From contig JBEKSI010000001.1 in NCBI GenBank assembly GCA_049997835.1, positions 1 to 41,551 of the forward strand: a stretch of 41,551 bases of DNA, in the 5' to 3' direction. Both the position numbers and the translations under genes were made by a program. The notes below the pieces were generated by a model. The model was not told where the DNA came from, did no database searches, and saw only the letters and a list, made by a program, of their open reading frames with translations. This DNA comes from Minisyncoccia bacterium (GTDB taxonomy: Bacteria; Patescibacteriota; Minisyncoccia; UBA6257; GWB1-50-10). Positions 1 to 41,551 of the stretch are shown piece after piece (positions within the stretch are counted from its first letter, which is position 1; the number at the start of each line of letters is the position of its first letter).

Positions 1-1
1 C

Positions 2-835
2 AAGTTTTACGCCCTGCCGCAGGCGCCCCAGCAATACAAACAATTATTGATGGTGGCCGGCACGGAAAGGTATTTTCAGATTGCGCGCTGTTTCCGCGAC
101 GAAGATACGCGCGGCGACCGCCAGCCGGAATTCACCCAATTGGACTTGGAAATGAGCTTCGTGGAGAGGGAAGACGTGATGAAGCTGAACGAGGCGCTGC
201 TCATTGATATTGTGGGCAATCTTTATCCGGATAAAAAAATCCAGGAAATTCCTTTCCCGCGTTTTAGTTACAAGGAGGCGATTGAGAAATACGGCACCGA
301 CCGGCCGGATTTGAGGAAAGACAAAAACGACCCGAACTTGCTGTCTTTCTGCTGGGTGGTTGATTTCCCGTTTTTTGAAAAAACGGATAATGGCAGCTGG
401 ACTTTCACACATAACCCTTTTTCTGCGCCGAAGCCGGAATTCATGAAAGACCTAATGGAAAAGAAAAACATATCCGGAATAATCACGAATCAGTACGATA
501 TTGTTTTGAACGGCTGGGAGATCGGCGGGGGAAGCATCAGAAATCATCGGCCGGAGGCCTTGGAGAAAGTTTTTGAGATAATGGGTTTTGAGCCGGAAAG
601 GATTCAAAACAATTTCGGCCATATGCTGGAGGCCTTGAGTTTCGGCGCGCCTCCGCACGGTGGAATCGCCTGGGGTTTGGACCGGCTCACGATGATATTG
701 GAAAACGAGCCCAATATCCGCGAGGTCATCGCGTTCCCCAAGACGGGCGACGGCAAGGATTTGATGATGGACGGCCCGTCGGATGTCTCAAAGGAACAAC
801 TTGAAGAACTGCATATAAAAATAAATAAAAAATAA
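2..835 (+). CDS. aspS: Aspartyl-tRNA synthetase, C-terminal part (5' end lies upstream of the window)
   Basis: The frame stays open from position 2 (KFYALPQAPQQYKQLLMVAG). Class II motifs are present: FRDEDTRGDRQPEFTQLDLEMSF and GGGSIRNH...PPHGGIAWGLDR. Stop codon is TAA at 833-835. Confidence 0.9.
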   Translation, partial: KFYALPQAPQQYKQLLMVAGTERYFQIARCFRDEDTRGDRQPEFTQLDLEMSFVEREDVMKLNEALLIDIVGNLYPDKKIQEIPFPRFSYKEAIEKYGTDRPDLRKDKNDPNLLSFCWVVDFPFFEKTDNGSWTFTHNPFSAPKPEFMKDLMEKKNISGIITNQYDIVLNGWEIGGGSIRNHRPEALEKVFEIMGFEPERIQNNFGHMLEALSFGAPPHGGIAWGLDRLTMILENEPNIREVIAFPKTGDGKDLMMDGPSDVSKEQLEELHIKINKK

Positions 836-842
836 AACGAAA

Positions 843-1436
843 ATGCAAAAAGAAAAAACATTGGTTTTGATAAAGCCCGACGGCGTGCAAAGAAACCTGG
901 TCGGAGAAATAATCCACCGGTTTGAGCGCACCGGTTTGAAACTCATTGCCATGAAGCTCGCCCTCGCGACCAAAGAACAGGCCCTTGAGCAATATAAGAA
1001 AAACGAAGAGTGGCTTAAGAAAAAGGGAGGGCAGCGGGTTGAATTCCTTAGGGCAAGCGGAAAGAAGGTTGAAAAATCGGCGCAGGAGTACGGAATAAAC
1101 ATAGTGAACGCGAACGTGAATTTCGTGACGGCCGGCCCCGTCGTTTTAATGGTCTGGCAGGGGAACAAGGCGGTGGGCATCATAAAAAAGATCGTTGGCG
1201 GCACCGAACCTCTGACTTCGGACGTCGGCACCATCCGCGGCGATTTCACGATAGATTCCTTTGAAATCTCGGACGCGAACGAGCGTTGCGTGCGGAACGT
1301 CATCCATTGCACCGACAATCCCGAGGAAGCGGAGCGGGAAATAGCGATCTGGTTCAAACCCGAAGAGCTTTTGAATTACCGCCTGATGAACGAAGTAATT
1401 CTCTACGACGTCAATCTGGACGGCATTTTAGAATAA
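843..1436 (+). CDS. ndk: Nucleoside diphosphate kinase with an internal insertion of about 45 aa
   Basis: TLVLIKPDGVQRNLVGEIIHRFE at the N-terminus, TIRGDF, and the active-site His in NVIHCTD. At 197 aa it is longer than typical bacterial NDK (about 140-150 aa). Confidence 0.85.
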   Translation: MQKEKTLVLIKPDGVQRNLVGEIIHRFERTGLKLIAMKLALATKEQALEQYKKNEEWLKKKGGQRVEFLRASGKKVEKSAQEYGINIVNANVNFVTAGPVVLMVWQGNKAVGIIKKIVGGTEPLTSDVGTIRGDFTIDSFEISDANERCVRNVIHCTDNPEEAEREIAIWFKPEELLNYRLMNEVILYDVNLDGILE

Positions 1437-1455
1437 TTTTCACCTCAAATTATGG

Positions 1456-1489
1456 CTTCAAAATTTATCCATATGGATAAATTTTGAAG
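1456..1489. repeat. 34-bp perfect AT-rich palindrome, copy 1 (CTTCAAAATTTATCCATATGGATAAATTTTGAAG)
   Basis: Read directly; the two 17-nt arms are exact reverse complements. It lies 20 nt after the ndk stop and directly upstream of the -10 of the next gene. Confidence 0.95.
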
Positions 1490-1505
1490 GTGTTAAAATA
1501 ATCAA

Positions 1506-2024
1506 ATGGCGAAAACATCAAAAGACGCGAGAAAACACATAGGAGCGCTAAGCGACCTATTTCGCGATTTTAATATGGTGGCTAACGTTGTTGTTGAAGA
1601 ATTTCTGCGCAAACAAAAAAAGAGAAAACATCTTAAGCAAAGCTTAAGGAGATTGGTCAAGAAAGGTTTTATTGCTGATACTGGTCAGGGGTATGAACTT
1701 ACCCATAAAGGGGAAAGGTTTTTTGGGAAATTTTCCAAAGAGGAAGATAAGCCAACGTTTTCCGGAATCTGGGACGGTAAATGGAGATTAGTGACTTTTG
1801 ATGTTCCATGTAAATTCGACACTAAACGTCAAAAAATAAGGTCTCTGTTGAAAGAATTTGATTTTTACCAGCTTCAGAAAAGCGTTTGGATCTGTCCGGC
1901 GTCTCTTTCGGAGAAATTTTTGGGGTTGATGATTAATGAAGAATTGGATGGATATTGTAAGGTTATGATTGTAGATGTGCTTGAGGGTGACGAAGAGTTG
2001 AAAAGGCACTTTAGGATCGCATAA
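1506..2024 (+). CDS. PaaX-family-like transcriptional regulator (winged HTH plus PaaX-type middle domain)
   Basis: LRRLVKKGFIADTGQGYELTHKGERF resembles a wHTH. WDGKWRLVTFDVPCKFDTKRQKIRSLLKEFDFYQLQKSVWICP matches the pattern I recall for PaaX-like repressors. TAAAAT at 1494-1499 lies 6 nt before the ATG. Confidence 0.6.
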   Translation: MAKTSKDARKHIGALSDLFRDFNMVANVVVEEFLRKQKKRKHLKQSLRRLVKKGFIADTGQGYELTHKGERFFGKFSKEEDKPTFSGIWDGKWRLVTFDVPCKFDTKRQKIRSLLKEFDFYQLQKSVWICPASLSEKFLGLMINEELDGYCKVMIVDVLEGDEELKRHFRIA

Positions 2025-2031
2025 ACAATGG

Positions 2032-2065
2032 CTTCAATATTTATCCATATGGATAAATATTGAAG
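2032..2065. repeat. 34-bp perfect palindrome, copy 2 (CTTCAATATTTATCCATATGGATAAATATTGAAG)
   Basis: Same element as 1456-1489 with one arm substitution mirrored in the other arm. It has the same ATGG / GTG flanks and lies 8 nt after the stop of the PaaX-like gene. Confidence 0.95.
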
Positions 2066-2133
2066 GTGGGGATAAGTTGGTGTTTTGGGCATTGAATTGG
2101 AATGGAGCGAACGGTTAAAATAAAACTGATTTG

Positions 2134-2175
2134 AGAGCGGAAAAACAAAGAGCGTTTTTTTCCGCTCTTTTATTT
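2134..2175 (+). terminator. Intrinsic terminator-like hairpin
   Basis: AGAGCGGAAAAA (2134-2145) pairs with TTTTTCCGCTCT (2157-2168) and is followed by TTTATTTT. Confidence 0.6.
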
Positions 2176-2192
2176 TCTAAAAATTCAAAAAC

Positions 2193-2384
2193 ATGGAAGA
2201 ACAAAATCAGGCAGTAGGGGTGAGTAAAAAGAAAGTGGGCATTATCGTTATGGCCGTCGCGGCGCTTGTTTTAATTATTGGCGGGATTTTTATTTGGGAG
2301 AATTACTTCAGTGCAGATGCTGAGCGGAGCAGGCAATTGCGGGAAAATTACGATAAGGCCGAGGCGGCAATGAGTGCGTTTTAA
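2193..2384 (+). CDS. Small hypothetical protein with one predicted TM helix
   Basis: 63-aa ORF with a hydrophobic stretch (IIVMAVAALVLIIGGIFIW). No recognisable family. Confidence 0.3.
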   Translation: MEEQNQAVGVSKKKVGIIVMAVAALVLIIGGIFIWENYFSADAERSRQLRENYDKAEAAMSAF

Positions 2385-2386
2385 AA

Positions 2387-2412
2387 TAGAGGTTCGATTC
2401 CTCCCGGGTCTA
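2387..2412 (+). pseudogene. Orphan tRNA 3' fragment (T-arm plus acceptor 3' strand)
   Basis: TAGAGGTTCGATTCCTCCCGGGTCTA contains the GGTTCGATTCC T-loop signature (13 nt shared with the tRNA-Trp T-arm at 37619-37631). No matching 5' half (AGACCCG) was found upstream. Confidence 0.55.
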
Positions 2413-2473
2413 CAAAATATCCCTTTTAGGTAAAAATACCCATCTTATCAGGCGGGTATTTTTGTTTTATAAT
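2410..2473 (+). repeat. 64-nt direct repeat, copy 1 (hairpin AAAAATACCC...GGGTATTTTT followed by GTTTTATAAT)
   Basis: Aligns without gaps to 3887-3950 with about 13 mismatches in 64 positions by hand alignment. The last 20 nt are identical. Confidence 0.8.
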
Positions 2474-2535
2474 AAGCATCTAAATCTAATAAGGGTAGAC
2501 TACATTTAATTCCGTAATAGAGCTAAAATTGAAAA

Positions 2536-3195
2536 ATGTCCAATTTTCCTGACGTTAATTCATCCGAAGAAGAAATTGTTACCTTTTGCCAGCAAGAAGC
2601 TGGCGGAAACCCAGGTGTAGGAGTCGGACATGAAATGCGCTTGAATTATGGGCTAAATTTATTAGCGCATAAACAGCAACAAAAACTACTCGCTAATCAA
2701 GACAATTCCAATCGTAATTTAATTTTCTGGACAAAGATTCTAGCCTTGACGACTATTGGCTTGGCAATGGTTACTGCTATTCTAGCTGGCATTACGTACC
2801 AATCCAGTCAACGTCAAATCACTTTAGAATTACTCCCTTCTGTAGAAGCAAATTACGATGCAGGTAGTGCCGTGATTAATGTCATAAATCGAGGCAGGGG
2901 GAACTTATACATTTGGGGGGATAAATTTGGAAACGGATCTCCTGTTATAGATAATTTTGGAGTGCTTTTTGGTCCCGGAAGCACCTTTCATATTCCAGTT
3001 GATAATTTAGAAATGACAGCAGCCATAAAATCTTCTATGCGGGATGCAACATCGACATTTATTAATTTTGAGATTTATTTTAAAAACCAAGACGAAACAA
3101 AATTTGTATCTAGAAACGCCCTCTCTATTTTTGAACACAATGGGACAACAGAAATCGATAGCCAAACTAGATCTATAGATCAAGTTGATTGGTAA
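2536..3195 (+). CDS. Hypothetical membrane-anchored protein
   Basis: 219-aa ORF with a central TM segment (ILALTTIGLAMVTAILAGI). TAAAAT at 2524-2529 lies 6 nt before the ATG. AT-rich codon usage. Confidence 0.5.
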   Translation: MSNFPDVNSSEEEIVTFCQQEAGGNPGVGVGHEMRLNYGLNLLAHKQQQKLLANQDNSNRNLIFWTKILALTTIGLAMVTAILAGITYQSSQRQITLELLPSVEANYDAGSAVINVINRGRGNLYIWGDKFGNGSPVIDNFGVLFGPGSTFHIPVDNLEMTAAIKSSMRDATSTFINFEIYFKNQDETKFVSRNALSIFEHNGTTEIDSQTRSIDQVDW

Positions 3196-3202
3196 ACATT
3201 AA

Positions 3203-3721
3203 ATGCTTACCAAAGACCAAGAAAAATGGATTAATCATCTTTCTAATGATGACACAATAAAAATCGTTCCTTTTGATCCGCGCAGCCAAGAAGAGTTTGA
3301 ACAAGTAAAGTCGTTGATTCAATCTAAAATCGGCTCAACGGTCAGAGTTGAACATCGCGGGGCGACCAGTCTTGGTATATCTGGCCAGAACGAGATTGAT
3401 ATTTATGTTCCGGTACCGGGAAATCTTTTTAATAGCTTTATAATCAAACTTTCAGAATTGTTTGGAAAACCTCATAGTCATTATCCCTTAGAAAGAGCGC
3501 GGTTTATTGCTTCTGATGATGGAAAAAGAATTGATGTTCATCTCGTGAATGAAGGGCATGCTAATTGGTTAAATAGTGAAAAATTTGAGAATTATCTTAA
3601 GATACATCCGGAAACCCTGGAGGAATACAGAATACTAAAAGAATCGGGCGACGGACTTAGTATTAGAAAATATTACCGGAGTAAGGCAGAATTTATTAAT
3701 AGTGTTTTGGAGAAAGCATAA
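3203..3721 (+). CDS. GrpB-family (nucleotidyltransferase-fold) protein
   Basis: VEHRGATSLGISGQNEIDIYVPV resembles the GrpB HxGSTS...IDI core, and the size is about 170 aa. Confidence 0.6.
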   Translation: MLTKDQEKWINHLSNDDTIKIVPFDPRSQEEFEQVKSLIQSKIGSTVRVEHRGATSLGISGQNEIDIYVPVPGNLFNSFIIKLSELFGKPHSHYPLERARFIASDDGKRIDVHLVNEGHANWLNSEKFENYLKIHPETLEEYRILKESGDGLSIRKYYRSKAEFINSVLEKA

Positions 3722-3886
3722 AACAACGGTCGTCTGGACTCTTTTTATTTTCCATTCAGGCAGCTTTTCCCATCTTCCTTTCATCCCTCCTTTCGTTTAC
3801 ACTAGAAATCAAAGAATTAAAGATCAATTCAACGAATGATTTTATGTCTTTAAGGTCATTTTCGTTCCAATTGGTTCTCATTAAGG

Positions 3887-3950
3887 CTACAAAATCTATC
3901 TATTAAGCAAAAACACCCACCTTACTAAGTGGGTATTTTTGTTTTATAAT
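3887..3950 (+). repeat. 64-nt direct repeat, copy 2
   Basis: CTACAAAATCTATCTATTAAGCAAAAACACCCACCTTACTAAGTGGGTATTTTTGTTTTATAAT. Its TATAAT (3945-3950) lies 8 nt before the ATG at 3959. Confidence 0.8.
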
Positions 3951-3958
3951 TTTAGAAA

Positions 3959-4597
3959 ATGAAGAACACCTATTTTCCACCAGAGTTTAAAAAAGGGCAG
4001 TTTACTTGTCCTTATTGTGGAGTTTTGGCAGATCAAACTTGGCAAGATATTGTTATGGCCTCTGTTACCAAAGAGTTTGATAAAATTTGGGTTTCACGTT
4101 GCACAAATAGAAATTGTCAACGTGAGTGTCTTTGGATCGGAGGTAAGATGGCTATTCCGGATATGGAAGGAGTTTCGTATCCAAATGAAGATTTAAATCA
4201 AGAAATCCAAGAAGATTATATGGAAGCTCGATCGATTTTATCTCGCTCACCTAGAGGTGCGGCAGCATTATTAAGACTTTCGATCCAGAAACTATGTAAG
4301 CAACTTAGAGAGTCAGGTAGAGATATTAATGCCGATATAGCTTCCTTAGTTAAAAAAGGACTCAGACCAAGCATACAAAAATCGTTAGACATTGTAAGAG
4401 TAACTGGCAATGAGTCAGTTCATCCTGGTGTTTTAGACATGAAGGATAATCGTGAAATTGCATTAAAATTATTTGATTTAGTCAATCTGATTGCAGATGT
4501 CATGATTTCTGAGCCTAAACGAGTTGACGAACTTTACGAGTCTGTTATTCCGGAGGGAAAGAAAAAAGCGATAGTAGAACGCGACACCCCCCATTAA
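3959..4597 (+). CDS. Zinc-ribbon plus DUF4145-like helical domain protein
   Basis: N-terminal CPYCG...CTNRNC cysteine pairs. The C-terminal region (AALLRLSIQKLCKQL ... IVRVTGNESVHPG) fits the R-x-x-G-N-x-x-x-H pattern I associate with DUF4145. Confidence 0.55.
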   Translation: MKNTYFPPEFKKGQFTCPYCGVLADQTWQDIVMASVTKEFDKIWVSRCTNRNCQRECLWIGGKMAIPDMEGVSYPNEDLNQEIQEDYMEARSILSRSPRGAAALLRLSIQKLCKQLRESGRDINADIASLVKKGLRPSIQKSLDIVRVTGNESVHPGVLDMKDNREIALKLFDLVNLIADVMISEPKRVDELYESVIPEGKKKAIVERDTPH

Positions 4598-4972
4598 ATG
4601 ACTGAATTTCTCAAAAAATATAAAAAAGGGTTAGTAATTATCGGCATCATTATATTCTTCATTATCACCCTGAGTTTATTAGGTGGTAATTCATCTATAT
4701 CAAATATTCCACAGTCTCAAAATACAAACTCGGCACAGATCACTAATATTCTCTCGCAGCCGACCAGCACTACTAGTAGCAATAGTAGCAATCTTTCAAA
4801 TAATAATACCTACGTAAACTCCGCAGGAAATACAGTTCACTCTCCGGCATATACAGAAAACGGAAGTGCTCCTACTAATGCCTCAGCGCAATGTCGAGAT
4901 GGGACGTATAGTTTCAGTCAAAGTCGAAGTGGTACCTGCTCACATCACGGCGGAGTAGCGAAGTGGCTATAA
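4598..4972 (+). CDS. DUF3761-like secreted/anchored protein
   Basis: N-terminal TM, an S/T/N-rich linker, and C-terminal CRDGTYSFSQSRSGTCSHHGGVAKWL. The ATG directly abuts the upstream stop. Confidence 0.6.
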   Translation: MTEFLKKYKKGLVIIGIIIFFIITLSLLGGNSSISNIPQSQNTNSAQITNILSQPTSTTSSNSSNLSNNNTYVNSAGNTVHSPAYTENGSAPTNASAQCRDGTYSFSQSRSGTCSHHGGVAKWL

Positions 4973-5439
4973 CAAACGCCATTAATTATTTTAATATGGG
5001 ACTTGATAAAATAAGCAATAAATTAAATATCAAAGATTTTCGAAGATTCAGATGGTTTTTCTGGATTCTAATTTTAAGTTTGCTGTTCCTCGGTTATATA
5101 TTTCTTAATCAAGAGAAGTTTTTCTACAGCTCCGATATTAATGGCGATCATTATTTGTACAGATTTTTATGGGTGTTGCCATTCTCATTTATAGGGTTCG
5201 CCTCACTTATTTTGATGGCTGCAAAGAATGGTCGTGTAAAAGATGATGCGCCGTGGTCCTCTTATGTATTTTCTTATTTCCTAAGATTAATCGCTTTTTC
5301 GTTAATTATATTTTCGGTTTTGCATATATTTGAATCTACTTCCAACTATTTATATTATTTCTTTTCAGCAGGGTTGGGTTTATATGTTGGCTATAAAATC
5401 GATGCTATTAAACTTGAGGATATTAATAAACCAAAGTAA
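4963..5439 (+). CDS. Multi-pass membrane protein, unknown function
   Basis: Several hydrophobic segments. Overlaps the upstream gene by 10 nt. Confidence 0.5.
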   Translation: MAITNAINYFNMGLDKISNKLNIKDFRRFRWFFWILILSLLFLGYIFLNQEKFFYSSDINGDHYLYRFLWVLPFSFIGFASLILMAAKNGRVKDDAPWSSYVFSYFLRLIAFSLIIFSVLHIFESTSNYLYYFFSAGLGLYVGYKIDAIKLEDINKPK

Positions 5440-5453
5440 AATTTCTATCTCTT

Positions 5454-6095
5454 ATGCAAAAATTAACAAAAACTCTTGGCGATATCGCGAAAATTTCTAC
5501 TTTTCTAGCAATAGCCGCTCTGGTGTCAGGTTTTTTAATTTGGAATATTTATCTTGTCCGATTGGGTTTTTACGAATTTAATCTGATTCAAGCGAGATAT
5601 ATTCATGCTGGAATTACGTTTCTTACCTTAGTTACTCCAATCATTTTTTTAATTTTATGGATCGTACGGCTCCTATCTAAAAAATTTCTATCTATCACAA
5701 AACCTGGATTATATGCGGTTTATTGTTATTTCGGGATCGTGTTTTTTCTCCTTTTGATACCTCTGTATACTTTTCTTGTTTTCCCGCGCATTTCACAGGC
5801 CTGGGGAGGAGCGCAACCCAGGGTACTTGGGATTATTGCCTCGGAGCCCGATATAGCATATTTGGCTAATTTTGGTATAAAAAATGCATACCCCCTTATA
5901 ACTGGGAACCTATGTATAGCTTACGAAAATCAGGAATCCGTAATAATTCTTTTAGAGGACAGGGTACTTTTTCTTAAAAAAGATAACTTTAAAGGCTTTA
6001 ATAGTTTACCTGCCAAAACAAGAGATGAAGCAGCGAGTGAATGTAGTAAACGAGCAATGGGTTGGATATTGAATCAGGGGGAGTGGGCCAAATAA
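5454..6095 (+). CDS. Multi-pass membrane protein with a C-terminal soluble domain, unknown function
   Basis: 213-aa ORF with about 4 hydrophobic segments, 14 nt after the previous gene. Confidence 0.5.
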   Translation: MQKLTKTLGDIAKISTFLAIAALVSGFLIWNIYLVRLGFYEFNLIQARYIHAGITFLTLVTPIIFLILWIVRLLSKKFLSITKPGLYAVYCYFGIVFFLLLIPLYTFLVFPRISQAWGGAQPRVLGIIASEPDIAYLANFGIKNAYPLITGNLCIAYENQESVIILLEDRVLFLKKDNFKGFNSLPAKTRDEAASECSKRAMGWILNQGEWAK

Positions 6096-6459
6096 AAATA
6101 TTCTCTTCAAGCAACTCTTCCATATTTCCTTTTGTTTATCTAATAAAATAACAAGAGGTTTGAATTTTGTTGAGAAAACTGTCTCGCAGGCCGAGCGGGC
6201 AGGTGTCTGCCTACGGCAGACGAGCGAGGCCGAGAGCAAGTGCAAATTCCTCGCTGGGAAATTTGATAACGTGTTTTCGAAACGAAATTCAAACCCCGCA
6301 CACCAAACCCTACTGGTCTGAGAACGCGGGGAAGGACGCGAGTTTTTACATATCGCATTAGAGTTTTTGACAAAACCCGCCCAAAAGCTCTATTGTGAAC
6401 CCAGTTGTTTAGAAAATGATTTAGAAAACAAAATCACCTCTTGAGAGGAGGATTGTAAA

Positions 6460-6837
6460 ATGCTAAAAAAATCCGAGATTAAACCGGGCGTTATCTTATG
6501 CTGGGGGATAGATCACCCAATCAACAAATTCTCAATAGATTATTGGTCGGTTTTGGAAGTTGGTGAATTGTCTTTCAAGATTGAACTGTTGGGTGGAGTA
6601 AACGAGGTGAAAGAAATTCATTTTGATTCAGAGTTTTTCTCCCGCATGAAAATCTCCAATTCCGAGGAAGTATTTTTATCCTTTGTTAAAATGGAGAAAA
6701 AATTCGCTGAGGAAAGAATCGCAAAAAAGCGGGAACTGGAAGAATTTGAATCAAAATATCAGGAATTCCATGAAAAGGTAATGGAATTCAAGCGCAGGTT
6801 CAAACCTAATTCAAATCTCGCTTCGCAAGCGGCATAG
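6460..6837 (+). CDS. Hypothetical protein (charged, coiled-coil-like C-terminus)
   Basis: GAGGAGG lies 9 nt upstream of the ATG. TTGACA at 6366-6371 is a possible -35. A terminator follows. Confidence 0.5.
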   Translation: MLKKSEIKPGVILCWGIDHPINKFSIDYWSVLEVGELSFKIELLGGVNEVKEIHFDSEFFSRMKISNSEEVFLSFVKMEKKFAEERIAKKRELEEFESKYQEFHEKVMEFKRRFKPNSNLASQAA

Positions 6838-6859
6838 CTATTAACGCCATAAGCGTGGG

Positions 6860-6893
6860 CCAGTTCAGATGTTTTTTGAACTGGTTTTTATTT
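6860..6893 (+). terminator. Intrinsic terminator
   Basis: CCAGTTCA (6860-6867) pairs with TGAACTGG (6877-6884), followed by TTTTTATTT. Confidence 0.7.
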
Positions 6894-7002
6894 AACGGGG
6901 ATAATTCCGCAATGAAAACCGCAAATTGACAAGAAGACGGTTGTGTGCTATGTTTTTACCAGAAATAAGTTCAACAGAACTTTTAACATATTTGGAGGAC
7001 GT

Positions 7003-7191
7003 ATGTCATACGGTGGAAGTTGTCCAAAATGTCGTGTCACATTAAAGAATGGGGTATGTCCAGAATGCTTTGTGGACTATAACGAAAAAGAGGTTCAACC
7101 CGAAAAAGTCGTGAAAACACGCACGATTCATCTCAAAAATGGCACAACCATAAAAGTCGGACCCCGACCCGCTGTGGATTATCACTACTAA
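7003..7191 (+). CDS. Small zinc-ribbon protein (62 aa)
   Basis: An internal ATG of track ORF 6943-7191 is preceded by GGAGG with a 4-nt spacer. CPKC...CPEC motif. TTGACA at 6927-6932 lies upstream. Confidence 0.45.
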   Translation: MSYGGSCPKCRVTLKNGVCPECFVDYNEKEVQPEKVVKTRTIHLKNGTTIKVGPRPAVDYHY

Positions 7192-7226
7192 CCAACATTT
7201 TAACCCATACACCAGGCACGGTGGAT

Positions 7227-7269
7227 GGTCCTCCTCTCCGGAGTGGGAATAACTCCCAAGTCTTGAACC
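7227..7269 (-). repeat. Structured intergenic element, divergent copy F (core only)
   Basis: The reverse complement reads GGTTC AAGACTTG GGAGT-tattccc-ACTCC GGAGAGGA GGACC. This is the same AAGAC..hairpin..CCGGAG architecture as copies A-E. Confidence 0.5.
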
Positions 7270-7361
7270 GCTCCGGAGCCCTTATTATTATCCGGTCCCC
7301 TGCGTACTTTCTCCGTGAACCCCCTTACTCACGGAATTTGTACCTCCGATTAGGGATTGGT

Positions 7362-7404
7362 AAAAGCGCTAACTCTGCTTCATAGAGAGAAGGCGCTTTT
7401 TTTC
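7362..7404 (+). terminator. Terminator-like hairpin
   Basis: AAAAGCGC (7362-7369) pairs with GCGCTTTT (7393-7400) plus a T-run. There is an inner CTCT/AGAG stem. Confidence 0.5.
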
Positions 7405-7419
7405 TGTTAGAATTAATGA

Positions 7420-7977
7420 ATGGATCCCGTTAGAAATAAGCCGCCCCAAGTGGCTGCCGCCATGCCTTCGGCAGGGCGGATTTCTAACGGGATGGAAATA
7501 ATCGCGGTGCTTCACAACGTCCGGAGTTTGCACAACGTCGGTTCCATGTTCAGAACGGCGGATGCGGCCGGCGTCTCAAAAATTTATCTCTGCGGCATCA
7601 CGCCCGCTCCGACAGACAGGTTTGGAAAAGTGATTCCGCAGCTTGCGAAGGTGGCGCTCGGCGCCGAAAAAACCGTGCCTTGGGAATCGGTGAAATCGCC
7701 GCAGGCCGTTTTAAAACTCATTAAAATTTTAAAGAAAGAGGGATATAAGATATTGGCCATTGAACAATCTGAAAAATCGATTCCATATTACCAACTAAAA
7801 GCTAAAAGCTCACAGCTAAAAGCTGTTTTAATAATGGGAAATGAGGTAAAGGGTCTGCCCAAAAGCATTCTTAAGAATGCCGATAAGATACTGGAAATCC
7901 CCATGCAGGGAGATAAAGAATCGCTGAATGTGAGCGTCGCTTTCGGTATCGTAATTTTTGGTTTATTATATAGATAA
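7420..7977 (+). CDS. SpoU/TrmH-family RNA 2'-O-methyltransferase
   Basis: HNVGSMFRTADAAGV, MGNEVKGL and IPMQG..ESLNVSVA motifs. TGtTAGAAT at 7405-7413 lies 6 nt before ATG 7420. An alternative start at 7492 (MEII...) would remove a 24-aa N-terminal extension. Confidence 0.8.
   Translation: MDPVRNKPPQVAAAMPSAGRISNGMEIIAVLHNVRSLHNVGSMFRTADAAGVSKIYLCGITPAPTDRFGKVIPQLAKVALGAEKTVPWESVKSPQAVLKLIKILKKEGYKILAIEQSEKSIPYYQLKAKSSQLKAVLIMGNEVKGLPKSILKNADKILEIPMQGDKESLNVSVAFGIVIFGLLYR
7424..7493 (+). other. 70-nt hairpin embedded in the first 24 codons of the SpoU ORF
   Basis: ATCCCGTTAGAAAT..CCGCCC (7424-7446) pairs with GGGCGGATTTCTAACGGGAT (7474-7493). There is an inner CTGCCG/CGGCAG stem. Confidence 0.8.
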
Positions 7978-7982
7978 TCCTT

Positions 7983-8516
7983 ATGTATTTCCCGAAAAAC
8001 GTCCTCAATATTGTGATTTTTACGGTGGGCTTCATGGCCGGGATAACCGTCGCCACGCTTTATTACCTGAATCACATTGATTCGGCTACGAACAAGGTAA
8101 ATATAAAAATCGGCGAGCAATACATAGTAGCGGAGATGGCAAAAACGGAGGCCGACAGGCAAAAAGGCTTGGGCGGGCGGACGAGCATCGGATTGAATGA
8201 AGGGATGTATTTTATGTTTGACGAGCCGGGGGTTTACAGCTTCTGGATGAAGGATATGAAATTTCCGATTGACCTGGTGTGGATTTCAAACGGCAAGATT
8301 GTCGGTTTTGAAGAAAATATGCAGCCGCCAGCCGACCCGAACGCGCCGGATTCGCAACTTAAAAGTTATTTGCCGCTGGAGCTAGTGGATAGGGTGCTGG
8401 AACTTCACGCTGGGCGGGTGGCTCTCTTTAAAGCCACCGTGGGCGACAGCGTTTTAGTAAAGCCCCTCGTCCCGGGCATTCAGGCCGCCCAGCAAAATCA
8501 GCCGGTTGTTTATTAG
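7983..8516 (+). CDS. DUF192 domain protein with N-terminal TM anchor
   Basis: QKGLGGRTSIGLNEGMYFMFDEPGVYSFWMKDMKFPIDLVWI is typical DUF192. Confidence 0.75.
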   Translation: MYFPKNVLNIVIFTVGFMAGITVATLYYLNHIDSATNKVNIKIGEQYIVAEMAKTEADRQKGLGGRTSIGLNEGMYFMFDEPGVYSFWMKDMKFPIDLVWISNGKIVGFEENMQPPADPNAPDSQLKSYLPLELVDRVLELHAGRVALFKATVGDSVLVKPLVPGIQAAQQNQPVVY

Positions 8517-8539
8517 TTTTTCGGATTTATAATTTACTT

Positions 8540-9556
8540 ATGGCTAAAGTTGCAATAAACGGTTTCGGGAGGATTGGGAGACTGTTTCTAAAACAAGCGC
8601 TCGGTCAAAAGGGATTGGATGTAGTCGCGATAAATGATTTGGGCGATATTGAAAATCTCGCCTATCTTTTAAAATACGACACGGTTTACGGAAGATATGA
8701 AAAAGAAGTGGAAGTGAGCGGTAAAAATCTTATCGTAGACGGCAAAAAAATTCTTTTTCTCCAAGAAAAAGACCCGGCGAAACTTCCGTGGAAAGAACTG
8801 AAAATTGACGTTGTGGTGGAGGCCACGGGCGTTTTTGAATCCTACGAAAAAGCAAAAGTTCATTTGGGTGCCGGCGCGAAGCGCGTCGTCATCACCGCCC
8901 CCGCCAAAGACGAGGACGGTTCTTTAGGCCGAACCGTTTTGATGGGCGTGAACGAAAAAGAAATAAAAACCTGCCCGATTACTTCAAACGGCTCCTGCAC
9001 GACGAACGCGGCCTCACCCGTCATTCAAATATTGTCGGATAACCCCGGAATAGAAAAGGCGATTTTGAATACCGTGCACGCCTACACGGCGACGCAGAGC
9101 ATTGTTGATGGCCCCGTAAAAGGCAAGGATTTCCGGCGCGGGCGCGCGGCGGCGCAGAATATCACGCCTTCCACGACCGGGGCGGCGATTGCCGTCACGC
9201 GGGCGCTCAGGGAAATGGAAGGGAAATTTGACGGTATCGCCATCCGCGTGCCGGTTCCGGGCGGCTCCATCGCCGACATTACTTTCATCTCAAAAAAGAA
9301 AACTTCGGTTGAGGAAATAAACGAAATTTTCCGGAAAGCGGAGAAAGACGCCAGATGGAAGGGAATTTTGAAGACGACCGAAGACCAGATTGTTTCCTCG
9401 GACATAATCGGCGAACCCTGGGGTGCGATTGTGGATCTGTCTTTCACGAAAGTGGTGGGCGGAAACCTGGTGAAGGTTTTGAGTTGGTACGACAATGAAG
9501 CGGGGTATGTTTCCACACTCATAAAGCACGTTAACGCCGCGATTGCGGCGCTTTAG
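8540..9556 (+). CDS. gap: Glyceraldehyde-3-phosphate dehydrogenase, type I
   Basis: INGFGRIGR, active-site SCTTN and WYDNEAGY. TATAAT at 8528-8533 lies 6 nt before the ATG. Confidence 0.95.
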   Translation: MAKVAINGFGRIGRLFLKQALGQKGLDVVAINDLGDIENLAYLLKYDTVYGRYEKEVEVSGKNLIVDGKKILFLQEKDPAKLPWKELKIDVVVEATGVFESYEKAKVHLGAGAKRVVITAPAKDEDGSLGRTVLMGVNEKEIKTCPITSNGSCTTNAASPVIQILSDNPGIEKAILNTVHAYTATQSIVDGPVKGKDFRRGRAAAQNITPSTTGAAIAVTRALREMEGKFDGIAIRVPVPGGSIADITFISKKKTSVEEINEIFRKAEKDARWKGILKTTEDQIVSSDIIGEPWGAIVDLSFTKVVGGNLVKVLSWYDNEAGYVSTLIKHVNAAIAAL

Positions 9557-9562
9557 ATTTTT

Positions 9563-10063
9563 ATGCTTATTTATATCGGCGCGGATCACCGCGGGTTTAA
9601 ATTGAAGGAAACACTGAAGAATTTTTTGAAGTTACGGGGATACCAGGTCGTTGATTTGGGCAATACGGTTTATGACGAAGGGGATGATAATCCGATTTTT
9701 GCCGCCAAGGTGGCCGAGCAGGTGAACGTGGATTCTGAAACATCGCGCGGGATTTTGATTTGTGGTTCGGGCGTGGGCGTGAGCATTGTCGCGAATAAAT
9801 TTCCCCACATTCGCGCGGCTTTGGCTTCCTCGCCCGACCAGGCGTATGACAGCCGAAAAGAAGATGATTCAAACATACTCGCGCTCGGCGCCAATTATCT
9901 GGACGATGAGACGGCGGAAAGAATAACGCTTACTTGGCTTGAAACGCCGTTTTCGGGGGAAGAAAGGTATCGCCGCAGATTGAGCGAAATAGACCAGATT
10001 GAGGAAACGAGGCCGGATAGCGATTCAAGCGAAAAAACCTCCAAAGATATTAACTGGCAATGA
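9563..10063 (+). CDS. rpiB: Ribose-5-phosphate isomerase B
   Basis: IGADHRGFKLKE and ILICGSGVGVSIVANKF. Ends with TGA. Confidence 0.9.
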   Translation: MLIYIGADHRGFKLKETLKNFLKLRGYQVVDLGNTVYDEGDDNPIFAAKVAEQVNVDSETSRGILICGSGVGVSIVANKFPHIRAALASSPDQAYDSRKEDDSNILALGANYLDDETAERITLTWLETPFSGEERYRRRLSEIDQIEETRPDSDSSEKTSKDINWQ

Positions 10064-10704
10064 ACGCGATTATCGGGATTAATTGTTCTGACTTTGAGTG
10101 CGTAAAAAAACTTTTTGGCGAGGCGGCGGGTTTGAGCGCGCGCGCAGTTCAAATTGACGTTTCGGACGGGAAGTTCGCGCCGGTTAAAACCTGGGGCAAT
10201 CCGGAAGAATTAAGGGAAATTCTGAAAGAATATCCCGGCATAGAGACGGAAATTCATCTGATGGTTGAAGAGCCGGAAAAGGTTTTTGAAAATTGGCTTT
10301 CAGCGGGCGCGAAAAGGTTGGTGATCCACATTGAAAGCGCCGGTAATTTGTTTTCTATCCGCGATAAGACCGAAGCGCTTGGAATGAAAGTAATCTGGGG
10401 GCTCAGGACGGAAACGCCCATTGAATCGCTGGTTCAATATTTGAAAAATAATCAAGAAATTTCCGTTCAGTTTTTGGCAGTAAGCCCGGGATTTTCCAAT
10501 CAGGTTTTTGATTCCAGAAACATTGAGAGAATAAAAAGATTGCGGGAAAGGTGGCCGAATATTGAAATTAGGGTTGATGGCGGGATGAATCCCGAGACGG
10601 CAGAAATGGCTAAAAAGGCGGGGGCGGATGCCGTTGTTTCGGTGTCTTACATATTTGAAGGCAGTGATGCCGCCGCGGCATATAAAACCCTTCTAAATCT
10701 TTAA
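10060..10704 (+). CDS. rpe: Ribulose-phosphate 3-epimerase
   Basis: QIDVSDGKFAP, HLMVEEP and RVDGGMN. There is a 4-nt ATGA overlap with rpiB. Confidence 0.8.
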   Translation: MNAIIGINCSDFECVKKLFGEAAGLSARAVQIDVSDGKFAPVKTWGNPEELREILKEYPGIETEIHLMVEEPEKVFENWLSAGAKRLVIHIESAGNLFSIRDKTEALGMKVIWGLRTETPIESLVQYLKNNQEISVQFLAVSPGFSNQVFDSRNIERIKRLRERWPNIEIRVDGGMNPETAEMAKKAGADAVVSVSYIFEGSDAAAAYKTLLNL

Positions 10705-10740
10705 TCTTCAAAAATGTAACATATGTTACATTTTTGAAGA
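10705..10740. repeat. 36-bp perfect palindrome (TCTTCAAAAATGTAACATATGTTACATTTTTGAAGA)
   Basis: Starts at the nucleotide after the rpe stop codon. It shares the CTTCAAAA/TTTTGAAG outer arms and the central CATATG with the 34-bp palindrome family. Confidence 0.9.
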
Positions 10741-10812
10741 CATGGGTTTTATGGTTTTTGGAGAATTTTGGCGAATTTTATGATTGCTGTATAATAAATT
10801 CAAATAATTTTT

Positions 10813-12426
10813 ATGAGGCGTTCCCGGTCAAAAAAATCCAAATTTATCTTCGTGACCGGGGGAACTGTCTCCGGATTGGGAAAAGGAGTGACGGTGGCAT
10901 CCATCGCCACTCTTTTAAAATCCAGAGGGATGGATGTTCTGCCCTTGAAAATGGACCCGTATTTGAATAAGGATGCGGGAACGATGAATCCTTATCAGCA
11001 CGGCGAGGTTTTCGTGACGGATGACGGCGCGGAGACGGATTTGGATTTGGGGCATTATGAGAGGTTCACGGGGCTGAATCTGACCCGGGATTCAAACTTC
11101 ACGACCGGAGCGGTGTATGAAGAAGTCATCCATCAAGAGCGTCAAGGAAATTTTCTGGGAAAGACGATTCAAATTATTCCGCACATCACGGATGAGATAA
11201 AAAGGAGAATTTTGGGCGCGGCTAAAAAACACAAAGCCGACGTTTGCATCGTGGAAATCGGCGGGACCGTGGGCGACATAGAAGCTGAACCGTTTTTGGA
11301 AACGGTCCGGCAAATAGTGAGGGAAGAAGGAAGCGAAAATGTGATTTTTGTCCATGTGGTGAAGATGGATTACATTTATCCCTCCGACGAAGCGAAAACT
11401 AAACCGATCCAACAGTCGGTTGCGATTTTCCGCGAGCGCGGAATCCAGCCGGATTTTCTCGTGGTGCGCTGCAAGCGGCCCATCACCAAGGAAAATTTTG
11501 AAAAAATATCGCTCTTCACGAATGTGCCGGAGAAAAGAATAATTCCGGCGTTGGATGTGGAGATTCTCTATGAAGTTCCGTTGAATTTCAAAAAATCTAA
11601 GTTTGACGACCATATTCTTGAACGACTGAATATTCGCGGTAAGAACCGAGACATGAGGAGATGGCAAAGAGTCGTTAATAAACTAAAGCAGGCGAAGAAA
11701 ACGGTTAAAATTGCTCTAGTTGGGAAGTACGTGGAAAATAGCGACGCTTACATATCCGTTGAAGAAGCGATAAAAACTGCGGCCGGCCACGCCGGAGCCA
11801 GAGCGGAAATCGTTCACGTTGAATCCGAAACCGAAGATGTTCTGAAAAAAATAAAGGATGCAGACGGCATCGTCGTCCCGGGCGGTTTTGGCAAACGCGG
11901 GATAGAAGGAAAAATAAAAGCCGTTCGCTTCGCCCGCGAAAATAATATCCCTCTGTTGGGGCTCTGCCTCGGCCTTCAGGTGGCTGTGATAGAGTTTGCG
12001 AGGAACGTATGCGGGATGAAGAACGCAAACAGCACGGAATTTGACCTAAAGACATCCTACCCGGTGATAGATATTCTACCGAGCCAGAAAGGCATAAAAG
12101 AAATGGGGGGCACGATGCGGCTGGGGAGCGCGGGCGCGTTTTTGGACAAAAATTCAAAAATAATCGCCTTGTACAAAAACAACAGGATTGCGGAGCGACA
12201 TCGCCATCGTTATGAAGTGAACCCGGAATTTCACGAAAAGCTTTTGAAAGGCGGGCTCGTGTTCAGCGGGATAAACACCGCGGACAAACGCATCGTGGAA
12301 TTCATTGAAATTCCGAAGCATAAATTTTTCGTGGCGACGCAAGCCCATCCGGAATTCAAATCCAGGTTCATGGAACCGCATCCGTTATTCCTTGGTTTAA
12401 TTAAAGCGGCTCTAAGTAAGGATTGA
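10813..12426 (+). CDS. pyrG: CTP synthase
   Basis: [14 protein letters not shown], the glutaminase GLCLGLQ motif and HRHRYEVN. Ends with TGA. Confidence 0.95.
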
Positions 12427-12449
12427 ATAAATAGGTTATAATTAACTTA

Positions 12450-13310
12450 ATGAAACCCATCCATGATGGACGGCTTGAATACTTAGAGGAATTGGCGAAT
12501 AAAATCCGCGAGAAGGTGATTGAGACGCTTTTGGAAGCCGGTTCGGGGCACTCGGCGGGACCGCTCGGAATGGCGGATATTTTTACCGCCTTTTATTTTC
12601 ACATTCTGAAGCATGACCCAAAAAAGCCGGATTGGCCGGAACGCGACCGGCTTGTGCTTTCAAACGGCCATATCTGCCCGGTTTTATATACTACATTGGC
12701 CTACGCCGGATATTTTCCGATTGAAGAATTGAAGACGCTGCGGAAACTGAATTCGCGCCTTCAGGGTCATCCGCACCGCTTGGCGCTTCCGGGGCTTGAA
12801 ACTACTTCAGGCCCTCTCGGTTCCGGGCTTTCGCAGGCGATTGGGATGGCGCTTACGGCGAAGCTGGATGGCAAGAAATACCGGGTGTATTGTCTGACTT
12901 CCGACGGCGAGCATGAGGAGGGGAATCACTGGGAAGCCGCGATGTTTGCCGGGAAAAATAAATTGAACAATCTTACCGTCGTCGTGGACCGGAACAATAT
13001 TCAGATAGACGGATTTACGGAGAACGTGATGCCGCTTGAACCGCTCAAGGCAAAATACGAAGCGTTCAACTGGCACGTGTTGGAAATTGACGGGCACAAT
13101 ATGCAGGATTTGGTGGACGCGATTTCGGAAGCCGAGGCGATTTACGAAAAGCCAACGGTTATAATCGCGCACACGATTCCCGGGAAGGGCGTGAGTTTCA
13201 TGGAACGGGATTTCCGCTGGCATGGTAAGCCGCCGAACAAGGAAGAGGCAAAAAAAGCGCTTCACGAACTGAGAACTTTGGGTCAGAGAATTAAAAGCGA
13301 ACACGAGTAA
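12450..13310 (+). CDS. tkt: Transketolase, N-terminal (TPP-binding) subunit
   Basis: SGHSAGPLGMADI and SDGEHEEGNHWEA. TATAAT at 12437-12442 lies 7 nt before the ATG. Confidence 0.9.
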   Translation: MKPIHDGRLEYLEELANKIREKVIETLLEAGSGHSAGPLGMADIFTAFYFHILKHDPKKPDWPERDRLVLSNGHICPVLYTTLAYAGYFPIEELKTLRKLNSRLQGHPHRLALPGLETTSGPLGSGLSQAIGMALTAKLDGKKYRVYCLTSDGEHEEGNHWEAAMFAGKNKLNNLTVVVDRNNIQIDGFTENVMPLEPLKAKYEAFNWHVLEIDGHNMQDLVDAISEAEAIYEKPTVIIAHTIPGKGVSFMERDFRWHGKPPNKEEAKKALHELRTLGQRIKSEHE

Positions 13311-13311
13311 T

Positions 13312-14301
13312 ATGTTAAACCCTGAATTAAAATTGAATCCCAGATTGTTCAACGAAGACGTTGAACAAAAACCAATCCGCGACGGATACGGCGACGGGCT
13401 GGTTTTGGCCGGCGAGGCGGATAAAAACGTGGTGGCGCTTTGCGCTGATTTAATTGAATCCACGCGGACGGAGGCCTTTGCGAAAAAATTTCCCGAGAGA
13501 TTTTTTGAAGTCGGGGTGGCTGAGCAAAATATGGCGACAATTGCGGCAGGTTTGGGCATTTCCGGTAAAATCCCATTTATCGCTTCTTACGCCACCTTCT
13601 CGCCGGGGCGGAATTATGAACAGATTCGCACAACGATTGCCTATAACGATTCCAACGTGAAAATCGCCGGTCATCACGCGGGCATTTCCGTGGGACCGGA
13701 TGGCGCGACGCACCAGGCGACGGAAGATATCGCGATAATGCGCGCGATGCCGAATATGTTGGTTTTCGTGCCGTGCGACGCGATTGAAGCGAAGAAAGCG
13801 ACGCTCGCCGCGGCGAAACTCTGGGGACCGGTATATTTAAGGTTCGCGAGAGAAAAATCGCCCGTGATTACGACGGAAGAAACGCCGTTTACGCCGGGTA
13901 AGGCGCAAATATTCTGGCAGTCAAAGAAGCCACAAGCGGTGATTATTGTCTGTGGTACACTCGTTTATAACGCGCTTCTCGCGGCCAAGGAGTTGGAGAA
14001 AGAAAAGATCGGCACGGTGGTTTTAAATAATGCCTCAATAAAGCCGTTGGATGAAAATATGATTTTGGATTTGGTCAAAAAATATCCCGCCGTCGTGACG
14101 GTGGAAGAACATCAGATCCACGGCGGATTGGGAGGGGCGGTAGCGGAACTCTTGGCAAAATACCGTCCGGCACCGATTGAATTTGTCGGGCTTAAAGACA
14201 CTTTCGGAGAATCCGGCGCGCCGGACGAACTTATAGAAAAATACGGCATGGGCGCGGATAATATAAAAGAGGCGGTAAAAAAGGTTTTAAAGAGAATTTA
14301 A
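13312..14301 (+). CDS. tkt: Transketolase, C-terminal (pyrimidine-binding) subunit
   Basis: FFEVGVAEQNM and ATHQATEDIAIMRAMPNM. Starts 1 nt after the stop of the N-terminal subunit gene. Confidence 0.9.
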   Translation: MLNPELKLNPRLFNEDVEQKPIRDGYGDGLVLAGEADKNVVALCADLIESTRTEAFAKKFPERFFEVGVAEQNMATIAAGLGISGKIPFIASYATFSPGRNYEQIRTTIAYNDSNVKIAGHHAGISVGPDGATHQATEDIAIMRAMPNMLVFVPCDAIEAKKATLAAAKLWGPVYLRFAREKSPVITTEETPFTPGKAQIFWQSKKPQAVIIVCGTLVYNALLAAKELEKEKIGTVVLNNASIKPLDENMILDLVKKYPAVVTVEEHQIHGGLGGAVAELLAKYRPAPIEFVGLKDTFGESGAPDELIEKYGMGADNIKEAVKKVLKRI

Positions 14302-15290
14302 TGTTTGACGTTATTACCATCGGTTCAGTGACGCGGGACGCTTTTTTTGAAGCGCCGAAATTCAAAACAATTCCGTGGAAAAAAACGCCTTCAAAAAAAG
14401 GGCTTATTTTGCCGCTTGGGGAGAAGCTTGAAGTGAATGACGTTTATTTCACGATTGGGGGAAATTCCGCGAACGCCGCCGTAACTTTCAGTCGGTTTGG
14501 TTTCAAGACGGCTTGCATCGGGAAGACGGGAGACGACCCTGGCGGCCGGGAAATCAGGCGGCGCCTGAACGCGGAAGGAGTAAACGCGAACTTACTTCTT
14601 AAGACAAGTAAGCTCGGGACGGCCTATTCAGTATTGCTTTTGAAGGACGGAGAAAGGACGATTTTAAGCTATCACGGTGCTTCCAATCTTTTTAATCTGA
14701 AAGACATTGATTTGAATAAGCTGAAAGCCAAGTGGTGGTATCTGTCGCTCGCGGGAGAATCCACGAAAATTTTCGGCGCTTTGCTTAATTTTGCGCGAAA
14801 GCACAAGATTGCGGTGGCGTTTAATCCGAGCGGTTATCATTTAAAGCATCATCGCCGGGATATTTTAAAGCGCTTAAAGAACATTTCGTTTTTAGTGTTA
14901 AATGAAGAAGAAGCGGCTATTCTTATCGGCTTACCGTTCTATAAAGAAAAGGAGGTTTTTAAAAAACTAGACGTGCTTATGCCGGGGATTCTCGCGGTTA
15001 CGAATGGCCGGAAGGGCGCGACGGTTTCCGACGGGAAATCGATTTACCGGGCGGGGATTTTCAAAGAGAGAAAATTAGCGGATAGGACGGGAGCAGGTGA
15101 CGCGTTCGGTTCCGGGTTTGTGGCGGGCTTGATGCAAAAAAACGACATTAATTTCGCGTTGCGTCTCGCTTCCGCGAACGCTACCTCCGCGGTGGAGAAA
15201 ATCGGAGCGACGGAGGGAGTGCTTACGAAACGTGAATTTGAAAATCCCAGATGGCGAAATTTCAGAATAAGCGTCAAAAAAATATCATGA
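14301..15290 (+). CDS. PfkB-family carbohydrate kinase (ribokinase-like)
   Basis: C-terminal DRTGAGDAFGSGFVAGL signature. Overlaps the tkt stop by 1 nt. Confidence 0.8.
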   Translation: MFDVITIGSVTRDAFFEAPKFKTIPWKKTPSKKGLILPLGEKLEVNDVYFTIGGNSANAAVTFSRFGFKTACIGKTGDDPGGREIRRRLNAEGVNANLLLKTSKLGTAYSVLLLKDGERTILSYHGASNLFNLKDIDLNKLKAKWWYLSLAGESTKIFGALLNFARKHKIAVAFNPSGYHLKHHRRDILKRLKNISFLVLNEEEAAILIGLPFYKEKEVFKKLDVLMPGILAVTNGRKGATVSDGKSIYRAGIFKERKLADRTGAGDAFGSGFVAGLMQKNDINFALRLASANATSAVEKIGATEGVLTKREFENPRWRNFRISVKKIS

Positions 15291-16540
15291 TTGCCACCGA
15301 ACGTATCGCCAAAATTTTAAGAGCCGACAGGGGTTTTTTGGAAAAAATCGACAGACATCTTTCAATTATAACCGGCAAAACCGGCGTGATGGGAAAAATC
15401 CTGAAGGAGAACGACAATCTCGTTAAGGGCCATCTCCTTAAATTGGGAGTGGCGGAAGACGCTACCGCGAAGGAAGTTTATGACGCGCTGATTTCCAAAA
15501 TTGAAGCCGACAATCATCTTATTTTTGAGGCGCTGGGCCAGCCCTGTCTCACTGCTAAAAGCGACTGCACGCGGGTTTTGGAAGTGGTGAAAAAAGTGGC
15601 CGGCGTGAATCACGGATTTTTTCTGCGCAAGGAAAAAGCCATTGAGTTTCTGAATAACCAGCCGCCACTCAAGGTGATGAAATGCCTGGGTTATGGATCG
15701 GTCGGCGAGATGCTGGAGAAGGAAGATTTATTTGAAATCTACAGCGCGTTGCGTTTCGTTGAGGGAAACGAATGGCTGAACGACGTGTTTTTCAAGCAAT
15801 ACGAGAATCTGAAACCCGGGGATTTTGAGAAGCGGGAAATTGTGGTGCGCGCCCTGCCGGAAAAATGGGCGGCCATTGCCGCGCCTTTCGTGGAAAGAAA
15901 GTGGCACAATATCAGCCATTTAAAAGAAATGGGGGTGGTTTTCGTGATTCCCGTATCGCTTGGAATTTCAGGCGAGCTTTTGAGGATGATAGGATTGGTT
16001 TTTCATTATCTCCACGAAATTCCTTTTTATTCGGAACTCTTCCTGAAGAGCGTGGAATTTCCCGAAACATTTGCGGCCAATATTATTTCTTTTCTGCGGG
16101 GCGACATTCTTGACCGGCGTTTGCAGGAAGGCGAGAAAACTTTATGGCTTGTGGTCCAGCGCTATCTCGCGAAAGATGACGAGAACGACTGGCGGCTTTT
16201 CGCGCCGCATATAAATCCGGAGGCGATCCACTGGGTAAAAGCGGGGGAAGACGTTTTGCGGCTCGGCGAGGCGTTGGACGGAAAGAGCGTGGACTTGAGT
16301 TTCTGGGCGGGTTTAGATTGGGCGGGCGACTATTTCAAGGACGAGATCGGGAACGACACGCTCGTGAGCTTCAACTTGGTGGATACCGTGATGAGTTTAG
16401 TAAAGGAAAAAGACATGATTAAGTATCTTTATCATCACGAAGAAGCGCTTTGGAACCAGATTTTCGCCGAATATTTCAGCTTTGACGAACTGGAAAAATT
16501 CGCGAAGGAATATCTGCTTCAGGGATATTTTGAGATATGA
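15287..16540 (+). CDS. Hypothetical protein, no recognised family (about 417 aa)
   Basis: Long ORF. I prefer ATG 15287 (ATGA overlap with the kinase stop) over the track start at 15251. The 3' end has a 4-nt overlap with the next gene. Confidence 0.6.
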   Translation: MIATERIAKILRADRGFLEKIDRHLSIITGKTGVMGKILKENDNLVKGHLLKLGVAEDATAKEVYDALISKIEADNHLIFEALGQPCLTAKSDCTRVLEVVKKVAGVNHGFFLRKEKAIEFLNNQPPLKVMKCLGYGSVGEMLEKEDLFEIYSALRFVEGNEWLNDVFFKQYENLKPGDFEKREIVVRALPEKWAAIAAPFVERKWHNISHLKEMGVVFVIPVSLGISGELLRMIGLVFHYLHEIPFYSELFLKSVEFPETFAANIISFLRGDILDRRLQEGEKTLWLVVQRYLAKDDENDWRLFAPHINPEAIHWVKAGEDVLRLGEALDGKSVDLSFWAGLDWAGDYFKDEIGNDTLVSFNLVDTVMSLVKEKDMIKYLYHHEEALWNQIFAEYFSFDELEKFAKEYLLQGYFEI

Positions 16541-16938
16541 GCTTGGTCGGTGCGTTACTGATTGTTCTGGCTTCGGGTTTGATTATTGGTTGGCTTTTGG
16601 AGTTTTTATACAGAAGTTTGGAAAGAGGGAAGATTACAAAACCGTTATTTATCAATGAGCAGATGTATGTATTTACTGCGCTATTTTCATACTTCTTGTA
16701 TGTTATGGATATTCAACTGGTTTTTGTGATTTTATGTCTATTCTTATTTACCACGGGGATTGAATTTATCACGGGATATCTGGCACTGAAATTAGGGGGT
16801 GTCCGTTTGTGGGATTATTCAGAATATCCGTACGATTATAAGGGAATTGTTTGTCTGGAATTTTCCGTCATTTGGCTTGGTATAGCGTTGGTTTATTATT
16901 ATTTCGTTCTTCCTTTTCTTGTTGGGTATATAATATAA
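16537..16938 (+). CDS. Small multi-pass membrane protein (possibly the PF06541-like putative ABC-transporter type IV family)
   Basis: Four hydrophobic segments. The GIEFITGYLALKLGGVRLWDYS pattern gives only a weak family call. Confidence 0.45.
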   Translation: MSLVGALLIVLASGLIIGWLLEFLYRSLERGKITKPLFINEQMYVFTALFSYFLYVMDIQLVFVILCLFLFTTGIEFITGYLALKLGGVRLWDYSEYPYDYKGIVCLEFSVIWLGIALVYYYFVLPFLVGYII

Positions 16939-16942
16939 AAAT

Positions 16943-17833
16943 ATGAGAAGTTTAAAACAGGCTATAAAAAACGCGGAGAAGGGAAAAATCGCGATTGGGC
17001 ATTTTAATATTTCCAATCTGGAACAATTGAAGGCGATTGCGGAGGCGGTGCGGAAATTAAATTTGCCGGTGATTATCGGTGTTTCCGAAGGCGAGCGGGA
17101 ATATATCGGCGTAAATCAGGTGAAAGATTTAATTGACGGGTACAATAAGGAATTTGGAGGCAATTCCGGCTTTTGGCTGTTTTTAAACGCCGACCATACC
17201 CATTCTTTGGATAAAGTGCAAGAAGCGGCGGCGGCAAACTTTGATGAGATTCTTTTTGACGGAGGTAAATTATTGCTTGAAGAAAATATAAAACAAACTA
17301 AACAGGCGCTTAAAATTGCGAAGCCGGGATTAAAACTTTGGAGGAAGAATATTTTAATTGAGGGTGAGCTTGGATATATCGGGAGCGCTTCGGAGATAAG
17401 GAAAGAAATCCCGGAAGGAGCGGCGATAAAGCCGGAGGATCTGACTAAACCGGAAGAAGCCGCTCAGTTTGTAAAAGAAACCGGCGTGGATTTGCTCGCG
17501 CCGGCCGTGGGGAATATACACGGGATGTACGCGAACATATCAGACCCAGCACTGGATATTGAACGCATCCGCGCCATAAAGAAAGCGGTAAAAATACCGC
17601 TGGTGCTCCACGGCGCATCCGGAAATACTGAAAGCGATCTGCTCGCGGCAATTGATGCCGGCATTTCCATAATCCACATTTCCACGGAGCTCCGGGCCGC
17701 TTGGCGCGAGGGTCTGGAAAAGGACTTAAAAGAAAAGCCGGACGAAGTTGCTCCCTATAAACTTACCCCGGACGCGATTAAGAAAACGGAAGAGATTGTT
17801 GAGAGAAAATTAAGATTATTCAATAAATTGTAG
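16943..17833 (+). CDS. fba: Class II fructose-bisphosphate aldolase
   Basis: GHFNISNLEQ, ADHTHS, LVLHGASG and IHISTEL. TATAAT at 16929-16934 lies 8 nt before the ATG. Confidence 0.9.
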   Translation: MRSLKQAIKNAEKGKIAIGHFNISNLEQLKAIAEAVRKLNLPVIIGVSEGEREYIGVNQVKDLIDGYNKEFGGNSGFWLFLNADHTHSLDKVQEAAAANFDEILFDGGKLLLEENIKQTKQALKIAKPGLKLWRKNILIEGELGYIGSASEIRKEIPEGAAIKPEDLTKPEEAAQFVKETGVDLLAPAVGNIHGMYANISDPALDIERIRAIKKAVKIPLVLHGASGNTESDLLAAIDAGISIIHISTELRAAWREGLEKDLKEKPDEVAPYKLTPDAIKKTEEIVERKLRLFNKL

Positions 17834-17845
17834 TTATCTTCATTG

Positions 17846-17879
17846 CTTCAAAATTTATCCATATGGATAAATTTTGAAG
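17846..17879. repeat. 34-bp perfect palindrome, copy 3 (identical to 1456-1489)
   Basis: CTTCAAAATTTATCCATATGGATAAATTTTGAAG lies 12 nt after the fba stop, followed by GCGCCTTTTTC. Confidence 0.95.
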
Positions 17880-17931
17880 GCGCCTTTTTCTTGATTTAAA
17901 ATACGTTTACCCTTAGATTTACTAATCATAT

Positions 17932-18663
17932 ATGGAGTCACAAAATATCAATAAAATAATTTTGGAAGTCCGAGCCGGGACGGGCGGGGACGAGGCCTCG
18001 CTTTTTGCCGGCGACTTGGTGCGGATGTATCAGAAGTATTCCCAGAAAAAAGGATGGAATTTTTCCATTCTTGACGCGAGCGAAAGCGGCGCGAAGGGAT
18101 ATAAAACATTGGTTGCCGAAGTAGCCGGTACGGGAGTTTATGGCGCCTTAAAACAGGAATCCGGCGTGCATCGCGTACAAAGGGTTCCCGAAACTGAGCG
18201 GCAGGGAAGAATTCATACTTCAACGGCCTCAGTCGCGGTTCTGCCGGTCGTGGAGGCGAAAGCGGTGGATATAAAAGACAGCGATTTGGAAGTGACTTTT
18301 TCCCGCGCGGGCGGCCCCGGCGGGCAGAACGTAAATAACGTTGAAACGGCAGTGAGAATCACGCACAAGCCGACGGGTATCGTGGTTTCATGCCGGATGG
18401 AACGTTCACAGCATGCGAATCGCGAAAAGGCGATGGAAATGCTCCGTTCAATACTTTTTAACGAAGCCCAGCGCCAATCGGTTGGTTCTATATCAGAACT
18501 CCGGAACAACCAAATTGGTTCGGGTGACCGTTCCGAAAAGATACGCACTTATAATTTCCCCGATGACCGGATAACGGACCATCGCATTGGAAAAAAGTGG
18601 CACAACATAGAAAAAATTCTTGAGGGAGATTTTGAGCCCATAGTAAAAGCCTTCGCGAAGTAA
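17932..18663 (+). CDS. prfA: Class I peptide chain release factor of RF1 type, lacking N-terminal domain 1
   Basis: [36 protein letters not shown] and [23 protein letters not shown]. Only 243 aa. There is an in-frame TAA three codons upstream of the ATG. Confidence 0.85.
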
Positions 18664-18746
18664 AGCAAAATCCGGCACTCCCGCTCAGGCTGTCTCCGGG
18701 GCGACGCCCAAGTCTTAGCCTTCGCAAGAGTACCGGATTTTGCTTT
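18662..18746 (-). repeat. Structured intergenic element, copy A
   Basis: A 19-bp outer stem (AAAGCAAAATCCGGCACTC / GAGTACCGGATTTTGCTTT, one C-A that becomes G-U on the minus strand) encloses the core CCGCTCAGGCTGTCTCCGGGGCGACGCCCAAGTCTTAGCCTTCGC. Confidence 0.85.
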
Positions 18747-18767
18747 CTTCTTTCTCCTATTAAAAAA

Positions 18768-18847
18768 GGATTCGGCGAGCCAAGAAAAGTGGGTAAGACC
18801 GAGGCCTTGTTGGCCCGGAGCGCACACTTTTTTGGCTTGCCGAATCC
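18768..18847 (+). repeat. Structured intergenic element, copy E
   Basis: An outer stem of about 23-24 bp (GGATTCGGCGAGCCAAGAAAAGTG / CACTTTTTTGGCTTGCCGAATCC, two G-U pairs) encloses GGTAAGACCGAGGCCTTGTTGGCCCGGAGCGCA. Confidence 0.8.
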
Positions 18848-18858
18848 GTGACCTACCC

Positions 18859-20250
18859 TTACTTCCCGTTCAACGTATCAATATCGTCTTGGAATTTATC
18901 CGCTTGGTCCACGACTGGCTGGCCATACCAAAAGCGATAAGTGTACCAACTCGCGCCTGCGTAATATTTTGCCGCGGCGCAACGCTCAATAAGGGTTTGA
19001 TAGGGAAGGGACGCGGATTTGTTCGCGGTCGCGTAGTTTACGCAGGTTGCGGATTGTTCCAAATCTTTAATGTAAAGGCCGGTTGCCGCGAAGGCATCGG
19101 AATTATTCCACGGGTTGGCTGGGGTATTGCCAGTCACTTTTGAAATAGCGTCGGAATAGAGTTTCCAGGTGGAAGGAATGAATTGGGCCGGACCCATGGC
19201 GCCGCCGTAGGAGCCGTGCTGGTTGGCGCAGGAAACGTAGACGGATTGAGAATCCGGGTCTATTCCAAGTTTGCTTAAAAGATTTAAAAATATGGGCTTG
19301 TCGCGCGTCGGATTCATGGCCGTTTTGTAGGAGCAACGTCCGACATTCTTACCGAGCAACGATTCCCTGTTCAGAATCGCAAGGATGATTGCGGAACGCA
19401 CCCCGGTCGCTCCCTCGGCCAATTTGGCGTAATCATACGCTTTAGCGAAAGTGAGTTCGCCGCCGCCCAGAAGTTCAAAGATGCGGCTTCGGATTTGGGC
19501 CGCCGTAGCTTTATCTTTAGTAAGGATTTTTTGGTATTCCGATTCCTTACCTTTTGTTTCTTTCAGGAGGGTGGTTTTTTGACTTTGTGTATTCTTTAAA
19601 GCTTTCTGCTGGGCCTGCTGGATCGCTTTGAAATTTTCCGTGTCGGTTTTCTCGCTTGAAAGTTCCTGTTTCTGGTCAAGGAGTTGCTGGCGGAGCTTGG
19701 TAATTTCTTCAAGCGAAGTCCGGAGGCCGCCTTGGACTAGCGCGATATCATTCAAGCTTCCGAAGAAATCCGATAGGTTGTTGTTGGAGAGCAGAATCGC
19801 CGTGAGTGTTTCACGATCAGATTCGTAGATTAATCTCAGTGATTTTGATATCGCGTCCTTGTGGGTTGTAATCTGGTCCTCGGTTTGGTTTATCTGCCCT
19901 TGAGTGCTTTTTATTTCTCCGTCCAACTGCGTGATTTCAAGATTAACGGCTTTAATTTGAAGATTTAGTTTGTTGACTTGGGCGTTTAACGTACTTATTT
20001 GACTGCTTAAGGTTTTTCCTTGTTTTTGATATTCGGTAATGGTTGCCTGGTTTTGTTCAATTTGTTTTTCCAAATCCGAAAGCTGCTGTTCCAGAGCGGC
20101 TCTTTCTTCCTGAGCTTTCTGGGCCGCCGAAGGGGTGCTGGTCGCCGTGCTGCTTGAGGTGGAACTTGAGTTGTCGGCTCGCGCGGAATACCCGCCCATT
20201 ATGATTAAACAGAAAGAAAAAAGAGCGATTATTTGCGTAATCCGCTTCAT
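18859..20250 (-). CDS. Secreted coiled-coil protein with a C-terminal lytic transglycosylase-like (SLT_2/MltB-like) domain
   Basis: A signal-like N-terminus and a long Q/E/K/L-rich heptad region. The C-terminal GAMGPAQFIPSTW motif is typical of MltB-type transglycosylases. Confidence 0.6.
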   Translation of the reverse strand: MKRITQIIALFSFCLIIMGGYSARADNSSSTSSSTATSTPSAAQKAQEERAALEQQLSDLEKQIEQNQATITEYQKQGKTLSSQISTLNAQVNKLNLQIKAVNLEITQLDGEIKSTQGQINQTEDQITTHKDAISKSLRLIYESDRETLTAILLSNNNLSDFFGSLNDIALVQGGLRTSLEEITKLRQQLLDQKQELSSEKTDTENFKAIQQAQQKALKNTQSQKTTLLKETKGKESEYQKILTKDKATAAQIRSRIFELLGGGELTFAKAYDYAKLAEGATGVRSAIILAILNRESLLGKNVGRCSYKTAMNPTRDKPIFLNLLSKLGIDPDSQSVYVSCANQHGSYGGAMGPAQFIPSTWKLYSDAISKVTGNTPANPWNNSDAFAATGLYIKDLEQSATCVNYATANKSASLPYQTLIERCAAAKYYAGASWYTYRFWYGQPVVDQADKFQDDIDTLNGK

Positions 20251-20271
20251 TTATATCCATAATAACACAAA

Positions 20272-20303
20272 CCGAGCGCATAACTCTAAAATTATGCGCT
20301 CGG
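20272..20303 (-). terminator. Hairpin between rplY and the downstream minus-strand gene
   Basis: CCGAGCGCATAA (20272-20283) pairs with TTATGCGCTCGG (20292-20303). Confidence 0.55.
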
Positions 20304-20328
20304 TAAGGTTTGATTTATATTAAAATCC

Positions 20329-20970
20329 TTATTTTTTCTCTTCAGTTTTTTCTTCGGCGGCGGGAGTTTCGGTTTCAATTCCGCCTTCAGCCGGGGCCGG
20401 AGCGACCGTGGCTTCGGATTCCTCTTTGGCGGTTTCGGCTATGGTTACGATCGCGGATTCGGCATGCGAAAGGATTTTTACGTTTGGAGTGGCTTTCAGA
20501 TCTTTTACATAGACGCCCTGGCCCGGATTTTCCAGATGGGTAATGTCTATTTCATAGCGGTGAGGGATCTGATTCGGCAGGGCTTCAACGTCTATCTCGT
20601 TCAAAATTTTCATTACCATCAAGCCCTTTTTCACGGCGGGCGCTTCGCCGACCAGTTCAACCGGCACTTTGGTTTGAATTTTTTCGTCCATTCTAATGCG
20701 ATGAAAATCCACCGAAAGAACCACTCCTTTCATGTTGTTAAAATCAACGTCACTTACGATGACGGGAATTTTTTCTCCTTTTTCGTTTACCAGATTTATC
20801 ACCGTGTTTTCCCCGGCTTCTTTGAAGGCCTTTGAAAAATCTTTGGCCGGGATACTAACATGCTCGTTTTTAAAACCATGCCCGAAGATCTCGGCGGGAA
20901 CCAACCCGTCAGCTCTTAATTTTTTGGTTTTTTTTCCGAAAATGAAACGGTTTTGAATTTTCAGTTCCAT
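20329..20970 (-). CDS. rplY: Ribosomal protein L25 / Ctc family
   Basis: GKKTKKLRADGLVPAEIFGHG...VINL...PVIVSDVDFN...VLSVDFHRI, plus an acidic C-terminal tail. Confidence 0.85.
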   Translation of the reverse strand: MELKIQNRFIFGKKTKKLRADGLVPAEIFGHGFKNEHVSIPAKDFSKAFKEAGENTVINLVNEKGEKIPVIVSDVDFNNMKGVVLSVDFHRIRMDEKIQTKVPVELVGEAPAVKKGLMVMKILNEIDVEALPNQIPHRYEIDITHLENPGQGVYVKDLKATPNVKILSHAESAIVTIAETAKEESEATVAPAPAEGGIETETPAAEEKTEEKK

Positions 20971-20972
20971 AT

Positions 20973-21230
20973 TTATTTCTTCTTATTTTTGGAAATCCGG
21001 GTTTTTTTGGCGGATACGGTTTTTACTCCGGCTTTCTCGCGGCGCGCCTTGAATTTTTCCACGCGTCCGGCGGTATCTATCAATTGTTCGCGTCCCGTGT
21101 AGAACGGGTGGCATTTACTGCAGATTTCCACTTTGATTTCGGGTACGGCCGAACCCACGGTAAAAGCATTGCCGCAGGCGCAGGAGACCTTCGTTTTCTC
21201 GTGATATTTAGGATGGATGTCTTTTTTCAT
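20973..21230 (-). CDS. rpmE: Ribosomal protein L31
   Basis: [10 protein letters not shown]...CACGN...[10 protein letters not shown]. Confidence 0.9.
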
Positions 21231-21267
21231 GAGTTTGTGAGAGTTATAATAGCAAGGCTTTTGGGGA

Positions 21268-21295
21268 TTGACAAGTCGTGGGGGTTTTATATACT
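21268..21295 (+). promoter_or_regulatory. Candidate sigma70-type promoter for the 16S rRNA gene
   Basis: TTGACA (21268-21273), a 16-nt spacer, then TATACT (21290-21295). It lies about 250 nt upstream of the mature 16S 5' end. Confidence 0.5.
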
Positions 21296-21541
21296 TAAAA
21301 CCAATATGGAAGGTTATGCTTAGTTAAAAATTCAGAATAAGTTTTAAGGAGTTTAAAGACATCCGTCGCGAGTTTCTGAGAGAAACCGGAGATTCACGAG
21401 GGATGTTTTGTTCTGAGATGGCCGCGCTGATCGTAATTTGAAAAATCAATATAAACCATACGCATTAAAAATTTTTTTAGTTGTCCTGTTTATTTCTGAA
21501 ACTTTGTACGAGGAACTCGATCGAGGGTTTTTCGTACGGAG

Positions 21542-23025
<1,484 letters not shown>

Positions 23026-23115
23026 TTATTCGATACGCCATTCGGGTGTATAAATTGAGAGGTGTTGGCCGATAAACCTAAAGTCTCGGCTACAGGATGA
23101 CTAAAAAAGTTTTTA

Positions 23116-23267
23116 ATGTCTTTATCTTTGCGCTTTCCGCCACCGGCTGTCGGCGCGCTCCTGCGGCGCGCCGCAGCCTACACTCTCGGCACAAAAGTCC
23201 GACTTTTAGTCGGACACCAAGCTTTTGTGCCTCCGAGAGTTGTCGTCAAACGCAAAGATAAAGACAT
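23116..23267. repeat. 152-nt element with 17-bp perfect terminal inverted repeats and a GC-rich interior holding two hairpins
   Basis: ATGTCTTTATCTTTGCG (23116-23132) pairs with CGCAAAGATAAAGACAT (23251-23267). Inner hairpins are at 23145-23178 and 23182-23240. Confidence 0.85.
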
Positions 23268-23334
23268 CTTATGGAGAAGGACGAAGAATAATTACATTTT
23301 TTGTTTTTTCTCCTATTTTTGTTAATATTTAGGT

Positions 23335-23712
23335 ATGGAAGGGATAAAGAAAATTCTATTGGTTGAAGACGAGCCGATGCTTTCCAATCTGCTCCGTCAG
23401 CGGCTGGAGAGGGAGAATTTCCAGGTTACGACGGCTCACGATGGCGCCGAGGCGGTCAAGATTTTAAAACAGGAAAAACCGGACCTTATTCTTCTGGATA
23501 TCATCCTTCCCAAGATGTCCGGATTTGAGGTGATGGAAGCAATGAGGGGCGATCCTTCCATCCAAGCCGCGCCGGTAGTGGTCGTTTCAAACTTGGGGCA
23601 GGAAAGCGACGTGGAGCACGGGCAGAGCTTGGGGGCGGTTGGATATTTCGTTAAAGCTCAGATGTCCATTGAGGATCTGGTTTCTAAAATAAGAGAGTTT
23701 TTGCTACAATAA
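23335..23712 (+). CDS. Stand-alone response regulator receiver domain (CheY-like)
   Basis: ILLVEDEP, DLILLDIILPKMSGFEV, SNLG and GYFVK. TAATAT at 23323-23328 lies 6 nt before the ATG. Confidence 0.9.
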   Translation: MEGIKKILLVEDEPMLSNLLRQRLERENFQVTTAHDGAEAVKILKQEKPDLILLDIILPKMSGFEVMEAMRGDPSIQAAPVVVVSNLGQESDVEHGQSLGAVGYFVKAQMSIEDLVSKIREFLLQ

Positions 23713-23718
23713 ACGAAT

Positions 23719-24291
23719 ATGAAAAAAGGTTTTACATTAATTGAACTTCTCGTTGTCATCGCAATTCTTGCCGTCTTAGCCACGGCCGTCGTTTTGGTTT
23801 TGAATCCCGCCGAGCTTTTGAAACAGGGGAGGGACTCCACTCGCGTTTCCGACATGGCGGCCTTGAACAGCGCCATATCGCTTTGGACTGCGGATGTTTT
23901 GAATGGCACTTGGGCTGCCAGCACGAAATGCACATCTTCCGTCACCGCGCCAGCCGGGGTTTTCACTACCGCTTGCACTGTATCAACTTCCACCGTTACT
24001 ACCGGCACTGGTTGGGTGGCTTTGAATTTCGGTTCCATTGCCGCCGGTTCGCCTCTTTCAAAATTGCCGATGGATCCGAATAACGGTTCCACGAATTGCA
24101 GTGCTGGCACTCCGGCTGTTTGTGAATACGCGATTAATATGAGCAGCACGACAGGCATTTATAAATTGGCCACCCAAATGGAGAGCGCGAAGTTTCGGGC
24201 GGGCGGTAGCGCGGATGCCACATCCAACACCAAGGACGGAGGCACCAGTGATAGTTGGTACGAGGTTGGAAGCAACCTGACGGCGTGGTAA
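23719..24291 (+). CDS. Type IV pilin-like protein (prepilin N-terminal methylation motif), paralog 1
   Basis: MKKGFTLIELLVVIAILAVLA. TGcTACAAT at 23702-23710 lies 8 nt before the ATG. Confidence 0.9.
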   Translation: MKKGFTLIELLVVIAILAVLATAVVLVLNPAELLKQGRDSTRVSDMAALNSAISLWTADVLNGTWAASTKCTSSVTAPAGVFTTACTVSTSTVTTGTGWVALNFGSIAAGSPLSKLPMDPNNGSTNCSAGTPAVCEYAINMSSTTGIYKLATQMESAKFRAGGSADATSNTKDGGTSDSWYEVGSNLTAW

Positions 24292-24330
24292 TTTAACCTC
24301 ATTTTAAGTAGTTGTGGTATAATTAAAAAA

Positions 24331-24906
24331 ATGAAAAAGGGTTTTACCCTCATTGAACTTTTGGTCGTCATCGCGATTCTTGCCGTCTTAGCCACGGCCG
24401 TCGTTTTGGTTTTGAATCCCGCCGAGCTTTTGAAACAGGGTAGGGATGCCACCCGCATTTCCGACTTGGCGGCTCTAAACAGCGCTATCTCTCTTTGGGT
24501 TTCGGATGTAATCGCCGCGACCAATTGGAGCAGCGCTGCCGGTTTGCATTGCACCTATGATGCCACTCACCCGAACGCTTTTTCCGGCGCTTCCGCTTGC
24601 TCCGTTATCGCATCCACAACCGTAGATGGAACCGGCTGGGTGGCCTTGGACTTCAGATTAATTGCCGCCGGTTCGCCTCTTTCAAAATTGCCGATGGATC
24701 CGAATAACGGCGCTTCAGCGTGCAATAAGGGCTCTCCGGCTGTCTGCGAATACGCGATTAACGTAAGCAGCACGGTCGGCACTTATAAGTTGGCCACGCA
24801 GATGGAGAGCGTTAAATTTAATACCGGGGGGGGTTCCGATGTAACCTCCAAAGACGGCGGCACGGATGCGAACTGGTATGAAGTCGGAAGCAACATGAGC
24901 TTATAA
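24331..24906 (+). CDS. Type IV pilin-like protein, paralog 2
   Basis: It has the same N-terminus as paralog 1 and shares 65-nt and 50-nt identical DNA blocks with it. TGgTATAAT at 24315-24323 lies 7 nt before the ATG. Confidence 0.9.
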   Translation: MKKGFTLIELLVVIAILAVLATAVVLVLNPAELLKQGRDATRISDLAALNSAISLWVSDVIAATNWSSAAGLHCTYDATHPNAFSGASACSVIASTTVDGTGWVALDFRLIAAGSPLSKLPMDPNNGASACNKGSPAVCEYAINVSSTVGTYKLATQMESVKFNTGGGSDVTSKDGGTDANWYEVGSNMSL

Positions 24907-24922
24907 TATGTTTTTGAGAATG

Positions 24923-24947
24923 CCCCGATAGCTCGGGGTATTTTTTA
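24923..24947 (+). terminator. Intrinsic terminator after the pilin genes
   Basis: CCCCGA-tagc-TCGGGG followed by TATTTTTT. Confidence 0.75.
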
Positions 24948-24970
24948 TTCATATCCGTTATAATTAGATT

Positions 24971-26692
24971 GTGATTAATCTTGCCCCGATCAAACTTAAG
25001 GAAATTCTGGTTAAGGCCGGCACGGTTGATGCCGATACTTTTGATAAATTCCAGAAAGAAGCTCTTCATAAGCGCCAGAACGTCGCGGAGATGATAATTT
25101 CCCAAGGCCTGATAAATCTGGATTACCTTTATATCCTTATCGCGAAGGCGCTTGGGGTGGAAAGGGTTAATCTTGGCTCAGTCGGCATTGACACGCAGAT
25201 TTTAAACAAGCTTCCGGAAGACGTGGCCCGGCAGAGAAATTCCATCATCTTCGGAAGAGACGAAAAGGGTTATTACGAGGTGGCAATGGAAGACCCGACA
25301 GACCTGGAAACGGTTAATTTCTTAAGTTTGCGTCTGGGTGGTCCGGTAAAACCCTTTCTTGCCTCGGATGCGGATTTGAACCGCGGCTTCCTGCTTTATC
25401 AGCGCCAACTCACGCAGGATTTCAAGAAAATAATTGAGGATAGCATCCAGGAATCCCTGCGGGTAAAGAACAAAGGAGAAACGGATTTGAAACAAGCCGC
25501 GGAAGACCTGCCTATAGTGGCGATAGTGGACAATCTCCTTTCTTACGCGGTTTCTTCCCGGGCTTCCGACGCTCACTTTGAAGTTTTGGACGACGCGATT
25601 CTCGTCCGTTTCCGGATAGACGGCATTCTTCACGAAATTATCCGGGTGCCGAAGGAAATCCACCCGGCTATCGTCGCTCGCGTGAAAATCCTCTCCAACC
25701 TAAGAGTGGATGAACACACTCATCCGCAGGACGGGCGTTTCCGGTATGACGCCGGCGGCAATCCGATTGACGTCCGCGTTTCAGTTATCCCGACATTTTA
25801 CGGAGAAAAAGTTGAGATGCGTCTCTTATCTTCCGCTCAGAAGCCGTTGTCGTTTACGGAACTTGGGATGCTTGATGACACGGTGAAATTAATAACGGAG
25901 GCCTTCAAAAAAAGCTACGGAATGATTTTGATTTGCGGGCCGACTGGCGCCGGTAAATCCACCACCCTTTATTCCATTATGGATGTTTTAAATCAACCGG
26001 AGGTGAATATTGTGACGATTGAAGACCCGATTGAATACGATATGCGTTATCTGAACCAAATGCAGGTGAATCAGGCGGCTGGAATAACCTTCGCTTCGGG
26101 GCTCCGTTCCATTCTTCGTCAAGATCCGAATGTTATAATGGTCGGCGAAATCCGCGATTCGGAAACCGCCGATATATCCATCCAATCGGCGCTTACGGGC
26201 CATCTGGTTCTTTCAAGCTTGCACACGAACGATGCCGCGACGGCCGTGCCGCGCCTTATGGATATGGGCGTGCCGCAATTTCTCGTGGCGGCGGTCTTAA
26301 ACGCCGTGAGTTCCCAACGGCTTGCCCGCCGGATCCACCTGGATTGCATAGAGTCCTACACTCCGCCGCAGGAAATCTTGGATGGCATCAGCCGGGAGCT
26401 GGATTTGCTGAATCTAGTTAAGACCTCCGTGCGTCTTCCGAAGACGTTTTATCGGGGCAGGGGTTGCGATGCTTGCGGGCACACGGGCTATCACGGCCGC
26501 CTCGGTATTTTTGAGGTTTTGAATATCACCGAAAATATCCGGAAGCTCATTATCAGCCCCCAATTCAGCTTGGATAATTTAAGGATAACCGCCAAATCCG
26601 AGGGAATGACGACGATGCTGGAGGACGGGTTGAAAAAAGTGGAGATGGGAATGACGACAATTGAAGAGTTGTTTAGAGTCATCCGCGAATAA
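24971..26692 (+). CDS. pilB: Type IV pilus assembly ATPase (GspE/PilB family)
   Basis: Walker A GPTGAGKST, LRQDPNVIMVGEIRD, and a Cys cluster (CIES...CDACGHTGYHGR). GTG start 6 nt after TATAAT at 24959-24964. Confidence 0.9.
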   Translation: MINLAPIKLKEILVKAGTVDADTFDKFQKEALHKRQNVAEMIISQGLINLDYLYILIAKALGVERVNLGSVGIDTQILNKLPEDVARQRNSIIFGRDEKGYYEVAMEDPTDLETVNFLSLRLGGPVKPFLASDADLNRGFLLYQRQLTQDFKKIIEDSIQESLRVKNKGETDLKQAAEDLPIVAIVDNLLSYAVSSRASDAHFEVLDDAILVRFRIDGILHEIIRVPKEIHPAIVARVKILSNLRVDEHTHPQDGRFRYDAGGNPIDVRVSVIPTFYGEKVEMRLLSSAQKPLSFTELGMLDDTVKLITEAFKKSYGMILICGPTGAGKSTTLYSIMDVLNQPEVNIVTIEDPIEYDMRYLNQMQVNQAAGITFASGLRSILRQDPNVIMVGEIRDSETADISIQSALTGHLVLSSLHTNDAATAVPRLMDMGVPQFLVAAVLNAVSSQRLARRIHLDCIESYTPPQEILDGISRELDLLNLVKTSVRLPKTFYRGRGCDACGHTGYHGRLGIFEVLNITENIRKLIISPQFSLDNLRITAKSEGMTTMLEDGLKKVEMGMTTIEELFRVIRE

Positions 26693-26709
26693 GCTAAAAT
26701 TAAAATAAT

Positions 26710-27918
26710 ATGCAATTTCATTACATCGCTTCGCAGCCCGACGGTCGGGTGGTGGACAGCCAAATTGAAAGCAAGGACGTTTCGGAAGTCCTTCAATTTT
26801 TAACCTCGCGGGGTTTAAAGCCCATCAGCGTGAAGCCGATAGAGAGCGGATTTGGCGGGAAGGGCGGTTTGTTCGGGGGTAAGATAACAATCGCGGACCA
26901 GGTTTTTATTTCAAAATATCTGGCTCTGATGCTCAAGATCGGCACGGGGCTTTTGCAGGCGATAAATATTCTCATTGAGGATTTTGACAAGCCGGCCGTT
27001 AAAAAATTCCTTCTGGAGGTGAAAGCGAATCTTGAAGCGGGCATGCCGTTTTTCACCACCTTTTTCCGTTACCCGAAGGTATTCAGCCAAGTTTACGTGA
27101 ATCTCATAAAAGCCGGAGAGTCATCCGGCAATCTGGACAGCGTTTTTGAAAATCTCACCGTCTCGCTTTCCAAAGAAAAAGCGATGCGTGACCAGATAAA
27201 AAGCGCCTTAGTTTATCCGATCCTTCTTCTTTCAACCTCCATTATTATTTTGGCGTTTCTTGTGATGTTCGCTTTGCCGAAGATCGCCAAAGTTTTTATT
27301 GATTCAGGTTTCCAGCCGCCACTCTTTTCAAGGGTCGTTTTTTCAATCGGACTTTTCTTCGGCCAGTACGGTTTTCTGTTTCTTTTTGTCATTATCGGCG
27401 GGCTCACGGCGTTTATAATCACCTACAAGAGTTCTTTTGTTTTTAAAAAAGCGGTGGTGAGCGTGGTAAGCAGCATCCCTGTCATAAATGACGTTGTGAA
27501 GAAAATCGCGCTCCAACGTTTTGCCGCCACCCTTTCCTCGCTCATTAAAGCCGGTTTGCCCCTTACGGAGGCGCTGGAAATTACGGCCCAGGCGGTGGGG
27601 AACGTGGAGCTTCGGGACGCTCTTATGAGAATTTCAAGGGAGGGTCTGGCAAAAGGACTTACGGTCGGAGAGGCCTTCCGGCGCGAAGAATTTTTTCCGA
27701 AGACAGTAGTCAATCTTGTGGCAATTTCCGAAAGAGCCGGACATATTGAGAATGTCTTGGAGACACTGGCCGACTTTTACGCAAGCGAAATAGACAGCTC
27801 GCTCAAAATCCTCGTTTCTTTTTTGGAGCCGGTGATGCTGCTCGTTATCGGATTCATTATCGGCGTGATCGCATTGTCAATAATTATCCCTATCTACCAG
27901 CTCACAACTCAATTTTGA
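26710..27918 (+). CDS. pilC: Type IV pilus platform protein (GspF/PilC family)
   Basis: Two GspF-type repeats, three TM segments, and C-terminal PIYQL. Confidence 0.9.
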   Translation: MQFHYIASQPDGRVVDSQIESKDVSEVLQFLTSRGLKPISVKPIESGFGGKGGLFGGKITIADQVFISKYLALMLKIGTGLLQAINILIEDFDKPAVKKFLLEVKANLEAGMPFFTTFFRYPKVFSQVYVNLIKAGESSGNLDSVFENLTVSLSKEKAMRDQIKSALVYPILLLSTSIIILAFLVMFALPKIAKVFIDSGFQPPLFSRVVFSIGLFFGQYGFLFLFVIIGGLTAFIITYKSSFVFKKAVVSVVSSIPVINDVVKKIALQRFAATLSSLIKAGLPLTEALEITAQAVGNVELRDALMRISREGLAKGLTVGEAFRREEFFPKTVVNLVAISERAGHIENVLETLADFYASEIDSSLKILVSFLEPVMLLVIGFIIGVIALSIIIPIYQLTTQF

Positions 27919-29396
27919 TGAAGAAAGACGGATTTACCTTAATAGAGCTTCTAGTCGTGGTCGCTATATCGGTTGTGATGATAGTTACGGGATTTTCCTA
28001 TTTTGGCACCTATCGTTCGGAGCAGGACTTGAAACTGACCGCGAATGAAATTGTGGCCGCGGTCAAAAACACTCAACAATTATCCAGAAGTCAGCAGGGC
28101 GGTTCCAGATGGGGGATTCGTTTTTCCAACGCAACTTCGTCTCAGTCGTATTCCGTTTTCAGCGGAATGAGTTATGCCACCGGCACCGTTGCCAATTTCT
28201 ACTCCATACGGCGGCCGGGGATTTGTTTTATTGACCCTTCCGCCAGCACAACTAAAGAAGTGGTTTTTCAACCGATAAGCGCCTACGTAAGCAATTATTT
28301 TTCCGTGACTCTCGGGCTTTGCAATGATGCTTCCAGACAGAAAGTAATTGAAATCACCACCTTGGGAATGGTGAGCGCTTTGGATGGAGAAGGTTTTGCG
28401 GTCCAAAGCATCAGTCCTTCATCGGGAGCGAATAATGGGTCGGTCTCGATTTCAACCGTACTCGGCGCGAATTTTAAAAGCGGCGCGACGGTAAAACTTT
28501 CTAAAGCCGGCCAGTCGGACATAAACGGAACCGGTTTCACGGTGGCGAACTATTCAACGATCAACGGCGGCTCCTTTAATATTGTGGATGCCGCGACTGG
28601 TCCCTGGGACGTGGTGGTGACTAATCCCGATAGTAGCAGCTCCACTCTTCCCGGTGGTTTCACCGTGGTTCTTCCGGCGCCGGTAGTAACCACAGCCAAT
28701 CCCTCAAGCGGCGCCCGTAACACAACCGTTTCCGGTATTTCAATCGGCGGCGCCTATTTTCAGAACGGCGGCAGCGTAAAGCTCAAAAGAGGCGGCTATT
28801 CGGATGTGAATGGTACTGGTTTCACTTTTTCAAGCCCTACGAGTTTTATTAATGGCTCTTTCAATTTAAACGGCGTCGCGGCCGGTCTTTGGGATGTGGC
28901 TGTGACTAACCCCGACGCGCAAATCGGCATGCTTGTGAATGGTTTTCAGGTTACGGTCGCCACTGGCACCATTGATGGCACATACCGCTACGCTTGGAAC
29001 GATAATTACGGCTGGTGGGATTTTGCCACCTCAACTTCCAACGTGAGCGTTACGGACACGGAACTCACCGGCTATGCTTGGAATGCTTCCGCCGGCCTTT
29101 TGAGCTTAAATTGCTCAAACACCGCTACCTGCGGCACCGTGAATTACAAGGTTGCGAACAATGGTTCAGGAACTCTTTCGGGCTATGCTTGGAACGATAC
29201 TATTGGTTGGGTGAGTTTCAGTTGCGCGGATGCTGGCACCTGCGGCGTTGTGAACTACGGCGTCACCATTGATTCAAGCGGCGACTTCCACGGCTGGGCG
29301 TGGAGCGACAACATAGGTTGGGTTTCCTTTAACTGCTTGAACACCGCTACCTGCGGCGCCGTGAACTACAAGGTCAATACCACCTGGAGGCCGTAA
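27915..29396 (+). CDS. Large pilin-like protein: prepilin N-terminus plus two Ig-like repeats plus four Trp-rich C-terminal repeats
   Basis: GFTLIELLVVVAISVVMI at the N-terminus. A module of about 95 aa is duplicated (SISPSSGANNGSVSIS... / ANPSSGARNTTVSGIS...). A repeated G(Y/W)AW(N/S)xxxGW(V/W)(S/D)F..C...TCG.VNY motif follows. ATGA overlap with pilC. Confidence 0.8.
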   Translation: MMKKDGFTLIELLVVVAISVVMIVTGFSYFGTYRSEQDLKLTANEIVAAVKNTQQLSRSQQGGSRWGIRFSNATSSQSYSVFSGMSYATGTVANFYSIRRPGICFIDPSASTTKEVVFQPISAYVSNYFSVTLGLCNDASRQKVIEITTLGMVSALDGEGFAVQSISPSSGANNGSVSISTVLGANFKSGATVKLSKAGQSDINGTGFTVANYSTINGGSFNIVDAATGPWDVVVTNPDSSSSTLPGGFTVVLPAPVVTTANPSSGARNTTVSGISIGGAYFQNGGSVKLKRGGYSDVNGTGFTFSSPTSFINGSFNLNGVAAGLWDVAVTNPDAQIGMLVNGFQVTVATGTIDGTYRYAWNDNYGWWDFATSTSNVSVTDTELTGYAWNASAGLLSLNCSNTATCGTVNYKVANNGSGTLSGYAWNDTIGWVSFSCADAGTCGVVNYGVTIDSSGDFHGWAWSDNIGWVSFNCLNTATCGAVNYKVNTTWRP

Positions 29397-29420
29397 TTAC
29401 GTGCTATAATGTAAAAAATA

Positions 29421-32400
29421 ATGAAAGTTTCTAAGACCACCACGAGCGTTGCCTTGATTTCAATTCTCTTTGGGACGCTTTTTTTGGGTACATGGTGGGT
29501 AGCGCTTGGCGCACCGGGCCAGTCGCCGCCGAACGGCAACCCGGTGCCCCCTACGGGTTATTTCACTCTTTCCGGATCCAATCTTTATGCCTCTTCCACT
29601 TCCTATAACCTCAGCATCGGGACGACGACTCCAGCAAGTAAATTACACATTAATTCGTCTGATGGTGATACGAGAATTACTTTAAGTGGGCCGGGAAGTT
29701 TAAATGGCGGATTGCAGTTATTTATGATTGATAGTGGTCAACGGGCAGGTTTATATCATAAAGAAAATGGTCCACTTGAATTCTATACGAATGCAACGGA
29801 AAGGATGAGAATATCAAGTGCCGGCAACGTCGGTATCGCCACTACGACACCTGCCGAGAAACTCACGGTAGTCGGCAATATCAAAATCGCAAGTTCCACT
29901 GCCGGACTGATTTTTGGAGATGGCACGACCCAGACCACAGCCGGCGCCTCGGTCATCGGCGCCGCAAACGTCTCCTCCGACGTTTTTGGTCGCCTTCAAG
30001 GCAGCGGCAACTTTGCCTTTCCCGCCGGCTTGGGTATCGGCACCTCAACCACCGCCGGCATGCCCACGAACGGACTCTATGTGAATGGAAGTGTGGGGAT
30101 TGGGACGGCGGCGCCGTTAAGGAATTTATCTATATATGCGGCATCAAGCCCAACTTTTCAAATCATCAATTCTGCCACCGGTATCACTGCTAGCGATGGT
30201 TTGATGATGCAACAAAGTGGGCTAGTCTCCTATATCGGAAACCAGGAAACGGGAGATTTGCAATTATTTGTTGATAACGGTACAGGCACTAGGATTATTC
30301 AATTGCAAACTGGAACCGGTAACGTCGGCATTGGAACAGCAACTCCTCGTGCGGCGTTGGAGGTGTGGGGAAGTAATTGGGAATCTGCACCATACTATGG
30401 AACCATTCTTATTAATGATAAGGCTGCCATGGCTGCTGGTGTGGGGGGTAGCGTTATGCTTCAAGGTAAATCTAATACTGGAAATGACGCAGTAGATGAA
30501 GCTGGTTTGATAAAAGCTTATAAAGATAATGCCACAACCGGTGATTACGGATATCGTTTGGGGTTATCATCACGCCCAAATGGTGGACCTTTAACTGAGA
30601 GATTAAGTATTTCAAGCGGCGGCAACATCGGCATCGGGACGACGGCGCCAAATAATAAACTGGAAATTAAAGGTTCAGGAGCTACAAGTATAAGAGTAAC
30701 AAATGAAGGTGTTTATCCATGGGATTTTGGAGTATCTACTGATGCTAAATTTCATTTGTTAGACGGTAATACTGGAGTAGTACAAGGTGCTTTTGTATTT
30801 GCTCCTTACAGTGAATTAACACTTGGTGTGACAGCTCAAACTGGAACTGGAAGTTTATATTCAGGCAATGGATACTTTTCCGGCAACGTCGGCATCGGGA
30901 CGACCGCGCCTTCCTCAACATTACATGTTATTGGTACTTCCACTATTGCGGGTAACGTGAAAATCACGGGCGCTAATAATGGCATTATCTTTCCGGATGC
31001 CACCATCCAAACCACCGCCGCCTCCGGTACCGGCTCAGGAGTAATCAGCGCTGCGAATGTCTCTTCGGATGTCTTCGGCCGTCTTCAGGGCAATGGCAAC
31101 TTTGCTTTTCCCGCCGGCTTGGGTATCGGCACCTCAACCACCGCCGGCATGCCCACGAACGGACTCTATGTGAATGGAAGTGTGGGGATTGGGACGGCGA
31201 GCCCTGGGGGTTTATTGAATGTAGTAAAGGATGGTGGGGCAAATGGTGTATTTTTTGATTCATACGGCAGTTCTATACAATTTAGAATGAGAAAATGGGA
31301 TGGCACAGTTGCCAGTCCTACAGCAGTCCAATCTGGCGATGAAATTGGGTATTCGCCTTGGATTCAGGGCTATGATGGAAGTACTTTAAAAACGATTGGC
31401 TATATTTTATATTCTGCCGCGGAAACTTTCAGTGGTACCCAGCTTGGCACAAGAGTGCGCTTTACCGCTGTGCCTGGCGGTCAGAATAAAACAGTGGTGG
31501 AAAATTTTATGGAATATACGACCACGGGGAATTTAGCCTTACAGCAGACTTCCGGCAACGTCGGCATCGGGACGACGGCACCAGCGGCGCAACTAACAGT
31601 TAATGGTTTAGGACAATCTGCTGCTACTTTTGATACAGCAGGTGCCTTGGGTGGATCTCTTTTATTATCTGATTCTGGAACTGGTGTTGGAAATGGCGGA
31701 GCATTAGTGTTTGGTGCTGCCAGTCAAGCTTGGAAGTTCGGTGCTATAAAGGGCTTAATTCAAGACGGAACTAATAATACATTGGGAGATATCGGTATCT
31801 TTACCAGAAAAATTAATACTGATGCCACCCTTTCACAAGTAGTCACTATAAAAAGTTCCGGCAACGTCGGCATCGGGACGTCAACCCCGGCTTATAATTT
31901 GGATGTTTTTTCATCGGGTAACGGAGCAATAAGGATTAATGCTGCGAACGCTTCAAGGTTTTTTATGAACAGCGCTTCCAATAGTTTCAGCCTCCAGAAT
32001 AATTACAACGTAGCAGGCGCGTTTGGTGTTCATAACGACACAACTAACGCCGACCCACTGATAATTTTGAATAATGGCAACGTCGGCATCGGGACGCCAA
32101 GTCCGGGATATAAACTTGATGTTTCTGGTGCTGGCGGGGCAGCTGGTCAGGTAAGAATAATAAACTCAAACAATGGTTTCCTCACTTTTGCTACTGATGC
32201 CAGCGATAATTCTCTTGTGGTGTTTGGAGCAAATGGCGTCAATAAAAATCTTGACTTTCAAAGAACAAGTACTCTTGGAGCAAACAGCGGGACATCGGTT
32301 TTGTTCTTAAAATCAGATGGCAACGTCGGCATCGGGACGAGCACTCCCGCATACAAACTGGATGTAAACGGGGATATGAACCTTGCCGCGGGGAGCGTTT

Positions 32401-34073
32401 ACAGAATAGGCGGCGTCACGCAATCTGGCTCCAGCAAATGGACCGCGGGAACGGGAGATAATATTTATAGAAGTTCCGGTTACATTAGCATCGGGACGAG
32501 CACCACCCCTGCCTACGACGTTGAAGTATATAATTCCTCGACGGCGGTTATTATGAAATTGACTAGTGCTACGGCGGGTTCATGGATTATATTAAAACCG
32601 GGCAATAGCGCGGGCCAAAAAACATGGCAGGCGGGTGCAAATTTGTATGGTTACAGCATCTACGACGCCGCGAGTTCCACCTATCGGTTTACGGTAAGTG
32701 AAGCGGGCAACGTCGGCATAGGCATGGGGACGACGGCGCCCTCGGCCTTATTGGATGTGGGCGGAGCAGGCAGAATTCGGGCGCTTTCAGGGACGGCGAC
32801 CGGGCCTTCCACCGGAAAGGGGGTTGAGATTGGGTATGCGAGTAGTACAGAACTCGGTTTTGTTGTTGCTTATGACAGAGATAACGGCGGTGTATGGAAG
32901 GATTTATCCATACAAGGCGATAATATTCGTTTCTATAATGGCGGGGCCGAAAAGGTTAGAATTGCTTCTTCCGGCTTTGTCGGCATCGGGACCAACAATC
33001 CCCAGGCAAAATTCATGGTATACGCGCCTGCCGGTTCGTCTACTATTTGGACGAGGTTCATGGGCGGTAATGACGGTGCAGACATATTCAATACTGGGGA
33101 TAATTCTCCATTCTCGATACAGTCCATGGGAGATTTCGGTGCATCGCAGTGGGTAAGTTCCATAACGTTGAATCCTTATGGCGGCAACGTCGGCATCGGG
33201 ACGACGACGGCTCCGGCTGCAAAGTTGGATGTCGCTGGTCAAGTTATTGCAGCTGGTCCCGGCGGCGTGTCGAGCTTCGTAGCGTGTTATGGTGGCGGCA
33301 ATACGTACAATATCGGCAATACTGGATGTGGTTATGCTATAAAGGATTCTGCGGGAACAGCTATTCCGTTTATAGCAAAGGCGGCTGGTGATGCATTAAA
33401 TTTTGGCACGAACGACAATACGCGCTTAAGATTTATAGCCAATGGTAATCTAGCTGGCGTGCTCAGTGCTGCTGGAAATTGGAATCTGGGACCAACTGAG
33501 CAGGATGCAACAGTCAAATTGAATGTTGAAGGCACAATCAGAATCGCGAGTTCCACCGCCGGACTGATTTTTGGAGACGGTACGACCCAAACCACCGCGG
33601 CGAGTGGCAGCGGACTTATTCGTGCGGGAGGAAATACGACCGAAGCAACAACGGTAAGCCTCACTTCAGTAGATTTGTTAACAGCGTCTGGCTTAAGCAT
33701 ACCCGCTAATGCGCATATATTAGTTCTTGCAGATGTCCGTAAAACTGCGGGAGCTGCCGCTAATGTTCAATTCGGGTTAAAACTAAATTCAACACAGGTA
33801 ATTCTTAATCAAGGTTATTTGGAGTCGGACACTAGCCGCGCTGATACGGGTCTCCTTAAGGCATATGTGGGGGCGCGGGTTACCAATTATTTGGGGAATG
33901 CATGGATGGAAATTGATTCAGCTCAGGATGGTGTGATAGCCAGGCGCACAACCGAAGGAACCGATTCTCCAACCGGTACCATAACATCTGTGACAATTAC
34001 GGCACTTACGAACAATTCTGCAGTCACTGCCGCTGCCGATGAATTACAAGTTTATTATTATGCTACACAGTAA
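29421..34073 (+). CDS. Giant (1550 aa) signal-anchored fibre-like protein with about 14 copies of a GNVGIGT(T/S)xP..KL.V motif
   Basis: Uninterrupted 4.65-kb ORF with an N-terminal hydrophobic anchor and G/T/S/N-rich composition. The motif resembles those I know from phage tail-fibre-like and surface fibre proteins. TGcTATAAT at 29402-29410 lies upstream. Confidence 0.8.
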   Translation: MKVSKTTTSVALISILFGTLFLGTWWVALGAPGQSPPNGNPVPPTGYFTLSGSNLYASSTSYNLSIGTTTPASKLHINSSDGDTRITLSGPGSLNGGLQLFMIDSGQRAGLYHKENGPLEFYTNATERMRISSAGNVGIATTTPAEKLTVVGNIKIASSTAGLIFGDGTTQTTAGASVIGAANVSSDVFGRLQGSGNFAFPAGLGIGTSTTAGMPTNGLYVNGSVGIGTAAPLRNLSIYAASSPTFQIINSATGITASDGLMMQQSGLVSYIGNQETGDLQLFVDNGTGTRIIQLQTGTGNVGIGTATPRAALEVWGSNWESAPYYGTILINDKAAMAAGVGGSVMLQGKSNTGNDAVDEAGLIKAYKDNATTGDYGYRLGLSSRPNGGPLTERLSISSGGNIGIGTTAPNNKLEIKGSGATSIRVTNEGVYPWDFGVSTDAKFHLLDGNTGVVQGAFVFAPYSELTLGVTAQTGTGSLYSGNGYFSGNVGIGTTAPSSTLHVIGTSTIAGNVKITGANNGIIFPDATIQTTAASGTGSGVISAANVSSDVFGRLQGNGNFAFPAGLGIGTSTTAGMPTNGLYVNGSVGIGTASPGGLLNVVKDGGANGVFFDSYGSSIQFRMRKWDGTVASPTAVQSGDEIGYSPWIQGYDGSTLKTIGYILYSAAETFSGTQLGTRVRFTAVPGGQNKTVVENFMEYTTTGNLALQQTSGNVGIGTTAPAAQLTVNGLGQSAATFDTAGALGGSLLLSDSGTGVGNGGALVFGAASQAWKFGAIKGLIQDGTNNTLGDIGIFTRKINTDATLSQVVTIKSSGNVGIGTSTPAYNLDVFSSGNGAIRINAANASRFFMNSASNSFSLQNNYNVAGAFGVHNDTTNADPLIILNNGNVGIGTPSPGYKLDVSGAGGAAGQVRIINSNNGFLTFATDASDNSLVVFGANGVNKNLDFQRTSTLGANSGTSVLFLKSDGNVGIGTSTPAYKLDVNGDMNLAAGSVYRIGGVTQSGSSKWTAGTGDNIYRSSGYISIGTSTTPAYDVEVYNSSTAVIMKLTSATAGSWIILKPGNSAGQKTWQAGANLYGYSIYDAASSTYRFTVSEAGNVGIGMGTTAPSALLDVGGAGRIRALSGTATGPSTGKGVEIGYASSTELGFVVAYDRDNGGVWKDLSIQGDNIRFYNGGAEKVRIASSGFVGIGTNNPQAKFMVYAPAGSSTIWTRFMGGNDGADIFNTGDNSPFSIQSMGDFGASQWVSSITLNPYGGNVGIGTTTAPAAKLDVAGQVIAAGPGGVSSFVACYGGGNTYNIGNTGCGYAIKDSAGTAIPFIAKAAGDALNFGTNDNTRLRFIANGNLAGVLSAAGNWNLGPTEQDATVKLNVEGTIRIASSTAGLIFGDGTTQTTAASGSGLIRAGGNTTEATTVSLTSVDLLTASGLSIPANAHILVLADVRKTAGAAANVQFGLKLNSTQVILNQGYLESDTSRADTGLLKAYVGARVTNYLGNAWMEIDSAQDGVIARRTTEGTDSPTGTITSVTITALTNNSAVTAAADELQVYYYATQ
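30018..30110 (+). repeat. 93-nt exact intragenic repeat, copy 1 (copy 2 at 31107-31199)
   Basis: TTTCCCGCCGGCTTGGGTATCGGCACCTCAACCACCGCCGGCATGCCCACGAACGGACTCTATGTGAATGGAAGTGTGGGGATTGGGACGGCG is present twice, both in frame. Confidence 0.9.
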
Positions 34074-34143
34074 ATCATGCGATATATTTCATGTGACAGT
34101 TTTTAGGATTTTGTGGATAAAAGCAACTTGCTATAATTAAAAC

Positions 34144-34707
34144 ATGGACACAAACAAGAGAAATATAATAATCGGCGTAGCGGTTGTGATCATTGCCGTT
34201 GCCTTTGGAGCTTCATTAAGAGGTCTGCCTACTACTACTCCTAATGGAGGACAACAGCCCGGCGCAACAACTCTTCCTGACGAGGAAAATATCCCAAAGG
34301 AACCAGTTTTCTATGGCACGCCGGAGAGCAAGGCCTTCAAAGCCGACGTACCGGTAAGTGTCACGGCGCCCACGCCGACAATCTCTACCGCTCCGGCGGC
34401 ATCAAATAATCCAAAGGGAGTTGAACAGTTGCGCACGATTGACCTCAAGGCGACTGTAAGCGGCTTCAATCCCAAGGAGATTGCCGTATATGACGGTGAT
34501 GTGGTAAGAATTATGTTCACGGCCGTTGACGGCGATTACGACATTTCCATCCCGTATACCGGCAATTACCAATTCTCACAGAAAGGACAAACTCAACCGA
34601 TTGGTCTTGGCGCTACGAAAGTCGGCACTTACGCCTTCATGTGCCGCGACCATTGCCCGGCAGGTAAAATCATAGAGGGTTCGTTCATCGTCTTGCCGCG
34701 TCCTTAG
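34144..34707 (+). CDS. Membrane-anchored cupredoxin-like domain protein (copper ligand set incomplete)
   Basis: N-terminal TM. The C-terminal beta-rich domain ends GTYAFMCRDHCPAGKIIEGSFIV. TGcTATAAT at 34129-34137 lies 6 nt before the ATG. Confidence 0.4.
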   Translation: MDTNKRNIIIGVAVVIIAVAFGASLRGLPTTTPNGGQQPGATTLPDEENIPKEPVFYGTPESKAFKADVPVSVTAPTPTISTAPAASNNPKGVEQLRTIDLKATVSGFNPKEIAVYDGDVVRIMFTAVDGDYDISIPYTGNYQFSQKGQTQPIGLGATKVGTYAFMCRDHCPAGKIIEGSFIVLPRP

Positions 34708-34708
34708 C

Positions 34709-34780
34709 GCCACCTTAGCTCAGCGGTAGAGCAACACTTTTGTAAAGTGAAGGTCCTCGGTTCAAATCCGAGAGGTGGCT
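34709..34780 (+). tRNA. tRNA-Thr (anticodon UGU), no encoded CCA
   Basis: Hand-folded cloverleaf: GCCACCT/AGGTGGC acceptor, GCTC-AGCGGTA-GAGC D-arm, anticodon loop TTTGTAA, CTCGG-TTCAAAT-CCGAG T-arm, discriminator T. Confidence 0.9.
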
Positions 34781-34781
34781 C

Positions 34782-35114
34782 ATGTTGGTGAAGAACATTA
34801 CTCGCGGGACTCTTCTTGGCGAAGATGTTTCCGTCGCTAAAACCTTCAGCGAAAAAGTCGTAGGCCTTTCGGGTAAAAAAACTCCGGCTTCACTGTTTTT
34901 TAAGACCCGCTGGGGCATCCATACTTTCGGGATGAAACTCCCGATTGATTGCGTGATTTTTGACGATGCTTATAGGGTCCGGGCGCTTGCCGAAAATCTT
35001 AGGCCAAGCCGGCTTTTCTTCTGGAACCCGTTTTATAAAAACGTTCTGGAGTTGCCGGCGGGAACTGTTTCAAAAACCGGTACGAAAGTTGGCGATATGC
35101 TGGAGCTATGTTAA
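34782..35114 (+). CDS. DUF192 domain protein
   Basis: KTRWGIHTFGMKLPIDCVIFD...VLELPAG. The ATG lies 1 nt after the tRNA discriminator base. Confidence 0.7.
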   Translation: MLVKNITRGTLLGEDVSVAKTFSEKVVGLSGKKTPASLFFKTRWGIHTFGMKLPIDCVIFDDAYRVRALAENLRPSRLFFWNPFYKNVLELPAGTVSKTGTKVGDMLELC

Positions 35115-35124
35115 CAAAAAAGAC

Positions 35125-35203
35125 ATGAAACCAGCATATGAAAAAGTGGGTAAGACTTGGGCTAGCGCCCCGGAGCACACACTTTTTCGTATGCTGGATT
35201 CAT
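35125..35203 (+). repeat. Structured intergenic element, copy D
   Basis: A long outer stem (ATGAAACCAGCATATGAAAAAGTG / CACTTTTTCGTATGCTGGATTCAT, with one U-G pair and one mismatch) encloses GGTAAGACTTGGGCTAGCGCCCCGGAGCACA. Confidence 0.8.
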
Positions 35204-35222
35204 CCTGTGTTATAATTCCTTC

Positions 35223-35672
35223 ATGTCAGGTTTTAATAAAACAACTTATATATTAATCGGCGTAGTCGCGCTGATTTTAATAGTCGGAGGATTTTTTATG
35301 TTTAATAATAAAAATAATGGAGAAGCGGTTTTGCCCAGCGGTCTCAAAATAGAAGACGAAAAAGTCGGAACGGGGGCCGAAGCGGTGGCGGGGAAGGAAG
35401 TGACGGTAAATTATGCCGGAACGCTTTCGGATGGGAAAAAGTTTGATAGCTCCTATGACCGCGGCCAGCCGTTCTCGTTCGTATTGGGCGCGGGGCAAGT
35501 GATTCGGGGTTGGGATGAGGGTTTTGCGGGGATGAAGGTGGGCGGCAAGAGAAAACTAACCATCCCGCCGGAGCTTGGCTATGGAAACCAAAATGTGGGG
35601 AATGGCCTTATCCCGCCGAATTCAACCTTGATTTTTGAAGTAGAGCTTTTAGATGTTAAATCGGTAAATTAA
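35223..35672 (+). CDS. FKBP-type peptidyl-prolyl cis-trans isomerase with N-terminal TM anchor
   Basis: VTVNYAGTLSDGKKFDSSYDRGQPFSFVLGAGQVIRGWDEG..GMKVGGKRKLTIPPELGYG. TGtTATAAT at 35208-35216 lies 6 nt before the ATG. Confidence 0.9.
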   Translation: MSGFNKTTYILIGVVALILIVGGFFMFNNKNNGEAVLPSGLKIEDEKVGTGAEAVAGKEVTVNYAGTLSDGKKFDSSYDRGQPFSFVLGAGQVIRGWDEGFAGMKVGGKRKLTIPPELGYGNQNVGNGLIPPNSTLIFEVELLDVKSVN

Positions 35673-35677
35673 TCCCA

Positions 35678-36103
35678 ATGGTTTCAAAACTATTTGTGGC
35701 CACAAAAGCTTTCATTATTAATGACGGTAAGGTTTTAATTGTTCGCGAATCTTCCCGGTATAGAGATGGAACGAATGTGGGAAAGTTTGATATTGTCGGT
35801 GGCCGAGTGGAACTTGGACAGCGTTTTAATGAGAGTTTGAAGAGGGAAGTGAAAGAAGAAACGGGGCTTGAGGTGGAGATTGGAAAGCCCTTTTTCGTGA
35901 ATGAATGGCGGCCGGTCGTGAAGGACGAAGAATGGCAAATCGTCGGGATATTTTTCGAGTGCATCCCAAACTCGGTTGATGTGAAATTAAGCGAGGACCA
36001 TGATATGTTTGAATGGATTGACCCAAAGGAATACGAAAATTACCCGATAATAGAAAATCTCAAACCAATTTTTGAAGCATATCTGAACAGACAATCACAG
36101 TAA
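35678..36103 (+). CDS. Nudix hydrolase
   Basis: Nudix box GGRVELGQRFNESLKREVKEETGLEV. Confidence 0.85.
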   Translation: MVSKLFVATKAFIINDGKVLIVRESSRYRDGTNVGKFDIVGGRVELGQRFNESLKREVKEETGLEVEIGKPFFVNEWRPVVKDEEWQIVGIFFECIPNSVDVKLSEDHDMFEWIDPKEYENYPIIENLKPIFEAYLNRQSQ

Positions 36104-36126
36104 GAGCAAAAGTTCTAAGGGTGAGT

Positions 36127-36155
36127 AAAAGAGGGGTATTTACCCCTTTTTATTT
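36127..36155 (+). terminator. Intrinsic terminator
   Basis: AGGGG-tattta-CCCCT followed by TTTTATTTATTT. Confidence 0.65.
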
Positions 36156-36160
36156 ATTTC

Positions 36161-36209
36161 CACAATTGGTTTAGCTATGTACTAATATGGCTTAGCTACG
36201 CCAATTGTG
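36161..36209. promoter_or_regulatory. Imperfect 17-bp inverted repeat overlapping the promoter of the HTH-LAGLIDADG-like gene
   Basis: CACAATTGGTTTAGCTA (36161-36177) and TAGCTACGCCAATTGTG (36193-36209) pair with 2 mismatches. The right arm overlaps the extended -10 TGTGATAAT (36206-36214). Confidence 0.6.
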
Positions 36210-36225
36210 ATAATATGTTTAATAT

Positions 36226-36972
36226 ATGAGTGGGAATTTATATTTCAAAAAGGGAAAATTTAAAAGAGAAAGGGAGGCGAGAAAAAAGAGAGAATTTGAA
36301 GCGAAAGTGGCGGCTTTGAACAGTAAAGATTTCAAGTCAACGAGTAAAAAATGGGATAGAGACACAAAATCTCTTTCTAAAGAATTACTTATCGGTCTTT
36401 ATATTAGGCAGAATAAATCAGTAAATGAAATAGGTAAAATATTGAAATGTTCCTCGCATAAAGTGGCATATTGGATGGAGAAATATAAGATTTTAAGGAG
36501 AAACCAAAGTGAAGCAACATATCAGAAACGCAATCCGCTTGGCGACCCCTTTAATTTAATAGAGCCGAAAAGTTCATCCGAAACTGAATTAATGGGCATG
36601 GGATTGGGACTTTATTGGGGCGAAGGCAATAAGTTAAATAAAAACTCAATTAGATTAGGCAATACTGACCCGGCGCTTATAAAAACATTCATAAGGTTTC
36701 TTAATAAATTCTTTAATATAGATCAAAAGAAAATACGTTTCGGCCTTCAAATTTTCAGCGACATAAAACCATCGGAAGCTTTGAGTTTTTGGATAAAAGA
36801 GTTGAAAGTTGATGAATCTCAATTTCAAAAAGTTGTGGTGACACCATCAAGAGGTGCGGGCACATATAAAAAGAAATTAAAATATGGCGTATTGACAGTT
36901 CATTTTAATAATAAGAAACTTAGGAATGTCATTATTAGTAAATTGAAAGATTACGGATATAATGGCGAGTAA
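36226..36972 (+). CDS. HTH plus single-motif LAGLIDADG-like homing-endonuclease-like protein
   Basis: SVNEIGKILKCSSHKVAYWMEKY resembles an HTH. MGLGLYWGEGNK resembles LAGLIDADG blocks such as the LLGLWIGDG recalled from PI-SceI. AT-rich codon usage. The stop codon directly abuts the tRNA. Confidence 0.5.
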   Translation: MSGNLYFKKGKFKREREARKKREFEAKVAALNSKDFKSTSKKWDRDTKSLSKELLIGLYIRQNKSVNEIGKILKCSSHKVAYWMEKYKILRRNQSEATYQKRNPLGDPFNLIEPKSSSETELMGMGLGLYWGEGNKLNKNSIRLGNTDPALIKTFIRFLNKFFNIDQKKIRFGLQIFSDIKPSEALSFWIKELKVDESQFQKVVVTPSRGAGTYKKKLKYGVLTVHFNNKKLRNVIISKLKDYGYNGE

Positions 36973-37232
36973 GCCAATGTAGCTCAGCTGGTAGAGCAAC
37001 TCCATGGTGGAACGCAAATCCCGCCCACCAAAGAAGCAATTCTTTAGTGAATCCCGAATAACGGTTAAAGTCCAAATGGATAAGACCGTGGCATCCCGAA
37101 ACTTTCTAGGGAGGCCCGAACGACTGACAAGGGTGCGCCTCGGGCGCAAAGATACAGTCTAGCCCTCTCGGATAAAAGAAGGAGAGGTGTAAGCGAAGGA
37201 GTAGGTCGGCAGTTCAAATCTGCCCATTGGCT
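36973..37232 (+). tRNA. tRNA-Thr (anticodon GGU inferred) interrupted in the anticodon loop by a 187-nt intron
   Basis: The 5' half is GCCAATG TA GCTC AGCTGGTA GAGC A ACTCC ATGGT. The 3' half is AA GGAGT AGGTC GGCAG TTCAAAT CTGCC CATTGGC T. All four stems pair once 37009-37195 is removed, and the arms resemble E. coli tRNA-Thr(GGU) as recalled. Confidence 0.8.
37009..37195 (+). mobile_element. Group I-like intron (no internal ORF)
   Basis: The 5' exon ends in U and the intron ends in G. P2-like hairpin AAAGAA-GCAA-TTCTTT (37030-37045). GACUG (37122-37126) / CAGUC (37155-37159) form a P7-like pairing, with AAAGAUACAGUC resembling the group I J8/7-P7 (S) consensus and CGACUGACAAGGG resembling the R element. 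Confidence 0.6.
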
Positions 37233-37285
37233 CAATAAAACTTTACAGAGACTAAGTTTTGTTATAAGTTAATAGCTACAAGTTT

Positions 37286-37465
37286 ATGGCCCAAAGCAAA
37301 GTAAATTCACTTAGCGGCAATTTAATACGGCTCCGGTGTTCTGTTTGTAAACACTCTAATTACACGACCCACAAAAATAAAAAGTTGGTTCAGCGGAAAA
37401 TTGAATTCAAGCGCTACTGCAAGTGGTGTAGAAAACACACTCTTCATAAAGAAGCGAAGAAATAA
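37286..37465 (+). CDS. rpmG: Ribosomal protein L33 (59 aa; absent from the ORF track)
   Basis: My own translation is MAQSKVNSLSGNLIRLRCSVCKHSNYTTHKNKKLVQRKIEFKRYCKWCRKHTLHKEAKK. It has CxxC...CxxC and the KHT..KE ending typical of L33. Confidence 0.85.
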   Translation: MAQSKVNSLSGNLIRLRCSVCKHSNYTTHKNKKLVQRKIEFKRYCKWCRKHTLHKEAKK

Positions 37466-37470
37466 GCTTC

Positions 37471-37541
37471 CACCCAACGTCCCCGCTCAGGCTGTCTCCG
37501 GGGCGACGCCCAAGTCTTAGCCTTCGCGAGGACGTTGGGTG
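37471..37541 (-). repeat. Structured intergenic element, copy B
   Basis: A 12-bp perfect outer stem (CACCCAACGTCC / GGACGTTGGGTG) encloses CCGCTCAGGCTGTCTCCGGGGCGACGCCCAAGTCTTAGCCTTCGCGA. The core is identical to copy A over about 44 nt. Confidence 0.85.
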
Positions 37542-37570
37542 TCGCATTTTTATGTTAAGATACTAACGTA

Positions 37571-37641
37571 GGGGGCATATTTCAATGGTAGAATCGCGGT
37601 CTCCAAAACCGCTAATGTAGGTTCGATTCCTACTGCCCCCG
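37571..37641 (+). tRNA. tRNA-Trp (anticodon CCA)
   Basis: GGGGGCA/TGCCCCC acceptor, anticodon loop CTCCAAA, GTAGG-TTCGATT-CCTAC T-arm, discriminator G. Confidence 0.9.
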
Positions 37642-37643
37642 CA

Positions 37644-37688
37644 ATGATACAAAAACACGCCATTTTTTATGGTGTGTTTTTGTATCAT
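37644..37688 (+). terminator. Long hairpin after tRNA-Trp
   Basis: ATGATACAAAAACAC (37644-37658) pairs with GTGTTTTTGTATCAT (37674-37688). There is an inner CCAT/ATGG stem. Confidence 0.6.
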
Positions 37689-37836
37689 CTGTCGGTATAG
37701 GGAATCGAACGAGCGGAAGGGGTCGGGGAACCACGATTGGTTCCCCGTGTCGGAAATCATTCAAAACCGAGGGTTTTGAAAAGCGAATCCGCCAGTCGGT
37801 GGATGAGCGCGTGAGATTCCCTTGAGCGTTTACGCT

Positions 37837-37848
37837 TACTGCCCCCGC
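37837..37848 (+). repeat. Second copy of the last 12 nt of tRNA-Trp (TACTGCCCCCGC)
   Basis: Exact 12-mer match to 37631-37642, 206 nt downstream. Confidence 0.8.
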
Positions 37849-37851
37849 TAA

Positions 37852-37880
37852 TTGACACCCTAGGGTTTTAACTTTAGAGT
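37852..37880 (+). promoter_or_regulatory. Candidate sigma70-type promoter with a conventional leader
   Basis: TTGACA (37852-37857), a 17-nt spacer, then TAGAGT (37875-37880). Followed about 55 nt later by AGGAGG and ATG 37949. Confidence 0.5.
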
Positions 37881-37948
37881 TGGGTTAGCAAACCGGTTCT
37901 TACTCATTTTTTAAAATCAAAGAAATAAAGAAAGGAGGTAGAAAAGCC

Positions 37949-38236
37949 ATGAAAACACTGCCCGGTAAGGAAACCATTAAGGATCTTGCCAGTCTGAAAC
38001 GCCAAATTGAAGAGGGTAAGGTTGTCCCGCCCGTTAAGATTATATTAGAACGGGGCGGCGACAAGATCGTCATCCCCTTTGAAAACTTGGCGGATATTAA
38101 TGTTTTTCAGGATAACAATAAGCCCGAAAGCGATTTTGCCGAGATAAAATTTATTGTAAAAGCGACAGAGCTCTGGAACATTAAAGTCGGCAAAGACGGC
38201 AAAGGAAAGCCAATTTTTCTGAAGAACCTTGAATAG
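37949..38236 (+). CDS. Hypothetical protein (95 aa)
   Basis: Strong SD (AAAGGAGG) 10 nt upstream and a terminator downstream. No recognisable family. Confidence 0.55.
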   Translation: MKTLPGKETIKDLASLKRQIEEGKVVPPVKIILERGGDKIVIPFENLADINVFQDNNKPESDFAEIKFIVKATELWNIKVGKDGKGKPIFLKNLE

Positions 38237-38271
38237 AGGAGAATATCCATGAAACATAATCAAGCTTGTCT

Positions 38272-38336
38272 AAAAAGCCCGCTTTGGAGATCAAAAATAT
38301 TTGATCCATACCAACCGAAGACCGGGCTTTTTTGTT
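38272..38336 (+). terminator. Composite terminator hairpin
   Basis: AAAAAGCCCG (38272-38281) pairs with CGGGCTTTTT (38323-38332) plus a T-run. There is an inner GATCAAA/TTTGATC hairpin. Confidence 0.65.
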
Positions 38337-38362
38337 TATTGGAAAGAAACTAAAATATAAAC

Positions 38363-38995
38363 ATGCCTAAAGAAAGTTTAATCCAATCTCTCATAGACGA
38401 CGGTTATTTAAAGACGCCGGCGATTATTGAAGCGTTCAGAAAAATTGACCGCGCCAATTTCGTCCCTGAAGAACAAAAAGATGAGGCCTACGGAAATTAT
38501 CCGCTGCCCATCGGTTTTGGCCAGACGATTTCCCAACCGCTTACGGTGGCCTTTATGCTGGAATTGTTGGAGCCGAAATCCGGCGAGAAAATTCTGGATG
38601 TCGGAACGGGATCCGGCTGGCAAGCCGCGCTTCTCGCGCATATTGTCGGAGATGAAGGGAAGGTGATCGCGGTTGAACGCATCGCGGAGCTTTTTATGTT
38701 TGCGGGGAAAAATTTGGGGAAATACGATTTTCTGGGGAAGGGAACGATAAAAATAATAAACGCCGACGGCTCTGGCGGATACAAAGTGGAAGCCCCGTTT
38801 GACAAGATAATCGCGGCTGCGTCCGCCGAGAAAATTCCGGAGGCCTGGAAAGAGCAGCTTAAGATCGGCGGGCGCATTGTCGCGCCGGTCAAAGAAAGTA
38901 TTCTGGTTCTGGATAAGAAAGGCCCGGGTGAATTTGAAGGAAGGCGTTATTTTGGCTTCAGTTTTGTGCCTTTGATTATCGGAAATCAATCTTGA
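38363..38995 (+). CDS. pcm: Protein-L-isoaspartate O-methyltransferase
   Basis: GQTISQPLTVAFMLELL and ILDVGTGSGWQAALLA (SAM motif I). TAAAAT at 38351-38356 lies 6 nt before the ATG. Confidence 0.9.
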   Translation: MPKESLIQSLIDDGYLKTPAIIEAFRKIDRANFVPEEQKDEAYGNYPLPIGFGQTISQPLTVAFMLELLEPKSGEKILDVGTGSGWQAALLAHIVGDEGKVIAVERIAELFMFAGKNLGKYDFLGKGTIKIINADGSGGYKVEAPFDKIIAAASAEKIPEAWKEQLKIGGRIVAPVKESILVLDKKGPGEFEGRRYFGFSFVPLIIGNQS

Positions 38996-39000
38996 TTTAT

Positions 39001-39079
39001 TTGCCTAGCGCACCCGTGAAGAAGGGTAAGACTTGGGCGTCGCCCCGGAGACACCCTAATGAACGGGTGCGCTAGGCAA
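39001..39079 (+). repeat. Structured intergenic element, copy C
   Basis: A 17-bp perfect outer stem (TTGCCTAGCGCACCCGT / ACGGGTGCGCTAGGCAA) encloses GAAGAAGGGTAAGACTTGGGCGTCGCCCCGGAGACACCCTAATGA. Confidence 0.85.
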
Positions 39080-39089
39080 GCACTGGGGC

Positions 39090-39117
39090 TTGACGCCAAA
39101 ACGGCTTTTGCTATAAT
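39090..39117 (+). promoter_or_regulatory. Strong sigma70-type promoter (extended -10)
   Basis: TTGACG (39090-39095), a 16-nt spacer ending in TGc, then TATAAT (39112-39117). Confidence 0.65.
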
Positions 39118-39123
39118 GGACAT

Positions 39124-39226
39124 CACGAATGAATTCCAGAAGCACATACCACGGCGGAAGCCACAAACGCAGGGTTTAAACCTGTAACGGTCTGTGGTCT
39201 TGTCCGCCCGCTCGGCGGATTTTTTA
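39124..39226 (+). ncRNA. Candidate transcript of about 100 nt (small RNA, or the promoter-proximal part of the 23S leader)
   Basis: Bounded by the promoter above and by TCCGCC-cgctc-GGCGGA plus TTTTTT (39203-39225). It contains a GGC-GGAA-GCC tetraloop hairpin and a CAGG/CCTG hairpin. The longest internal ORF after the TSS is about 15 codons. Confidence 0.35.
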
Positions 39227-39390
39227 TTATCTTGAGCCGCGCCGAAAGGATGTTCTGAACGAACTTTCAAAAATAAATATCTGATTGAAGTAGTAACAAA
39301 ACTCAAAAAACAAGTCAGTTTTTTGAGGTAGAAATTAACAGTGCTTCACGTAGCGATTCGTGAAGCGGTCCCGAGCGAAAGCGAGGGACT

Positions 39391-41551
<2,161 letters not shown>

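Follow-up and report, generated by a model that had tools for sequence, protein, structure and literature searches.

The question raised by this locus is how translation starts at genes that have a TATAAT-like box, and no SD motif, directly ahead of the start codon. The window, by which we mean the whole stretch of 41,551 nt that was analysed, comes from a tiny uncultured bacterium of the Parcubacteria in the candidate phyla radiation. This affiliation follows from its L25 and 16S relatives: the nearest are Minisyncoccia/Paceibacterota, namely MAGs of Jorgensen-, Lipton-, Harrison- and Wolfebacteria, with a best 16S identity of 94.4%. The rplK-rplA region, which would bear on an overlap with the group lacking uL1, is absent from the window. 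An earlier note on this DNA had described such boxes at many genes and proposed that the mRNAs are leaderless, a proposal that several independent lines of sequence evidence support. Very probably, sigma-70-type and mostly extended -10 promoters drive leaderless mRNAs in a lineage without anti-SD, and the AUG is probably the very 5' end of most messages.

Boxes ahead of start codons

At all 17 sites named in the earlier note, hexamer and start codon were found where it had placed them. The sites are given below with the distance between box and start codon, followed by two boxes that the note had overlooked.

1494..1508, + strand: TGt-TAAAAT, 6 nt, ATG of PaaX/Cas2-like wHTH gene
2524..2538, + strand: TAAAAT, 6 nt, ATG of 219-aa hypothetical protein
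3945..3961, + strand: TATAAT, 8 nt, ATG of DUF4145 gene
7408..7422, + strand: TGt-TAGAAT, 6 nt, ATG of SpoU methylase
8528..8542, + strand: TATAAT, 6 nt, ATG of GAPDH (MAKVAING...)
12437..12452, + strand: TATAAT, 7 nt, ATG of transketolase N-terminal half
16929..16945, + strand: TATAAT, 8 nt, ATG of class II FBA
20248..20264, - strand: TGt-TATTAT, 8 nt, ATG of SLT-domain protein
23323..23337, + strand: TGt-TAATAT, 6 nt, ATG of response regulator
23705..23721, + strand: TGc-TACAAT, 8 nt, ATG of pilin (MKKGFTLI), box inside upstream ORF
24318..24333, + strand: TGg-TATAAT, 7 nt, ATG of second pilin
24959..24973, + strand: TATAAT, 6 nt, GTG of PilB ATPase
29405..29423, + strand: TGc-TATAAT, 10 nt, ATG of 1550-aa protein, implied leader about 3 nt
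34132..34146, + strand: TGc-TATAAT, 6 nt, ATG of cupredoxin-like gene
35211..35225, + strand: TGt-TATAAT, 6 nt, ATG of FKBP isomerase
36209..36228, + strand: TGt-GATAAT, 11 nt, ATG of 248-aa hypothetical protein
38351..38365, + strand: TAAAAT, 6 nt, ATG of PCMT methyltransferase
26695..26712, + strand: TAAAAT, 9 nt, ATG of PilC (26710), overlooked
5454: TAAAAT, 11 nt, overlooked

As had been described, the gap is 6-8 nt at 15 of the 17 sites and 10 and 11 nt at the remaining two. No spacer contains GGAG, GAGG or AGGA, which bears out the claim that no SD lies between box and start. The hexamer is TATAAT at nine sites, TAAAAT at three, and TAGAAT, TAATAT, TACAAT, GATAAT and TATTAT at one each; the TGn of an extended -10 element, noticed earlier at several boxes, is present at 10 of the 17. 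A 34-nt palindrome (1456-1489) lies just upstream of the 1494 box. Spacers of 9-11 nt occur at five sites (29405, 36209, PilC 26710, 5454 and tRNA-Trp) and would give leaders of 2-4 nt.

Every one of the 17 starts opens a long ORF, and where Pfam matches exist the profile begins near the N-terminus (GAPDH, FBA and PCMT at residue 3, pilin N_methyl at residue 2, the response regulator at residue 7). The PilB GTG at 24971 is backed by orthologues beginning MINL..., with ATG at the same residue, and GTG also in L004. The GAPDH gene follows its upstream neighbour after a 23-nt gap, and the FBA box falls within the 3'-terminal part of the upstream ORF, whose stop is 4 nt before the ATG. We counted the spacers of 9-11 nt and the location of two boxes (16929 and 23705) within upstream coding sequence against the leaderless reading.

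A box was scored when at least five of six positions matched, with A2 and T6 fixed, at a spacer of 6-8 nt from a gene of at least 100 aa. By this measure 14 of 39 genes have a box, and the spacer histogram of the window has a single peak at 6-8. A comparison with shuffled controls, of the kind that the earlier note had proposed genome-wide, gave means of only 2.3, 2.0 and 1.1 genes when the last 20, 30 and 60 nt were dinucleotide-shuffled, and none of 2000 shuffles gave more than 8. Shuffling no more than the last 20 nt preserves the local composition. Non-start ATGs carry a box in 18 of 1031 cases (1.7%; Fisher P = 2e-13). Boxes precede 13 of 24 separated genes versus 2 of 16 close-packed ones.

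The pattern was replicated in 80 related Parcubacteria loci with 963 ORFs, for which crude gene calls (the first ATG of each ORF) were used: spacers of 6, 7 and 8 nt occurred 68, 47 and 53 times against a background of about 5-10. A gene-call-free test was anchored on TGnTAnA[A/C]T and counted start codons by offset. Among 379 matches, ATG was found at offsets 6, 7 and 8 in 34, 38 and 31 cases (background 3-6), with no enrichment of GTG or TTG at these offsets, and 91 of the ATGs begin a reading frame of 50 codons or more. Orthologous promoters retain the box while their flanks diverge, the transketolase box being kept in 9 of them. Sorting single metagenome loci into SD-type or leaderless-type was dropped because each has too few genes. 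Intergenic DNA is AT-rich and the related loci (1.1 Mb, both strands) hold 8945 -10-like hexamers, but a chance origin of the pattern is already refuted by the shuffles, the sharp spacer peak in the relatives and the gene-call-free ATG enrichment, and the conservation of the box in orthologous promoters speaks against it too.

Anti-SD absence and the promoter character of the box

The window contains one 16S rRNA gene, and its 3' end lacks the anti-SD, which the earlier note had overlooked.

21544..23025, + strand: 16S rRNA gene, unlinked to the 23S gene
23012..23025, + strand: 16S 3' tail, GGAATTATTAAATT replacing GGATCACCTCCTTA; anti-SD CCUCC absent

The 16S rRNA of the window ends in GGAAUUAUUAAAUU, the E. 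coli counterpart being GGAUCACCUCCUUA. The 16S 3' end was readable in 20 relatives, all of which lack the anti-SD as well, so that SD pairing is unavailable. Absence of CCUCC(U) from the tail is the feature that defines the anti-SD-less Parcubacteria subgroup (Tsurumaki 2022), to which the window thus belongs. A hidden anti-SD behind an insertion was considered and rejected, since neither CACCTCC nor ACCTCCT occurs within 300 nt downstream of helix 45 in the window and 20 relatives; bare CCTCC does occur within this distance in 5 relatives as well as the window, at positions that are not conserved. The anti-SD loss is read from one window, and a second 16S copy with an anti-SD may exist elsewhere in the genome. 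The replacement tail is conserved in the lineage as GGAUYAAUUAAAYUU, AU-only in place of the anti-SD, with variation among the relatives (CAAUUAAAUU, CAUUUUAUUA, UAAUUCGUUU, CAUGUAUAUU).

SD motifs are likewise missing ahead of genes. GGAG or GAGG at 5-10 nt upstream was found for 3.2% of the clade genes, which is chance level; the identical test yields a clear SD peak in a broader sample of CPR contigs. In the window, the hypothetical ORFs at 6460 and 37949 follow GAGGAGG or AAGGAGGT. With 50 occurrences of GGAGG on the + strand, chance alone would produce about 0.5 such placements, and neither ORF has a Pfam match, so we took these two cases as chance or doubtful ORFs.

The box itself has the traits of a sigma-70 promoter. 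In the hexamer T1, A2 and T6 are fixed and position 3 is variable, T occupies -15 in 64% and G occupies -14 in 59% of sites. TGn precedes 43% of start-proximal boxes versus 7% of all -10-like hexamers, a 6-fold difference (P = 6e-37). The -35 signal is weak, and T at -35 alone stands out (48%). TG at -15/-14 before TAnnnT with a weak or absent -35 is what characterizes sigma-70 extended -10 promoters. The distribution among genes also suits a promoter: box frequency is 2-4% at intergenic gaps of up to 5 nt versus 20-31% at larger gaps, in keeping with a signal confined to the first genes of transcription units. Stable RNA genes and the L31 gene have promoters of related type.

21268..21295, + strand: 16S promoter TTGACA-16-TATACT, full sigma-70 type
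39090..39117, + strand: 23S promoter TTGACG-16-TGnTATAAT
37553..37561, + strand: TGt-TAAGAT, ending 9 nt before the tRNA-Trp mature 5' end (37571)
21228..21274, - strand: L31 gene promoter TTGTCA-17-TGcTATTAT, then 15 nt without SD, then ATG; a short-leadered exception

The rRNA genes thus bear TTGACA/TATAAT-type promoters, and at tRNA genes a TATACT or TAAGAT box lies 9 nt ahead of where the mature tRNA begins. Terminator-like hairpins adjoin several boxes on the upstream side. One (3915-3934, followed by a T-run) is directly upstream of the 3945 box, and a 15-bp hairpin (20304-20271) ends 6 nt before the box of the SLT-domain gene. Because such hairpins immediately precede the boxes, there is no room for a leader at several genes. 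In E. coli MASTER data, spacers of 6, 7 and 8 are reportedly the three most used start positions after the -10 element.

These features are consistent with a mechanism in which TGnTATAAT promoters with a weak -35 would let RNA polymerase start 7-9 nt after the hexamer. The start would fall on the A of the start codon or 1-2 nt before it, leaving the mRNA with no leader or one of at most 2 nt, and the 5'-terminal AUG would be loaded directly by the ribosome. Leaderless loading would be necessary because the AU-only tail has replaced the anti-SD and SD pairing cannot occur. A gene more than about 6 nt from its neighbour would tend to have a box to itself, even one that lies within the 3' end of the preceding ORF.

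Alternative readings and known systems

The boxes could be real promoters while the annotated starts are wrong or transcription comes from elsewhere, so that short leaders and leader-dependent initiation would be the rule. SD-less leaders of about 10 nt are found in at least three genes (L31, L33 and CTP synthase), which means that a second initiation mode must exist, and spacers of 9-11 nt are somewhat enriched too. Against this, the starts are fixed by in-frame upstream stops and homology: the GAPDH Rossmann motif runs from residue 3, the pilin leader reads MKKG/FTLIE, and orthologues share their N-termini. Furthermore, the commonest spacer is 6 nt, which is precisely the canonical distance between a -10 element and the transcription start site, and the enrichment of ATG, but not GTG and TTG, after the box is hard to reconcile with a leader. 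We consider short leaders an improbable general explanation.

Quite improbable, too, is a role of the AT-rich box as a ribosome binding site (RBS) of non-SD type that pairs with the AU-rich 16S tail or binds S1 on leadered mRNAs, as in the Bacteroidetes type (GeneMarkS-2 group B). The tail of the window does contain AUUAU, complementary to the AUAAU of TATAAT, 6-8 nt is a typical RBS spacing, and an RBS would likewise be expected at the positions of several boxes, which fall in gaps of 23 nt or within upstream ORFs. However, the tails of the relatives differ and TGnTATAAT is kept unchanged; pairing between box and tail was rejected for this lack of covariation. The strongly enriched G at -14 and T at -15 are unable to pair with the tail, the motif is rare before overlapping or abutting genes, where an RBS should be present, and similar boxes precede tRNA and rRNA genes. 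Unboxed genes show no positional motif. Tail-complementary 5-mers around starts give a small bump 5-7 nt before the ATG and nothing downstream, and the bump is accounted for by TATAATT itself. In group B genomes one motif precedes first genes and internal genes alike, on leadered mRNAs; such a pattern was not found here.

The leaderless reading agrees with a known arrangement. The earlier note had called the uniform geometry striking; uniform it is, but the same geometry has been published as the hallmark of leaderless transcription in bacteria (GeneMarkS-2 group C, PMC6028130). This group comprises Actinobacteria and Deinococcus-Thermus, e.g., Mycobacterium tuberculosis and Deinococcus deserti (PMC6028130, PMC3898074, PMC4007540). 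[quoted passage not shown] Unlike here, those lineages retain the anti-SD and use SD motifs for internal and leadered genes; in the window and its relatives the anti-SD is gone and SD words are no more frequent than by chance, stop/start overlap would serve the internal genes, and the promoters are of an AT-rich extended -10 type. The Bacteroidetes resemble the present lineage in that SD motifs are rare upstream of genes, but they keep the anti-SD, and on their leadered mRNAs an A-rich motif precedes every gene, internal or not, whereas the motif described here is a -10 box that is nearly absent where internal genes overlap.

Loss of the anti-SD has been described for a subgroup of the Parcubacteria, and its meaning called unclear (Tsurumaki et al. 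2022, RNA 28:1041, PMC9297842). The CCUCCU-less tail of the window and its Jorgensen-, Lipton-, Harrison- and Wolfebacteria relatives agrees with that report, in which the word 'leaderless' has 0 occurrences. Beyond it, we add the promoter/start geometry, the conserved tail consensus and the coupling pattern. Parcubacteria or CPR are not among the lineages reported as leaderless in the searchable literature. Our search found no paper joining 'leaderless' with Parcubacteria or Patescibacteria, or anti-SD loss with leaderless geometry, and the CPR matches were irrelevant. Each half of the proposed link is thus published, and the link itself was not found. If true, it would explain how translation starts in Parcubacteria that lost the anti-SD, in a free-living-style bacterial translation system resembling that of mitochondria and some archaea. 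For practical purposes, start-codon prediction and operon calling in these MAGs, which are abundant in groundwater and soil, would need a leaderless-promoter model instead of an SD model. The genes and coordinates listed are concrete enough to be used with metatranscriptomic 5'-end data.

Putatively coupled genes and tRNA junctions

Stop/start coupling seems to serve genes other than the boxed ones; where a gene overlaps or abuts the stop codon before it, translation would proceed by termination-reinitiation.

4595..4600, + strand: TAAATG stop/start junction, coupled gene
10060..10063, + strand: ATGA overlap
13308..13314, + strand: TAAtATG junction between the two transketolase halves
14299..14303, + strand: TAATG overlap
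15287..15290, + strand: ATGA overlap, start as called on the source contig
16537..16540, + strand: ATGA overlap
27916..27920, + strand: TGATG overlap, PilC to pilin-like gene

A further type of junction involves a tRNA gene.

34709..34784, + strand: tRNA-Thr (discriminator 34780), one C, then the ATG of a DUF192 gene (34782)

The ORF upstream of this tRNA stops 1 nt before it. With such junctions included, a broader reading is possible and is put forward tentatively: the lineage on the Jorgensen-, Wolfe-, Lipton- and Harrisonbacteria side may have abandoned SD/anti-SD pairing, the AU-only tail GGAUYAAUUAAAYUU taking the place of the anti-SD, and ribosomes may be left with three routes only. 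These would be mRNAs without a leader, transcribed from extended -10 promoters that lie 6-8 nt ahead of the AUG, termination-reinitiation at overlapping stop and start codons, and leaderless mRNAs freed by tRNA 3' processing, comparable to mitochondrial tRNA punctuation. Mitochondria have rRNA without anti-SD and leaderless mRNAs, the former found and the latter predicted here, and, as at 34782, an ORF that starts 1 nt after a tRNA. Unlike in mitochondria, most 5' ends here are predicted from individual promoters and not from processing, a minority of tRNAs abut ORFs, and tRNA processing of mRNA is putative.

An ORF after tRNA-Trp encoding SecE was considered, but there is no such ORF; what comes after the tRNA is a hairpin. 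A wider metagenome sample had an ORF at 0-4 nt from 5 of 155 other tRNAs versus about 2.8 expected, which is not significant. Across the clade loci, an ORF start abuts the tRNA end at 7 of 23 tRNAs versus 0.41 expected, and such abutment seems to be a feature of particular clades or junctions. The junction from tRNA-Thr to AlaRS is conserved.

Boxes and start codons in the window and its relatives

All 17 -10-like hexamers and start codons from which the earlier note had read leaderless mRNAs are at the positions it gave. The hexamer is TATAAT at nine sites, TAAAAT at three, and TAGAAT, TAATAT, TACAAT, GATAAT or TATTAT at one each. The 6-8 nt spacer that the note described between hexamer and start codon was found at 15 sites, the other two having 10 and 11 nt. 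Its further statements, that no Shine-Dalgarno (SD) sequence intervenes and that several boxes carry a TGn, agree with SD-like words in none of the 17 spacers and TGn 5' of 10 of the 17 boxes. The start codons open long ORFs, and for GAPDH, class II aldolase, PCMT, two pilins (MKKG/FTLIE) and the response regulator the Pfam profile begins in the first few residues. Orthologues of PilB, which begin MINL at the corresponding position, confirm its GTG start (24971), the only one in the set.

This geometry is far above chance. With a box defined as at least 5/6 matches, A2 and T6 fixed, and a spacer of 6-8 nt, 14 of the 39 window genes of at least 100 aa have one. The comparison with shuffled controls that the earlier note called for, run here on the window, gave means of 2.3, 2.0 and 1.1 when the last 20, 30 or 60 nt were dinucleotide-shuffled, and a maximum of 8 in 2000 shuffles. 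Non-start ATGs have the box in 18 of 1031 cases (Fisher P = 2e-13).

Genes were considered separated when at least 14 nt from their neighbour or divergently transcribed.

Start signals of the 24 separated genes in the window
Box at 6-8 nt: 13/24
Box at 9-11 nt: 4/24 (5454, 26710, 29421, 36226)
SD-less leader of about 10 nt: 3/24 (CTP synthase 10813, L31 21230, L33 37286)
Abutting a tRNA: 1/24 (34782)
No clear signal: 3/24

Among the 16 close-packed genes (at most 7 nt from the upstream gene), only those at 16943 and 23719 have a box, and each of these two boxes lies within the ORF upstream. Stop and start codons overlap or abut at seven junctions (ATGA at three, and TAAATG, TAATG, TAAtATG and TGATG at one each). 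Transketolase (12450-14301) is encoded by two genes, one for the N-terminal and one for the C-terminal half, with TAAtATG at the junction. For L31 (21228-21274, minus strand), L33 (37260-37288, plus) and CTP synthase (10790-10815, plus) the -10 box lies 15-17 nt before the ATG, implying leaders of about 10 nt without an SD; the L31 arrangement, including its -35 TTGTCA, is kept in relatives.

Ribosomal protein L25 and 16S homologues place the contig in the Parcubacteria (Patescibacteria/CPR), with Minisyncoccia/Paceibacterota MAGs and Candidatus Jorgensen-, Lipton-, Harrison-, Wolfe- and Colwellbacteria as neighbours and a best 16S identity of 94.4%. L31 and L25 are neighbours of the 16S gene in most relatives as well, so the contig is no chimera. 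The 80 related loci examined, all from around the same L25 region, total 1.14 Mb and gave 963 ORFs of at least 100 aa; the first ATG was taken as the start, which makes for crude gene calls. Spacer counts of -10-like hexamers peaked at 6, 7 and 8 nt (68, 47 and 53), against about 5-10 at a background position. Independently of gene calls, 379 TGnTAnA[A/C]T matches on either strand were followed by ATG at offsets 6, 7 and 8 in 34, 38 and 31 cases (background 3-6), with no enrichment of GTG or TTG; in 91 cases the ATG opens an ORF of 50 codons or more. Orthologous promoters (transketolase-N, PilB, response regulator, aldolase) retain the box at 6-9 nt between diverged flanks, and in a few relatives the same gene instead directly abuts the upstream stop codon.

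The 16S rRNA tail and SD use

The rRNA genes and their promoters are as follows.
21268-21295: 16S promoter, TTGACA-16-TATACT
21544-23025: 16S rRNA gene
39090-39117: 23S promoter, TTGACG-16-TGnTATAAT
39385-41551: start of the 23S rRNA gene, running to the window end

The two genes are unlinked, 16 kb apart, with protein genes (pilus genes among them) and two tRNAs between them, and a strong -35/-10 promoter serves each of them separately. The 16S has an intact helix 45, and its tail at 23012-23025 reads GGAAUUAUUAAAUU, where E. coli has GGAUCACCUCCUUA. The anti-SD is absent from this 16S, the one seen in a single window of a genome that may hold a second rRNA operon. The earlier note was right about the boxes but missed this decisive context in the same window. 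CCUCC is absent in 20 of 20 relatives with a captured 16S 3' end, and the relatives (L004-L074) share the replacement tail GGAUYAAUUAAAYUU. Conservation of this AU-only tail across the clade implies some constraint on it; a search for a complementary mRNA motif found none. Neither the window nor any of the 20 relatives has CACCTCC or ACCTCCT within 300 nt of helix 45; the window and five relatives do have a bare CCTCC, but its position is not conserved. A Parcubacteria subgroup that lost the anti-SD motif is already on record; the paper calls the significance of the loss unclear and makes no mention of leaderless mRNAs (Tsurumaki et al., 2022, PMC9297842). Several relatives have 16S insertions, with BLAST hits split around query positions 1353/1354.

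GGAG or GAGG precedes 3.2% of genes by 5-10 nt, which is chance level, in the 20 loci whose 16S was verified to lack the anti-SD, and the clade loci taken together have no SD peak. The identical test on L082-L201, a broader CPR sample of metagenome contigs sharing the tRNA-Thr 3' half, gave a clear peak at 5-7 nt (22/27/13 against about 3), so the test can see SD use where it is present. These contigs also have a -10 peak at 6-8 nt, and leaderless promoters may thus reach beyond the anti-SD-less clade. GGAGG occurs 50 times on the coding strand of the window, and two hypothetical ORFs have it in SD position (about 0.5 expected by chance):
6447-6462: GAGGAGG at canonical spacing before the ORF at 6460; 125 aa, no Pfam match
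37933-37951: AAGGAGGT at canonical spacing before the ORF at 37949; 95 aa, no Pfam match
These near-perfect SD sequences are compatible with chance; possibly the ORFs are recently acquired foreign genes.

Nature of the box

The altered tail is AU-rich and contains AUUAU in the window, so the box could be a new kind of ribosome binding site, a reading that we took seriously but against which the evidence goes. Aligned on the hexamer, the sites have T at -15 in 64% and G at -14 in 59%, with position 3 variable, and TGn precedes 43% of start-proximal boxes against 7% of all -10-like hexamers (P = 6e-37). Such features belong to sigma-70 extended -10 promoters and cannot be paired by the tail. The motif is constant as TGnTATAAT across loci with the tails CAUUUUAUUA, UAAUUCGUUU, CAUGUAUAUU and CUAAUUCAAUU. 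Only 2-4% of genes that overlap the upstream gene or lie at most 5 nt from it have the motif, against 20-31% at larger gaps; genes without it have no positional motif, and tail-complementary words downstream of the AUG are not enriched. The 16S and 23S promoters are canonical, and TATACT/TAAGAT boxes end 9 nt before the mature 5' end of tRNA genes, including tRNA-Trp (37553-37561). Terminator-like hairpins end a few nt before several boxes (3915-3934, 20304-20271 and others), leaving no room for a leader.

The sequences themselves show the geometry with its enrichment and conservation, its promoter traits, and the lack of anti-SD and SD. For the box as a promoter element, we infer that RNA polymerase with a sigma-70-type factor would recognise TGnTATAAT and start at a purine 7-9 nt past the hexamer, which at the modal 6-nt spacer is the A of the ATG. 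The ribosome would bind the 5'-terminal AUG independently of SD pairing, and downstream cistrons would be reached by termination-reinitiation. The SD-less short leaders of L31, L33 and pyrG are unexplained by this mechanism. A Pribnow box 6-8 nt 5' of the start codon is the published bacterial leaderless signature and defines GeneMarkS-2 group C (PMC6028130), frequent among Actinobacteria and Deinococcus-Thermus; D. deserti and M. tuberculosis are examples. The system is thus of a known kind. Group C bacteria retain an anti-SD and SD use at their other genes; the clade of the window has neither. The apparent novelty lies in the lineage and in the completeness. In a literature search outside subscription journals, and so as weak evidence of absence, no paper joined leaderless initiation with Parcubacteria or Patescibacteria.

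tRNA-abutting ORFs and other features

The tRNA-Thr gene (34709-34780) begins 1 nt after the stop of the upstream ORF, and a single C separates it from the ATG of a DUF192 gene. In the clade loci, an ATG opening at least 60 codons lies 0-4 nt after 7 of 23 tRNAs (expected 0.41, P = 1e-7). A metagenome scan anchored on the tRNA-Thr 3' half found an ORF 1-3 nt past the discriminator in 14 of 119 copies, among them a junction to an alanyl-tRNA-synthetase-like gene (MRSSEIRKKFLE...), conserved in many contigs with varying linker bases; other tRNAs of the broader sample had little enrichment (5/155). The enrichment and the conserved junction suggest that tRNA processing may make mRNA 5' ends. Near-leaderless mRNAs could be released by tRNA 3' processing, as in mitochondria. 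These arrangements were noted at 34705-34784 of the window and in L004, L005, L029, L036, L081 and L083-L200.

Other features of the window are:
1456-1489, 2032-2065 and 17846-17879: 34-nt perfect AT-rich palindrome CTTCAAAATTTATCCATATGGATAAATTTTGAAG, three copies (0 expected)
10705-10740: variant of the palindrome
17932-18663: peptide chain release factor, 243 aa
23116-23268: very stable long hairpin between 16S and the response-regulator gene

Two palindrome copies flank a PaaX/Cas2-like winged-helix gene, one ending 4 nt before its -10 box; the palindrome could serve this regulator as operator, act as a terminator in both directions or be a small repeat element. The hairpin (MFE -83 kcal/mol over 201 nt, z-score -7.3) has no Rfam match, and a doubtful 69-aa ORF overlaps it. 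The Pfam PCRF match of the short release factor covers only profile positions 98-194, so the N-terminal domain 1 is apparently missing, and orthologues in relatives start at the same residue.

Follow-up and report, generated by a model that had tools for sequence, protein, structure and literature searches.

Hairpins past stop codons of a Minisyncoccia contig belong to a Patescibacteria-only repeat family and probably are small palindromic insertion elements

The window, the whole stretch of 41,551 nucleotides from contig JBEKSI010000001.1 of a Minisyncoccia bacterium, contains five long hairpins (A to E). They begin 0-11 nt past the stop codons of the genes for release factor RF-1, an SLT-domain protein, a DUF192 protein, ribosomal protein L33 and Pcm, and they occur in both orientations, in line with an earlier note on this DNA. 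The neighbouring genes were confirmed by Pfam and the ORF listing. The note counted six sequences in the family, and all of them are present in the window; together with a further pattern match they are as follows.

Copy A, 18662-18746, minus strand: type 1 (GCGAAGGC-core-ACAGCCUGAGC); core 18692-18716; 37.0 bits, E = 7e-7
Copy E, 18768-18847, plus strand: type 4 (GAAAAGUGGG-core-CGCACACUUUUU); core variant 18794-18820; 30.4 bits, E = 3e-5
Copy D, 35125-35203, plus strand: type 4; core 35151-35175; 72.8 bits, E = 7e-16
Copy B, 37471-37541, minus strand: type 1; core 37494-37518; 40.8 bits
Copy C, 39001-39079, plus strand: type 1 variant with inner stem GGGU/ACCC; core 39028-39052; 38.9 bits
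Sequence F, 7227-7269, minus strand: AAGACTTGGG...CTCCGGAG, without a long stem; z = -0.5; no covariance-model match at E <= 10
Seventh pattern match, 21356-21391, upstream of 16S: 11.4 bits, E = 2; different fold

The stem of copy A overlaps the stop codon of the RF-1 (prfA-like) gene, to which its AAGAC strand is antisense. Between the end of copy E and the stop of the SLT-domain gene, which runs on the minus strand, lie 11 nt; a run of six Ts follows the copy on the minus strand, and the apical helix of the copy is compensated (GGCC/GGCC). Copy D lies in sense orientation, 10 nt past the DUF192 stop and 19 nt ahead of an FKBP gene. Copy B, which shares 98% identity with copy A over 49 nt, is antisense to rpmG (L33) and lies 5 nt past its stop and 29 nt ahead of a tRNA gene, with GCGA...GAAGC flanking the base of its stem. 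Copy C begins 5 nt past the pcm stop, and a promoter-like TTGACG-N17-TATAAT (for 23S rRNA) is located downstream of it. U-rich tracts follow copies A, E and B, read in the direction of the incoming gene, and are absent from D and C. Besides, the window holds separate plain terminators with T-tracts.

The pattern AAGAC-N(3-25)-CCGGAG occurs 7 times in the window, compared with 0.32 expected from shuffled sequences, and the 25-nt core AAGACTTGGGCGTCGCCCCGGAGAC is identical among copies A, B and C. In folding, copies A-E form long hairpins of -41 to -61 kcal/mol (z = -7.4 to -9.2). A covariance model derived from other genomes picked out precisely these five, in the order D, B, C, A and E, with 72.8-30.4 bits and E-values from 7e-16 to 3e-5. 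The proposed family of six therefore holds for A-E, all of them significant, but not for F, which has no long stem and falls below the significance of the model. Since AAGACTTGGG followed by CCGGAG is very improbable by chance, F looks like a decayed relic and is probably not a full copy, and the match at 21356-21391 is probably due to chance and not a member of the family.

To determine the range of the family, we scanned one genome per GTDB species with the 19-base core pattern TAAGACTTGGG-N(4-12)-CCCCGGAG. Among the matches listed, the pattern was found in at least 114 genome blocks, which belong to Patescibacteria except for 2-3 chance hits; these include Pirellulaceae and Microcoleus contigs, neither with a hairpin. 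The core-bearing lineages among these matches comprise Saccharibacteria/Nanosyncoccus, Paceibacterota, Kaiser-, Jorgensen- and Wolfebacteria, Minisyncoccia, Peregrini- and Peribacteria. The search of relatives with a covariance model, which the earlier note had proposed, gave more copies with strong covariation in other genomes: 129 matches in 860 kb of Patescibacteria blocks, about ten of which are missed by the exact pattern, and no match in 483 kb of metagenomic loci that are unrelated and had been obtained with an FKBP protein. The outcome by which the earlier note would have regarded its family as refuted, no further copies or covariation elsewhere, thus did not occur. No match to the core pattern was present in 2.9 million IMG/VR viral contigs, which were searched for a viral source. 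Thus, hairpins A-E are genuine copies of one repeat family that is confined to Patescibacteria.

Rfam contains no family for these hairpins, in agreement with the failure of the earlier note to recognise the motif. At the gathering threshold, Rfam 15 matched only rRNA and tRNA in the window, and the best hit of permissive scans over four regions was a generic hairpin model (21.7 bits against a threshold of 40.2). No description emerged from the literature searched on the core sequence or on repeats and palindromes of CPR bacteria, and such an absence is not proof. Exact-protein look-ups of the window loci returned only the source contig, a metagenomic sequence of Patescibacteria type under ENA accession ERZ27250059. 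For the five window sites, no orthologue with an empty site was found in a metagenome scan with the FKBP protein, which gave 80 loci without synteny and without elements.

Among the 116 usable copies, the median values for the hairpin are 27 bp and 88 nt (65-150 nt, with some above 150 nt), and the core lies at its tip. The apical module of about 25 nt is almost invariant and asymmetric: U-AAGA-[C U. GGGC-loop-GCCC. G G]-AG(A)C. The AAGAC and CCGGAG strands had been regarded as constant and unpaired; the conservation of this asymmetric module stands, while part of AAGACUUG/CCGGAG is predicted to pair (C-G, U-G). Sequence conservation peaks at the centre and falls outward. The inner arms are specific to subfamilies, with frequent tandem G.A pairs in a Y-GA-R context, and give the following subtypes.

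GCGAAGGC-core(GUC loop)-ACAGCCUGAGC: window copies A and B, with C as a variant
AAAAAGUGGG-core(UAGC)-CGCACACUUUUU: window copies D and E
GAGAC-core(AARC)-YGGUCUC
GAGGGAG-core(UAGC)-CGCUCCCGA
CGAAGGGCC-core(GAGC)-CGGCCCGAG

It turned out that 36 type-1 copies have a common layout: an A-rich lead, AGCGAG, a helix of about 12 bp (CCRRRYAYYYYY, purine/pyrimidine), GCGAAGGC, the core, ACAGCCUGAGC, the complementary arm and CGAGCG. This layout fits window copy B, and the stem of window copy A resembles copies in other genomes. Because the layout is common to so many copies, the near-core stems are, judging from the alignment, diverged homologous arms that changed mainly by compensated transitions. 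The earlier statement that the outer stems share no sequence was therefore too strong; it applies to the outermost pairs only, which are the locus-specific part and, as the coding copies show, can be host sequence. In two copies of one genome, an extra domain of about 80 nt replaces the apical loop with the reading frame kept. Tandem G.A steps (5'-GA/5'-GA) are located at alignment columns 12-15 and 49-52, where the neighbouring pairs covary. A canonical k-turn, SRP, the sarcin-ricin loop and a ribozyme were considered for the core; none of them appears to fit its sequence, and none has support in Rfam. For the kink-turn, the comparison was made by reading the sequence alone: tandem G.A is frequent, and the canonical 3-nt bulge opposite an uninterrupted strand is absent.

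Covariation was measured in an ungapped alignment of 80 tetraloop copies (the type-1 GUC loop was left out) over a specified 19-bp stem and the 6-bp apical helix; the covariance model used for the window and the Patescibacteria blocks was made from this alignment. Double-sided changes occur in 18 of the 19 stem pairs. The covariation score is 0.499, compared with 0.144 for shuffles, none of which (0 of 500) reached it, and with 0.10-0.21 for slid partners; a mixed-type alignment fitted to the model gave 0.708 versus 0.175. For instance, the apical helix shows a G-C to C-G swap from GGGC/GCCC to GGCC/GGCC in window copy E and in three copies of other loci (L015, L084 and L086). Within the window, the inner stem covaries as had been noticed before (AGGCU/AGCCU versus AGGGU/ACCCU).

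To find the strand under constraint, we counted only isolated mismatches with three Watson-Crick pairs flanking each side. Read on the AAGAC strand, 28 of these are G-U and 6 are A-C (p = 2e-4), and the G-U excess exists regardless of the host mRNA, with ratios of 9:0 for sense and 25:8 for antisense copies. Because the excess appears with both sense and antisense mRNA, the constraint concerns the element's own strand and not the host transcript; the folded form under constraint is that of the AAGAC strand, whatever the direction of the host gene. Two other counts were discarded: 280 G-U versus 97, in which the scoring rewarded G-U, and a symmetric global count of 149 versus 143, in which over-extended alignments diluted the signal.

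The element is preferentially antisense to the local gene, both inside large ORFs (25 versus 5) and between tandem genes (26 versus 14), and its hairpin starts at a median of about 6 nt past the stop codon of the opposite-strand gene. A T-tract follows 3 of 28 copies entered in sense and 6 of 39 entered in antisense, that is, about 10-15% on either strand. With T-tracts after so few copies, the family cannot be classed as canonical terminators, and termination does not define it.

The family had been taken as local and purely intergenic, which is not the case: it spans the phylum and also resides in frame in housekeeping genes. About a quarter of the copies (30 of 116) lie deep in ORFs of at least 240 aa whose frame stays open across the hairpin; beyond the verified genes, these ORFs were called with a crude ORF finder. 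Pfam identified IleRS, ValRS, UvrB, TsaD, PGK, UvrC, BipA, GatB, a class-V aminotransferase and MurB as hosts, and PDB alignments added MnmA, TrmD, Tgt and LigA, with 20-38 extra residues at the hairpin in each. The inserts are in frame and located in variable loops of these housekeeping proteins. The core is translated in five frames (LRGASPSLT, RSGALAQVL, VSGATPKSY, SPGRRPSLS and KTWASAPE), so that its conservation is at the nucleic-acid level. A purely intergenic cis-RNA is hence not the whole story.

Comparison of filled and empty sites revealed what is gained in such genes. Among three Saccharibacteria tsaD genes that are 77-80% identical, two (L024 and L069) contain a 51-nt insert which is absent in the third (L022); the insert consists of the core and an arm whose sequence complements the native codons upstream, and between the two filled genes the native and the inserted arms have changed in a compensatory manner. 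Elsewhere in these TsaD genes there are further long hairpin inserts, whose cores differ or have decayed. Filled and empty orthologues of TrmD, MnmA, IleRS, PGK, BipA and a NifS-like protein give inserts of 17-28 aa (51-84 nt) within hairpins of 69-148 nt. Because the inserts are shorter than the hairpins, these alignments show an inserted unit of the core plus inner arms (about 50-85 nt), from which the helix runs on into native host sequence. A general rule of the core with one arm copied from the flank, which fits TsaD site 3, was rejected, as a close empty orthologue of TrmD shows both inner arms inserted; the PDB alignments had seemed to support the one-arm rule for TrmD and LigA. Besides, the Tgt site is filled in opposite orientations in two genomes, and the TrmD site with different subtypes and frames in two genomes. 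In MnmA copies of six genomes the core is kept and the arms turn over, which counts against an insertion element. This point is weakened because an exact core was the criterion by which all loci, including these, were collected, so that finding an invariant core among orthologues is in part circular.

Further signs of turnover are three nearly identical full-length paralogues at separate loci of one genome (L029, L036 and L099) and decayed or truncated copies, including several clearly degenerate variants found by the model. When 557 neighbouring proteins were clustered, we got only housekeeping proteins (e.g. EF-P, RecA, ComEC, RecG and FtsZ) and no transposase, reverse transcriptase or nuclease. 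The search for a parent element, with core halves separated by an ORF, yielded none in 916 kb, where only two apical expansions of about 80 nt and one truncated copy were seen. No variable direct repeats flank the copies as a target-site duplication would; the recurrent GCGA...GAGC at the flanks is constant and paired as part of the stem. No recent case of presence/absence polymorphism between close strains was found either. Mobility is thus deduced only from comparisons between species and between paralogues.

Taken together, the lineage restriction, subfamilies, filled and empty sites, paralogues, decay, in-frame residence and lack of a linked enzyme place the family in the class of bacterial palindromic insertion repeats. 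We consider it probable, by analogy, that the hairpins are copies of Patescibacteria-specific small non-autonomous palindromic insertion elements, with the Rickettsia palindromic elements (RPEs) as the closest known counterpart. RPEs are palindromic repeats often inserted in frame in unrelated genes (PMC10969869), and the present palindromes, too, occur both between genes and in frame in unrelated conserved genes whose orthologues are without them. Like the element, RPE-1 to RPE-10 are short hairpin palindromes in a reduced genome, fall into several subfamilies and have no transposase of their own; they are intergenic but also unusually often in frame in housekeeping genes, to which they add a peptide loop (PMC10969869). 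In contrast, RPEs are conserved over their whole length and confined to Rickettsia, whereas in the element only the 25-nt asymmetric tip and short subfamily arms are conserved, the stem enters host sequence, the core is common to a phylum-level radiation, and translation in five frames yields no conserved peptide. Homology to an RPE consensus is not expected in view of the taxon and the GC-rich core, and the likeness would be one of class, not of sequence. The conserved tip (in place of ends or stem), the host-recruiting stem and the phylum-wide range are unusual among palindromic insertion repeats.

Such an element might spread via a folded single-stranded intermediate, either ssDNA or RNA copied back into DNA, and could rely on homology-helped template switching or on a core-recognising enzyme encoded elsewhere in the genome. 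The stem would then grow outward through hairpin-templated correction or selection, and the window copies would double as 3'-end hairpins of prfA, the SLT gene, rpmG, the DUF192 gene and pcm.

Other classes of repeats resemble the element in part. REP/BIME and REPIN sequences are likewise extragenic palindromes at 3' ends, with many copies in both orientations, and they probably work as single-stranded hairpins with an influence on mRNA stability or termination. However, REPs conserve the stem and a GTAG/CGTC tag, measure 20-40 nt and avoid ORFs, whereas the element has variable stems, a conserved tip, no such tag and no RAYT gene in its neighbourhoods. MITEs (Correia, ERIC, BOX, RUP, SPRITE) are also non-autonomous, foldable sequences of 60-150 nt near genes, sometimes fused to ORFs, with a potential role as terminators or RNase III sites. 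Their terminal inverted repeats are conserved, target-site duplications flank them, and a parent IS usually exists; in the element the ends are least conserved, and neither terminal repeats with a flanking duplication nor, in the 916 kb searched, a parent IS was seen. The contrast with MITEs drawn in the earlier note thus stands as to the missing conserved ends, but it was too sharp as a separation from mobile repeats, given the filled and empty sites, paralogues and decay. Integron attC sites resemble the element in their location right after a stop codon and in a strand-specific, folded single-stranded structure that is conserved on variable sequence. They differ by R/L boxes at the stem base, extrahelical bases, cassette arrays and IntI, none of which was seen here, where the module is apical and the copies are dispersed, some of them in ORFs.

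The alternatives to an insertion element account for parts of these data. One reading, to which we give limited credence, takes the hairpins as host-functional structured RNAs, in which the internal loop, the apical hairpin and the G.A modules form a putative site for a conserved Patescibacteria protein or RNase. The RNA would act at mRNA 3' ends (stability, processing, termination) or via sense-antisense pairing, its internal loop AAGA/AG(A)C would possibly form tandem sheared G.A or a UAA/GAN-like motif, and the copies in ORFs would be by-products of spread. It agrees with a core that is invariant across classes, transition-dominated compensatory evolution with the G-U excess on one strand, tandem G.A conserved while flanking pairs covary, the close start past stop codons (median about 6 nt) and the apical expansion of about 80 nt that keeps the frame. 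The depletion of sense copies in large ORFs (5 versus 25) is also what one would predict for a sense RNA whose activity does harm inside genes. But most copies are antisense and the constrained strand would often be untranscribed, copy B has no minus-strand gene nearby, around a quarter of the copies lie in coding regions in five reading frames, decayed copies are tolerated, and the element is absent from the 483 kb of other loci. Furthermore, tandem G.A pairs in the Y-GA-R context and G-T wobble pairs are stable in single-stranded DNA as well.

An ssDNA site for recombination or nicking, like REP/REPIN-RAYT, IS200/IS605 ends or attC, whose folded form would be recognised by a tyrosine or HUH-type enzyme encoded once per genome, is an improbable reading. 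Strand-specific folding independent of transcription, the position right after stop codons as in attC and REP, and individual copies without a linked enzyme gene agree with it, and GCGAAGC-type motifs and Y-GA-R tandem G.A pairs are stable in DNA. Yet the conserved part is apical and not at the stem base (as in attC) or in the stem (as in REP); no GTAG/CGTC tag, cassette array or RAYT/TnpA gene was present within about 900 kb of retrieved sequence; and copies A and E stand in opposite orientations within 100 nt, which argues against a simple link to the replication strand. That the hairpins are ordinary Rho-independent terminators, alike by chance or gene conversion, or else known transposon ends or a known RNA family, is very improbable and largely refuted. 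The U-rich tracts after A, E and B in the direction of the upstream gene and the location of all five window copies at gene 3' ends agree with terminators. Against this, a T-tract follows only about 10-15% of copies on either strand, so that a hairpin with an immediate U-tract does not describe the family, some copies are located within ORFs, distant members of the phylum have an identical 25-nt core, and the window has its own plain T-tract terminators; the view that the hairpins are not plain terminators was thus borne out. Likewise, there is no Rfam match for a known RNA family, and no longer element bounded by two core halves was found in the 916 kb searched for transposon ends.

With a palindromic insertion element as the preferred reading, several observations sit uneasily with plain selfish DNA. 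These are the near-invariant asymmetric 25-nt tip across distant classes and the conserved G.A modules, both of which one would sooner expect in a functional RNA or a site of protein binding than in junk DNA, and also the G-U bias on one strand independent of host transcription and the orientation bias. They suggest that something conserved recognises a folded single strand (RNA or ssDNA), for which a mobilising enzyme, a host RNA-binding protein and the pairing of sense and antisense copies are candidates. As a tentative and rather unlikely extension, the 25-nt tip could be the recognition module of a Patescibacteria-wide machinery, either a folded-strand insertion pathway that builds the stem from the target or a sense/antisense "address" for a protein or RNase. 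If the former were true, it would be a new mode of transposition, transposase-free or encoded in trans; if the latter, a network would tie the expression of translation and repair genes together and hold the core constant phylum-wide.

Patescibacteria account for a large part of bacterial diversity, and few mobile elements have been recognised in their tiny, streamlined genomes. A repeat with one and the same 25-base tip throughout this radiation, located inside essential genes such as those of aminoacyl-tRNA synthetases, tRNA-modification enzymes, ligase and UvrB, was unexpected. The element accounts for many "CPR-specific insertions" in conserved proteins, is a source of annotation and alignment artefacts, and can serve as a lineage marker for Patescibacteria. 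Saccharibacteria are now genetically manipulable, which makes it testable how the hairpins spread without a linked transposase and why the fold of one strand is preserved.

In addition, the apical loop and the internal loop might form a tertiary pair: AAAC occurs with U, AAGC with C and GUC with A, an association that may only reflect subfamily linkage.

The housekeeping genes Tgt and TrmD carry AAGAC hairpins (a conserved AAGAC...CCGGAG core on a variable stem) in frame in some Patescibacteria genome blocks retrieved by core match, and the same site can hold different occupants. In Tgt, blocks L010 and L086 carry the hairpin at one shared site but face it in opposite directions; in TrmD, the insertion site of L061 and L106 contains different subtypes in different reading frames. 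The blocks of each pair come from different genomes. These differences imply that the sites would have been targeted repeatedly, or that the core was inverted and replaced between its inverted arms.

The subtypes can also be compared at the base after CCGGAG, which is associated with position 3 of the apical loop in alignment A1/A2. The AAAC loop goes with U and the AAGC, UAGC and GAGC loops go with C, both with few exceptions, and the GUC loop is followed by A. This association could reflect a tertiary or intermolecular pair, or it could be mere subfamily linkage.

Variant hairpins were found in Saccharibacteria, located in TsaD or carrying an expanded apex:

L024:3428-4750, TsaD with additional long hairpin inserts at aa ~121-162 and ~226-265
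L069:4418-5590, TsaD with an additional long hairpin insert at aa ~226-250
L047:4130-4269, copy with apical expansion
L051 ~6450-6590, minus strand, copy with apical expansion, same genome as L047

The additional TsaD inserts have folding energies of -57 to -94 kcal/mol, and their tips differ or have diverged (AAGUCCCGCCCGUGACGACGGGCCGGGAC, CGCCCCGUGGCGACGGGCG, UAAGCUCGGCCGAACGGCCUCGAG), which suggests a wider superfamily of such hairpin elements in Saccharibacteria. In the L047 and L051 copies, the apical tetraloop is replaced by a multi-hairpin domain of ~80 nt, whose internal helices are mutually compensated.

The window contains further repeats and RNA features:

2410-2473 and 3887-3950, pair of 64-nt terminator-type stretches
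1456-1489, 2032-2065 and 17846-17879, three copies of a 34-nt AT-rich palindrome, CTTCAAAATTTATCCATATGGATAAATTTTGAAG, a second repeat family
21544-23025 and 39385-41551, unlinked 16S and 23S rRNA genes
21356-21406, stable hairpin in the 16S leader (-29.7 kcal/mol, z = -4.8)
39090-39118, consensus-like promoter TTGACG-N17-TATAAT
23716-24227 and 24328-24851, adjacent tandem duplicate ORFs, each ~190 aa
29421-34073, 1550-aa ORF with internal repeats, downstream of type IV pilus/T2SS-like genes

The 64-nt stretches share 81% identity, and each is closed by a GC hairpin and then a T-tract (AAAAATACCCA...TGGGTATTTTTGTTTT). They are canonical terminators and appear duplicated, showing that the genome also has ordinary U-tract terminators besides AAGAC hairpins. 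The palindrome is near-perfect, and all three copies lie directly 3' of genes; their flanks are likewise alike (66-nt family D7).

About 16 kb of protein genes separate the two rRNA genes, and the 23S rRNA has several inserted segments when aligned to the bacterial model. The promoter lies immediately past the AAGAC hairpin that follows pcm, and the 23S rRNA is ~270 nt further downstream. The 16S-leader hairpin includes AAGAC...CCGGAG, probably by chance. At 11.4 bits it does not belong to the AAGAC family, and it could instead be a stem for rRNA processing.

The 1550-aa ORF, for which no Pfam match is on record, contains at least 13 irregularly spaced copies of a ~28-58-nt repeat (GGCAACGTCGGCATCGGGACG), and the tandem ORFs share 77-87% DNA identity.

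What the first reader, a model, noticed from the sequence alone, without database searches (positions are those of the whole stretch)
23011..23030. The 16S rRNA 3' tail lacks the CCUCC anti-Shine-Dalgarno sequence
Helix 45 is intact (CACGCGTAG-CGGAAG-CTGTGCGTG, with the GGAA loop). After the conserved TGGA, the sequence continues ATTATTAAATTTTATT instead of the TCACCTCCTTA found in E. coli and most bacteria. I found no GATCACCTCC-like sequence in the following 300 nt. The only CCTCC (23230-23234) sits inside an unrelated hairpin. This matches the absence of SD boxes upstream of nearly all core genes in the window and their leaderless-type promoters.
Basis: partly seen in the sequence, partly recalled or inferred. 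Interest (0 to 1): 0.7.

Follow-up and report, generated by a model that had tools for sequence, protein, structure and literature searches.

The report
16S rRNA without anti-Shine-Dalgarno tail
The 16S rRNA of this ultrasmall (Parcubacteria/CPR) bacterium really lacks the sequence ribosomes normally use to dock onto mRNAs, and its genes appear to start right at the promoter instead; the loss itself was already reported for this group in 2022.

Summary
The window holds a full-length bacterial 16S gene (21544-23025). Helix 45 is intact, and the 13-nt tail reads GAAUUAUUAAAUU instead of GAUCACCUCCUUA. No canonical tail exists elsewhere in the window. The only nearby CCUCC (23230) lies outside the 24-bp pre-rRNA processing stem (21466-21489 / 23092-23115).

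The trait belongs to the lineage and is not an artefact. Ten other loci, with seven further distinct tails and down to 84% 16S identity, also lack CCUCC. They include Candidatus Jorgensenbacteria GW2011_GWA1_48_11. They share a conserved A/U tail (consensus GAUCAAUUAAAUU), and sequence conservation stops right after it.

The contig is a Minisyncoccia (Parcubacteria) MAG. Tsurumaki et al. 2022 already reported loss of the anti-SD motif in a Parcubacteria subgroup, so the core finding is known.

- SD-like 4-mers precede 10% of window genes, which is the chance level. An E. coli control gives 74%.
- -10 boxes, often TGnTATAAT, end 6-8 nt before the start codon (39 of 111 hits, p=8e-17). That spacing predicts leaderless mRNAs.
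- Other genes have stop/start overlaps.
- One ORF starts immediately after a tRNA.

I found no complementary "new SD" motif. The leaderless architecture and the conserved replacement tail did not appear in the literature I could search.

The parts
21268..21295 (+). Sigma-70-type promoter of the 16S gene (TTGACA-16-TATACT, 11 of 12 matches)
21466..21489 (+). 5' arm of the pre-16S processing stem. It pairs over 24 contiguous bp with 23092-23115.
   Evidence: (RNAduplex), checked by eye
21544..23025 (+). Full-length bacterial 16S rRNA gene, with h10 and h17 shortened as is typical of CPR
   Evidence: RF00177, model positions 1-1533, 1396.8 bits
22989..23012 (+). Helix 45: a 10-bp stem with a GGAA loop and a C-G closing pair in place of the usual U.G
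23013..23025 (+). The 13-nt 3' tail GAAUUAUUAAAUU, which replaces GAUCACCUCCUUA and has no anti-SD. The AUUAAAUU core is conserved in relatives.
23092..23115 (+). 3' arm of the pre-16S processing stem. There is no CCUCC between the tail and this arm.
23116..23267 (+). Very stable Y-shaped hairpin after the processing stem. It contains the only nearby CCUCC (23230-23234), sequestered in a stem. No equivalent was seen in the aligned part of the relatives' trailers; their full spacers were not compared.
   Evidence: I8
34132..34146 (+). Example of a leaderless-type start: TGcTATAAT, then 6 nt, then ATG of gene 34144. The same layout occurs at genes 1506, 2536, 3959, 7420, 8540, 12450, 16943, 20250(-), 23719, 24331, 24971, 35223 and 38363.
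34709..34784 (+). tRNA-Thr (34709-34781) abutting the ATG of the DUF192 gene (34782) with 0 nt between them. The preceding ORF stops 1 nt before the tRNA. This is a tRNA-punctuated, leaderless message.
   Evidence: the same arrangement in L010, with a 1-nt gap
14299..14303 (+). Example of a stop/start overlap (TAATG) between adjacent genes. Tight junctions of -4 to +7 nt also occur at 3203, 4598, 9563, 10060, 13312, 16537, 20970(-), 27915 and 35678.
6447..6462 (+). One of two exceptions in the window that carry a strong SD-like box (GGAGG, 8 nt, ATG). The other is at 37934-37951.

Best explanation
This is the single-copy-type 16S rRNA gene of a Parcubacteria (class Minisyncoccia / Paceibacteria, near Candidatus Jorgensenbacteria) CPR bacterium. 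Its lineage has lost Shine-Dalgarno:anti-Shine-Dalgarno pairing altogether.

The mature 16S most likely still ends about 13 nt after helix 45. CCUCCUUA has been replaced by a conserved A/U stretch, AUUAAAUU, which cannot pair with purine-rich SD boxes.

Start-site selection is instead achieved in three ways:
1. Leaderless mRNAs. Extended -10 promoters (TGnTATAAT, without a good -35) sit so that transcription begins at or within 1-2 nt of the A of AUG. Such promoters occur even inside the end of the preceding ORF. These mRNAs would presumably be bound directly by 70S ribosomes.
2. Termination-reinitiation at overlapping or abutting stop/start junctions.
3. At least one message whose 5' end is created by tRNA 3' processing.

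Shown here: the absence of the anti-SD, its conservation across the clade, the absence of SD enrichment, and the positional peak of -10 boxes.
Inferred: the actual transcription starts, the mature 3' end, and 70S-type initiation.
For: The tail and helix 45.

No alternative tail, and CCUCC lies outside the processing stem.

Lineage:
- NCBI names the contig's own proteins 'Minisyncoccia bacterium'.
- Gene order is shared with Jorgensenbacteria GW2011_GWA1_48_11.

The trait is clade-wide:
- All 16S genes recovered lack CCUCC in the tail: L002-L006 and L009-L012, plus L001, an independent assembly of the window organism.
- 16S identity to the window falls to 84%.
- Conservation drops right after the 13-nt tail.

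SD usage:
- SD 4-mers occur in 10% of window genes, equal to chance.
- The E. coli control gives 74%.

Leaderless signal:
- 39 of 111 -10-like hexamers end 6-8 nt before the start (p = 8e-17).
- 19 of 38 perfect TATAAT fall there.
- 18 of 39 carry the TG extension.
- The E. coli control has none.
- 92-93% of starts are ATG.

Coupling: 39 of 160 genes lie within 10 nt of the upstream same-strand gene, with peaks at -4 and -1.

tRNA-abutted ORF, conserved in L010.

Literature:
- The anti-SD motif is missing in a Parcubacteria subgroup (PMC9297842).
- Most CPR lack Era, the assembly GTPase that binds GAUCACCUCC (PMC10582724).
Against: - There are no transcript data. Transcription starts and the mature 16S 3' end are inferred from sequence only.
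- By the strict criterion only 36% of window genes and 21% of relatives' genes have a -10 box at 6-8 nt. 67 of 113 well-spaced genes have neither that nor an SD, so part of initiation is unexplained.
- A minority of genes carries perfect SD boxes at canonical spacing. This applies to about 8-12% of genes, mostly small ORFs without a recognised family. GGAGG is followed by an ATG-ORF 2-3 times more often than its permutations. That is unexpected if no anti-SD exists anywhere in the cell.
- The whole genome is not in hand, so a second rrs copy cannot be excluded.
Confidence: 0.8

Rival explanations
1. The tail AUUAAAUU is a new, lineage-specific 'anti-SD' that pairs with a complementary A/U motif (AAUUUAAU) in mRNA leaders. 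Under this reading the mechanism is retained and only the sequence pair has changed.
For: The replacement tail is strongly conserved. AUUAAAUU is identical in the window and L009-L012 at 84-87% overall 16S identity, and conservation stops right after it. That argues for a function. Upstream regions are A/U-rich.
Against: Tail-complement 5- and 6-mers are no more frequent at -60..+60 than reversed or sense-strand controls of the same composition. Hybridisation energies of the upstream regions to the real tail equal those of shuffled upstream regions (-0.55 vs -0.57 kcal/mol). Leaderless mRNAs have no upstream region to pair with. Amin et al. [quoted passage not shown]
Confidence: 0.07
2. A canonical anti-SD is still supplied elsewhere. 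Candidates are a second rrs copy, an extended or alternatively processed 3' end that reaches a downstream CCUCC, or an unrecognised intervening sequence.
For: A small set of genes has perfect SD boxes at canonical spacing, enriched 2-3 fold over permuted motifs. CCUCC-containing hairpins occur in the 16S trailers of the window (23230), of L010, and of L004 and L006.
Against: The window CCUCC lies 3' of the 24-bp processing stem and is base-paired. The trailer CCUCC is not conserved: it is absent from L009, L011, L012, L003, L002 and L005. The 16S matches the model end to end with no insertion. Protein-coding genes start 310 nt downstream. All 16S genes recovered from the clade show the same kind of tail, including one on a 635-kb contig. 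CPR genomes normally have one rRNA operon (my own knowledge, Brown et al. 2015). 90% of window genes lack any SD.
Confidence: 0.06
3. The tail is an assembly or chimera artefact, or this is a decaying pseudogene copy of 16S.
For: Metagenomic rRNA regions are prone to misassembly, and the 16S and 23S genes are unlinked here (16 kb apart).
Against: An independent ENA assembly has the identical sequence (L001). The same gene order (response regulator, 16S, L31-L25) and the same kind of tail appear in four other samples. The Rfam match is full-length and high-scoring. The gene has a strong promoter and an intact leader/trailer processing helix.
Confidence: 0.02

Closest known systems
Anti-SD-less 16S rRNA of a Parcubacteria subgroup (Tsurumaki et al. 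2022, RNA 28:1041, PMC9297842)
   Same: Same phylogenetic group (Parcubacteria / Minisyncoccia) and the same defining trait: no CCUCCU at the 16S 3' end. That paper already infers that SD helices do not form in these organisms.
   Different: The paper reports only a motif detection rate (48% in Parcubacteria) and an overlap with the uL1-lacking group. In the text I read, it does not describe the replacement tail, its conservation, or what the genes use instead of SD. uL1 status could not be tested here.
Anti-SD loss in other bacteria: Chryseobacterium, Elizabethkingia, Riemerella, Blattabacterium, some Mycoplasma, Carsonella and tiny-genome symbionts (Lim 2012; Amin 2018, PMC6107228; Nikolaeva 2020, PMC7782861)
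   Same: The 13-nt tail has no CCUCCU, SD motifs are missing from the genes, there is no compensating variant SD, and the loss is associated with reduced genomes and ribosomes.
   Different: This is a different phylum and an independent loss. Here the replacement tail is conserved across at least 15% 16S divergence, and the genes show a sharp leaderless promoter signature. The passages of those papers that my term searches returned do not mention such a signature for their organisms.
Mammalian mitochondrial translation: 12S rRNA without an anti-SD, leaderless mRNAs, tRNA punctuation
   Same: No anti-SD (cites this for mitochondria). The predicted mRNAs start at or next to AUG. One ORF begins immediately after a tRNA 3' end. 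The ribosome is reduced.
   Different: This is a bacterium with sigma-70-type -10 promoters in front of individual genes, not two polycistronic transcripts. tRNA punctuation was seen at one site only. The resemblance is one of working mode, not of descent.
Leaderless-rich prokaryotes that keep the anti-SD (Mycobacterium, Deinococcus, Streptomyces, haloarchaea)
   Same: A -10 (or TATA) box at a fixed short distance from the start codon and a strong AUG preference (my own knowledge of the field, compared).
   Different: Those organisms retain CCUCC and use SD for leadered genes. Here the anti-SD is gone.
Flavobacteriia / Bacteroidota: SD-independent initiation with the anti-SD present but occluded by bS21, bS18 and bS6
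   Same: Genome-wide lack of SD usage with A-rich upstream regions.
   Different: There the anti-SD sequence is conserved and sequestered (my own knowledge). Here it is deleted from the rRNA.

Membership tests
Bacterial SSU rRNA (Rfam RF00177) | Full-length match to the covariance model above the gathering score | tested here: met
   1396.8 bits against a gathering score of 50, model positions 1-1533
Bacterial SSU rRNA (Rfam RF00177) | Helix 45 with a GGAA loop (the KsgA dimethyl-A site) | tested here: met
   22989-23012: a 10-bp stem and a GGAA loop
Bacterial SSU rRNA (Rfam RF00177) | 3' tail GAUCACCUCCUUA carrying the anti-SD CCUCC | tested here: not met
   The tail is GAAUUAUUAAAUU. No match within 2 mismatches exists anywhere in the window.
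Anti-SD-less Parcubacteria subgroup (Tsurumaki 2022) | The organism belongs to Parcubacteria | tested here: met
   NCBI names the contig's own proteins 'Minisyncoccia bacterium'. The nearest named homologues are from Jorgensenbacteria, Paceibacterota and the Parcubacteria group, with conserved gene order.
Anti-SD-less Parcubacteria subgroup (Tsurumaki 2022) | No CCUCCU motif at the 16S 3' end | tested here: met
Anti-SD-less Parcubacteria subgroup (Tsurumaki 2022) | The genome lacks ribosomal protein uL1 (a reported overlap, not a strict criterion) | not testable with these tools
Leaderless-mRNA initiation | Promoter -10 element at a fixed distance of 6-8 nt from the start codon | tested here: met
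   14 of 39 window genes. 39 of 111 hexamer hits in 160 genes (p = 8e-17). 0 of 57 in the E. coli control.
Leaderless-mRNA initiation | No SD enrichment upstream of start codons | tested here: met
   4 of 39 genes against 3.9 expected. Mean dG is -1.85 against -6.6 kcal/mol in E. coli.
Leaderless-mRNA initiation | Mapped transcription start sites coincide with the start codon | not testable with these tools
   Needs dRNA-seq, 5' RACE or a metatranscriptome.
Variant SD:anti-SD pair | A motif complementary to the actual 16S tail, enriched at a fixed distance upstream of starts | tested here: not met
   no excess over composition-matched controls.
Bacteroidota-type occluded anti-SD | The anti-SD sequence is present in 16S | tested here: not met
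tRNA-punctuated transcripts (mitochondrial type) | An ORF start directly abuts a tRNA 3' end | tested here: met
   tRNA-Thr ends at 34781 and the ATG is at 34782. L010 has the same arrangement with a 1-nt gap. This was seen at one tRNA only, and processing itself was not tested.

The most novel reading that the evidence does not exclude
This order-level Parcubacteria clade may have converged on a mitochondrion-like mode of gene expression that has not been described for any cellular bacterial lineage. The components would be:
- a ribosome with no anti-SD at all
- most genes transcribed as individual leaderless messages from extended -10 promoters abutting AUG, some embedded in the preceding ORF
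- tRNA-punctuated 5' ends
- stop/start reinitiation
- a newly fixed, selectively maintained A/U tail (GAUCAAUUAAAUU) with a function of its own, such as rRNA maturation, factor binding or avoidance of mRNA pairing
- a small residual class of SD-led genes whose translation is unexplained

No paper in the searchable library links leaderless initiation with Parcubacteria or CPR.
Probability: 0.4. Interest if true: 0.6.

Novelty: already known. Interest (0 to 1): 0.35.

Why it matters
SD:anti-SD pairing is often treated as the default for bacterial translation initiation. A whole, environmentally abundant clade that has deleted the anti-SD shows that the default is dispensable outside organelles and insect endosymbionts.

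There are practical consequences:
- Gene callers that reward SD motifs will mis-place starts in these genomes.
- 16S annotation pipelines that search for CCUCC will mis-trim the gene.
- Heterologous expression of CPR genes in E. coli will need added ribosome-binding sites.

The sharp -10-to-AUG spacing gives a simple and testable rule for promoter and start prediction in Parcubacteria. The conserved AUUAAAUU tail is a defined target for structural and biochemical work, now that a member of Minisyncoccia has been cultured.

Tried and rejected
1. Hidden canonical tail or intervening sequence. I searched the whole window for GATCACCTCCTTA with up to 4 mismatches on the + strand and up to 3 on the - strand, and for CCTCC. 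Nothing usable was found.

2. Long-range RNAduplex of the whole leader against the whole trailer gave a meaningless over-extended structure. Shorter windows revealed the real 24-bp processing stem.

3. 'New anti-SD' hypothesis. I tested it by duplex energies and by positional k-mer counts with reversed and sense controls. There was no signal, so I rejected it.

4. The generic two-hexamer promoter scan showed no enrichment (29 found against 23 +/- 5 in shuffles). The gene promoters lack a good -35, so that scan picked out mainly the two rRNA promoters.

5. The genome contigs and metagenome-contig scans with the GGCA-helix-45 pattern returned only 2 and 3 loci. More relatives came from walking from L25 homologues.

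6. Attempts to find a more distant relative with a canonical anti-SD as a contrast failed. L015 and L016 have no 16S next to L25, and the L013 contig ends inside the 16S.

7. PHROGs, Pfam and NCBIfam gave no function for the SD-led minority genes.

8. No supplementary files are held for PMC9297842, so I could not check which Parcubacteria lineages it lists.

9. The uL1 status of this genome could not be tested.

Full report
**1. The observation**

The window carries a complete bacterial 16S rRNA gene at 21544-23025 on the + strand (Rfam RF00177, 1396.8 bits, model positions 1-1533). A 23S gene starts 16 kb further on at 39385, and tRNA-Thr and tRNA-Trp lie between them.

The Rfam alignment of the 3' end shows helix 45 intact:
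- stem at 22989-22998 and 23003-23012
- GGAA loop at 22999-23002
- a C-G closing pair instead of the usual U.G

The 13 nt that follow read GAAUUAUUAAAUU, where the consensus is GAUcACCUCCUUu.

One search shows that no 13-mer in the whole window comes within 2 mismatches of GATCACCTCCTTA on either strand. On the + strand between 21000 and 25000 the only CCTCC are at 23230 and 24845, and the latter is inside a coding region.

**2. Could the anti-SD be supplied by processing?**

The 16S leader and trailer form a 24-bp uninterrupted helix, 21466-21489 with 23092-23115. This is the classical RNase III-type processing stem. The mature 3' end must therefore lie between 23013 and 23091, and that stretch has no CCUCC.

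The CCUCC at 23230 lies 3' of the stem. It sits inside a very stable Y-shaped hairpin at 23116-23267 (z = -9.6, I8) and is base-paired there. A protein-coding gene for a response regulator starts at 23335.

The gene has a strong promoter, TTGACA-16-TATACT, at 21268-21295. It is an expressed-looking, intact rRNA gene with no room for an intervening sequence.

**3. Who is it, and is the trait shared?**

The contig's own CTP synthase and L25 are in NCBI as 'MAG... [Minisyncoccia bacterium]' on a 41551-bp contig. Minisyncoccia is the class that now holds Parcubacteria/Paceibacteria. The nearest named homologues are from Candidatus Jorgensenbacteria, Paceibacterota and the 'Parcubacteria group'. 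Gene order is shared with Jorgensenbacteria GW2011_GWA1_48_11 over more than 20 kb.

A pattern scan for the unusual GGCA start of helix 45 found two genome loci and three metagenome loci. Walking from L25 homologues gave four more loci with the same gene order: response regulator, 16S, L31-L25-SLT, RF1.

All of these 16S genes lack CCUCC in the tail:

| Locus | Tail |
|---|---|
| window | GAAUUAUUAAAUU |
| L010 | GAUUAAUUAAAUU |
| L009 (Jorgensenbacteria) | GAUCUAUUAAAUU |
| L011, L012 | GAUCAAUUAAAUU |
| L003 | GAUCAAUUAAACU |
| L002 | GAUAUAUUUAAUU |
| L004, L005, L006 | GACACUUACAUUUAAAG |

An independent ENA assembly of the same organism (L001) is identical to the window. 16S identity between the window and L009, L011 and L012 is only 84-85%, yet AUUAAAUU is invariant among them. 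In the alignment, conservation collapses immediately after the 13-nt tail.

Two inferences follow. First, the loss is an old, clade-wide trait and not an artefact. Second, the mature 3' end is probably at the canonical position, and the new A/U tail is itself under selection.

**4. What do the genes use instead?**

I took 39 complete ORFs of the window (Pfam checks).

SD usage:
- GGAG, GAGG or AGGA occurs at -20..-4 in 4 of 39 genes, against 3.9 expected from random positions.
- The mean duplex energy with the canonical anti-SD is -1.85 kcal/mol.
- The same script on 57 annotated E. coli genes gives 74% SD-positive and -6.6 kcal/mol, so the test has power.
- The 121 genes of the related loci give 18% and -3.2 kcal/mol.

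Promoter position:
- -10-like hexamers (TANNNT with at least 5 of 6 matches to TATAAT) pile up so that 6-8 nt separate them from the start codon.
- This holds for 14 of 39 window genes.
- Over 160 genes, 39 of 111 hexamer hits within 40 nt fall at that spacing (binomial p = 8e-17), as do 19 of 38 perfect TATAAT. Eighteen of the 39 carry the TG of an extended -10.
- The E. coli control shows none at that spacing.
- Six to eight nt is the normal distance from a -10 box to the transcription start. These promoters therefore predict mRNAs that begin at, or 1-2 nt before, the A of AUG.
- Several such promoters lie inside the 3' end of the preceding ORF, with gaps of 4-6 nt, for example at genes 16943, 23719 and 7983.
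- A good -35 is absent, which is why the generic two-hexamer scan shows no enrichment and picks out mainly the rRNA promoters.

Other features:
- 92-93% of starts are ATG.
- Thirty-nine of 160 genes lie within 10 nt of the upstream same-strand gene, with peaks at -4 (ATGA) and -1 (TAATG). That geometry fits termination-reinitiation.
- tRNA-Thr (34709-34781) is flanked by a stop codon 1 nt upstream and by the ATG of a DUF192 gene 0 nt downstream. The same tRNA-ORF junction, with a 1-nt gap, is conserved in L010. RNase Z cleavage there would create a leaderless message, as in mitochondria.

**5. Rivals**

A 'new anti-SD' is not supported.
- K-mers complementary to the real tail are no more frequent near starts than reversed or sense controls.
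- Duplex energies equal those of shuffled upstream regions.

A second rrs copy or an extended 3' end cannot be formally excluded without the full genome. However, all 16S genes recovered from the clade, including one on a 635-kb contig, show the same kind of tail.

One observation does not fit neatly. About 8-12% of genes, mostly small ORFs of unknown family, have perfect SD boxes at canonical spacing. Examples are 6447-6462 and 37934-37951 in the window, and AAGGAGGT-6-ATG in L011 and L012. GGAGG is followed by an ATG-ORF 2-3 times more often than its permutations. They may be recent imports, an effect of gene callers that favour SD motifs, or a purine-rich signal read in another way. No family assignment was obtained.

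By my strict criterion, 67 of 113 well-spaced genes have neither signal. Leaderless initiation and coupling are therefore the best-supported modes, but not a complete account.

**6. Comparison with what is known**

- Tsurumaki et al. 2022 (PMC9297842) report that the CCTCCT motif is detected in only 48% of Parcubacteria 16S genes. They add that the motif-less lineages overlap the uL1-lacking group, and that SD helices are thought not to form there.
- Loss of the anti-SD is also known in some Bacteroidota, Mycoplasma, Carsonella and other tiny-genome symbionts. There it goes with the absence of SD motifs and with no compensating variant SD (PMC6107228; PMC7782861).
- Era, the assembly GTPase that binds GAUCACCUCC, has been lost by most CPR (PMC10582724). 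This removes a second constraint on the tail. That link is my inference.
- I found no paper in the searchable library that links leaderless initiation to Parcubacteria or CPR. The 2022 paper describes neither the conserved replacement tail nor the gene-start architecture. This part may be new, but paywalled literature was not searchable.

**7. Verdict**

The feature itself is already known for this lineage.

Moderate residual interest lies in four points:
- the sharp leaderless promoter signature
- the tRNA-punctuated start
- the conserved AUUAAAUU tail
- the unexplained SD-led minority of genes

All four need transcript-level confirmation.

Noticed in passing
window 17932-18663; also L009 12246-12986, L010 12147-12878, L011 12221-12952, L012 12238-12975, L013 12697-13440: The release factor RF1 is only 243-247 aa. 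It matches the RF1 models from about position 100 onward, so the whole N-terminal domain 1 is missing. Only 98 nt of intergenic DNA lie upstream. The short form is conserved in all relatives.
   Followed up: partly
window 34705-34784; L010 734-808: tRNA-Thr is squeezed between a stop codon (1 nt before) and the ATG of a DUF192 gene (0 nt after). The tRNA-ATG junction is conserved in L010. This looks like mitochondrial-style tRNA punctuation producing a leaderless mRNA.
   Followed up: partly
window 6447-6462 and 37934-37951; L011 13743-14590 region, L012 13050-13895, L007 5082-5346, L013 874, 5843 and 12375: A small minority of genes in these anti-SD-less genomes carries perfect SD boxes (AAGGAGG) at canonical spacing. 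They are mostly small ORFs with no recognised family. GGAGG is followed by an ATG-ORF 9% of the time, against 2-5% for its permutations. This is unexplained.
   Followed up: partly
window 1456-1489, 2032-2065, 17846-17879: Three copies of a 34-nt perfect palindrome, CTTCAA(A/T)ATTTATCCATATGGATAAAT(A/T)TTGAAG. Two flank the gene at 1506-2024 (winged-helix plus PaaX/Cas2-like domain). One sits upstream of the RF1 gene. It could be an operator or a terminator element.
   Followed up: no
window 18662-18746, 37482-37530, 39001-39079: A 49-nt G+C-rich repeat (98% identical copies, one of them inverted), embedded in longer hairpins at 18662-18746 and 39001-39079 (not checked for the copy at 37482-37530). 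The copies lie after the RF1 gene, before tRNA-Trp and just before the 23S promoter and leader (D11, I2, I3, I6, I9).
   Followed up: no
window 23116-23267: A 150-nt Y-shaped, extremely stable hairpin immediately after the 16S processing stem (z = -9.6). No equivalent was seen in the aligned part of the relatives' trailers, but their full 16S-to-response-regulator spacers were not compared. It has no Rfam match. It may be a terminator or an inserted element.
   Followed up: partly
L010 about 7860-7895 (- strand); L004 and L006 trailers: In two other lineages the 16S trailer contains a hairpin made of CCUCCU paired with GGAGGG, 25-75 nt after the tail. It is not conserved in L005, L009, L011 or L012. 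It may be a relic or a coincidence.
   Followed up: no
window 21544-23025 vs 39385-41551; promoters at 21268-21295 and 39090-39117: The 16S and 23S genes are unlinked, 16 kb apart. Type IV pilus genes, a 1550-aa protein and two tRNAs lie between them. Each rRNA gene has its own near-consensus sigma-70 promoter.
   Followed up: partly
window 29421-34073: A 1550-aa ORF with no Pfam hit, built from at least 13 copies of a repeat whose DNA core is GGCAACGTCGGCATCGGGAC. It lies directly downstream of the pilus assembly genes (D1, D2).
   Followed up: no
window 23719-24291 and 24331-24906: Tandem duplicated pilin-like genes (N_methyl motif). The DNA repeats are 77-87% identical, and each copy has its own -10 box 7-8 nt before the ATG.
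   Followed up: no
L011 7033-8637, L012: The 16S genes of L011 and L012 are about 100-120 nt longer than that of the window (1602 and 1582 nt against 1479 nt between the same landmarks). This suggests an insertion typical of CPR 16S.
   Followed up: no

Follow-up and report, generated by a model that had tools for sequence, protein, structure and literature searches.

The window analyzed in this study is a stretch of 41,551 nucleotides from a Minisyncoccia bacterium, in which a gene for a 248-residue protein lies directly against a tRNA gene split by an intron without an open reading frame. The locus raises the question of what such a protein does beside, rather than inside, the intron. A preliminary description of this DNA had left it three roles: a maturase acting in trans, an endonuclease acting in trans for this intron, or the remnant of a separate invasion. 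From the comparisons described below, we estimate a probability of about two-thirds that the gene encodes a free-standing homing endonuclease, made up of a helix-turn-helix (HTH) module and a domain with a YWGEG motif, that collaborates with the intron.

Organization of the Locus

The open reading frame (36226..36972, plus strand), whose reading as a coding sequence is backed by its homologues and by dN/dS, starts with ATG and ends with TAA at 36970–36972. Its GC content is 0.30–0.36, as compared with 0.42–0.50 in the flanking DNA, which bears out the earlier remark that it is AT-rich relative to its neighbors. The left limit of this low-GC insert is the intrinsic terminator of an upstream NUDIX-like gene (36128..36151, plus strand; a 10-pair stem followed by a T run in a terminator scan), and the GC content falls from there. 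The gene is under strong purifying selection, with a dN/dS of ~0.09 relative to an orthologue that is 76% identical. It heads a conserved block comprising tRNA-Thr, rpmG (L33), and tRNA-Trp.

As the preliminary description had stated, the stop codon abuts tRNA-Thr(GGU): position 36972 ends the TAA codon, and position 36973, the first base after it, is G1 of a 74-nucleotide tRNA. ARAGORN detects this tRNA in intron mode only, places the boundary two bases off, and reads it as "Arg gcg." The identity as tRNA-Thr(GGU), with the intron between U36 and A37, follows from the U-before/G-last rule, from an alignment of 51 sequences, and from the tRNA set of the genome, which contains no other tRNA-Thr(GGU) and has an intact Arg-GCG gene elsewhere. 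On the plus strand, the 5' exon (tRNA positions 1–36; ARAGORN in intron mode and alignment) occupies 36973..37008, the 187-nucleotide intron 37009..37195, and the 3' exon (positions 37–73; ARAGORN, alignment, and RNAalifold) 37196..37233.

The intron lacks an open reading frame and is group I-like by comparative structure. RNAalifold applied to 51 homologues gives helices P1, P2, P4–P6, P7, P8, and P9 with compensatory changes in 39 of 65 pairs, which back P2, P4–P6, P8, and P9; P3 was read by eye only. The U36·G pair of P1 at the 5' splice site is invariant in all 51 sequences, as is the P7 helix (GACUG/CAGUC; GACTG at 37122–37126 and CAGTC at 37155–37159), and G is the last intron base in each of 56 split genes. 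The Rfam model RF00028 (Intron_gpI) scores 9.7 bits (E = 7), under its gathering score of 50, and no match at the gathering score is present in the window or in four related loci, two of which are intron-bearing. For searches in other genomes, a composite 24-nucleotide pattern was used that recovers 55 of the 56 split genes and has no control matches. A 15-nucleotide pattern of the intron core, allowing two mismatches, was as frequent as its reversed control and was useless; the "introns" called by ARAGORN on two contigs, C7 and C34, were false positives that merely span adjacent tRNAs. Standard tRNA finders miss the intron-split tRNAs beside these genes, so that the genomes appear to lack tRNA-Thr(GGU).

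Promoter and Inverted Repeat

An extended -10 element, TGTGATAAT (36206..36214, plus strand), was read from the sequence 11 nucleotides upstream of the ATG. Because this distance is so short, the mRNA would be leaderless or nearly so, without a Shine-Dalgarno sequence. A simple -35/-10 scan found no plus-strand promoter at this spot, and the promoter call is therefore based on the extended -10 element and its conservation in orthologues, many of which have TGTGATATAAT-like boxes 7–14 nucleotides ahead of the ATG. The 17-bp inverted repeat that had been described over this element was recovered and extended: the inverted-repeat search places it at 36155..36215, with 23-nucleotide arms (36155–36177 and 36193–36215) that are 83% complementary and a core, CACAATTGGTTTAGCTA / TAGCTACGCCAATTGTG, that matches at 15 of 17 positions. 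It spans -14 to -60 of the promoter region of the gene, and its 3' arm overlaps the extended -10 element. The DNA fold has a predicted energy of -12.6 kcal/mol (z = -4.98), and none of 200 shuffled sequences folds as well. The same dyad architecture adjoins the -10 element in at least 12 orthologues, with compensatory change in 4 of 7 consensus pairs.

The repeat is a candidate operator or structural element. It is probably an operator by which the HTH module would limit expression of its own gene, and this is the least supported step of the scheme proposed below; the inner arms covary among genes whose proteins have identical recognition helices, a pattern that fits a hairpin as well as an operator. 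Descent of the repeat from the acceptor stem or 5' end of the tRNA, or mimicry of either, was discarded, as the repeat does not covary with the acceptor stem. The inner arm (TTGGnAGAGC) matches the tRNA D-arm at 9–10 of 10 positions in several orthologues and at 7 of 10 here. D-arm mimicry is absent from a Tyr-type paralogue and was a post hoc lead only.

The Protein and Its Family

More than 1000 homologues were found, all of them unannotated and all from Patescibacteria, and members from distant classes are 50–60% identical. Residues 1–50 (36226..36375, plus strand) form a clade-specific, Lys/Arg-rich N-terminal helix in the alignment (residues 5–32 in the AF2 model) that is missing from the majority form of ~195 residues. 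The HTH module that follows (about residues 52–102; 36379..36531, plus strand) was recognized with Pfam, PHROG, and BLASTP. The Pfam match of the window protein itself is weak (HTH_28, E = 0.054), and HTH_23 is matched by 78 of 106 relatives. PHROG 8446 and 7545 match the module, and BLASTP aligns it with the HTH repeats of the homing endonuclease of Vibrio phage VAP7 (E = 7e-11). Judged by these matches, it shares its type with the HTH modules that are repeated in the free-standing, "Hef-like" homing endonucleases of phages. When 50,697 phage records were searched with tblastn, all matches were to the HTH module of Hef-like, Vsr-type homing endonucleases, and none were to the YWGEG domain.

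The conserved C-terminal domain (residues 103–248; 36532..36969, plus strand), which is putatively catalytic, contains the motifs NPxGDPF, GLGLYWGEGxK, RLGNTD, GLQIFSD, and GTYRKKxxYGVLTV. In family alignments the second of these is GLGLYWGEGNK here (residues 126–136; 36601..36633, plus strand), and its Trp131, Glu133, and Gly134 are invariant across 106 sequences from two subfamilies. Glu133 sits at the end of a predicted helix (residues 117–131), where the motif helix of LAGLIDADG proteins carries its C-terminal acidic residue, and is a candidate metal-binding residue.

The preliminary description had called the protein HTH- and LAGLIDADG-like. The HTH module and a conserved GLGLYWGEG domain stand; membership in the LAGLIDADG group is weakly supported, by the motif and by marginal profile and fold similarity. 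Searches of Pfam, NCBIfam, and PDB sequences, with the single protein and with a family profile, returned only HTH matches, and the window protein had no LAGLIDADG match in Pfam even at E ≤ 10. PF14528 (LAGLIDADG_3) is matched weakly, at E < 1, by 10 of 106 members (best E = 0.031), and hhalign against 13 LAGLIDADG_3 domains from CPR bacteria gives P = 0.042 in the expected register. No bridging homologue was found when the family HMM was run against open reading frames around 14 genuine CPR LAGLIDADG_3 genes. The C-terminal domain modeled alone by AF2 from the 106-sequence alignment is confidently predicted (pLDDT 92, pTM 0.87); the full-length model yielded nothing informative in a fold search. 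With the domain model, Foldseek returned nothing at E < 0.01 from the PDB or BFVD, the best matches having E values of 0.012–0.018 and TM scores of ~0.4. Intein and homing endonuclease LAGLIDADG domains recur at this level, among them that of the TliVMA intein (7qsu; probability 0.98, TM 0.40) and intein-type folds of giant viruses (TM up to 0.41), but OmpA-like and IspF folds score similarly. The HMM and fold searches taken together come close to showing no LAGLIDADG fold.

Single-domain, homodimeric LAGLIDADG enzymes include I-CreI and I-CeuI, and LAGLIDADG_3 domains (PF14528) occur in inteins and archaeal introns. As in these proteins, the motif helix here ends in Gly-Glu-Gly, in which the acidic residue is invariant, a short hairpin and a further helix come next, the glycine spacing on the helix is as expected for a helix-helix dimer interface, and the domain comprises ~130 residues. 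In contrast, the model departs from the classical αββαββα fold by an extra helix between β3 and β4, Trp occupies the first acidic/hydrophobic position of the motif, an HTH module is fused at the N terminus, and the gene lies outside the intron. A mobile-element lifestyle in CPR genomes is shared with I-ShaI, the single-domain LAGLIDADG homing endonuclease of CPR rRNA introns (PMC11270868). The YWGEG domain most likely constitutes a single, highly divergent nuclease domain of LAGLIDADG-like type that would act as a dimer. We tentatively consider, at somewhat less than even odds, that it represents an unrecognized homing endonuclease family, with a new fold or as an extreme offshoot of LAGLIDADG, each of whose subfamilies would address the DNA of the anticodon arm in a single tRNA gene. 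Assignments of the conserved residues to PD-(D/E)xK, GIY-YIG, or HUH were rejected, since motif order and predicted secondary structure are unsuited to them.

Docking on tRNA Genes and Association with the Intron

Homologues of the gene are tied to tRNA genes, contrary to the possibility, allowed for earlier, that they might never be associated with introns or tRNA genes. In at least 71 of 80 loci, each from a GTDB species, tRNA-Thr(GGU) is found at -48 to +218 nucleotides from the gene, and in 35 loci the overlap is exactly 10 nucleotides, which makes U8-A9-G10 of the tRNA the stop codon. All 12 paralogues examined lie at -23 to +48 nucleotides from another tRNA (Gly, Arg, Tyr, Met, Ile, or Gln); that of the same genome overlaps a tRNA-Arg(CCU) gene by 10 nucleotides.

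Among 401 Patescibacteria genomes sampled evenly, only 22 (~5%), scattered over many families, carry the Thr-type gene, which in each case lies ahead of tRNA-Thr(GGU). Four of the 22 copies are decayed by stops or truncations, and all four adjoin an intron. Gene and intron occur together in 15 of the 401 genomes, the gene alone in 7, the intron alone in 10, and neither in 369, giving an odds ratio of ~79 (Fisher p = 7e-16) in a count that does not account for phylogeny. This strong association contradicts the idea that the gene is the remnant of a separate invasion. Of the 10 genomes with the intron alone, five share a genus with genomes that have both. In one genus, genome G071 has the Thr-type gene and a split tRNA-Thr, whereas G018 has the same split tRNA-Thr without the gene; G018 also has a paralogue ahead of an intron-split tRNA-Tyr. 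As in homing systems, the spread is patchy, with intact and decayed copies at one conserved site, and the gene co-occurs with an ORF-less intron at the presumed target. With its patchy presence, decayed copies, low GC content, and 50–60% identity between classes, the gene behaves like a mobile element.

Signature at the Presumed Target Site

The sequence across the intron position, CC(A/T)TGGT^AAGG (CC(A/T)TGGTAAGG), is canonical in 136 of 149 naive tRNA-Thr genes and variant in the other 13. It is also canonical in all 56 exon pairs of the intron-split genes. In contrast, only 8 of 31 intron-less genes that adjoin an endonuclease-like gene retain it and 23 have a mutated site (p = 1.4e-13, phylogeny not being accounted for), and in the unbiased sample it is canonical in one of six intron-less carriers. 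Only two of the proteins beside the eight intron-less tRNAs with the canonical 11-mer carry D148N. The variants are of at least six kinds, with stem variants including GCATGGTAAGC, CAATGGTAATG, and TCATGGTAAGA; within one genus, the gene-bearing genome has GCATGGTAAGC and five gene-less congeners are canonical. In another genus (g61), the tRNA-Thr allele of the gene-bearing genome is quite different from those of its congeners.

None of the 15 genomes with both gene and intron retains a second intact site. The spliced exons of tRNA-Thr(GGU) in the window carry CCATGGTAAGG, and in the genome itself the intron splits the putative target CCATGGT^AAGG, identified by the comparative signature, into a left half at 37002..37008 and a right half at 37196–37199. 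The target is thus conserved in gene-less genomes and split by an intron or mutated in carriers, another trait of homing systems. The earlier suggestion of an endonuclease acting in trans for this intron fits this signature; cleavage is putative. An RNA target, as for an anticodon nuclease, was rejected because splicing in intron carriers would restore a canonical, and hence unprotected, tRNA.

Proposed Mechanism and Alternatives

In the mechanism that we propose, the protein would bind a tRNA-Thr(GGU) gene that is uninterrupted, recognizing as double-stranded DNA the sequence CC(A/T)TGGT^AAGG across its anticodon arm, which is the intron insertion point, and would cut there. Repair from a chromosome carrying the endonuclease-type gene would copy that gene, its distance from the cut being only ~36 bp, and copying by repair of a nearby cut is our proposed reason why the gene is pressed against, or overlaps, the 5' end of the tRNA. 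The same repair event would copy the ORF-less intron, in what is termed collaborative (trans) homing. The target of a carrier could be made uncuttable in two ways: the intron may split the site, as in the window, or compensatory changes may alter the anticodon-stem pairs 30–40 and 31–39. After fixation the gene would decay or be deleted, and the intron would persist, we propose, because it must stay competent for splicing. Meanwhile the HTH module may limit expression of its own gene by way of the inverted repeat against the extended -10 element.

The gene could instead belong to a cassette that the protein or a host factor directs into the 5' ends of tRNA genes in the manner of a transposase or integrase, possibly together with its own tRNA copy, the intron merely hitch-hiking. 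In its favor, many different tRNAs show an extremely precise boundary at their 5' ends, the HTH types among the relatives (HTH_23/28/38/7) are those of transposases and resolvases, and a homologue is labeled "transposase-like" in one source; of the two tRNA-Arg(CCU) genes in the genome, one is joined to the paralogue, and the divergent tRNA-Thr allele in g61 would also fit. However, no recombinase or transposase catalytic domain was detectable and no terminal repeats or target duplications were seen, and insertion of this kind predicts neither adjacent anticodon stems that are mutated or split by an intron when naive genes are canonical nor an odds ratio of 79 with one intron lineage. We regard such a cassette as unlikely.

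WhiA is a domesticated protein with LAGLIDADG and HTH parts that descends from LAGLIDADG enzymes. By this precedent (see also PMC3384342), the protein might be a DNA- or RNA-binding factor of endonuclease descent without nuclease activity, acting as a regulator of the tRNA-Thr/rpmG/tRNA-Trp block that it heads or as a "guardian" of the tRNA gene, and the strong purifying selection, the HTH module paired with a dyad at its own promoter, and the unproven nuclease fold would all accord with this. A housekeeping regulator would, however, not be expected in only ~5% of the sampled genomes and with decayed copies; furthermore, the paralogues each dock on a different tRNA, the motif has an invariant acidic residue, and the signature at the target site is of the specific kind that selection by a cutting enzyme would produce, so that domestication is improbable as the explanation. 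A maturase acting in trans to assist folding and splicing of the ORF-less group I intron in tRNA-Thr(GGU) would suit the gene-intron association, could bind RNA through the basic N-terminal helix, and has counterparts in the LAGLIDADG maturases of organelles, but it is very improbable, as 10 of 25 intron-bearing genomes lack the gene even though the split gene is their only tRNA-Thr(GGU) by pattern search, 30 of 71 gene-adjacent tRNA-Thr genes lack the intron, 11 of the 12 paralogues examined dock on intron-less tRNAs, and selection by a maturase would not account for the mutated anticodon stems of intron-less neighbors.

Comparison with Known Systems

To our knowledge, collaborative homing has so far been described only in phages. 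It is exemplified by F-CphI with the ORF-less psbA intron of cyanophage S-PM2 and by MobE of phage T4 with the defunct I-TevIII intron (PMC3984707, a review of intron-encoded proteins; PMC2790892; PMC6083498). As in these pairs, a free-standing endonuclease-type gene adjoins a gene with an endonuclease-less group I intron, the putative target is the intron insertion site, so that the intron would protect the carrier allele, and gene and intron are inherited together. The present system, in contrast, resides in a cellular bacterium, and its presumed target is a tRNA gene, not one that encodes a protein. Its putative nuclease domain is unrelated to Endo VII or HNH, and the gene abuts or overlaps the target gene itself. 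It also belongs to a superfamily specialized tRNA by tRNA, mostly without introns, in which cleavage is putative.

SegB of phage T4 and other free-standing homing endonucleases occur in tRNA gene clusters (PMC2988022, PMC13096335). SegB is likewise a free-standing gene among tRNA genes that is preferentially inherited with the adjacent tRNA region, but it is a phage GIY-YIG enzyme, has no intron partner, and is not placed base for base against a tRNA 5' end.

I-TevI is a transcriptional autorepressor (reviewed in PMC2988022), and this precedent, together with the conserved dyad, makes autorepression through the inverted repeat plausible. Both proteins are of homing endonuclease type with a separate HTH DNA-binding module and an operator, here a candidate one, that overlaps their own promoter. 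I-TevI differs in being an intron-encoded GIY-YIG enzyme whose operator mimics its homing site. The dyad described here (CAATTGG...CCAATTG), to which binding is putative, has no convincing likeness to the presumed target; mimicry of the target was rejected because the two have only ATGG in common.

Implications for Patescibacterial tRNA Genes

The spread of group I introns in bacterial tRNA genes has been debated for decades, and we know of no such intron, the classic case being that of cyanobacterial tRNA-Leu, that carries an endonuclease gene. The locus and its family offer a concrete partner, namely an external endonuclease-like gene whose presumed target is the intron insertion site. If the proposed mechanism is correct, it would supply the long-missing mobility engine of the ORF-less bacterial tRNA group I introns and would extend collaborative homing from phages to cellular genomes and RNA genes. 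The tRNA genes of CPR bacteria would then be a battlefield of "tRNA-gene homing," in which intron gain and remodeling of the anticodon stem are two escape routes for the host and the unusual tRNA-Thr anticodon-stem variants of these bacteria are resistance alleles. Hundreds of CPR genes now labeled "hypothetical" would receive an annotation, and the family could offer compact, naturally diversified DNA-targeting proteins.

Gene, tRNA Junction, and Intron

The ORF at 36226–36972 of the forward strand encodes a 248-residue protein, and its TAA stop codon is followed directly, at 36973, by GCCAATGTAGCTCAG, which is read from the window sequence as the 5' end of a tRNA whose first base is G. This tRNA was missed by standard ARAGORN and by Rfam at the gathering score. 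The intron mode of ARAGORN gives a 74-nt tRNA at 36973–37233 with a 187-nt interruption, but its boundary is two bases off, so that the tRNA is read as Arg(GCG). We assign it to tRNA-Thr(GGU), with the intron at 37009–37195 (forward strand) between U36 and A37, because in 56 of 56 homologous split genes the 5' exon ends with U and the intron with G, because an uninterrupted tRNA-Arg(GCG) lies at another place in the same genome, which lacks a second tRNA-Thr(GGU), and because intron-less orthologous positions in other genomes are tRNA-Thr(GGU). The GC content is 30–36% across the gene region as compared with 42–50% in the flanks. The anatomy given in the preliminary description (the ORF, its AT-richness, the contact of stop codon and tRNA, the ORF-less group I-like intron, and the inverted repeat at the extended −10) is therefore real in all its elements.

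No ORF is present inside the intron, which scores 9.7 bits against the Rfam group I model. In an alignment of 51 split genes, the consensus structure has the tRNA stems bridging an intron that comprises P1 with an invariant U·G pair, P2, P4–P6, an invariant P7 (GACUG/CAGUC), P8, and P9, and compensatory changes are found in 39 of the 65 pairs, consistent with a group I-like fold.

Inverted Repeat and Promoter Region

Downstream of the terminator of a NUDIX-like gene (36128–36151, terminator scan) lies the inverted repeat, with arms at 36155–36177 and 36193–36215 that are 83% complementary and a DNA fold z-score of −5. Its 3' arm continues into TGTGATAAT, 11 nt upstream of the ATG. Many orthologues share this architecture: ATTGG-(N)AGAGC, a loop with TATACTAATATGG, and GCTCT(N)-CCAAT form a dyad that ends at an extended −10 (TGTGATATAAT); the ATG follows 7–14 nt after this element, implying that the mRNAs of the gene and its orthologues would be leaderless. 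The dyad is kept in 12 aligned orthologues, with compensatory changes in four of seven consensus pairs, and in the Tyr-type paralogue of genome G018 the stretch from the −10 to the ATG holds a CAATTGGC..GCCATTTG dyad. Autorepression by the HTH through the inverted repeat as a candidate operator is a reasonable proposal, for which I-TevI provides a precedent (PMC2988022). That the inner arms covary between proteins whose recognition helices are identical fits a hairpin equally well.

A second, long GC-rich inverted repeat (CCCAACGTCC...GGACGTTGGG) lies within 37480–37570 of the window, between rpmG (37286–37465) and tRNA-Trp (37571–37642), and is followed by a −10-like TTAAGATACT. The equivalent place in locus L007 has a CCATTGGTAGAGC...GCTCTTCCAATCG dyad, so this tRNA/ribosomal protein block may generally have a hairpin before the promoter.

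Protein Family and Domain Structure

The family comprises more than 1000 proteins, all annotated as hypothetical and all from Patescibacteria (CPR). A literature search found no description of it; LAGLIDADG enzymes of CPR rRNA introns, such as I-ShaI, have been described without mention of tRNA-linked or free-standing genes (PMC11270868), and group I introns in tRNAs appear as a passing remark in a genome-assembly paper that includes CPR genomes (PMC8172020). A typical member has about 195 residues, to which the clade of the window adds a 50-residue Lys/Arg-rich N-terminal helix. The conserved core consists of an HTH (residues 52–100), an NPxGDPF linker, and a 130-residue domain with the motifs GLGLYWGEGxK, RLGNTD, GLQIFSD, and GTYRKKxxYGVLTV. 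A second subfamily is about 25% identical and shares Trp131, Glu133, Gly134, Lys217, and a few further residues. As compared with a 76%-identical orthologue, dN is 0.14 and dS is saturated (about 1.5), giving a dN/dS near 0.09; the protein is therefore under selection.

The HTH reported in the preliminary description is well founded, and the LAGLIDADG-like block has marginal similarities. The 248-residue protein gives only a weak HTH_28 match in Pfam and no match in NCBIfam, and PHROGs match the HTH segment only, in families labelled homing endonucleases. Clear homology links the HTH to the tandem HTH modules of a "Hef-like" homing endonuclease, free-standing and of the Vsr type, from Vibrio phage VAP7. 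That 484-residue protein (L134; NC_048765.1, 103321–104775), encoded between capsid-assembly and tail-tube genes, has three tandem HTH modules of this type and a Vsr/DUF559-like nuclease domain. A search of phages with the 248-residue protein gave no member of the family in phage tRNA clusters. Across the family, the sole non-HTH Pfam family matched repeatedly is PF14528 (LAGLIDADG_3), weakly and in 10 of 106 members (best E = 0.03). When profiles are compared, the domain aligns with 13 genuine CPR LAGLIDADG_3 domains at P = 0.04, with YWGEG on the G-D-G end of the motif, the expected register. The domain-only AlphaFold model is confident (pLDDT 92, pTM 0.87) and has no neighbor at E < 0.01 in the PDB or a viral library; in Foldseek, LAGLIDADG domains of inteins and homing endonucleases recur with TM about 0.4 and high "probability," and OmpA-like and IspF folds score equally. 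Because these profile and fold similarities are marginal, the domain is called LAGLIDADG-like, its membership unproven, and the nuclease is putative.

Docking on tRNA Genes

Close orthologues have the same junction of TAA and tRNA and the same split tRNA, and in distant orthologues of 194–203 residues the last 10 or 38 nt of the gene are shared with a tRNA-Thr(GGU) that lacks an intron. With a strict script, tRNA-Thr(GGU) was found at −48 to +218 nt in 71 of 80 loci from different GTDB species (41 split and 30 intact); the remaining nine are mostly split genes overlooked by the strict pattern. The overlap is exactly 10 nt in 35 of these 71 loci, so that the ORF ends in LPM, LPR, or LPL with its TAG stop formed by U8-A9-G10 of the tRNA. 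Twelve paralogues taken from four other genomes each have a tRNA at −23 to +48 nt (Gly-GCC, Arg, Tyr, Met, Ile-UAU, or Gln), and the tRNA-Tyr among these carries a different group I intron. Docking on tRNA 5' ends is common to the whole superfamily.

The paralogue in the genome of the window (contig C31, 6049–6702; locus L015, 1366–2082, minus strand), a protein of 217 residues with an HTH and LYWAEGNKK...LTNTDP, overlaps the 5' end of tRNA-Arg(CCU) by 10 nt. A second tRNA-Arg(CCU), about 72% identical to the docked one, is on contig C7, which suggests that the cassette may bring its own tRNA copy. In Saccharimonadia-type loci (L010, 3575–3650; L024, L030, and L035) the ORF runs 38 nt into the tRNA and has the C terminus MCRDSS(A/V)GRA; L024 duplicates L010, and in both the tRNA-Thr(GGU) has UCGGUAA as its anticodon loop, so that position 33, normally an invariant U, is C. 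In the Sungbacteria-type locus L011 (3600–3745), the 5' end of the tRNA recurs twice in degenerate form between the stop codon and the real split tRNA-Thr; each copy pairs with a CATCGG(C/T) 3' strand (GCCGATGTA...CATCGG) in an acceptor stem-like minihelix, and the two may have been left by successive rounds of repair or insertion.

Distribution and Association with the Intron

Distribution and intron counts refer to 401 evenly sampled Patescibacteria genomes. The superfamily is present in 90 and the Thr-type gene in 22, which are dispersed across many families. The intron lineage of the window was detected in 25, with a composite pattern made from three blocks that are invariant in the intron (sensitivity, 55 of 56 known cases; no matches in the reversed control). 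Gene and intron occur together in 15 genomes, the gene alone in seven, the intron alone in 10, and neither in 369 (odds ratio 79, Fisher p = 7e-16, with phylogenetic relatedness ignored and cases spread over many families). Four of the 22 Thr-type copies are decayed by six stops, truncation, or splitting (G233:C2, 9533–10210; G389:C6, 40610–41129; G036:C14, 61822–62465; G349:C10, 136–828), and each of the four is followed directly by an intron core that looks intact. Five of the 10 intron-only genomes are congeneric with genomes that have both. Genome G071 has the order intron-less tRNA-Tyr, Thr-type gene, and split tRNA-Thr; G018, of the same genus, has a Tyr-type paralogue, a split tRNA-Tyr, and then the same split tRNA-Thr without the gene, after a spacer of only 22 nt. 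Gene and intron can thus be separated but move as a pair, and of the two it is the gene that is lost. This distribution matches a mobile element with cyclical loss and not a housekeeping gene.

In G018 (locus L106, reverse strand, 1865–2139), the tRNA-Tyr(GUA) begins 6 nt downstream of the Tyr-type paralogue, and the 192-nt group I intron that interrupts it belongs to another lineage (AAGATATAGTCC core); in the sister species G071, both are absent from tRNA-Tyr.

Target-site Signature

Anticodon arms of intron-less tRNA-Thr(GGU) were collected from the 401 genomes, the naive set being the first 150 matches listed. Positions 30–40 are CC(A/T)TGGTAAGG in 136 of 149 gene-less cases among the matches listed, variants making up about 9%. 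The insertion point of the intron falls midway in this 11-mer, whose exon halves are canonical in 56 of 56 split genes. Intron-less tRNA-Thr(GGU) genes adjoining the gene are canonical in eight of 31 cases (p = 1.4e-13 as compared with the naive matches listed, phylogenetic relatedness being ignored) and in one of six in the unbiased sample. The others have compensatory replacement of pairs 30–40 or 31–39 or a change at position 32, in at least six kinds (GC..GC, CA..TG, TC..GA, AC..GT, CT..AG, and A32G). In genus g61, the genome with the gene reads GCATGGTAAGC, and the canonical site is present in five congeners without it, as in gene-less congeners of three genomes with gene and intron; a second intact site was found in none of the 15 genomes that have both.

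Cleavage of the DNA site by an enzyme, wherever the site is uninterrupted, would explain this whole pattern. RNA is excluded as the target because the spliced tRNA of intron carriers would be canonical. The preliminary description had also offered the 248-residue protein as a maturase of the intron, but a maturase does not predict mutated stems beside intron-less genes and would be dispensable in the 10 of 25 intron-bearing genomes that lack the gene. Its option of an endonuclease for this intron agrees with the signature seen here, although the eight gene-adjoining intron-less sites that keep the canonical 11-mer count against it. Two of the eight proteins beside such sites (L023 and L050/L120 of G311) have D148N (LGNTN or LANTN), a change of an otherwise nearly invariant Asp that occurs in none of 22 genes adjoining variant sites, a hint that these two may be inactivated enzymes.

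Proposed Mechanism

We propose that a free-standing homing endonuclease acts together with an ORF-less intron in collaborative (trans) homing, a mode described in phages for F-CphI with psbA and MobE with I-TevIII (PMC3984707, PMC2790892, PMC6083498). The enzyme would cut the uninterrupted tRNA-Thr(GGU) DNA site, and carriers would survive through interruption of the site by the intron or through stem changes that preserve pairing. Placed hard against the tRNA, the gene would lie about 36 bp from the probable cut, which would maximize co-conversion, and homology between species would come from conserved tRNA genes that flank it on one side or on both.

What the first reader, a model, noticed from the sequence alone, without database searches (positions are those of the whole stretch)
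36973..37232. tRNA-Thr(GGU) interrupted after anticodon position 36 by a 187-nt group I-like intron
Removing 37009-37195 yields a canonical cloverleaf with anticodon loop A-U-G-G-U-A-A. Its D, variable and T arms are nearly identical to E. coli tRNA-Thr(GGU) as recalled (AGGUCGGCAGUUC.AAUCUGCC). This is the only 7-nt-loop junction that also satisfies the group I rules: U before the 5' splice site and G as the last intron base. The position after the third anticodon base matches the bacterial tRNA-Ile(CAU) and tRNA-Arg(CCU) introns as I remember them. The intron has a P2-like AAAGAA-GCAA-TTCTTT hairpin very similar to the cyanobacterial tRNA-Leu intron. It also has a GACUG/CAGUC P7 candidate and an AAAGAUACAGUC segment matching the J8/7-P7 consensus. 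I could not assign P1/IGS or P3 confidently; the best P1 is only GGU with GCC at 37023-37025. I am not aware of group I introns described in tRNA-Thr or in tRNAs of this kind of bacterium.
Basis: partly seen in the sequence, partly recalled or inferred. Interest (0 to 1): 0.75.

Follow-up and report, generated by a model that had tools for sequence, protein, structure and literature searches.

The report
Group I intron splitting tRNA-Thr(GGU)
The threonine tRNA gene of this tiny-genome (Patescibacteria) bacterium is interrupted right after its anticodon by a compact 187-base self-splicing-type (group I) intron; it belongs to a large family that standard annotation misses, but this kind of tRNA intron has been described before.

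Summary
Removing the 187 nt gives a canonical tRNA-Thr(GGU). An uninterrupted relative (L048) is identical across the junction.

The group I reading is supported by comparative structure, not by Rfam. RF00028 gives only 9.7 bits here, and none of 20 relatives reaches its threshold. I collected over 150 homologous introns at the same site in Patescibacteria. In 100 distinct sequences that played no part in building the model, 95.7% of cells pair, against 76% when shuffled. 45 of 53 pairs show compensatory changes.

P2, P4-P6, P8 and P9 covary, as do the P3 pseudoknot and P9.0. P7 is almost invariant, and the last intron base is G in every intron mapped.

The novelty claim fails. A 2020 preprint by Williams already lists a "Thr.5Ug" class and CPR tRNA introns. 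This is a divergent member that Rfam does not detect.

Side findings:
- Intron relatives occur in phage contigs.
- An uncharacterised HTH protein gene sits directly 5' of tRNA-Thr(GGU), with or without the intron.

The parts
36973..37008 (+). tRNA-Thr(GGU) exon 1 (nt 1-36; anticodon G34 G35 U36 at 37006-37008)
   Evidence: Spliced product is called tRNA-Thr(ggt). Identical to intronless allele L048.
37009..37195 (+). Group I intron, 187 nt, with no ORF on its own strand
   Evidence: Family covariance model 188.8 bits (window sequence was in the seed). Structure and covariation.
37006..37025 (+). P1 hairpin: GGU|GG (37006-37010) pairs with the IGS CCGCC (37021-37025); U37008·G37023 is the splice-site wobble; L1 is 37011-37020
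   Evidence: U·G in 98 of 98 sequences. The neighbouring pairs covary: AU 41, GU 41, GC 9, UA 5, CG 2.
37026..37049 (+). P2 hairpin with GNRA-type loop GCAA (37036-37039)
   Evidence: Every P2 pair has compensatory changes; the loop stays GNRA.
37053..37055 (+). P3 5' strand (CCC), pairs with GGG at 37131-37133 (pseudoknot)
   Evidence: Not part of the covariance model, yet 98.6% paired, with CG to UA double changes in 2 and 5 sequences.
37056..37089 (+). J3/4 GAAUA; P4 (37061-37066 with 37084-37089); J4/5; P5 (37071-37080); J5/4
   Evidence: P4 100% paired. P5 covaries: GC, GU, CG, AU and UA all seen.
37090..37116 (+). P6 hairpin (GGCAUCCC / GGGAGGCC)
   Evidence: All six pairs have compensatory changes.
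37117..37133 (+). J6/7 CGAAC, P7 5' strand GACUG (37122-37126), J7/3 ACAA, P3 3' strand GGG (37131-37133)
   Evidence: CGAACGACUG.CAA is invariant in the 46 genome-derived introns, which were not selected on this motif. P7 is 100% paired, with GC to AU in 2 sequences.
37134..37148 (+). P8 hairpin (UGCGCC UCG GGCGCA)
   Evidence: 98.8% paired; all four modelled pairs covary strongly.
37149..37159 (+). J8/7 AAGAUA and P7 3' strand CAGUC
   Evidence: Matches the Rfam RF00028 consensus AAGAUAUAGUC. All but one J8/7 base and one P7 base are invariant in the 46 genome-derived introns.
37160..37195 (+). J7/9 UAGC, whose G37162 and C37163 form P9.0 with G37193 and C37194; P9 hairpin 37164-37187; tail UGUAAGCG ending in the last intron base, G37195
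   Evidence: P9.0 is 97% paired and not in the model: GC 52, AU 37, UA 5, CG 2 and CG 47, UA 43, UG 7. The last intron base is G in all 46 genome-derived introns.
37196..37232 (+). tRNA-Thr(GGU) exon 2 (nt 37-73; no encoded CCA)
36226..36972 (+). Neighbouring 248-aa ORF (HTH plus an unknown C-terminal domain) whose TAA abuts tRNA nt 1. It is linked to the tRNA-Thr(GGU) locus, not strictly to the intron.

Best explanation
37009-37195 is a compact group I intron in the anticodon loop of the tRNA-Thr(GGU) gene, between U36 and A37. Its host is a Minisyncoccia (Patescibacteria/CPR) bacterium. Inferred mechanism: the pre-tRNA folds so that the anticodon GGU pairs with the intron's guide sequence GCC (P1), with U36·G37023 marking the 5' splice site. 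A free guanosine bound in P7 attacks that site. P9.0 then brings the intron's last base, G37195, into the same pocket. The freed 3'-OH of U36 attacks the 3' splice site and joins U36 to A37. P10 is at most one base pair, so the tRNA's own anticodon stem probably holds the two exons together, as shown for the Anabaena tRNA-Leu intron. Shown here: the exact boundaries, the empty-site allele, the complete helix set with covariation, and strong conservation of the catalytic core in more than 150 relatives. Inferred: that the RNA splices, and that it does so without a protein.
For: Boundaries and tRNA identity. The same junction is seen in 46 of 46 distinct genome-derived homologues and in about 110 of 120 metagenome contigs picked only by an intron-core motif. 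Presence and absence at one locus: 43 split and 35 unsplit tRNA-Thr(GGU) genes among 80 syntenic loci, plus the empty site L048. Structure: RNAalifold recovers P1, P2 and P4-P9 on its own, and 29 of 48 pairs have compensatory changes. On 100 distinct metagenome introns not used to build the model, 95.7% of cells pair, against 76.4% shuffled and 32-45% when the partners are slid. 45 of 53 pairs change on both sides. The U·G wobble is 98 of 98. The P3 and P9.0 pseudoknot pairs, which the model does not contain, are 98.6% and 97% paired and covary. The family model also cross-hits a neighbouring intron that passes Rfam RF00028 at 62.2 bits. Three family members in one phage-like gene can be removed in silico to restore a roughly 456-aa ORF, so relatives behave as introns elsewhere too. 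Literature: the Thr.5Ug class is known.
Against: Rfam RF00028 gives only 9.7 bits and E = 7.6, and nothing at gathering level. J6/7-P7 reads CGAACGACUG instead of the near-universal GUAGAGACUA of described bacterial tRNA introns. There are no RNA data: splicing, its dependence on guanosine and its independence of protein are untested. Alignment A4 was fitted to the model's nested helices, so those counts lean towards the structure; P3 and P9.0 do not carry this bias. The rest of the genome could not be searched for a second tRNA-Thr(GGU).
Confidence: 0.9

Rival explanations
1. It is a group I-derived intron that no longer splices on its own and needs a protein cofactor, for example the product of the upstream ORF 36226-36972 acting as a maturase.
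For: The intron is very small and has few peripheral elements. Its J6/7-P7 is atypical. An uncharacterised DNA/RNA-binding-type protein gene abuts the tRNA in 40 of 96 intron-selected loci.
Against: 56 of 96 intron-bearing loci with enough upstream sequence lack the ORF. 35 of 78 ORF-bearing loci lack the intron. So the ORF cannot be an obligatory, locally encoded cofactor. L2 stays GNRA-type and P9.0 covaries, and other small tRNA introns such as Azoarcus (about 205 nt) self-splice, which is established knowledge.
Confidence: 0.08
2. The gene is a tRNA pseudogene disrupted by an insertion that is not removed.
For: Standard tRNA finders miss the gene, and the whole genome was not available to look for a second copy.
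Against: Both exons are intact and form a perfect cloverleaf. The same split gene persists in more than 150 lineages, with covariation that maintains every intron helix and a conserved core. No second tRNA-Thr(GGU) lies in the window or within ±2.5 kb in any related locus.
Confidence: 0.01
3. It is a protein-spliced, archaeal/eukaryal-type (bulge-helix-bulge) tRNA intron or another kind of element such as a group II intron or an IS.
For: It lies in the anticodon loop, as protein-spliced introns do.
Against: Its position is 36/37, not the canonical 37/38. The conserved architecture is P1-P9 with a U·G wobble and a G as the last intron base. Nothing at this site reaches any Rfam family's gathering score. 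On the intron's own strand no ORF of 60 aa or more overlaps it. No bulge-helix-bulge motif was searched for.
Confidence: 0.01

Closest known systems
'Thr.5Ug' class of group I intron-split bacterial tRNA genes (Williams 2020, bioRxiv 10.1101/2020.01.27.920355; seed Rba53.Thr.5Ug)
   Same: Same isoacceptor (anticodon GGU). Same insertion point, after the fifth anticodon-loop base (nt 36). A U before the intron and a G as its last base. P1 is built on GGU.
   Different: The seed Rba53 is an IC3-like 261-nt intron with the core GGU-GUAGAGACCA. A profile of our family does not detect it. So the same site appears to host at least two intron lineages. Whether Williams' counts already include our family could not be tested.
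Williams seeds Pgr210.Thr.2Ug and Mba143.Tyr.4Ug, whose names read as candidate-phyla genomes (same preprint)
   Same: These are the closest in sequence, at 9.1 and 5.2 bits with the family profile. They share the P3-J3/4-P4 block GAUAACGGUGAA (ours is GAAUAACGGUUAA), ACCGUGG, and J8/7-P7 AAGAUAUAGUC. Size is similar, 209-239 nt.
   Different: They sit in a different tRNA or at a different loop position. Their J6/7-P7 is the standard GUAGAGACUA rather than CGAACGACUG, and overall similarity is weak.
Azoarcus tRNA-Ile(CAU) and Agrobacterium-type tRNA-Arg(CCU) introns (classical Ile2.5Ug and Arg.5Ug, subgroup IC3)
   Same: Same position after nt 36. P1 has only 3 exon base pairs. P2 is capped by a GNRA loop. 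They are small (about 200 nt) and carry no ORF. They work the same way in outline.
   Different: Different core sequences. Ours has no L9 GNRA tetraloop. The subgroup could not be assigned.
Free-standing homing endonuclease next to an ORF-less intron ('collaborative homing': F-CphI/psbA in cyanophage S-PM2, mobE/nrdB in T4; PMC3984707, PMC6083498, PMC2790892)
   Same: An ORF-less group I intron with a separate, sporadically distributed gene inserted immediately beside the interrupted gene. The ORF's N-terminal HTH resembles that of phage HNH endonuclease families.
   Different: No nuclease domain was identified in the ORF. The ORF and the intron each occur without the other. One ORF-bearing allele, L048, keeps the uninterrupted cognate site. 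This is an analogy only.

Membership tests
Group I intron (structural definition) | 5' splice site follows a U that forms a U·G wobble with the internal guide sequence in P1 | tested here: met
   U37008·G37023. U·G in 98 of 98 independent family members, and the flanking P1 pairs covary.
Group I intron (structural definition) | Last intron nucleotide is G, positioned by P9.0 | tested here: met
   G37195. The last base is G in 46 of 46 genome homologues. P9.0 is 97% paired with GC, AU, UA and CG covariation.
Group I intron (structural definition) | Core helices P3-P9 in the canonical order, with the P3/P7 pseudoknot | tested here: met
   RNAalifold finds P4-P9. P3 pairs added by hand are 98.6% paired with compensatory CG to UA changes. 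P7 has one compensatory change and is otherwise invariant.
Group I intron (structural definition) | Conserved J8/7 (AAGAUAUAGUC-like) and A-rich J3/4 and J4/5 | tested here: met
   AAGAUACAGUC aligns to the RF00028 consensus. All but one J8/7 base and one P7 base are invariant in the 46 genome-derived introns, which were not selected on this motif.
Group I intron (Rfam RF00028) | Score at or above the curated gathering threshold (50 bits) | tested here: not met
   9.7 bits, E = 7.6. None of 20 relatives passes. A different intron in L146 does pass, at 62.2 bits, and it cross-hits our model at 30.7 bits.
Group I intron (function) | Guanosine-initiated self-splicing that gives ligated exons | not testable with these tools
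   No RNA data. Indirect support only: exons under purifying selection, and in-silico removal of three relatives restores an ORF.
Williams 2020 class Thr.5Ug | tRNA-Thr split after the fifth anticodon-loop nucleotide, with U before the intron and G as its last base | tested here: met
   class definition.
Williams 2020 class Thr.5Ug | Detected by the gpI_bact_tRNA covariance model, or homologous to seed Rba53 | tested here: inconclusive
   That model cannot be run here. A sequence profile of our family does not hit Rba53 and hits two other seeds only weakly.
Subgroup IC3 (classical bacterial tRNA introns) | IC3 core sequences (J6/7-P7 GUAGAGACUA) and the L2/P8 and L9/P5 tetraloop-receptor pairs | tested here: inconclusive
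   L2 is a conserved GNRA loop. However, J6/7-P7 is CGAACGACUG and L9 is not a tetraloop. The receptors were not analysed.
LAGLIDADG homing endonuclease (for ORF 36226-36972) | Significant match to a LAGLIDADG profile or fold | tested here: not met
   No Pfam hit for the window protein. PF14528 appears only below threshold, in 3 of 24 homologues, best E = 0.032. hhalign probability is 0.1% against I-CreI and 2.3% against I-DmoI, both sequences recalled from memory. Foldseek finds no PDB match with E at or below 0.001.

The most novel reading that the evidence does not exclude
The upstream ORF and the intron may be two cooperating selfish elements at the tRNA-Thr(GGU) locus of Patescibacteria. 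On this reading the ORF encodes a new kind of free-standing homing nuclease. It consists of an HTH of the type seen in phage HNH endonucleases plus an unrecognised, possibly degenerate LAGLIDADG-like catalytic domain. It inserts exactly at the tRNA's 5' edge and often borrows the tRNA's U8-A9-G10 as its stop codon. The intron family would spread with it by co-conversion and be exchanged with CPR phages, which carry relatives in protein genes. One observation fits co-conversion: the anticodon stem is uniform in intron-bearing alleles (33 of 46 are ACTCC) while intronless alleles show 25 different stems.
Probability: 0.2. Interest if true: 0.65.

Novelty: new member of a known kind. Interest (0 to 1): 0.4.

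Why it matters
For annotation: default ARAGORN and Rfam miss this gene, so the genome would look as if it lacked tRNA-Thr(GGU), the decoder of ACC and ACU. The same holds for well over a hundred related Patescibacteria. That could distort completeness or codon-usage inferences for these reduced genomes.

For ribozyme biology: the family is large and very compact (165-221 nt). It has an unusual J6/7-P7 and rich covariation, including P9.0, so it could be useful material for minimal group I ribozymes and for improving the Rfam model.

For mobile-element biology: the same intron lineage occurs in a host tRNA and in phage protein genes. The tight ORF-tRNA arrangement is a testable lead to how introns move in CPR bacteria. 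None of this overturns current understanding.

Tried and rejected
- **Rfam RF00028** as the deciding test. It scores 9.7 bits here. I rejected it as a criterion because none of 20 obvious relatives passes either.
- **ARAGORN intron mode.** It finds the split gene but puts the junction at 34/35, giving Arg(gcg). I rejected that junction because it lacks a U before the intron, gives the wrong isotype, and is contradicted by intronless alleles.
- **A bulged base in P1.** My first hand model had one. I dropped it after columns 9/33 proved to covary.
- **A pairing between the P1 loop triplet (CGC) and the last three intron bases.** It is 88% paired, but only 63 of 100 sequences have letters there, and it competes with the much better supported P9.0. 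I left it as a possible alternative pairing.
- **The ORF as a LAGLIDADG enzyme.** This was my by-eye idea from GLGLYWGEG. Pfam, the PDB profile search, hhalign and Foldseek do not support it.
- **The ORF as strictly intron-associated.** Rejected: 35 of 78 ORF loci have no intron, and 56 of 96 intron loci have no ORF.
- **The thrice-interrupted phage gene of L100 as a major capsid gene.** There is no PHROG hit for the spliced product, so it stays unassigned.
- **blastn of the intron against GenBank phages.** No match.
- **Exact-protein look-ups** of the ORF and of L33. These returned only the source contig.

Full report
**What is at the site**

The window is a whole 41,551-bp contig of a MAG that NCBI labels "Minisyncoccia bacterium" (Patescibacteria/CPR). 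The sequence at 36973-37232 reads exactly as the finding states. Default ARAGORN and the Rfam tRNA model see only tRNA-Thr(UGU) at 34709 and tRNA-Trp at 37571.

Joining 36973-37008 to 37196-37232 gives a 73-nt cloverleaf that ARAGORN calls tRNA-Thr(ggt). ARAGORN's intron mode finds the split gene and the 187-nt length but shifts the junction by two bases, giving "Arg gcg". Only the 36/37 junction has a U before the intron and a G as the last intron base.

The spliced sequence hits a gene annotated tRNA-Thr in 5420 of 5426 E. coli genomes. The copy fetched from one of them lies next to tuf and has anticodon GGU.

**Relatives, and presence or absence of the intron**

The 248-aa ORF just upstream (36226-36972) has more than 1000 homologues. 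I used it as a handle to fetch 80 loci from GTDB species genomes, all but one of them labelled Patescibacteria or unnamed bacteria.
- In 78 of the 80, a tRNA-Thr(GGU) gene follows the ORF directly.
- 43 of those genes are split by a 165-221-nt insert and 35 are uninterrupted.
- All 46 distinct inserts (those from the 80 loci plus the window and three relatives fetched earlier) have the same junction..YNTGGT | ...G | AAGG...
- The uninterrupted gene in L048 is identical to the window's exons through nt 47. Against it the 187 nt appear as one clean insertion.

A second sample did not depend on the ORF. I scanned metagenome contigs for an intron-core motif.

**Structure**

RNAalifold, run on the 46 genome-derived introns, recovered P1, P2, P4, P5, P6, P7, P8, P9 and the anticodon stem on its own. 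29 of the 48 predicted pairs show compensatory changes.

I built a covariance model from that alignment. It finds one site in the window, 37001-37203 at 188.8 bits; the window's own sequence was in the seed alignment, so the score itself is partly by construction. It also aligned 104 metagenome introns that were not used to build it. On the 100 distinct sequences among these:
- 95.7% of cells form a standard pair, against 76.4% when shuffled and 32-45% when the partners are slid.
- 45 of 53 pairs have changes on both sides.
- The splice-site U·G is 98 of 98.
- P3 (CCC 37053-55 with GGG 37131-33) is 98.6% paired, with CG to UA double changes. The model does not contain these pairs.
- P9.0 (G37162, C37163 with G37193, C37194) is 97% paired with strong covariation: GC 52, AU 37, UA 5, CG 2 and CG 47, UA 43, UG 7. 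The model does not contain these pairs either.

P7 (GACUG/CAGUC) is almost invariant. So are J3/4-P4, J6/7 and J8/7, as expected for a catalytic core under selection.

The last base of the intron is G in every intron mapped. P10 is at most one pair (A37 with column 33). The anticodon stem therefore probably aligns the exons, as reported for the Anabaena pre-tRNA (Zaug et al. 1993, cited in PMC3984707).

**Why Rfam fails**

RF00028 gives 9.7 bits and E = 7.6, matching little beyond J8/7-P7. None of 20 relatives reaches its gathering score. A different intron next to a family member in L146 does pass, at 62.2 bits, and our model cross-hits it at 30.7 bits. The failure therefore reflects divergence, for example J6/7-P7 CGAACGACUG instead of GUAGAGACUA, and not the absence of group I character.

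**What is already known**

Williams 2020 (bioRxiv 10.1101/2020.01.27.920355) mapped 5292 intron-split bacterial tRNA genes in 21 classes.
- One class is Thr.5Ug: tRNA-Thr, after the fifth loop base, with U before the intron and G as its last base.
- MAGs of unnamed phyla carry 0.49 such genes per genome.
- Some of the seed names read as candidate-phyla genomes.

PMC8172020 also mentions group I introns in CPR tRNAs.

A sequence profile of our family does not detect the Thr.5Ug seed Rba53. It weakly detects Pgr210.Thr.2Ug (9.1 bits) and Mba143.Tyr.4Ug (5.2 bits). I therefore file this as a new, divergent member of a known kind. I could not run Williams' model to see whether it already captures the family.

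**Mobility and neighbours**

*Exon uniformity.* Intron-bearing alleles are strikingly uniform around the site. 33 of 46 have the anticodon stem ACTCC, and all 46 end in CC. The 35 intronless alleles have 25 different stems. This fits co-conversion during homing, but shared ancestry or a structural requirement could explain it as well.

*Phage copies.* Relatives of the intron occur in 20 IMG/VR viral contigs. In L100 (the same contig as L223), a gene downstream of a portal-like gene carries three copies. Removing them restores a roughly 456-aa ORF. The function of that gene is unassigned.

*The upstream ORF.*
- It is a discrete insertion of about 600-750 bp directly 5' of tRNA-Thr(GGU). Spacing from tRNA-Tyr to tRNA-Thr(GGU) is 650-870 nt with the ORF and 25-390 nt without it, apart from two longer outliers in the ORF-bearing loci.
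- In 39 of 78 loci its stop codon is the tRNA's own U8-A9-G10. In the window its TAA abuts G1 of the tRNA.
- It occurs with the intron (40 of 96 intron-selected loci) and without it (35 of 78 ORF-selected loci).
- It has an N-terminal HTH that matches PHROG families annotated as HNH endonuclease over that region only.
- Its C-terminal domain matches nothing significantly. A LAGLIDADG-like motif seen by eye is not supported.

A collaborative-homing arrangement is an attractive but unproven reading.

**Verdict**

Mechanistically this is an ordinary group I tRNA intron in a class already described. It is notable mainly as a large, compact family that Rfam does not detect, and for its genomic company.

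Noticed in passing
window 36226-36972 (+); L013-L092: An uncharacterised ORF family (HTH plus a C-terminal domain with invariant GxGxG.YWGEG and a near-invariant RLGN(T/S)D motif; more than 1000 homologues) lies directly 5' of tRNA-Thr(GGU) in 78 of 80 genome loci. In 39 of 78 its stop codon is the tRNA's own U8-A9-G10, and other overlaps reach 21 or 38 nt. After RNase P cleavage such an mRNA would have no stop codon. The ORF occurs with and without the intron.
   Followed up: partly
L100 6187-8080 (same contig as L223, IMGVR_UViG_3300020570_000137): A phage-like contig has a portal/adaptor-like ORF at 3102-5015. A downstream gene is interrupted by three introns of the same family (about 6280-6457, 6746-6923 and 7569-7740). 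Removing them restores a roughly 456-aa ORF that has no PHROG match. Two of the three 5' exons also end in GGU.
   Followed up: partly
L213-L232 (IMG/VR contigs): Twenty viral contigs, up to 146 kb long, carry the intron-core motif. Several carry two or three more divergent copies (15-144 bits with the family model). The host genes were not examined.
   Followed up: no
L146 7095-7299 (-): A second, different group I intron lies about 100 nt from the family intron. It passes Rfam RF00028 at 62.2 bits. Its host gene was not identified.
   Followed up: no
L068 182-469 (-): ARAGORN in intron mode calls a tRNA-Asp(GUC) with a 213-nt insert in the anticodon loop, in the same contig as an intron-bearing tRNA-Thr(GGU).
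   Followed up: no
window 21544-23025 and 39385-41551: The 16S and 23S rRNA genes lie 16.4 kb apart, with many predicted ORFs and three tRNA genes between them, so the rRNA genes are unlinked. Those ORFs include FKBP, NUDIX, L33 and PCMT genes and, in syntenic relatives, type II secretion/pilin-like genes. The 23S alignment shows several inserted stretches, for example around 39709-39745.
   Followed up: no
L003 3517-4146, L004 2384-3013: In the closest relatives (ORF 76% identical), an extra 209-aa ORF with no Pfam match sits between the split tRNA-Thr(GGU) and rpmG. It is absent from the window.
   Followed up: no
L188 1744-1859 (+): Rfam hit to LOOT RNA (RF03000) at 49.8 bits against a gathering score of 46.4, about 400 nt downstream of a family intron.
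   Followed up: no
window 37011-37020 versus 37193-37195: The P1 loop triplet C-G-C is complementary to the last three intron bases G-C-G, and the two vary together in relatives (CGU/ACG, CAU/AUG, CUC/GAG). This would compete with P9.0 for the 3' end. It is 88% paired where both sides are present.
   Followed up: partly
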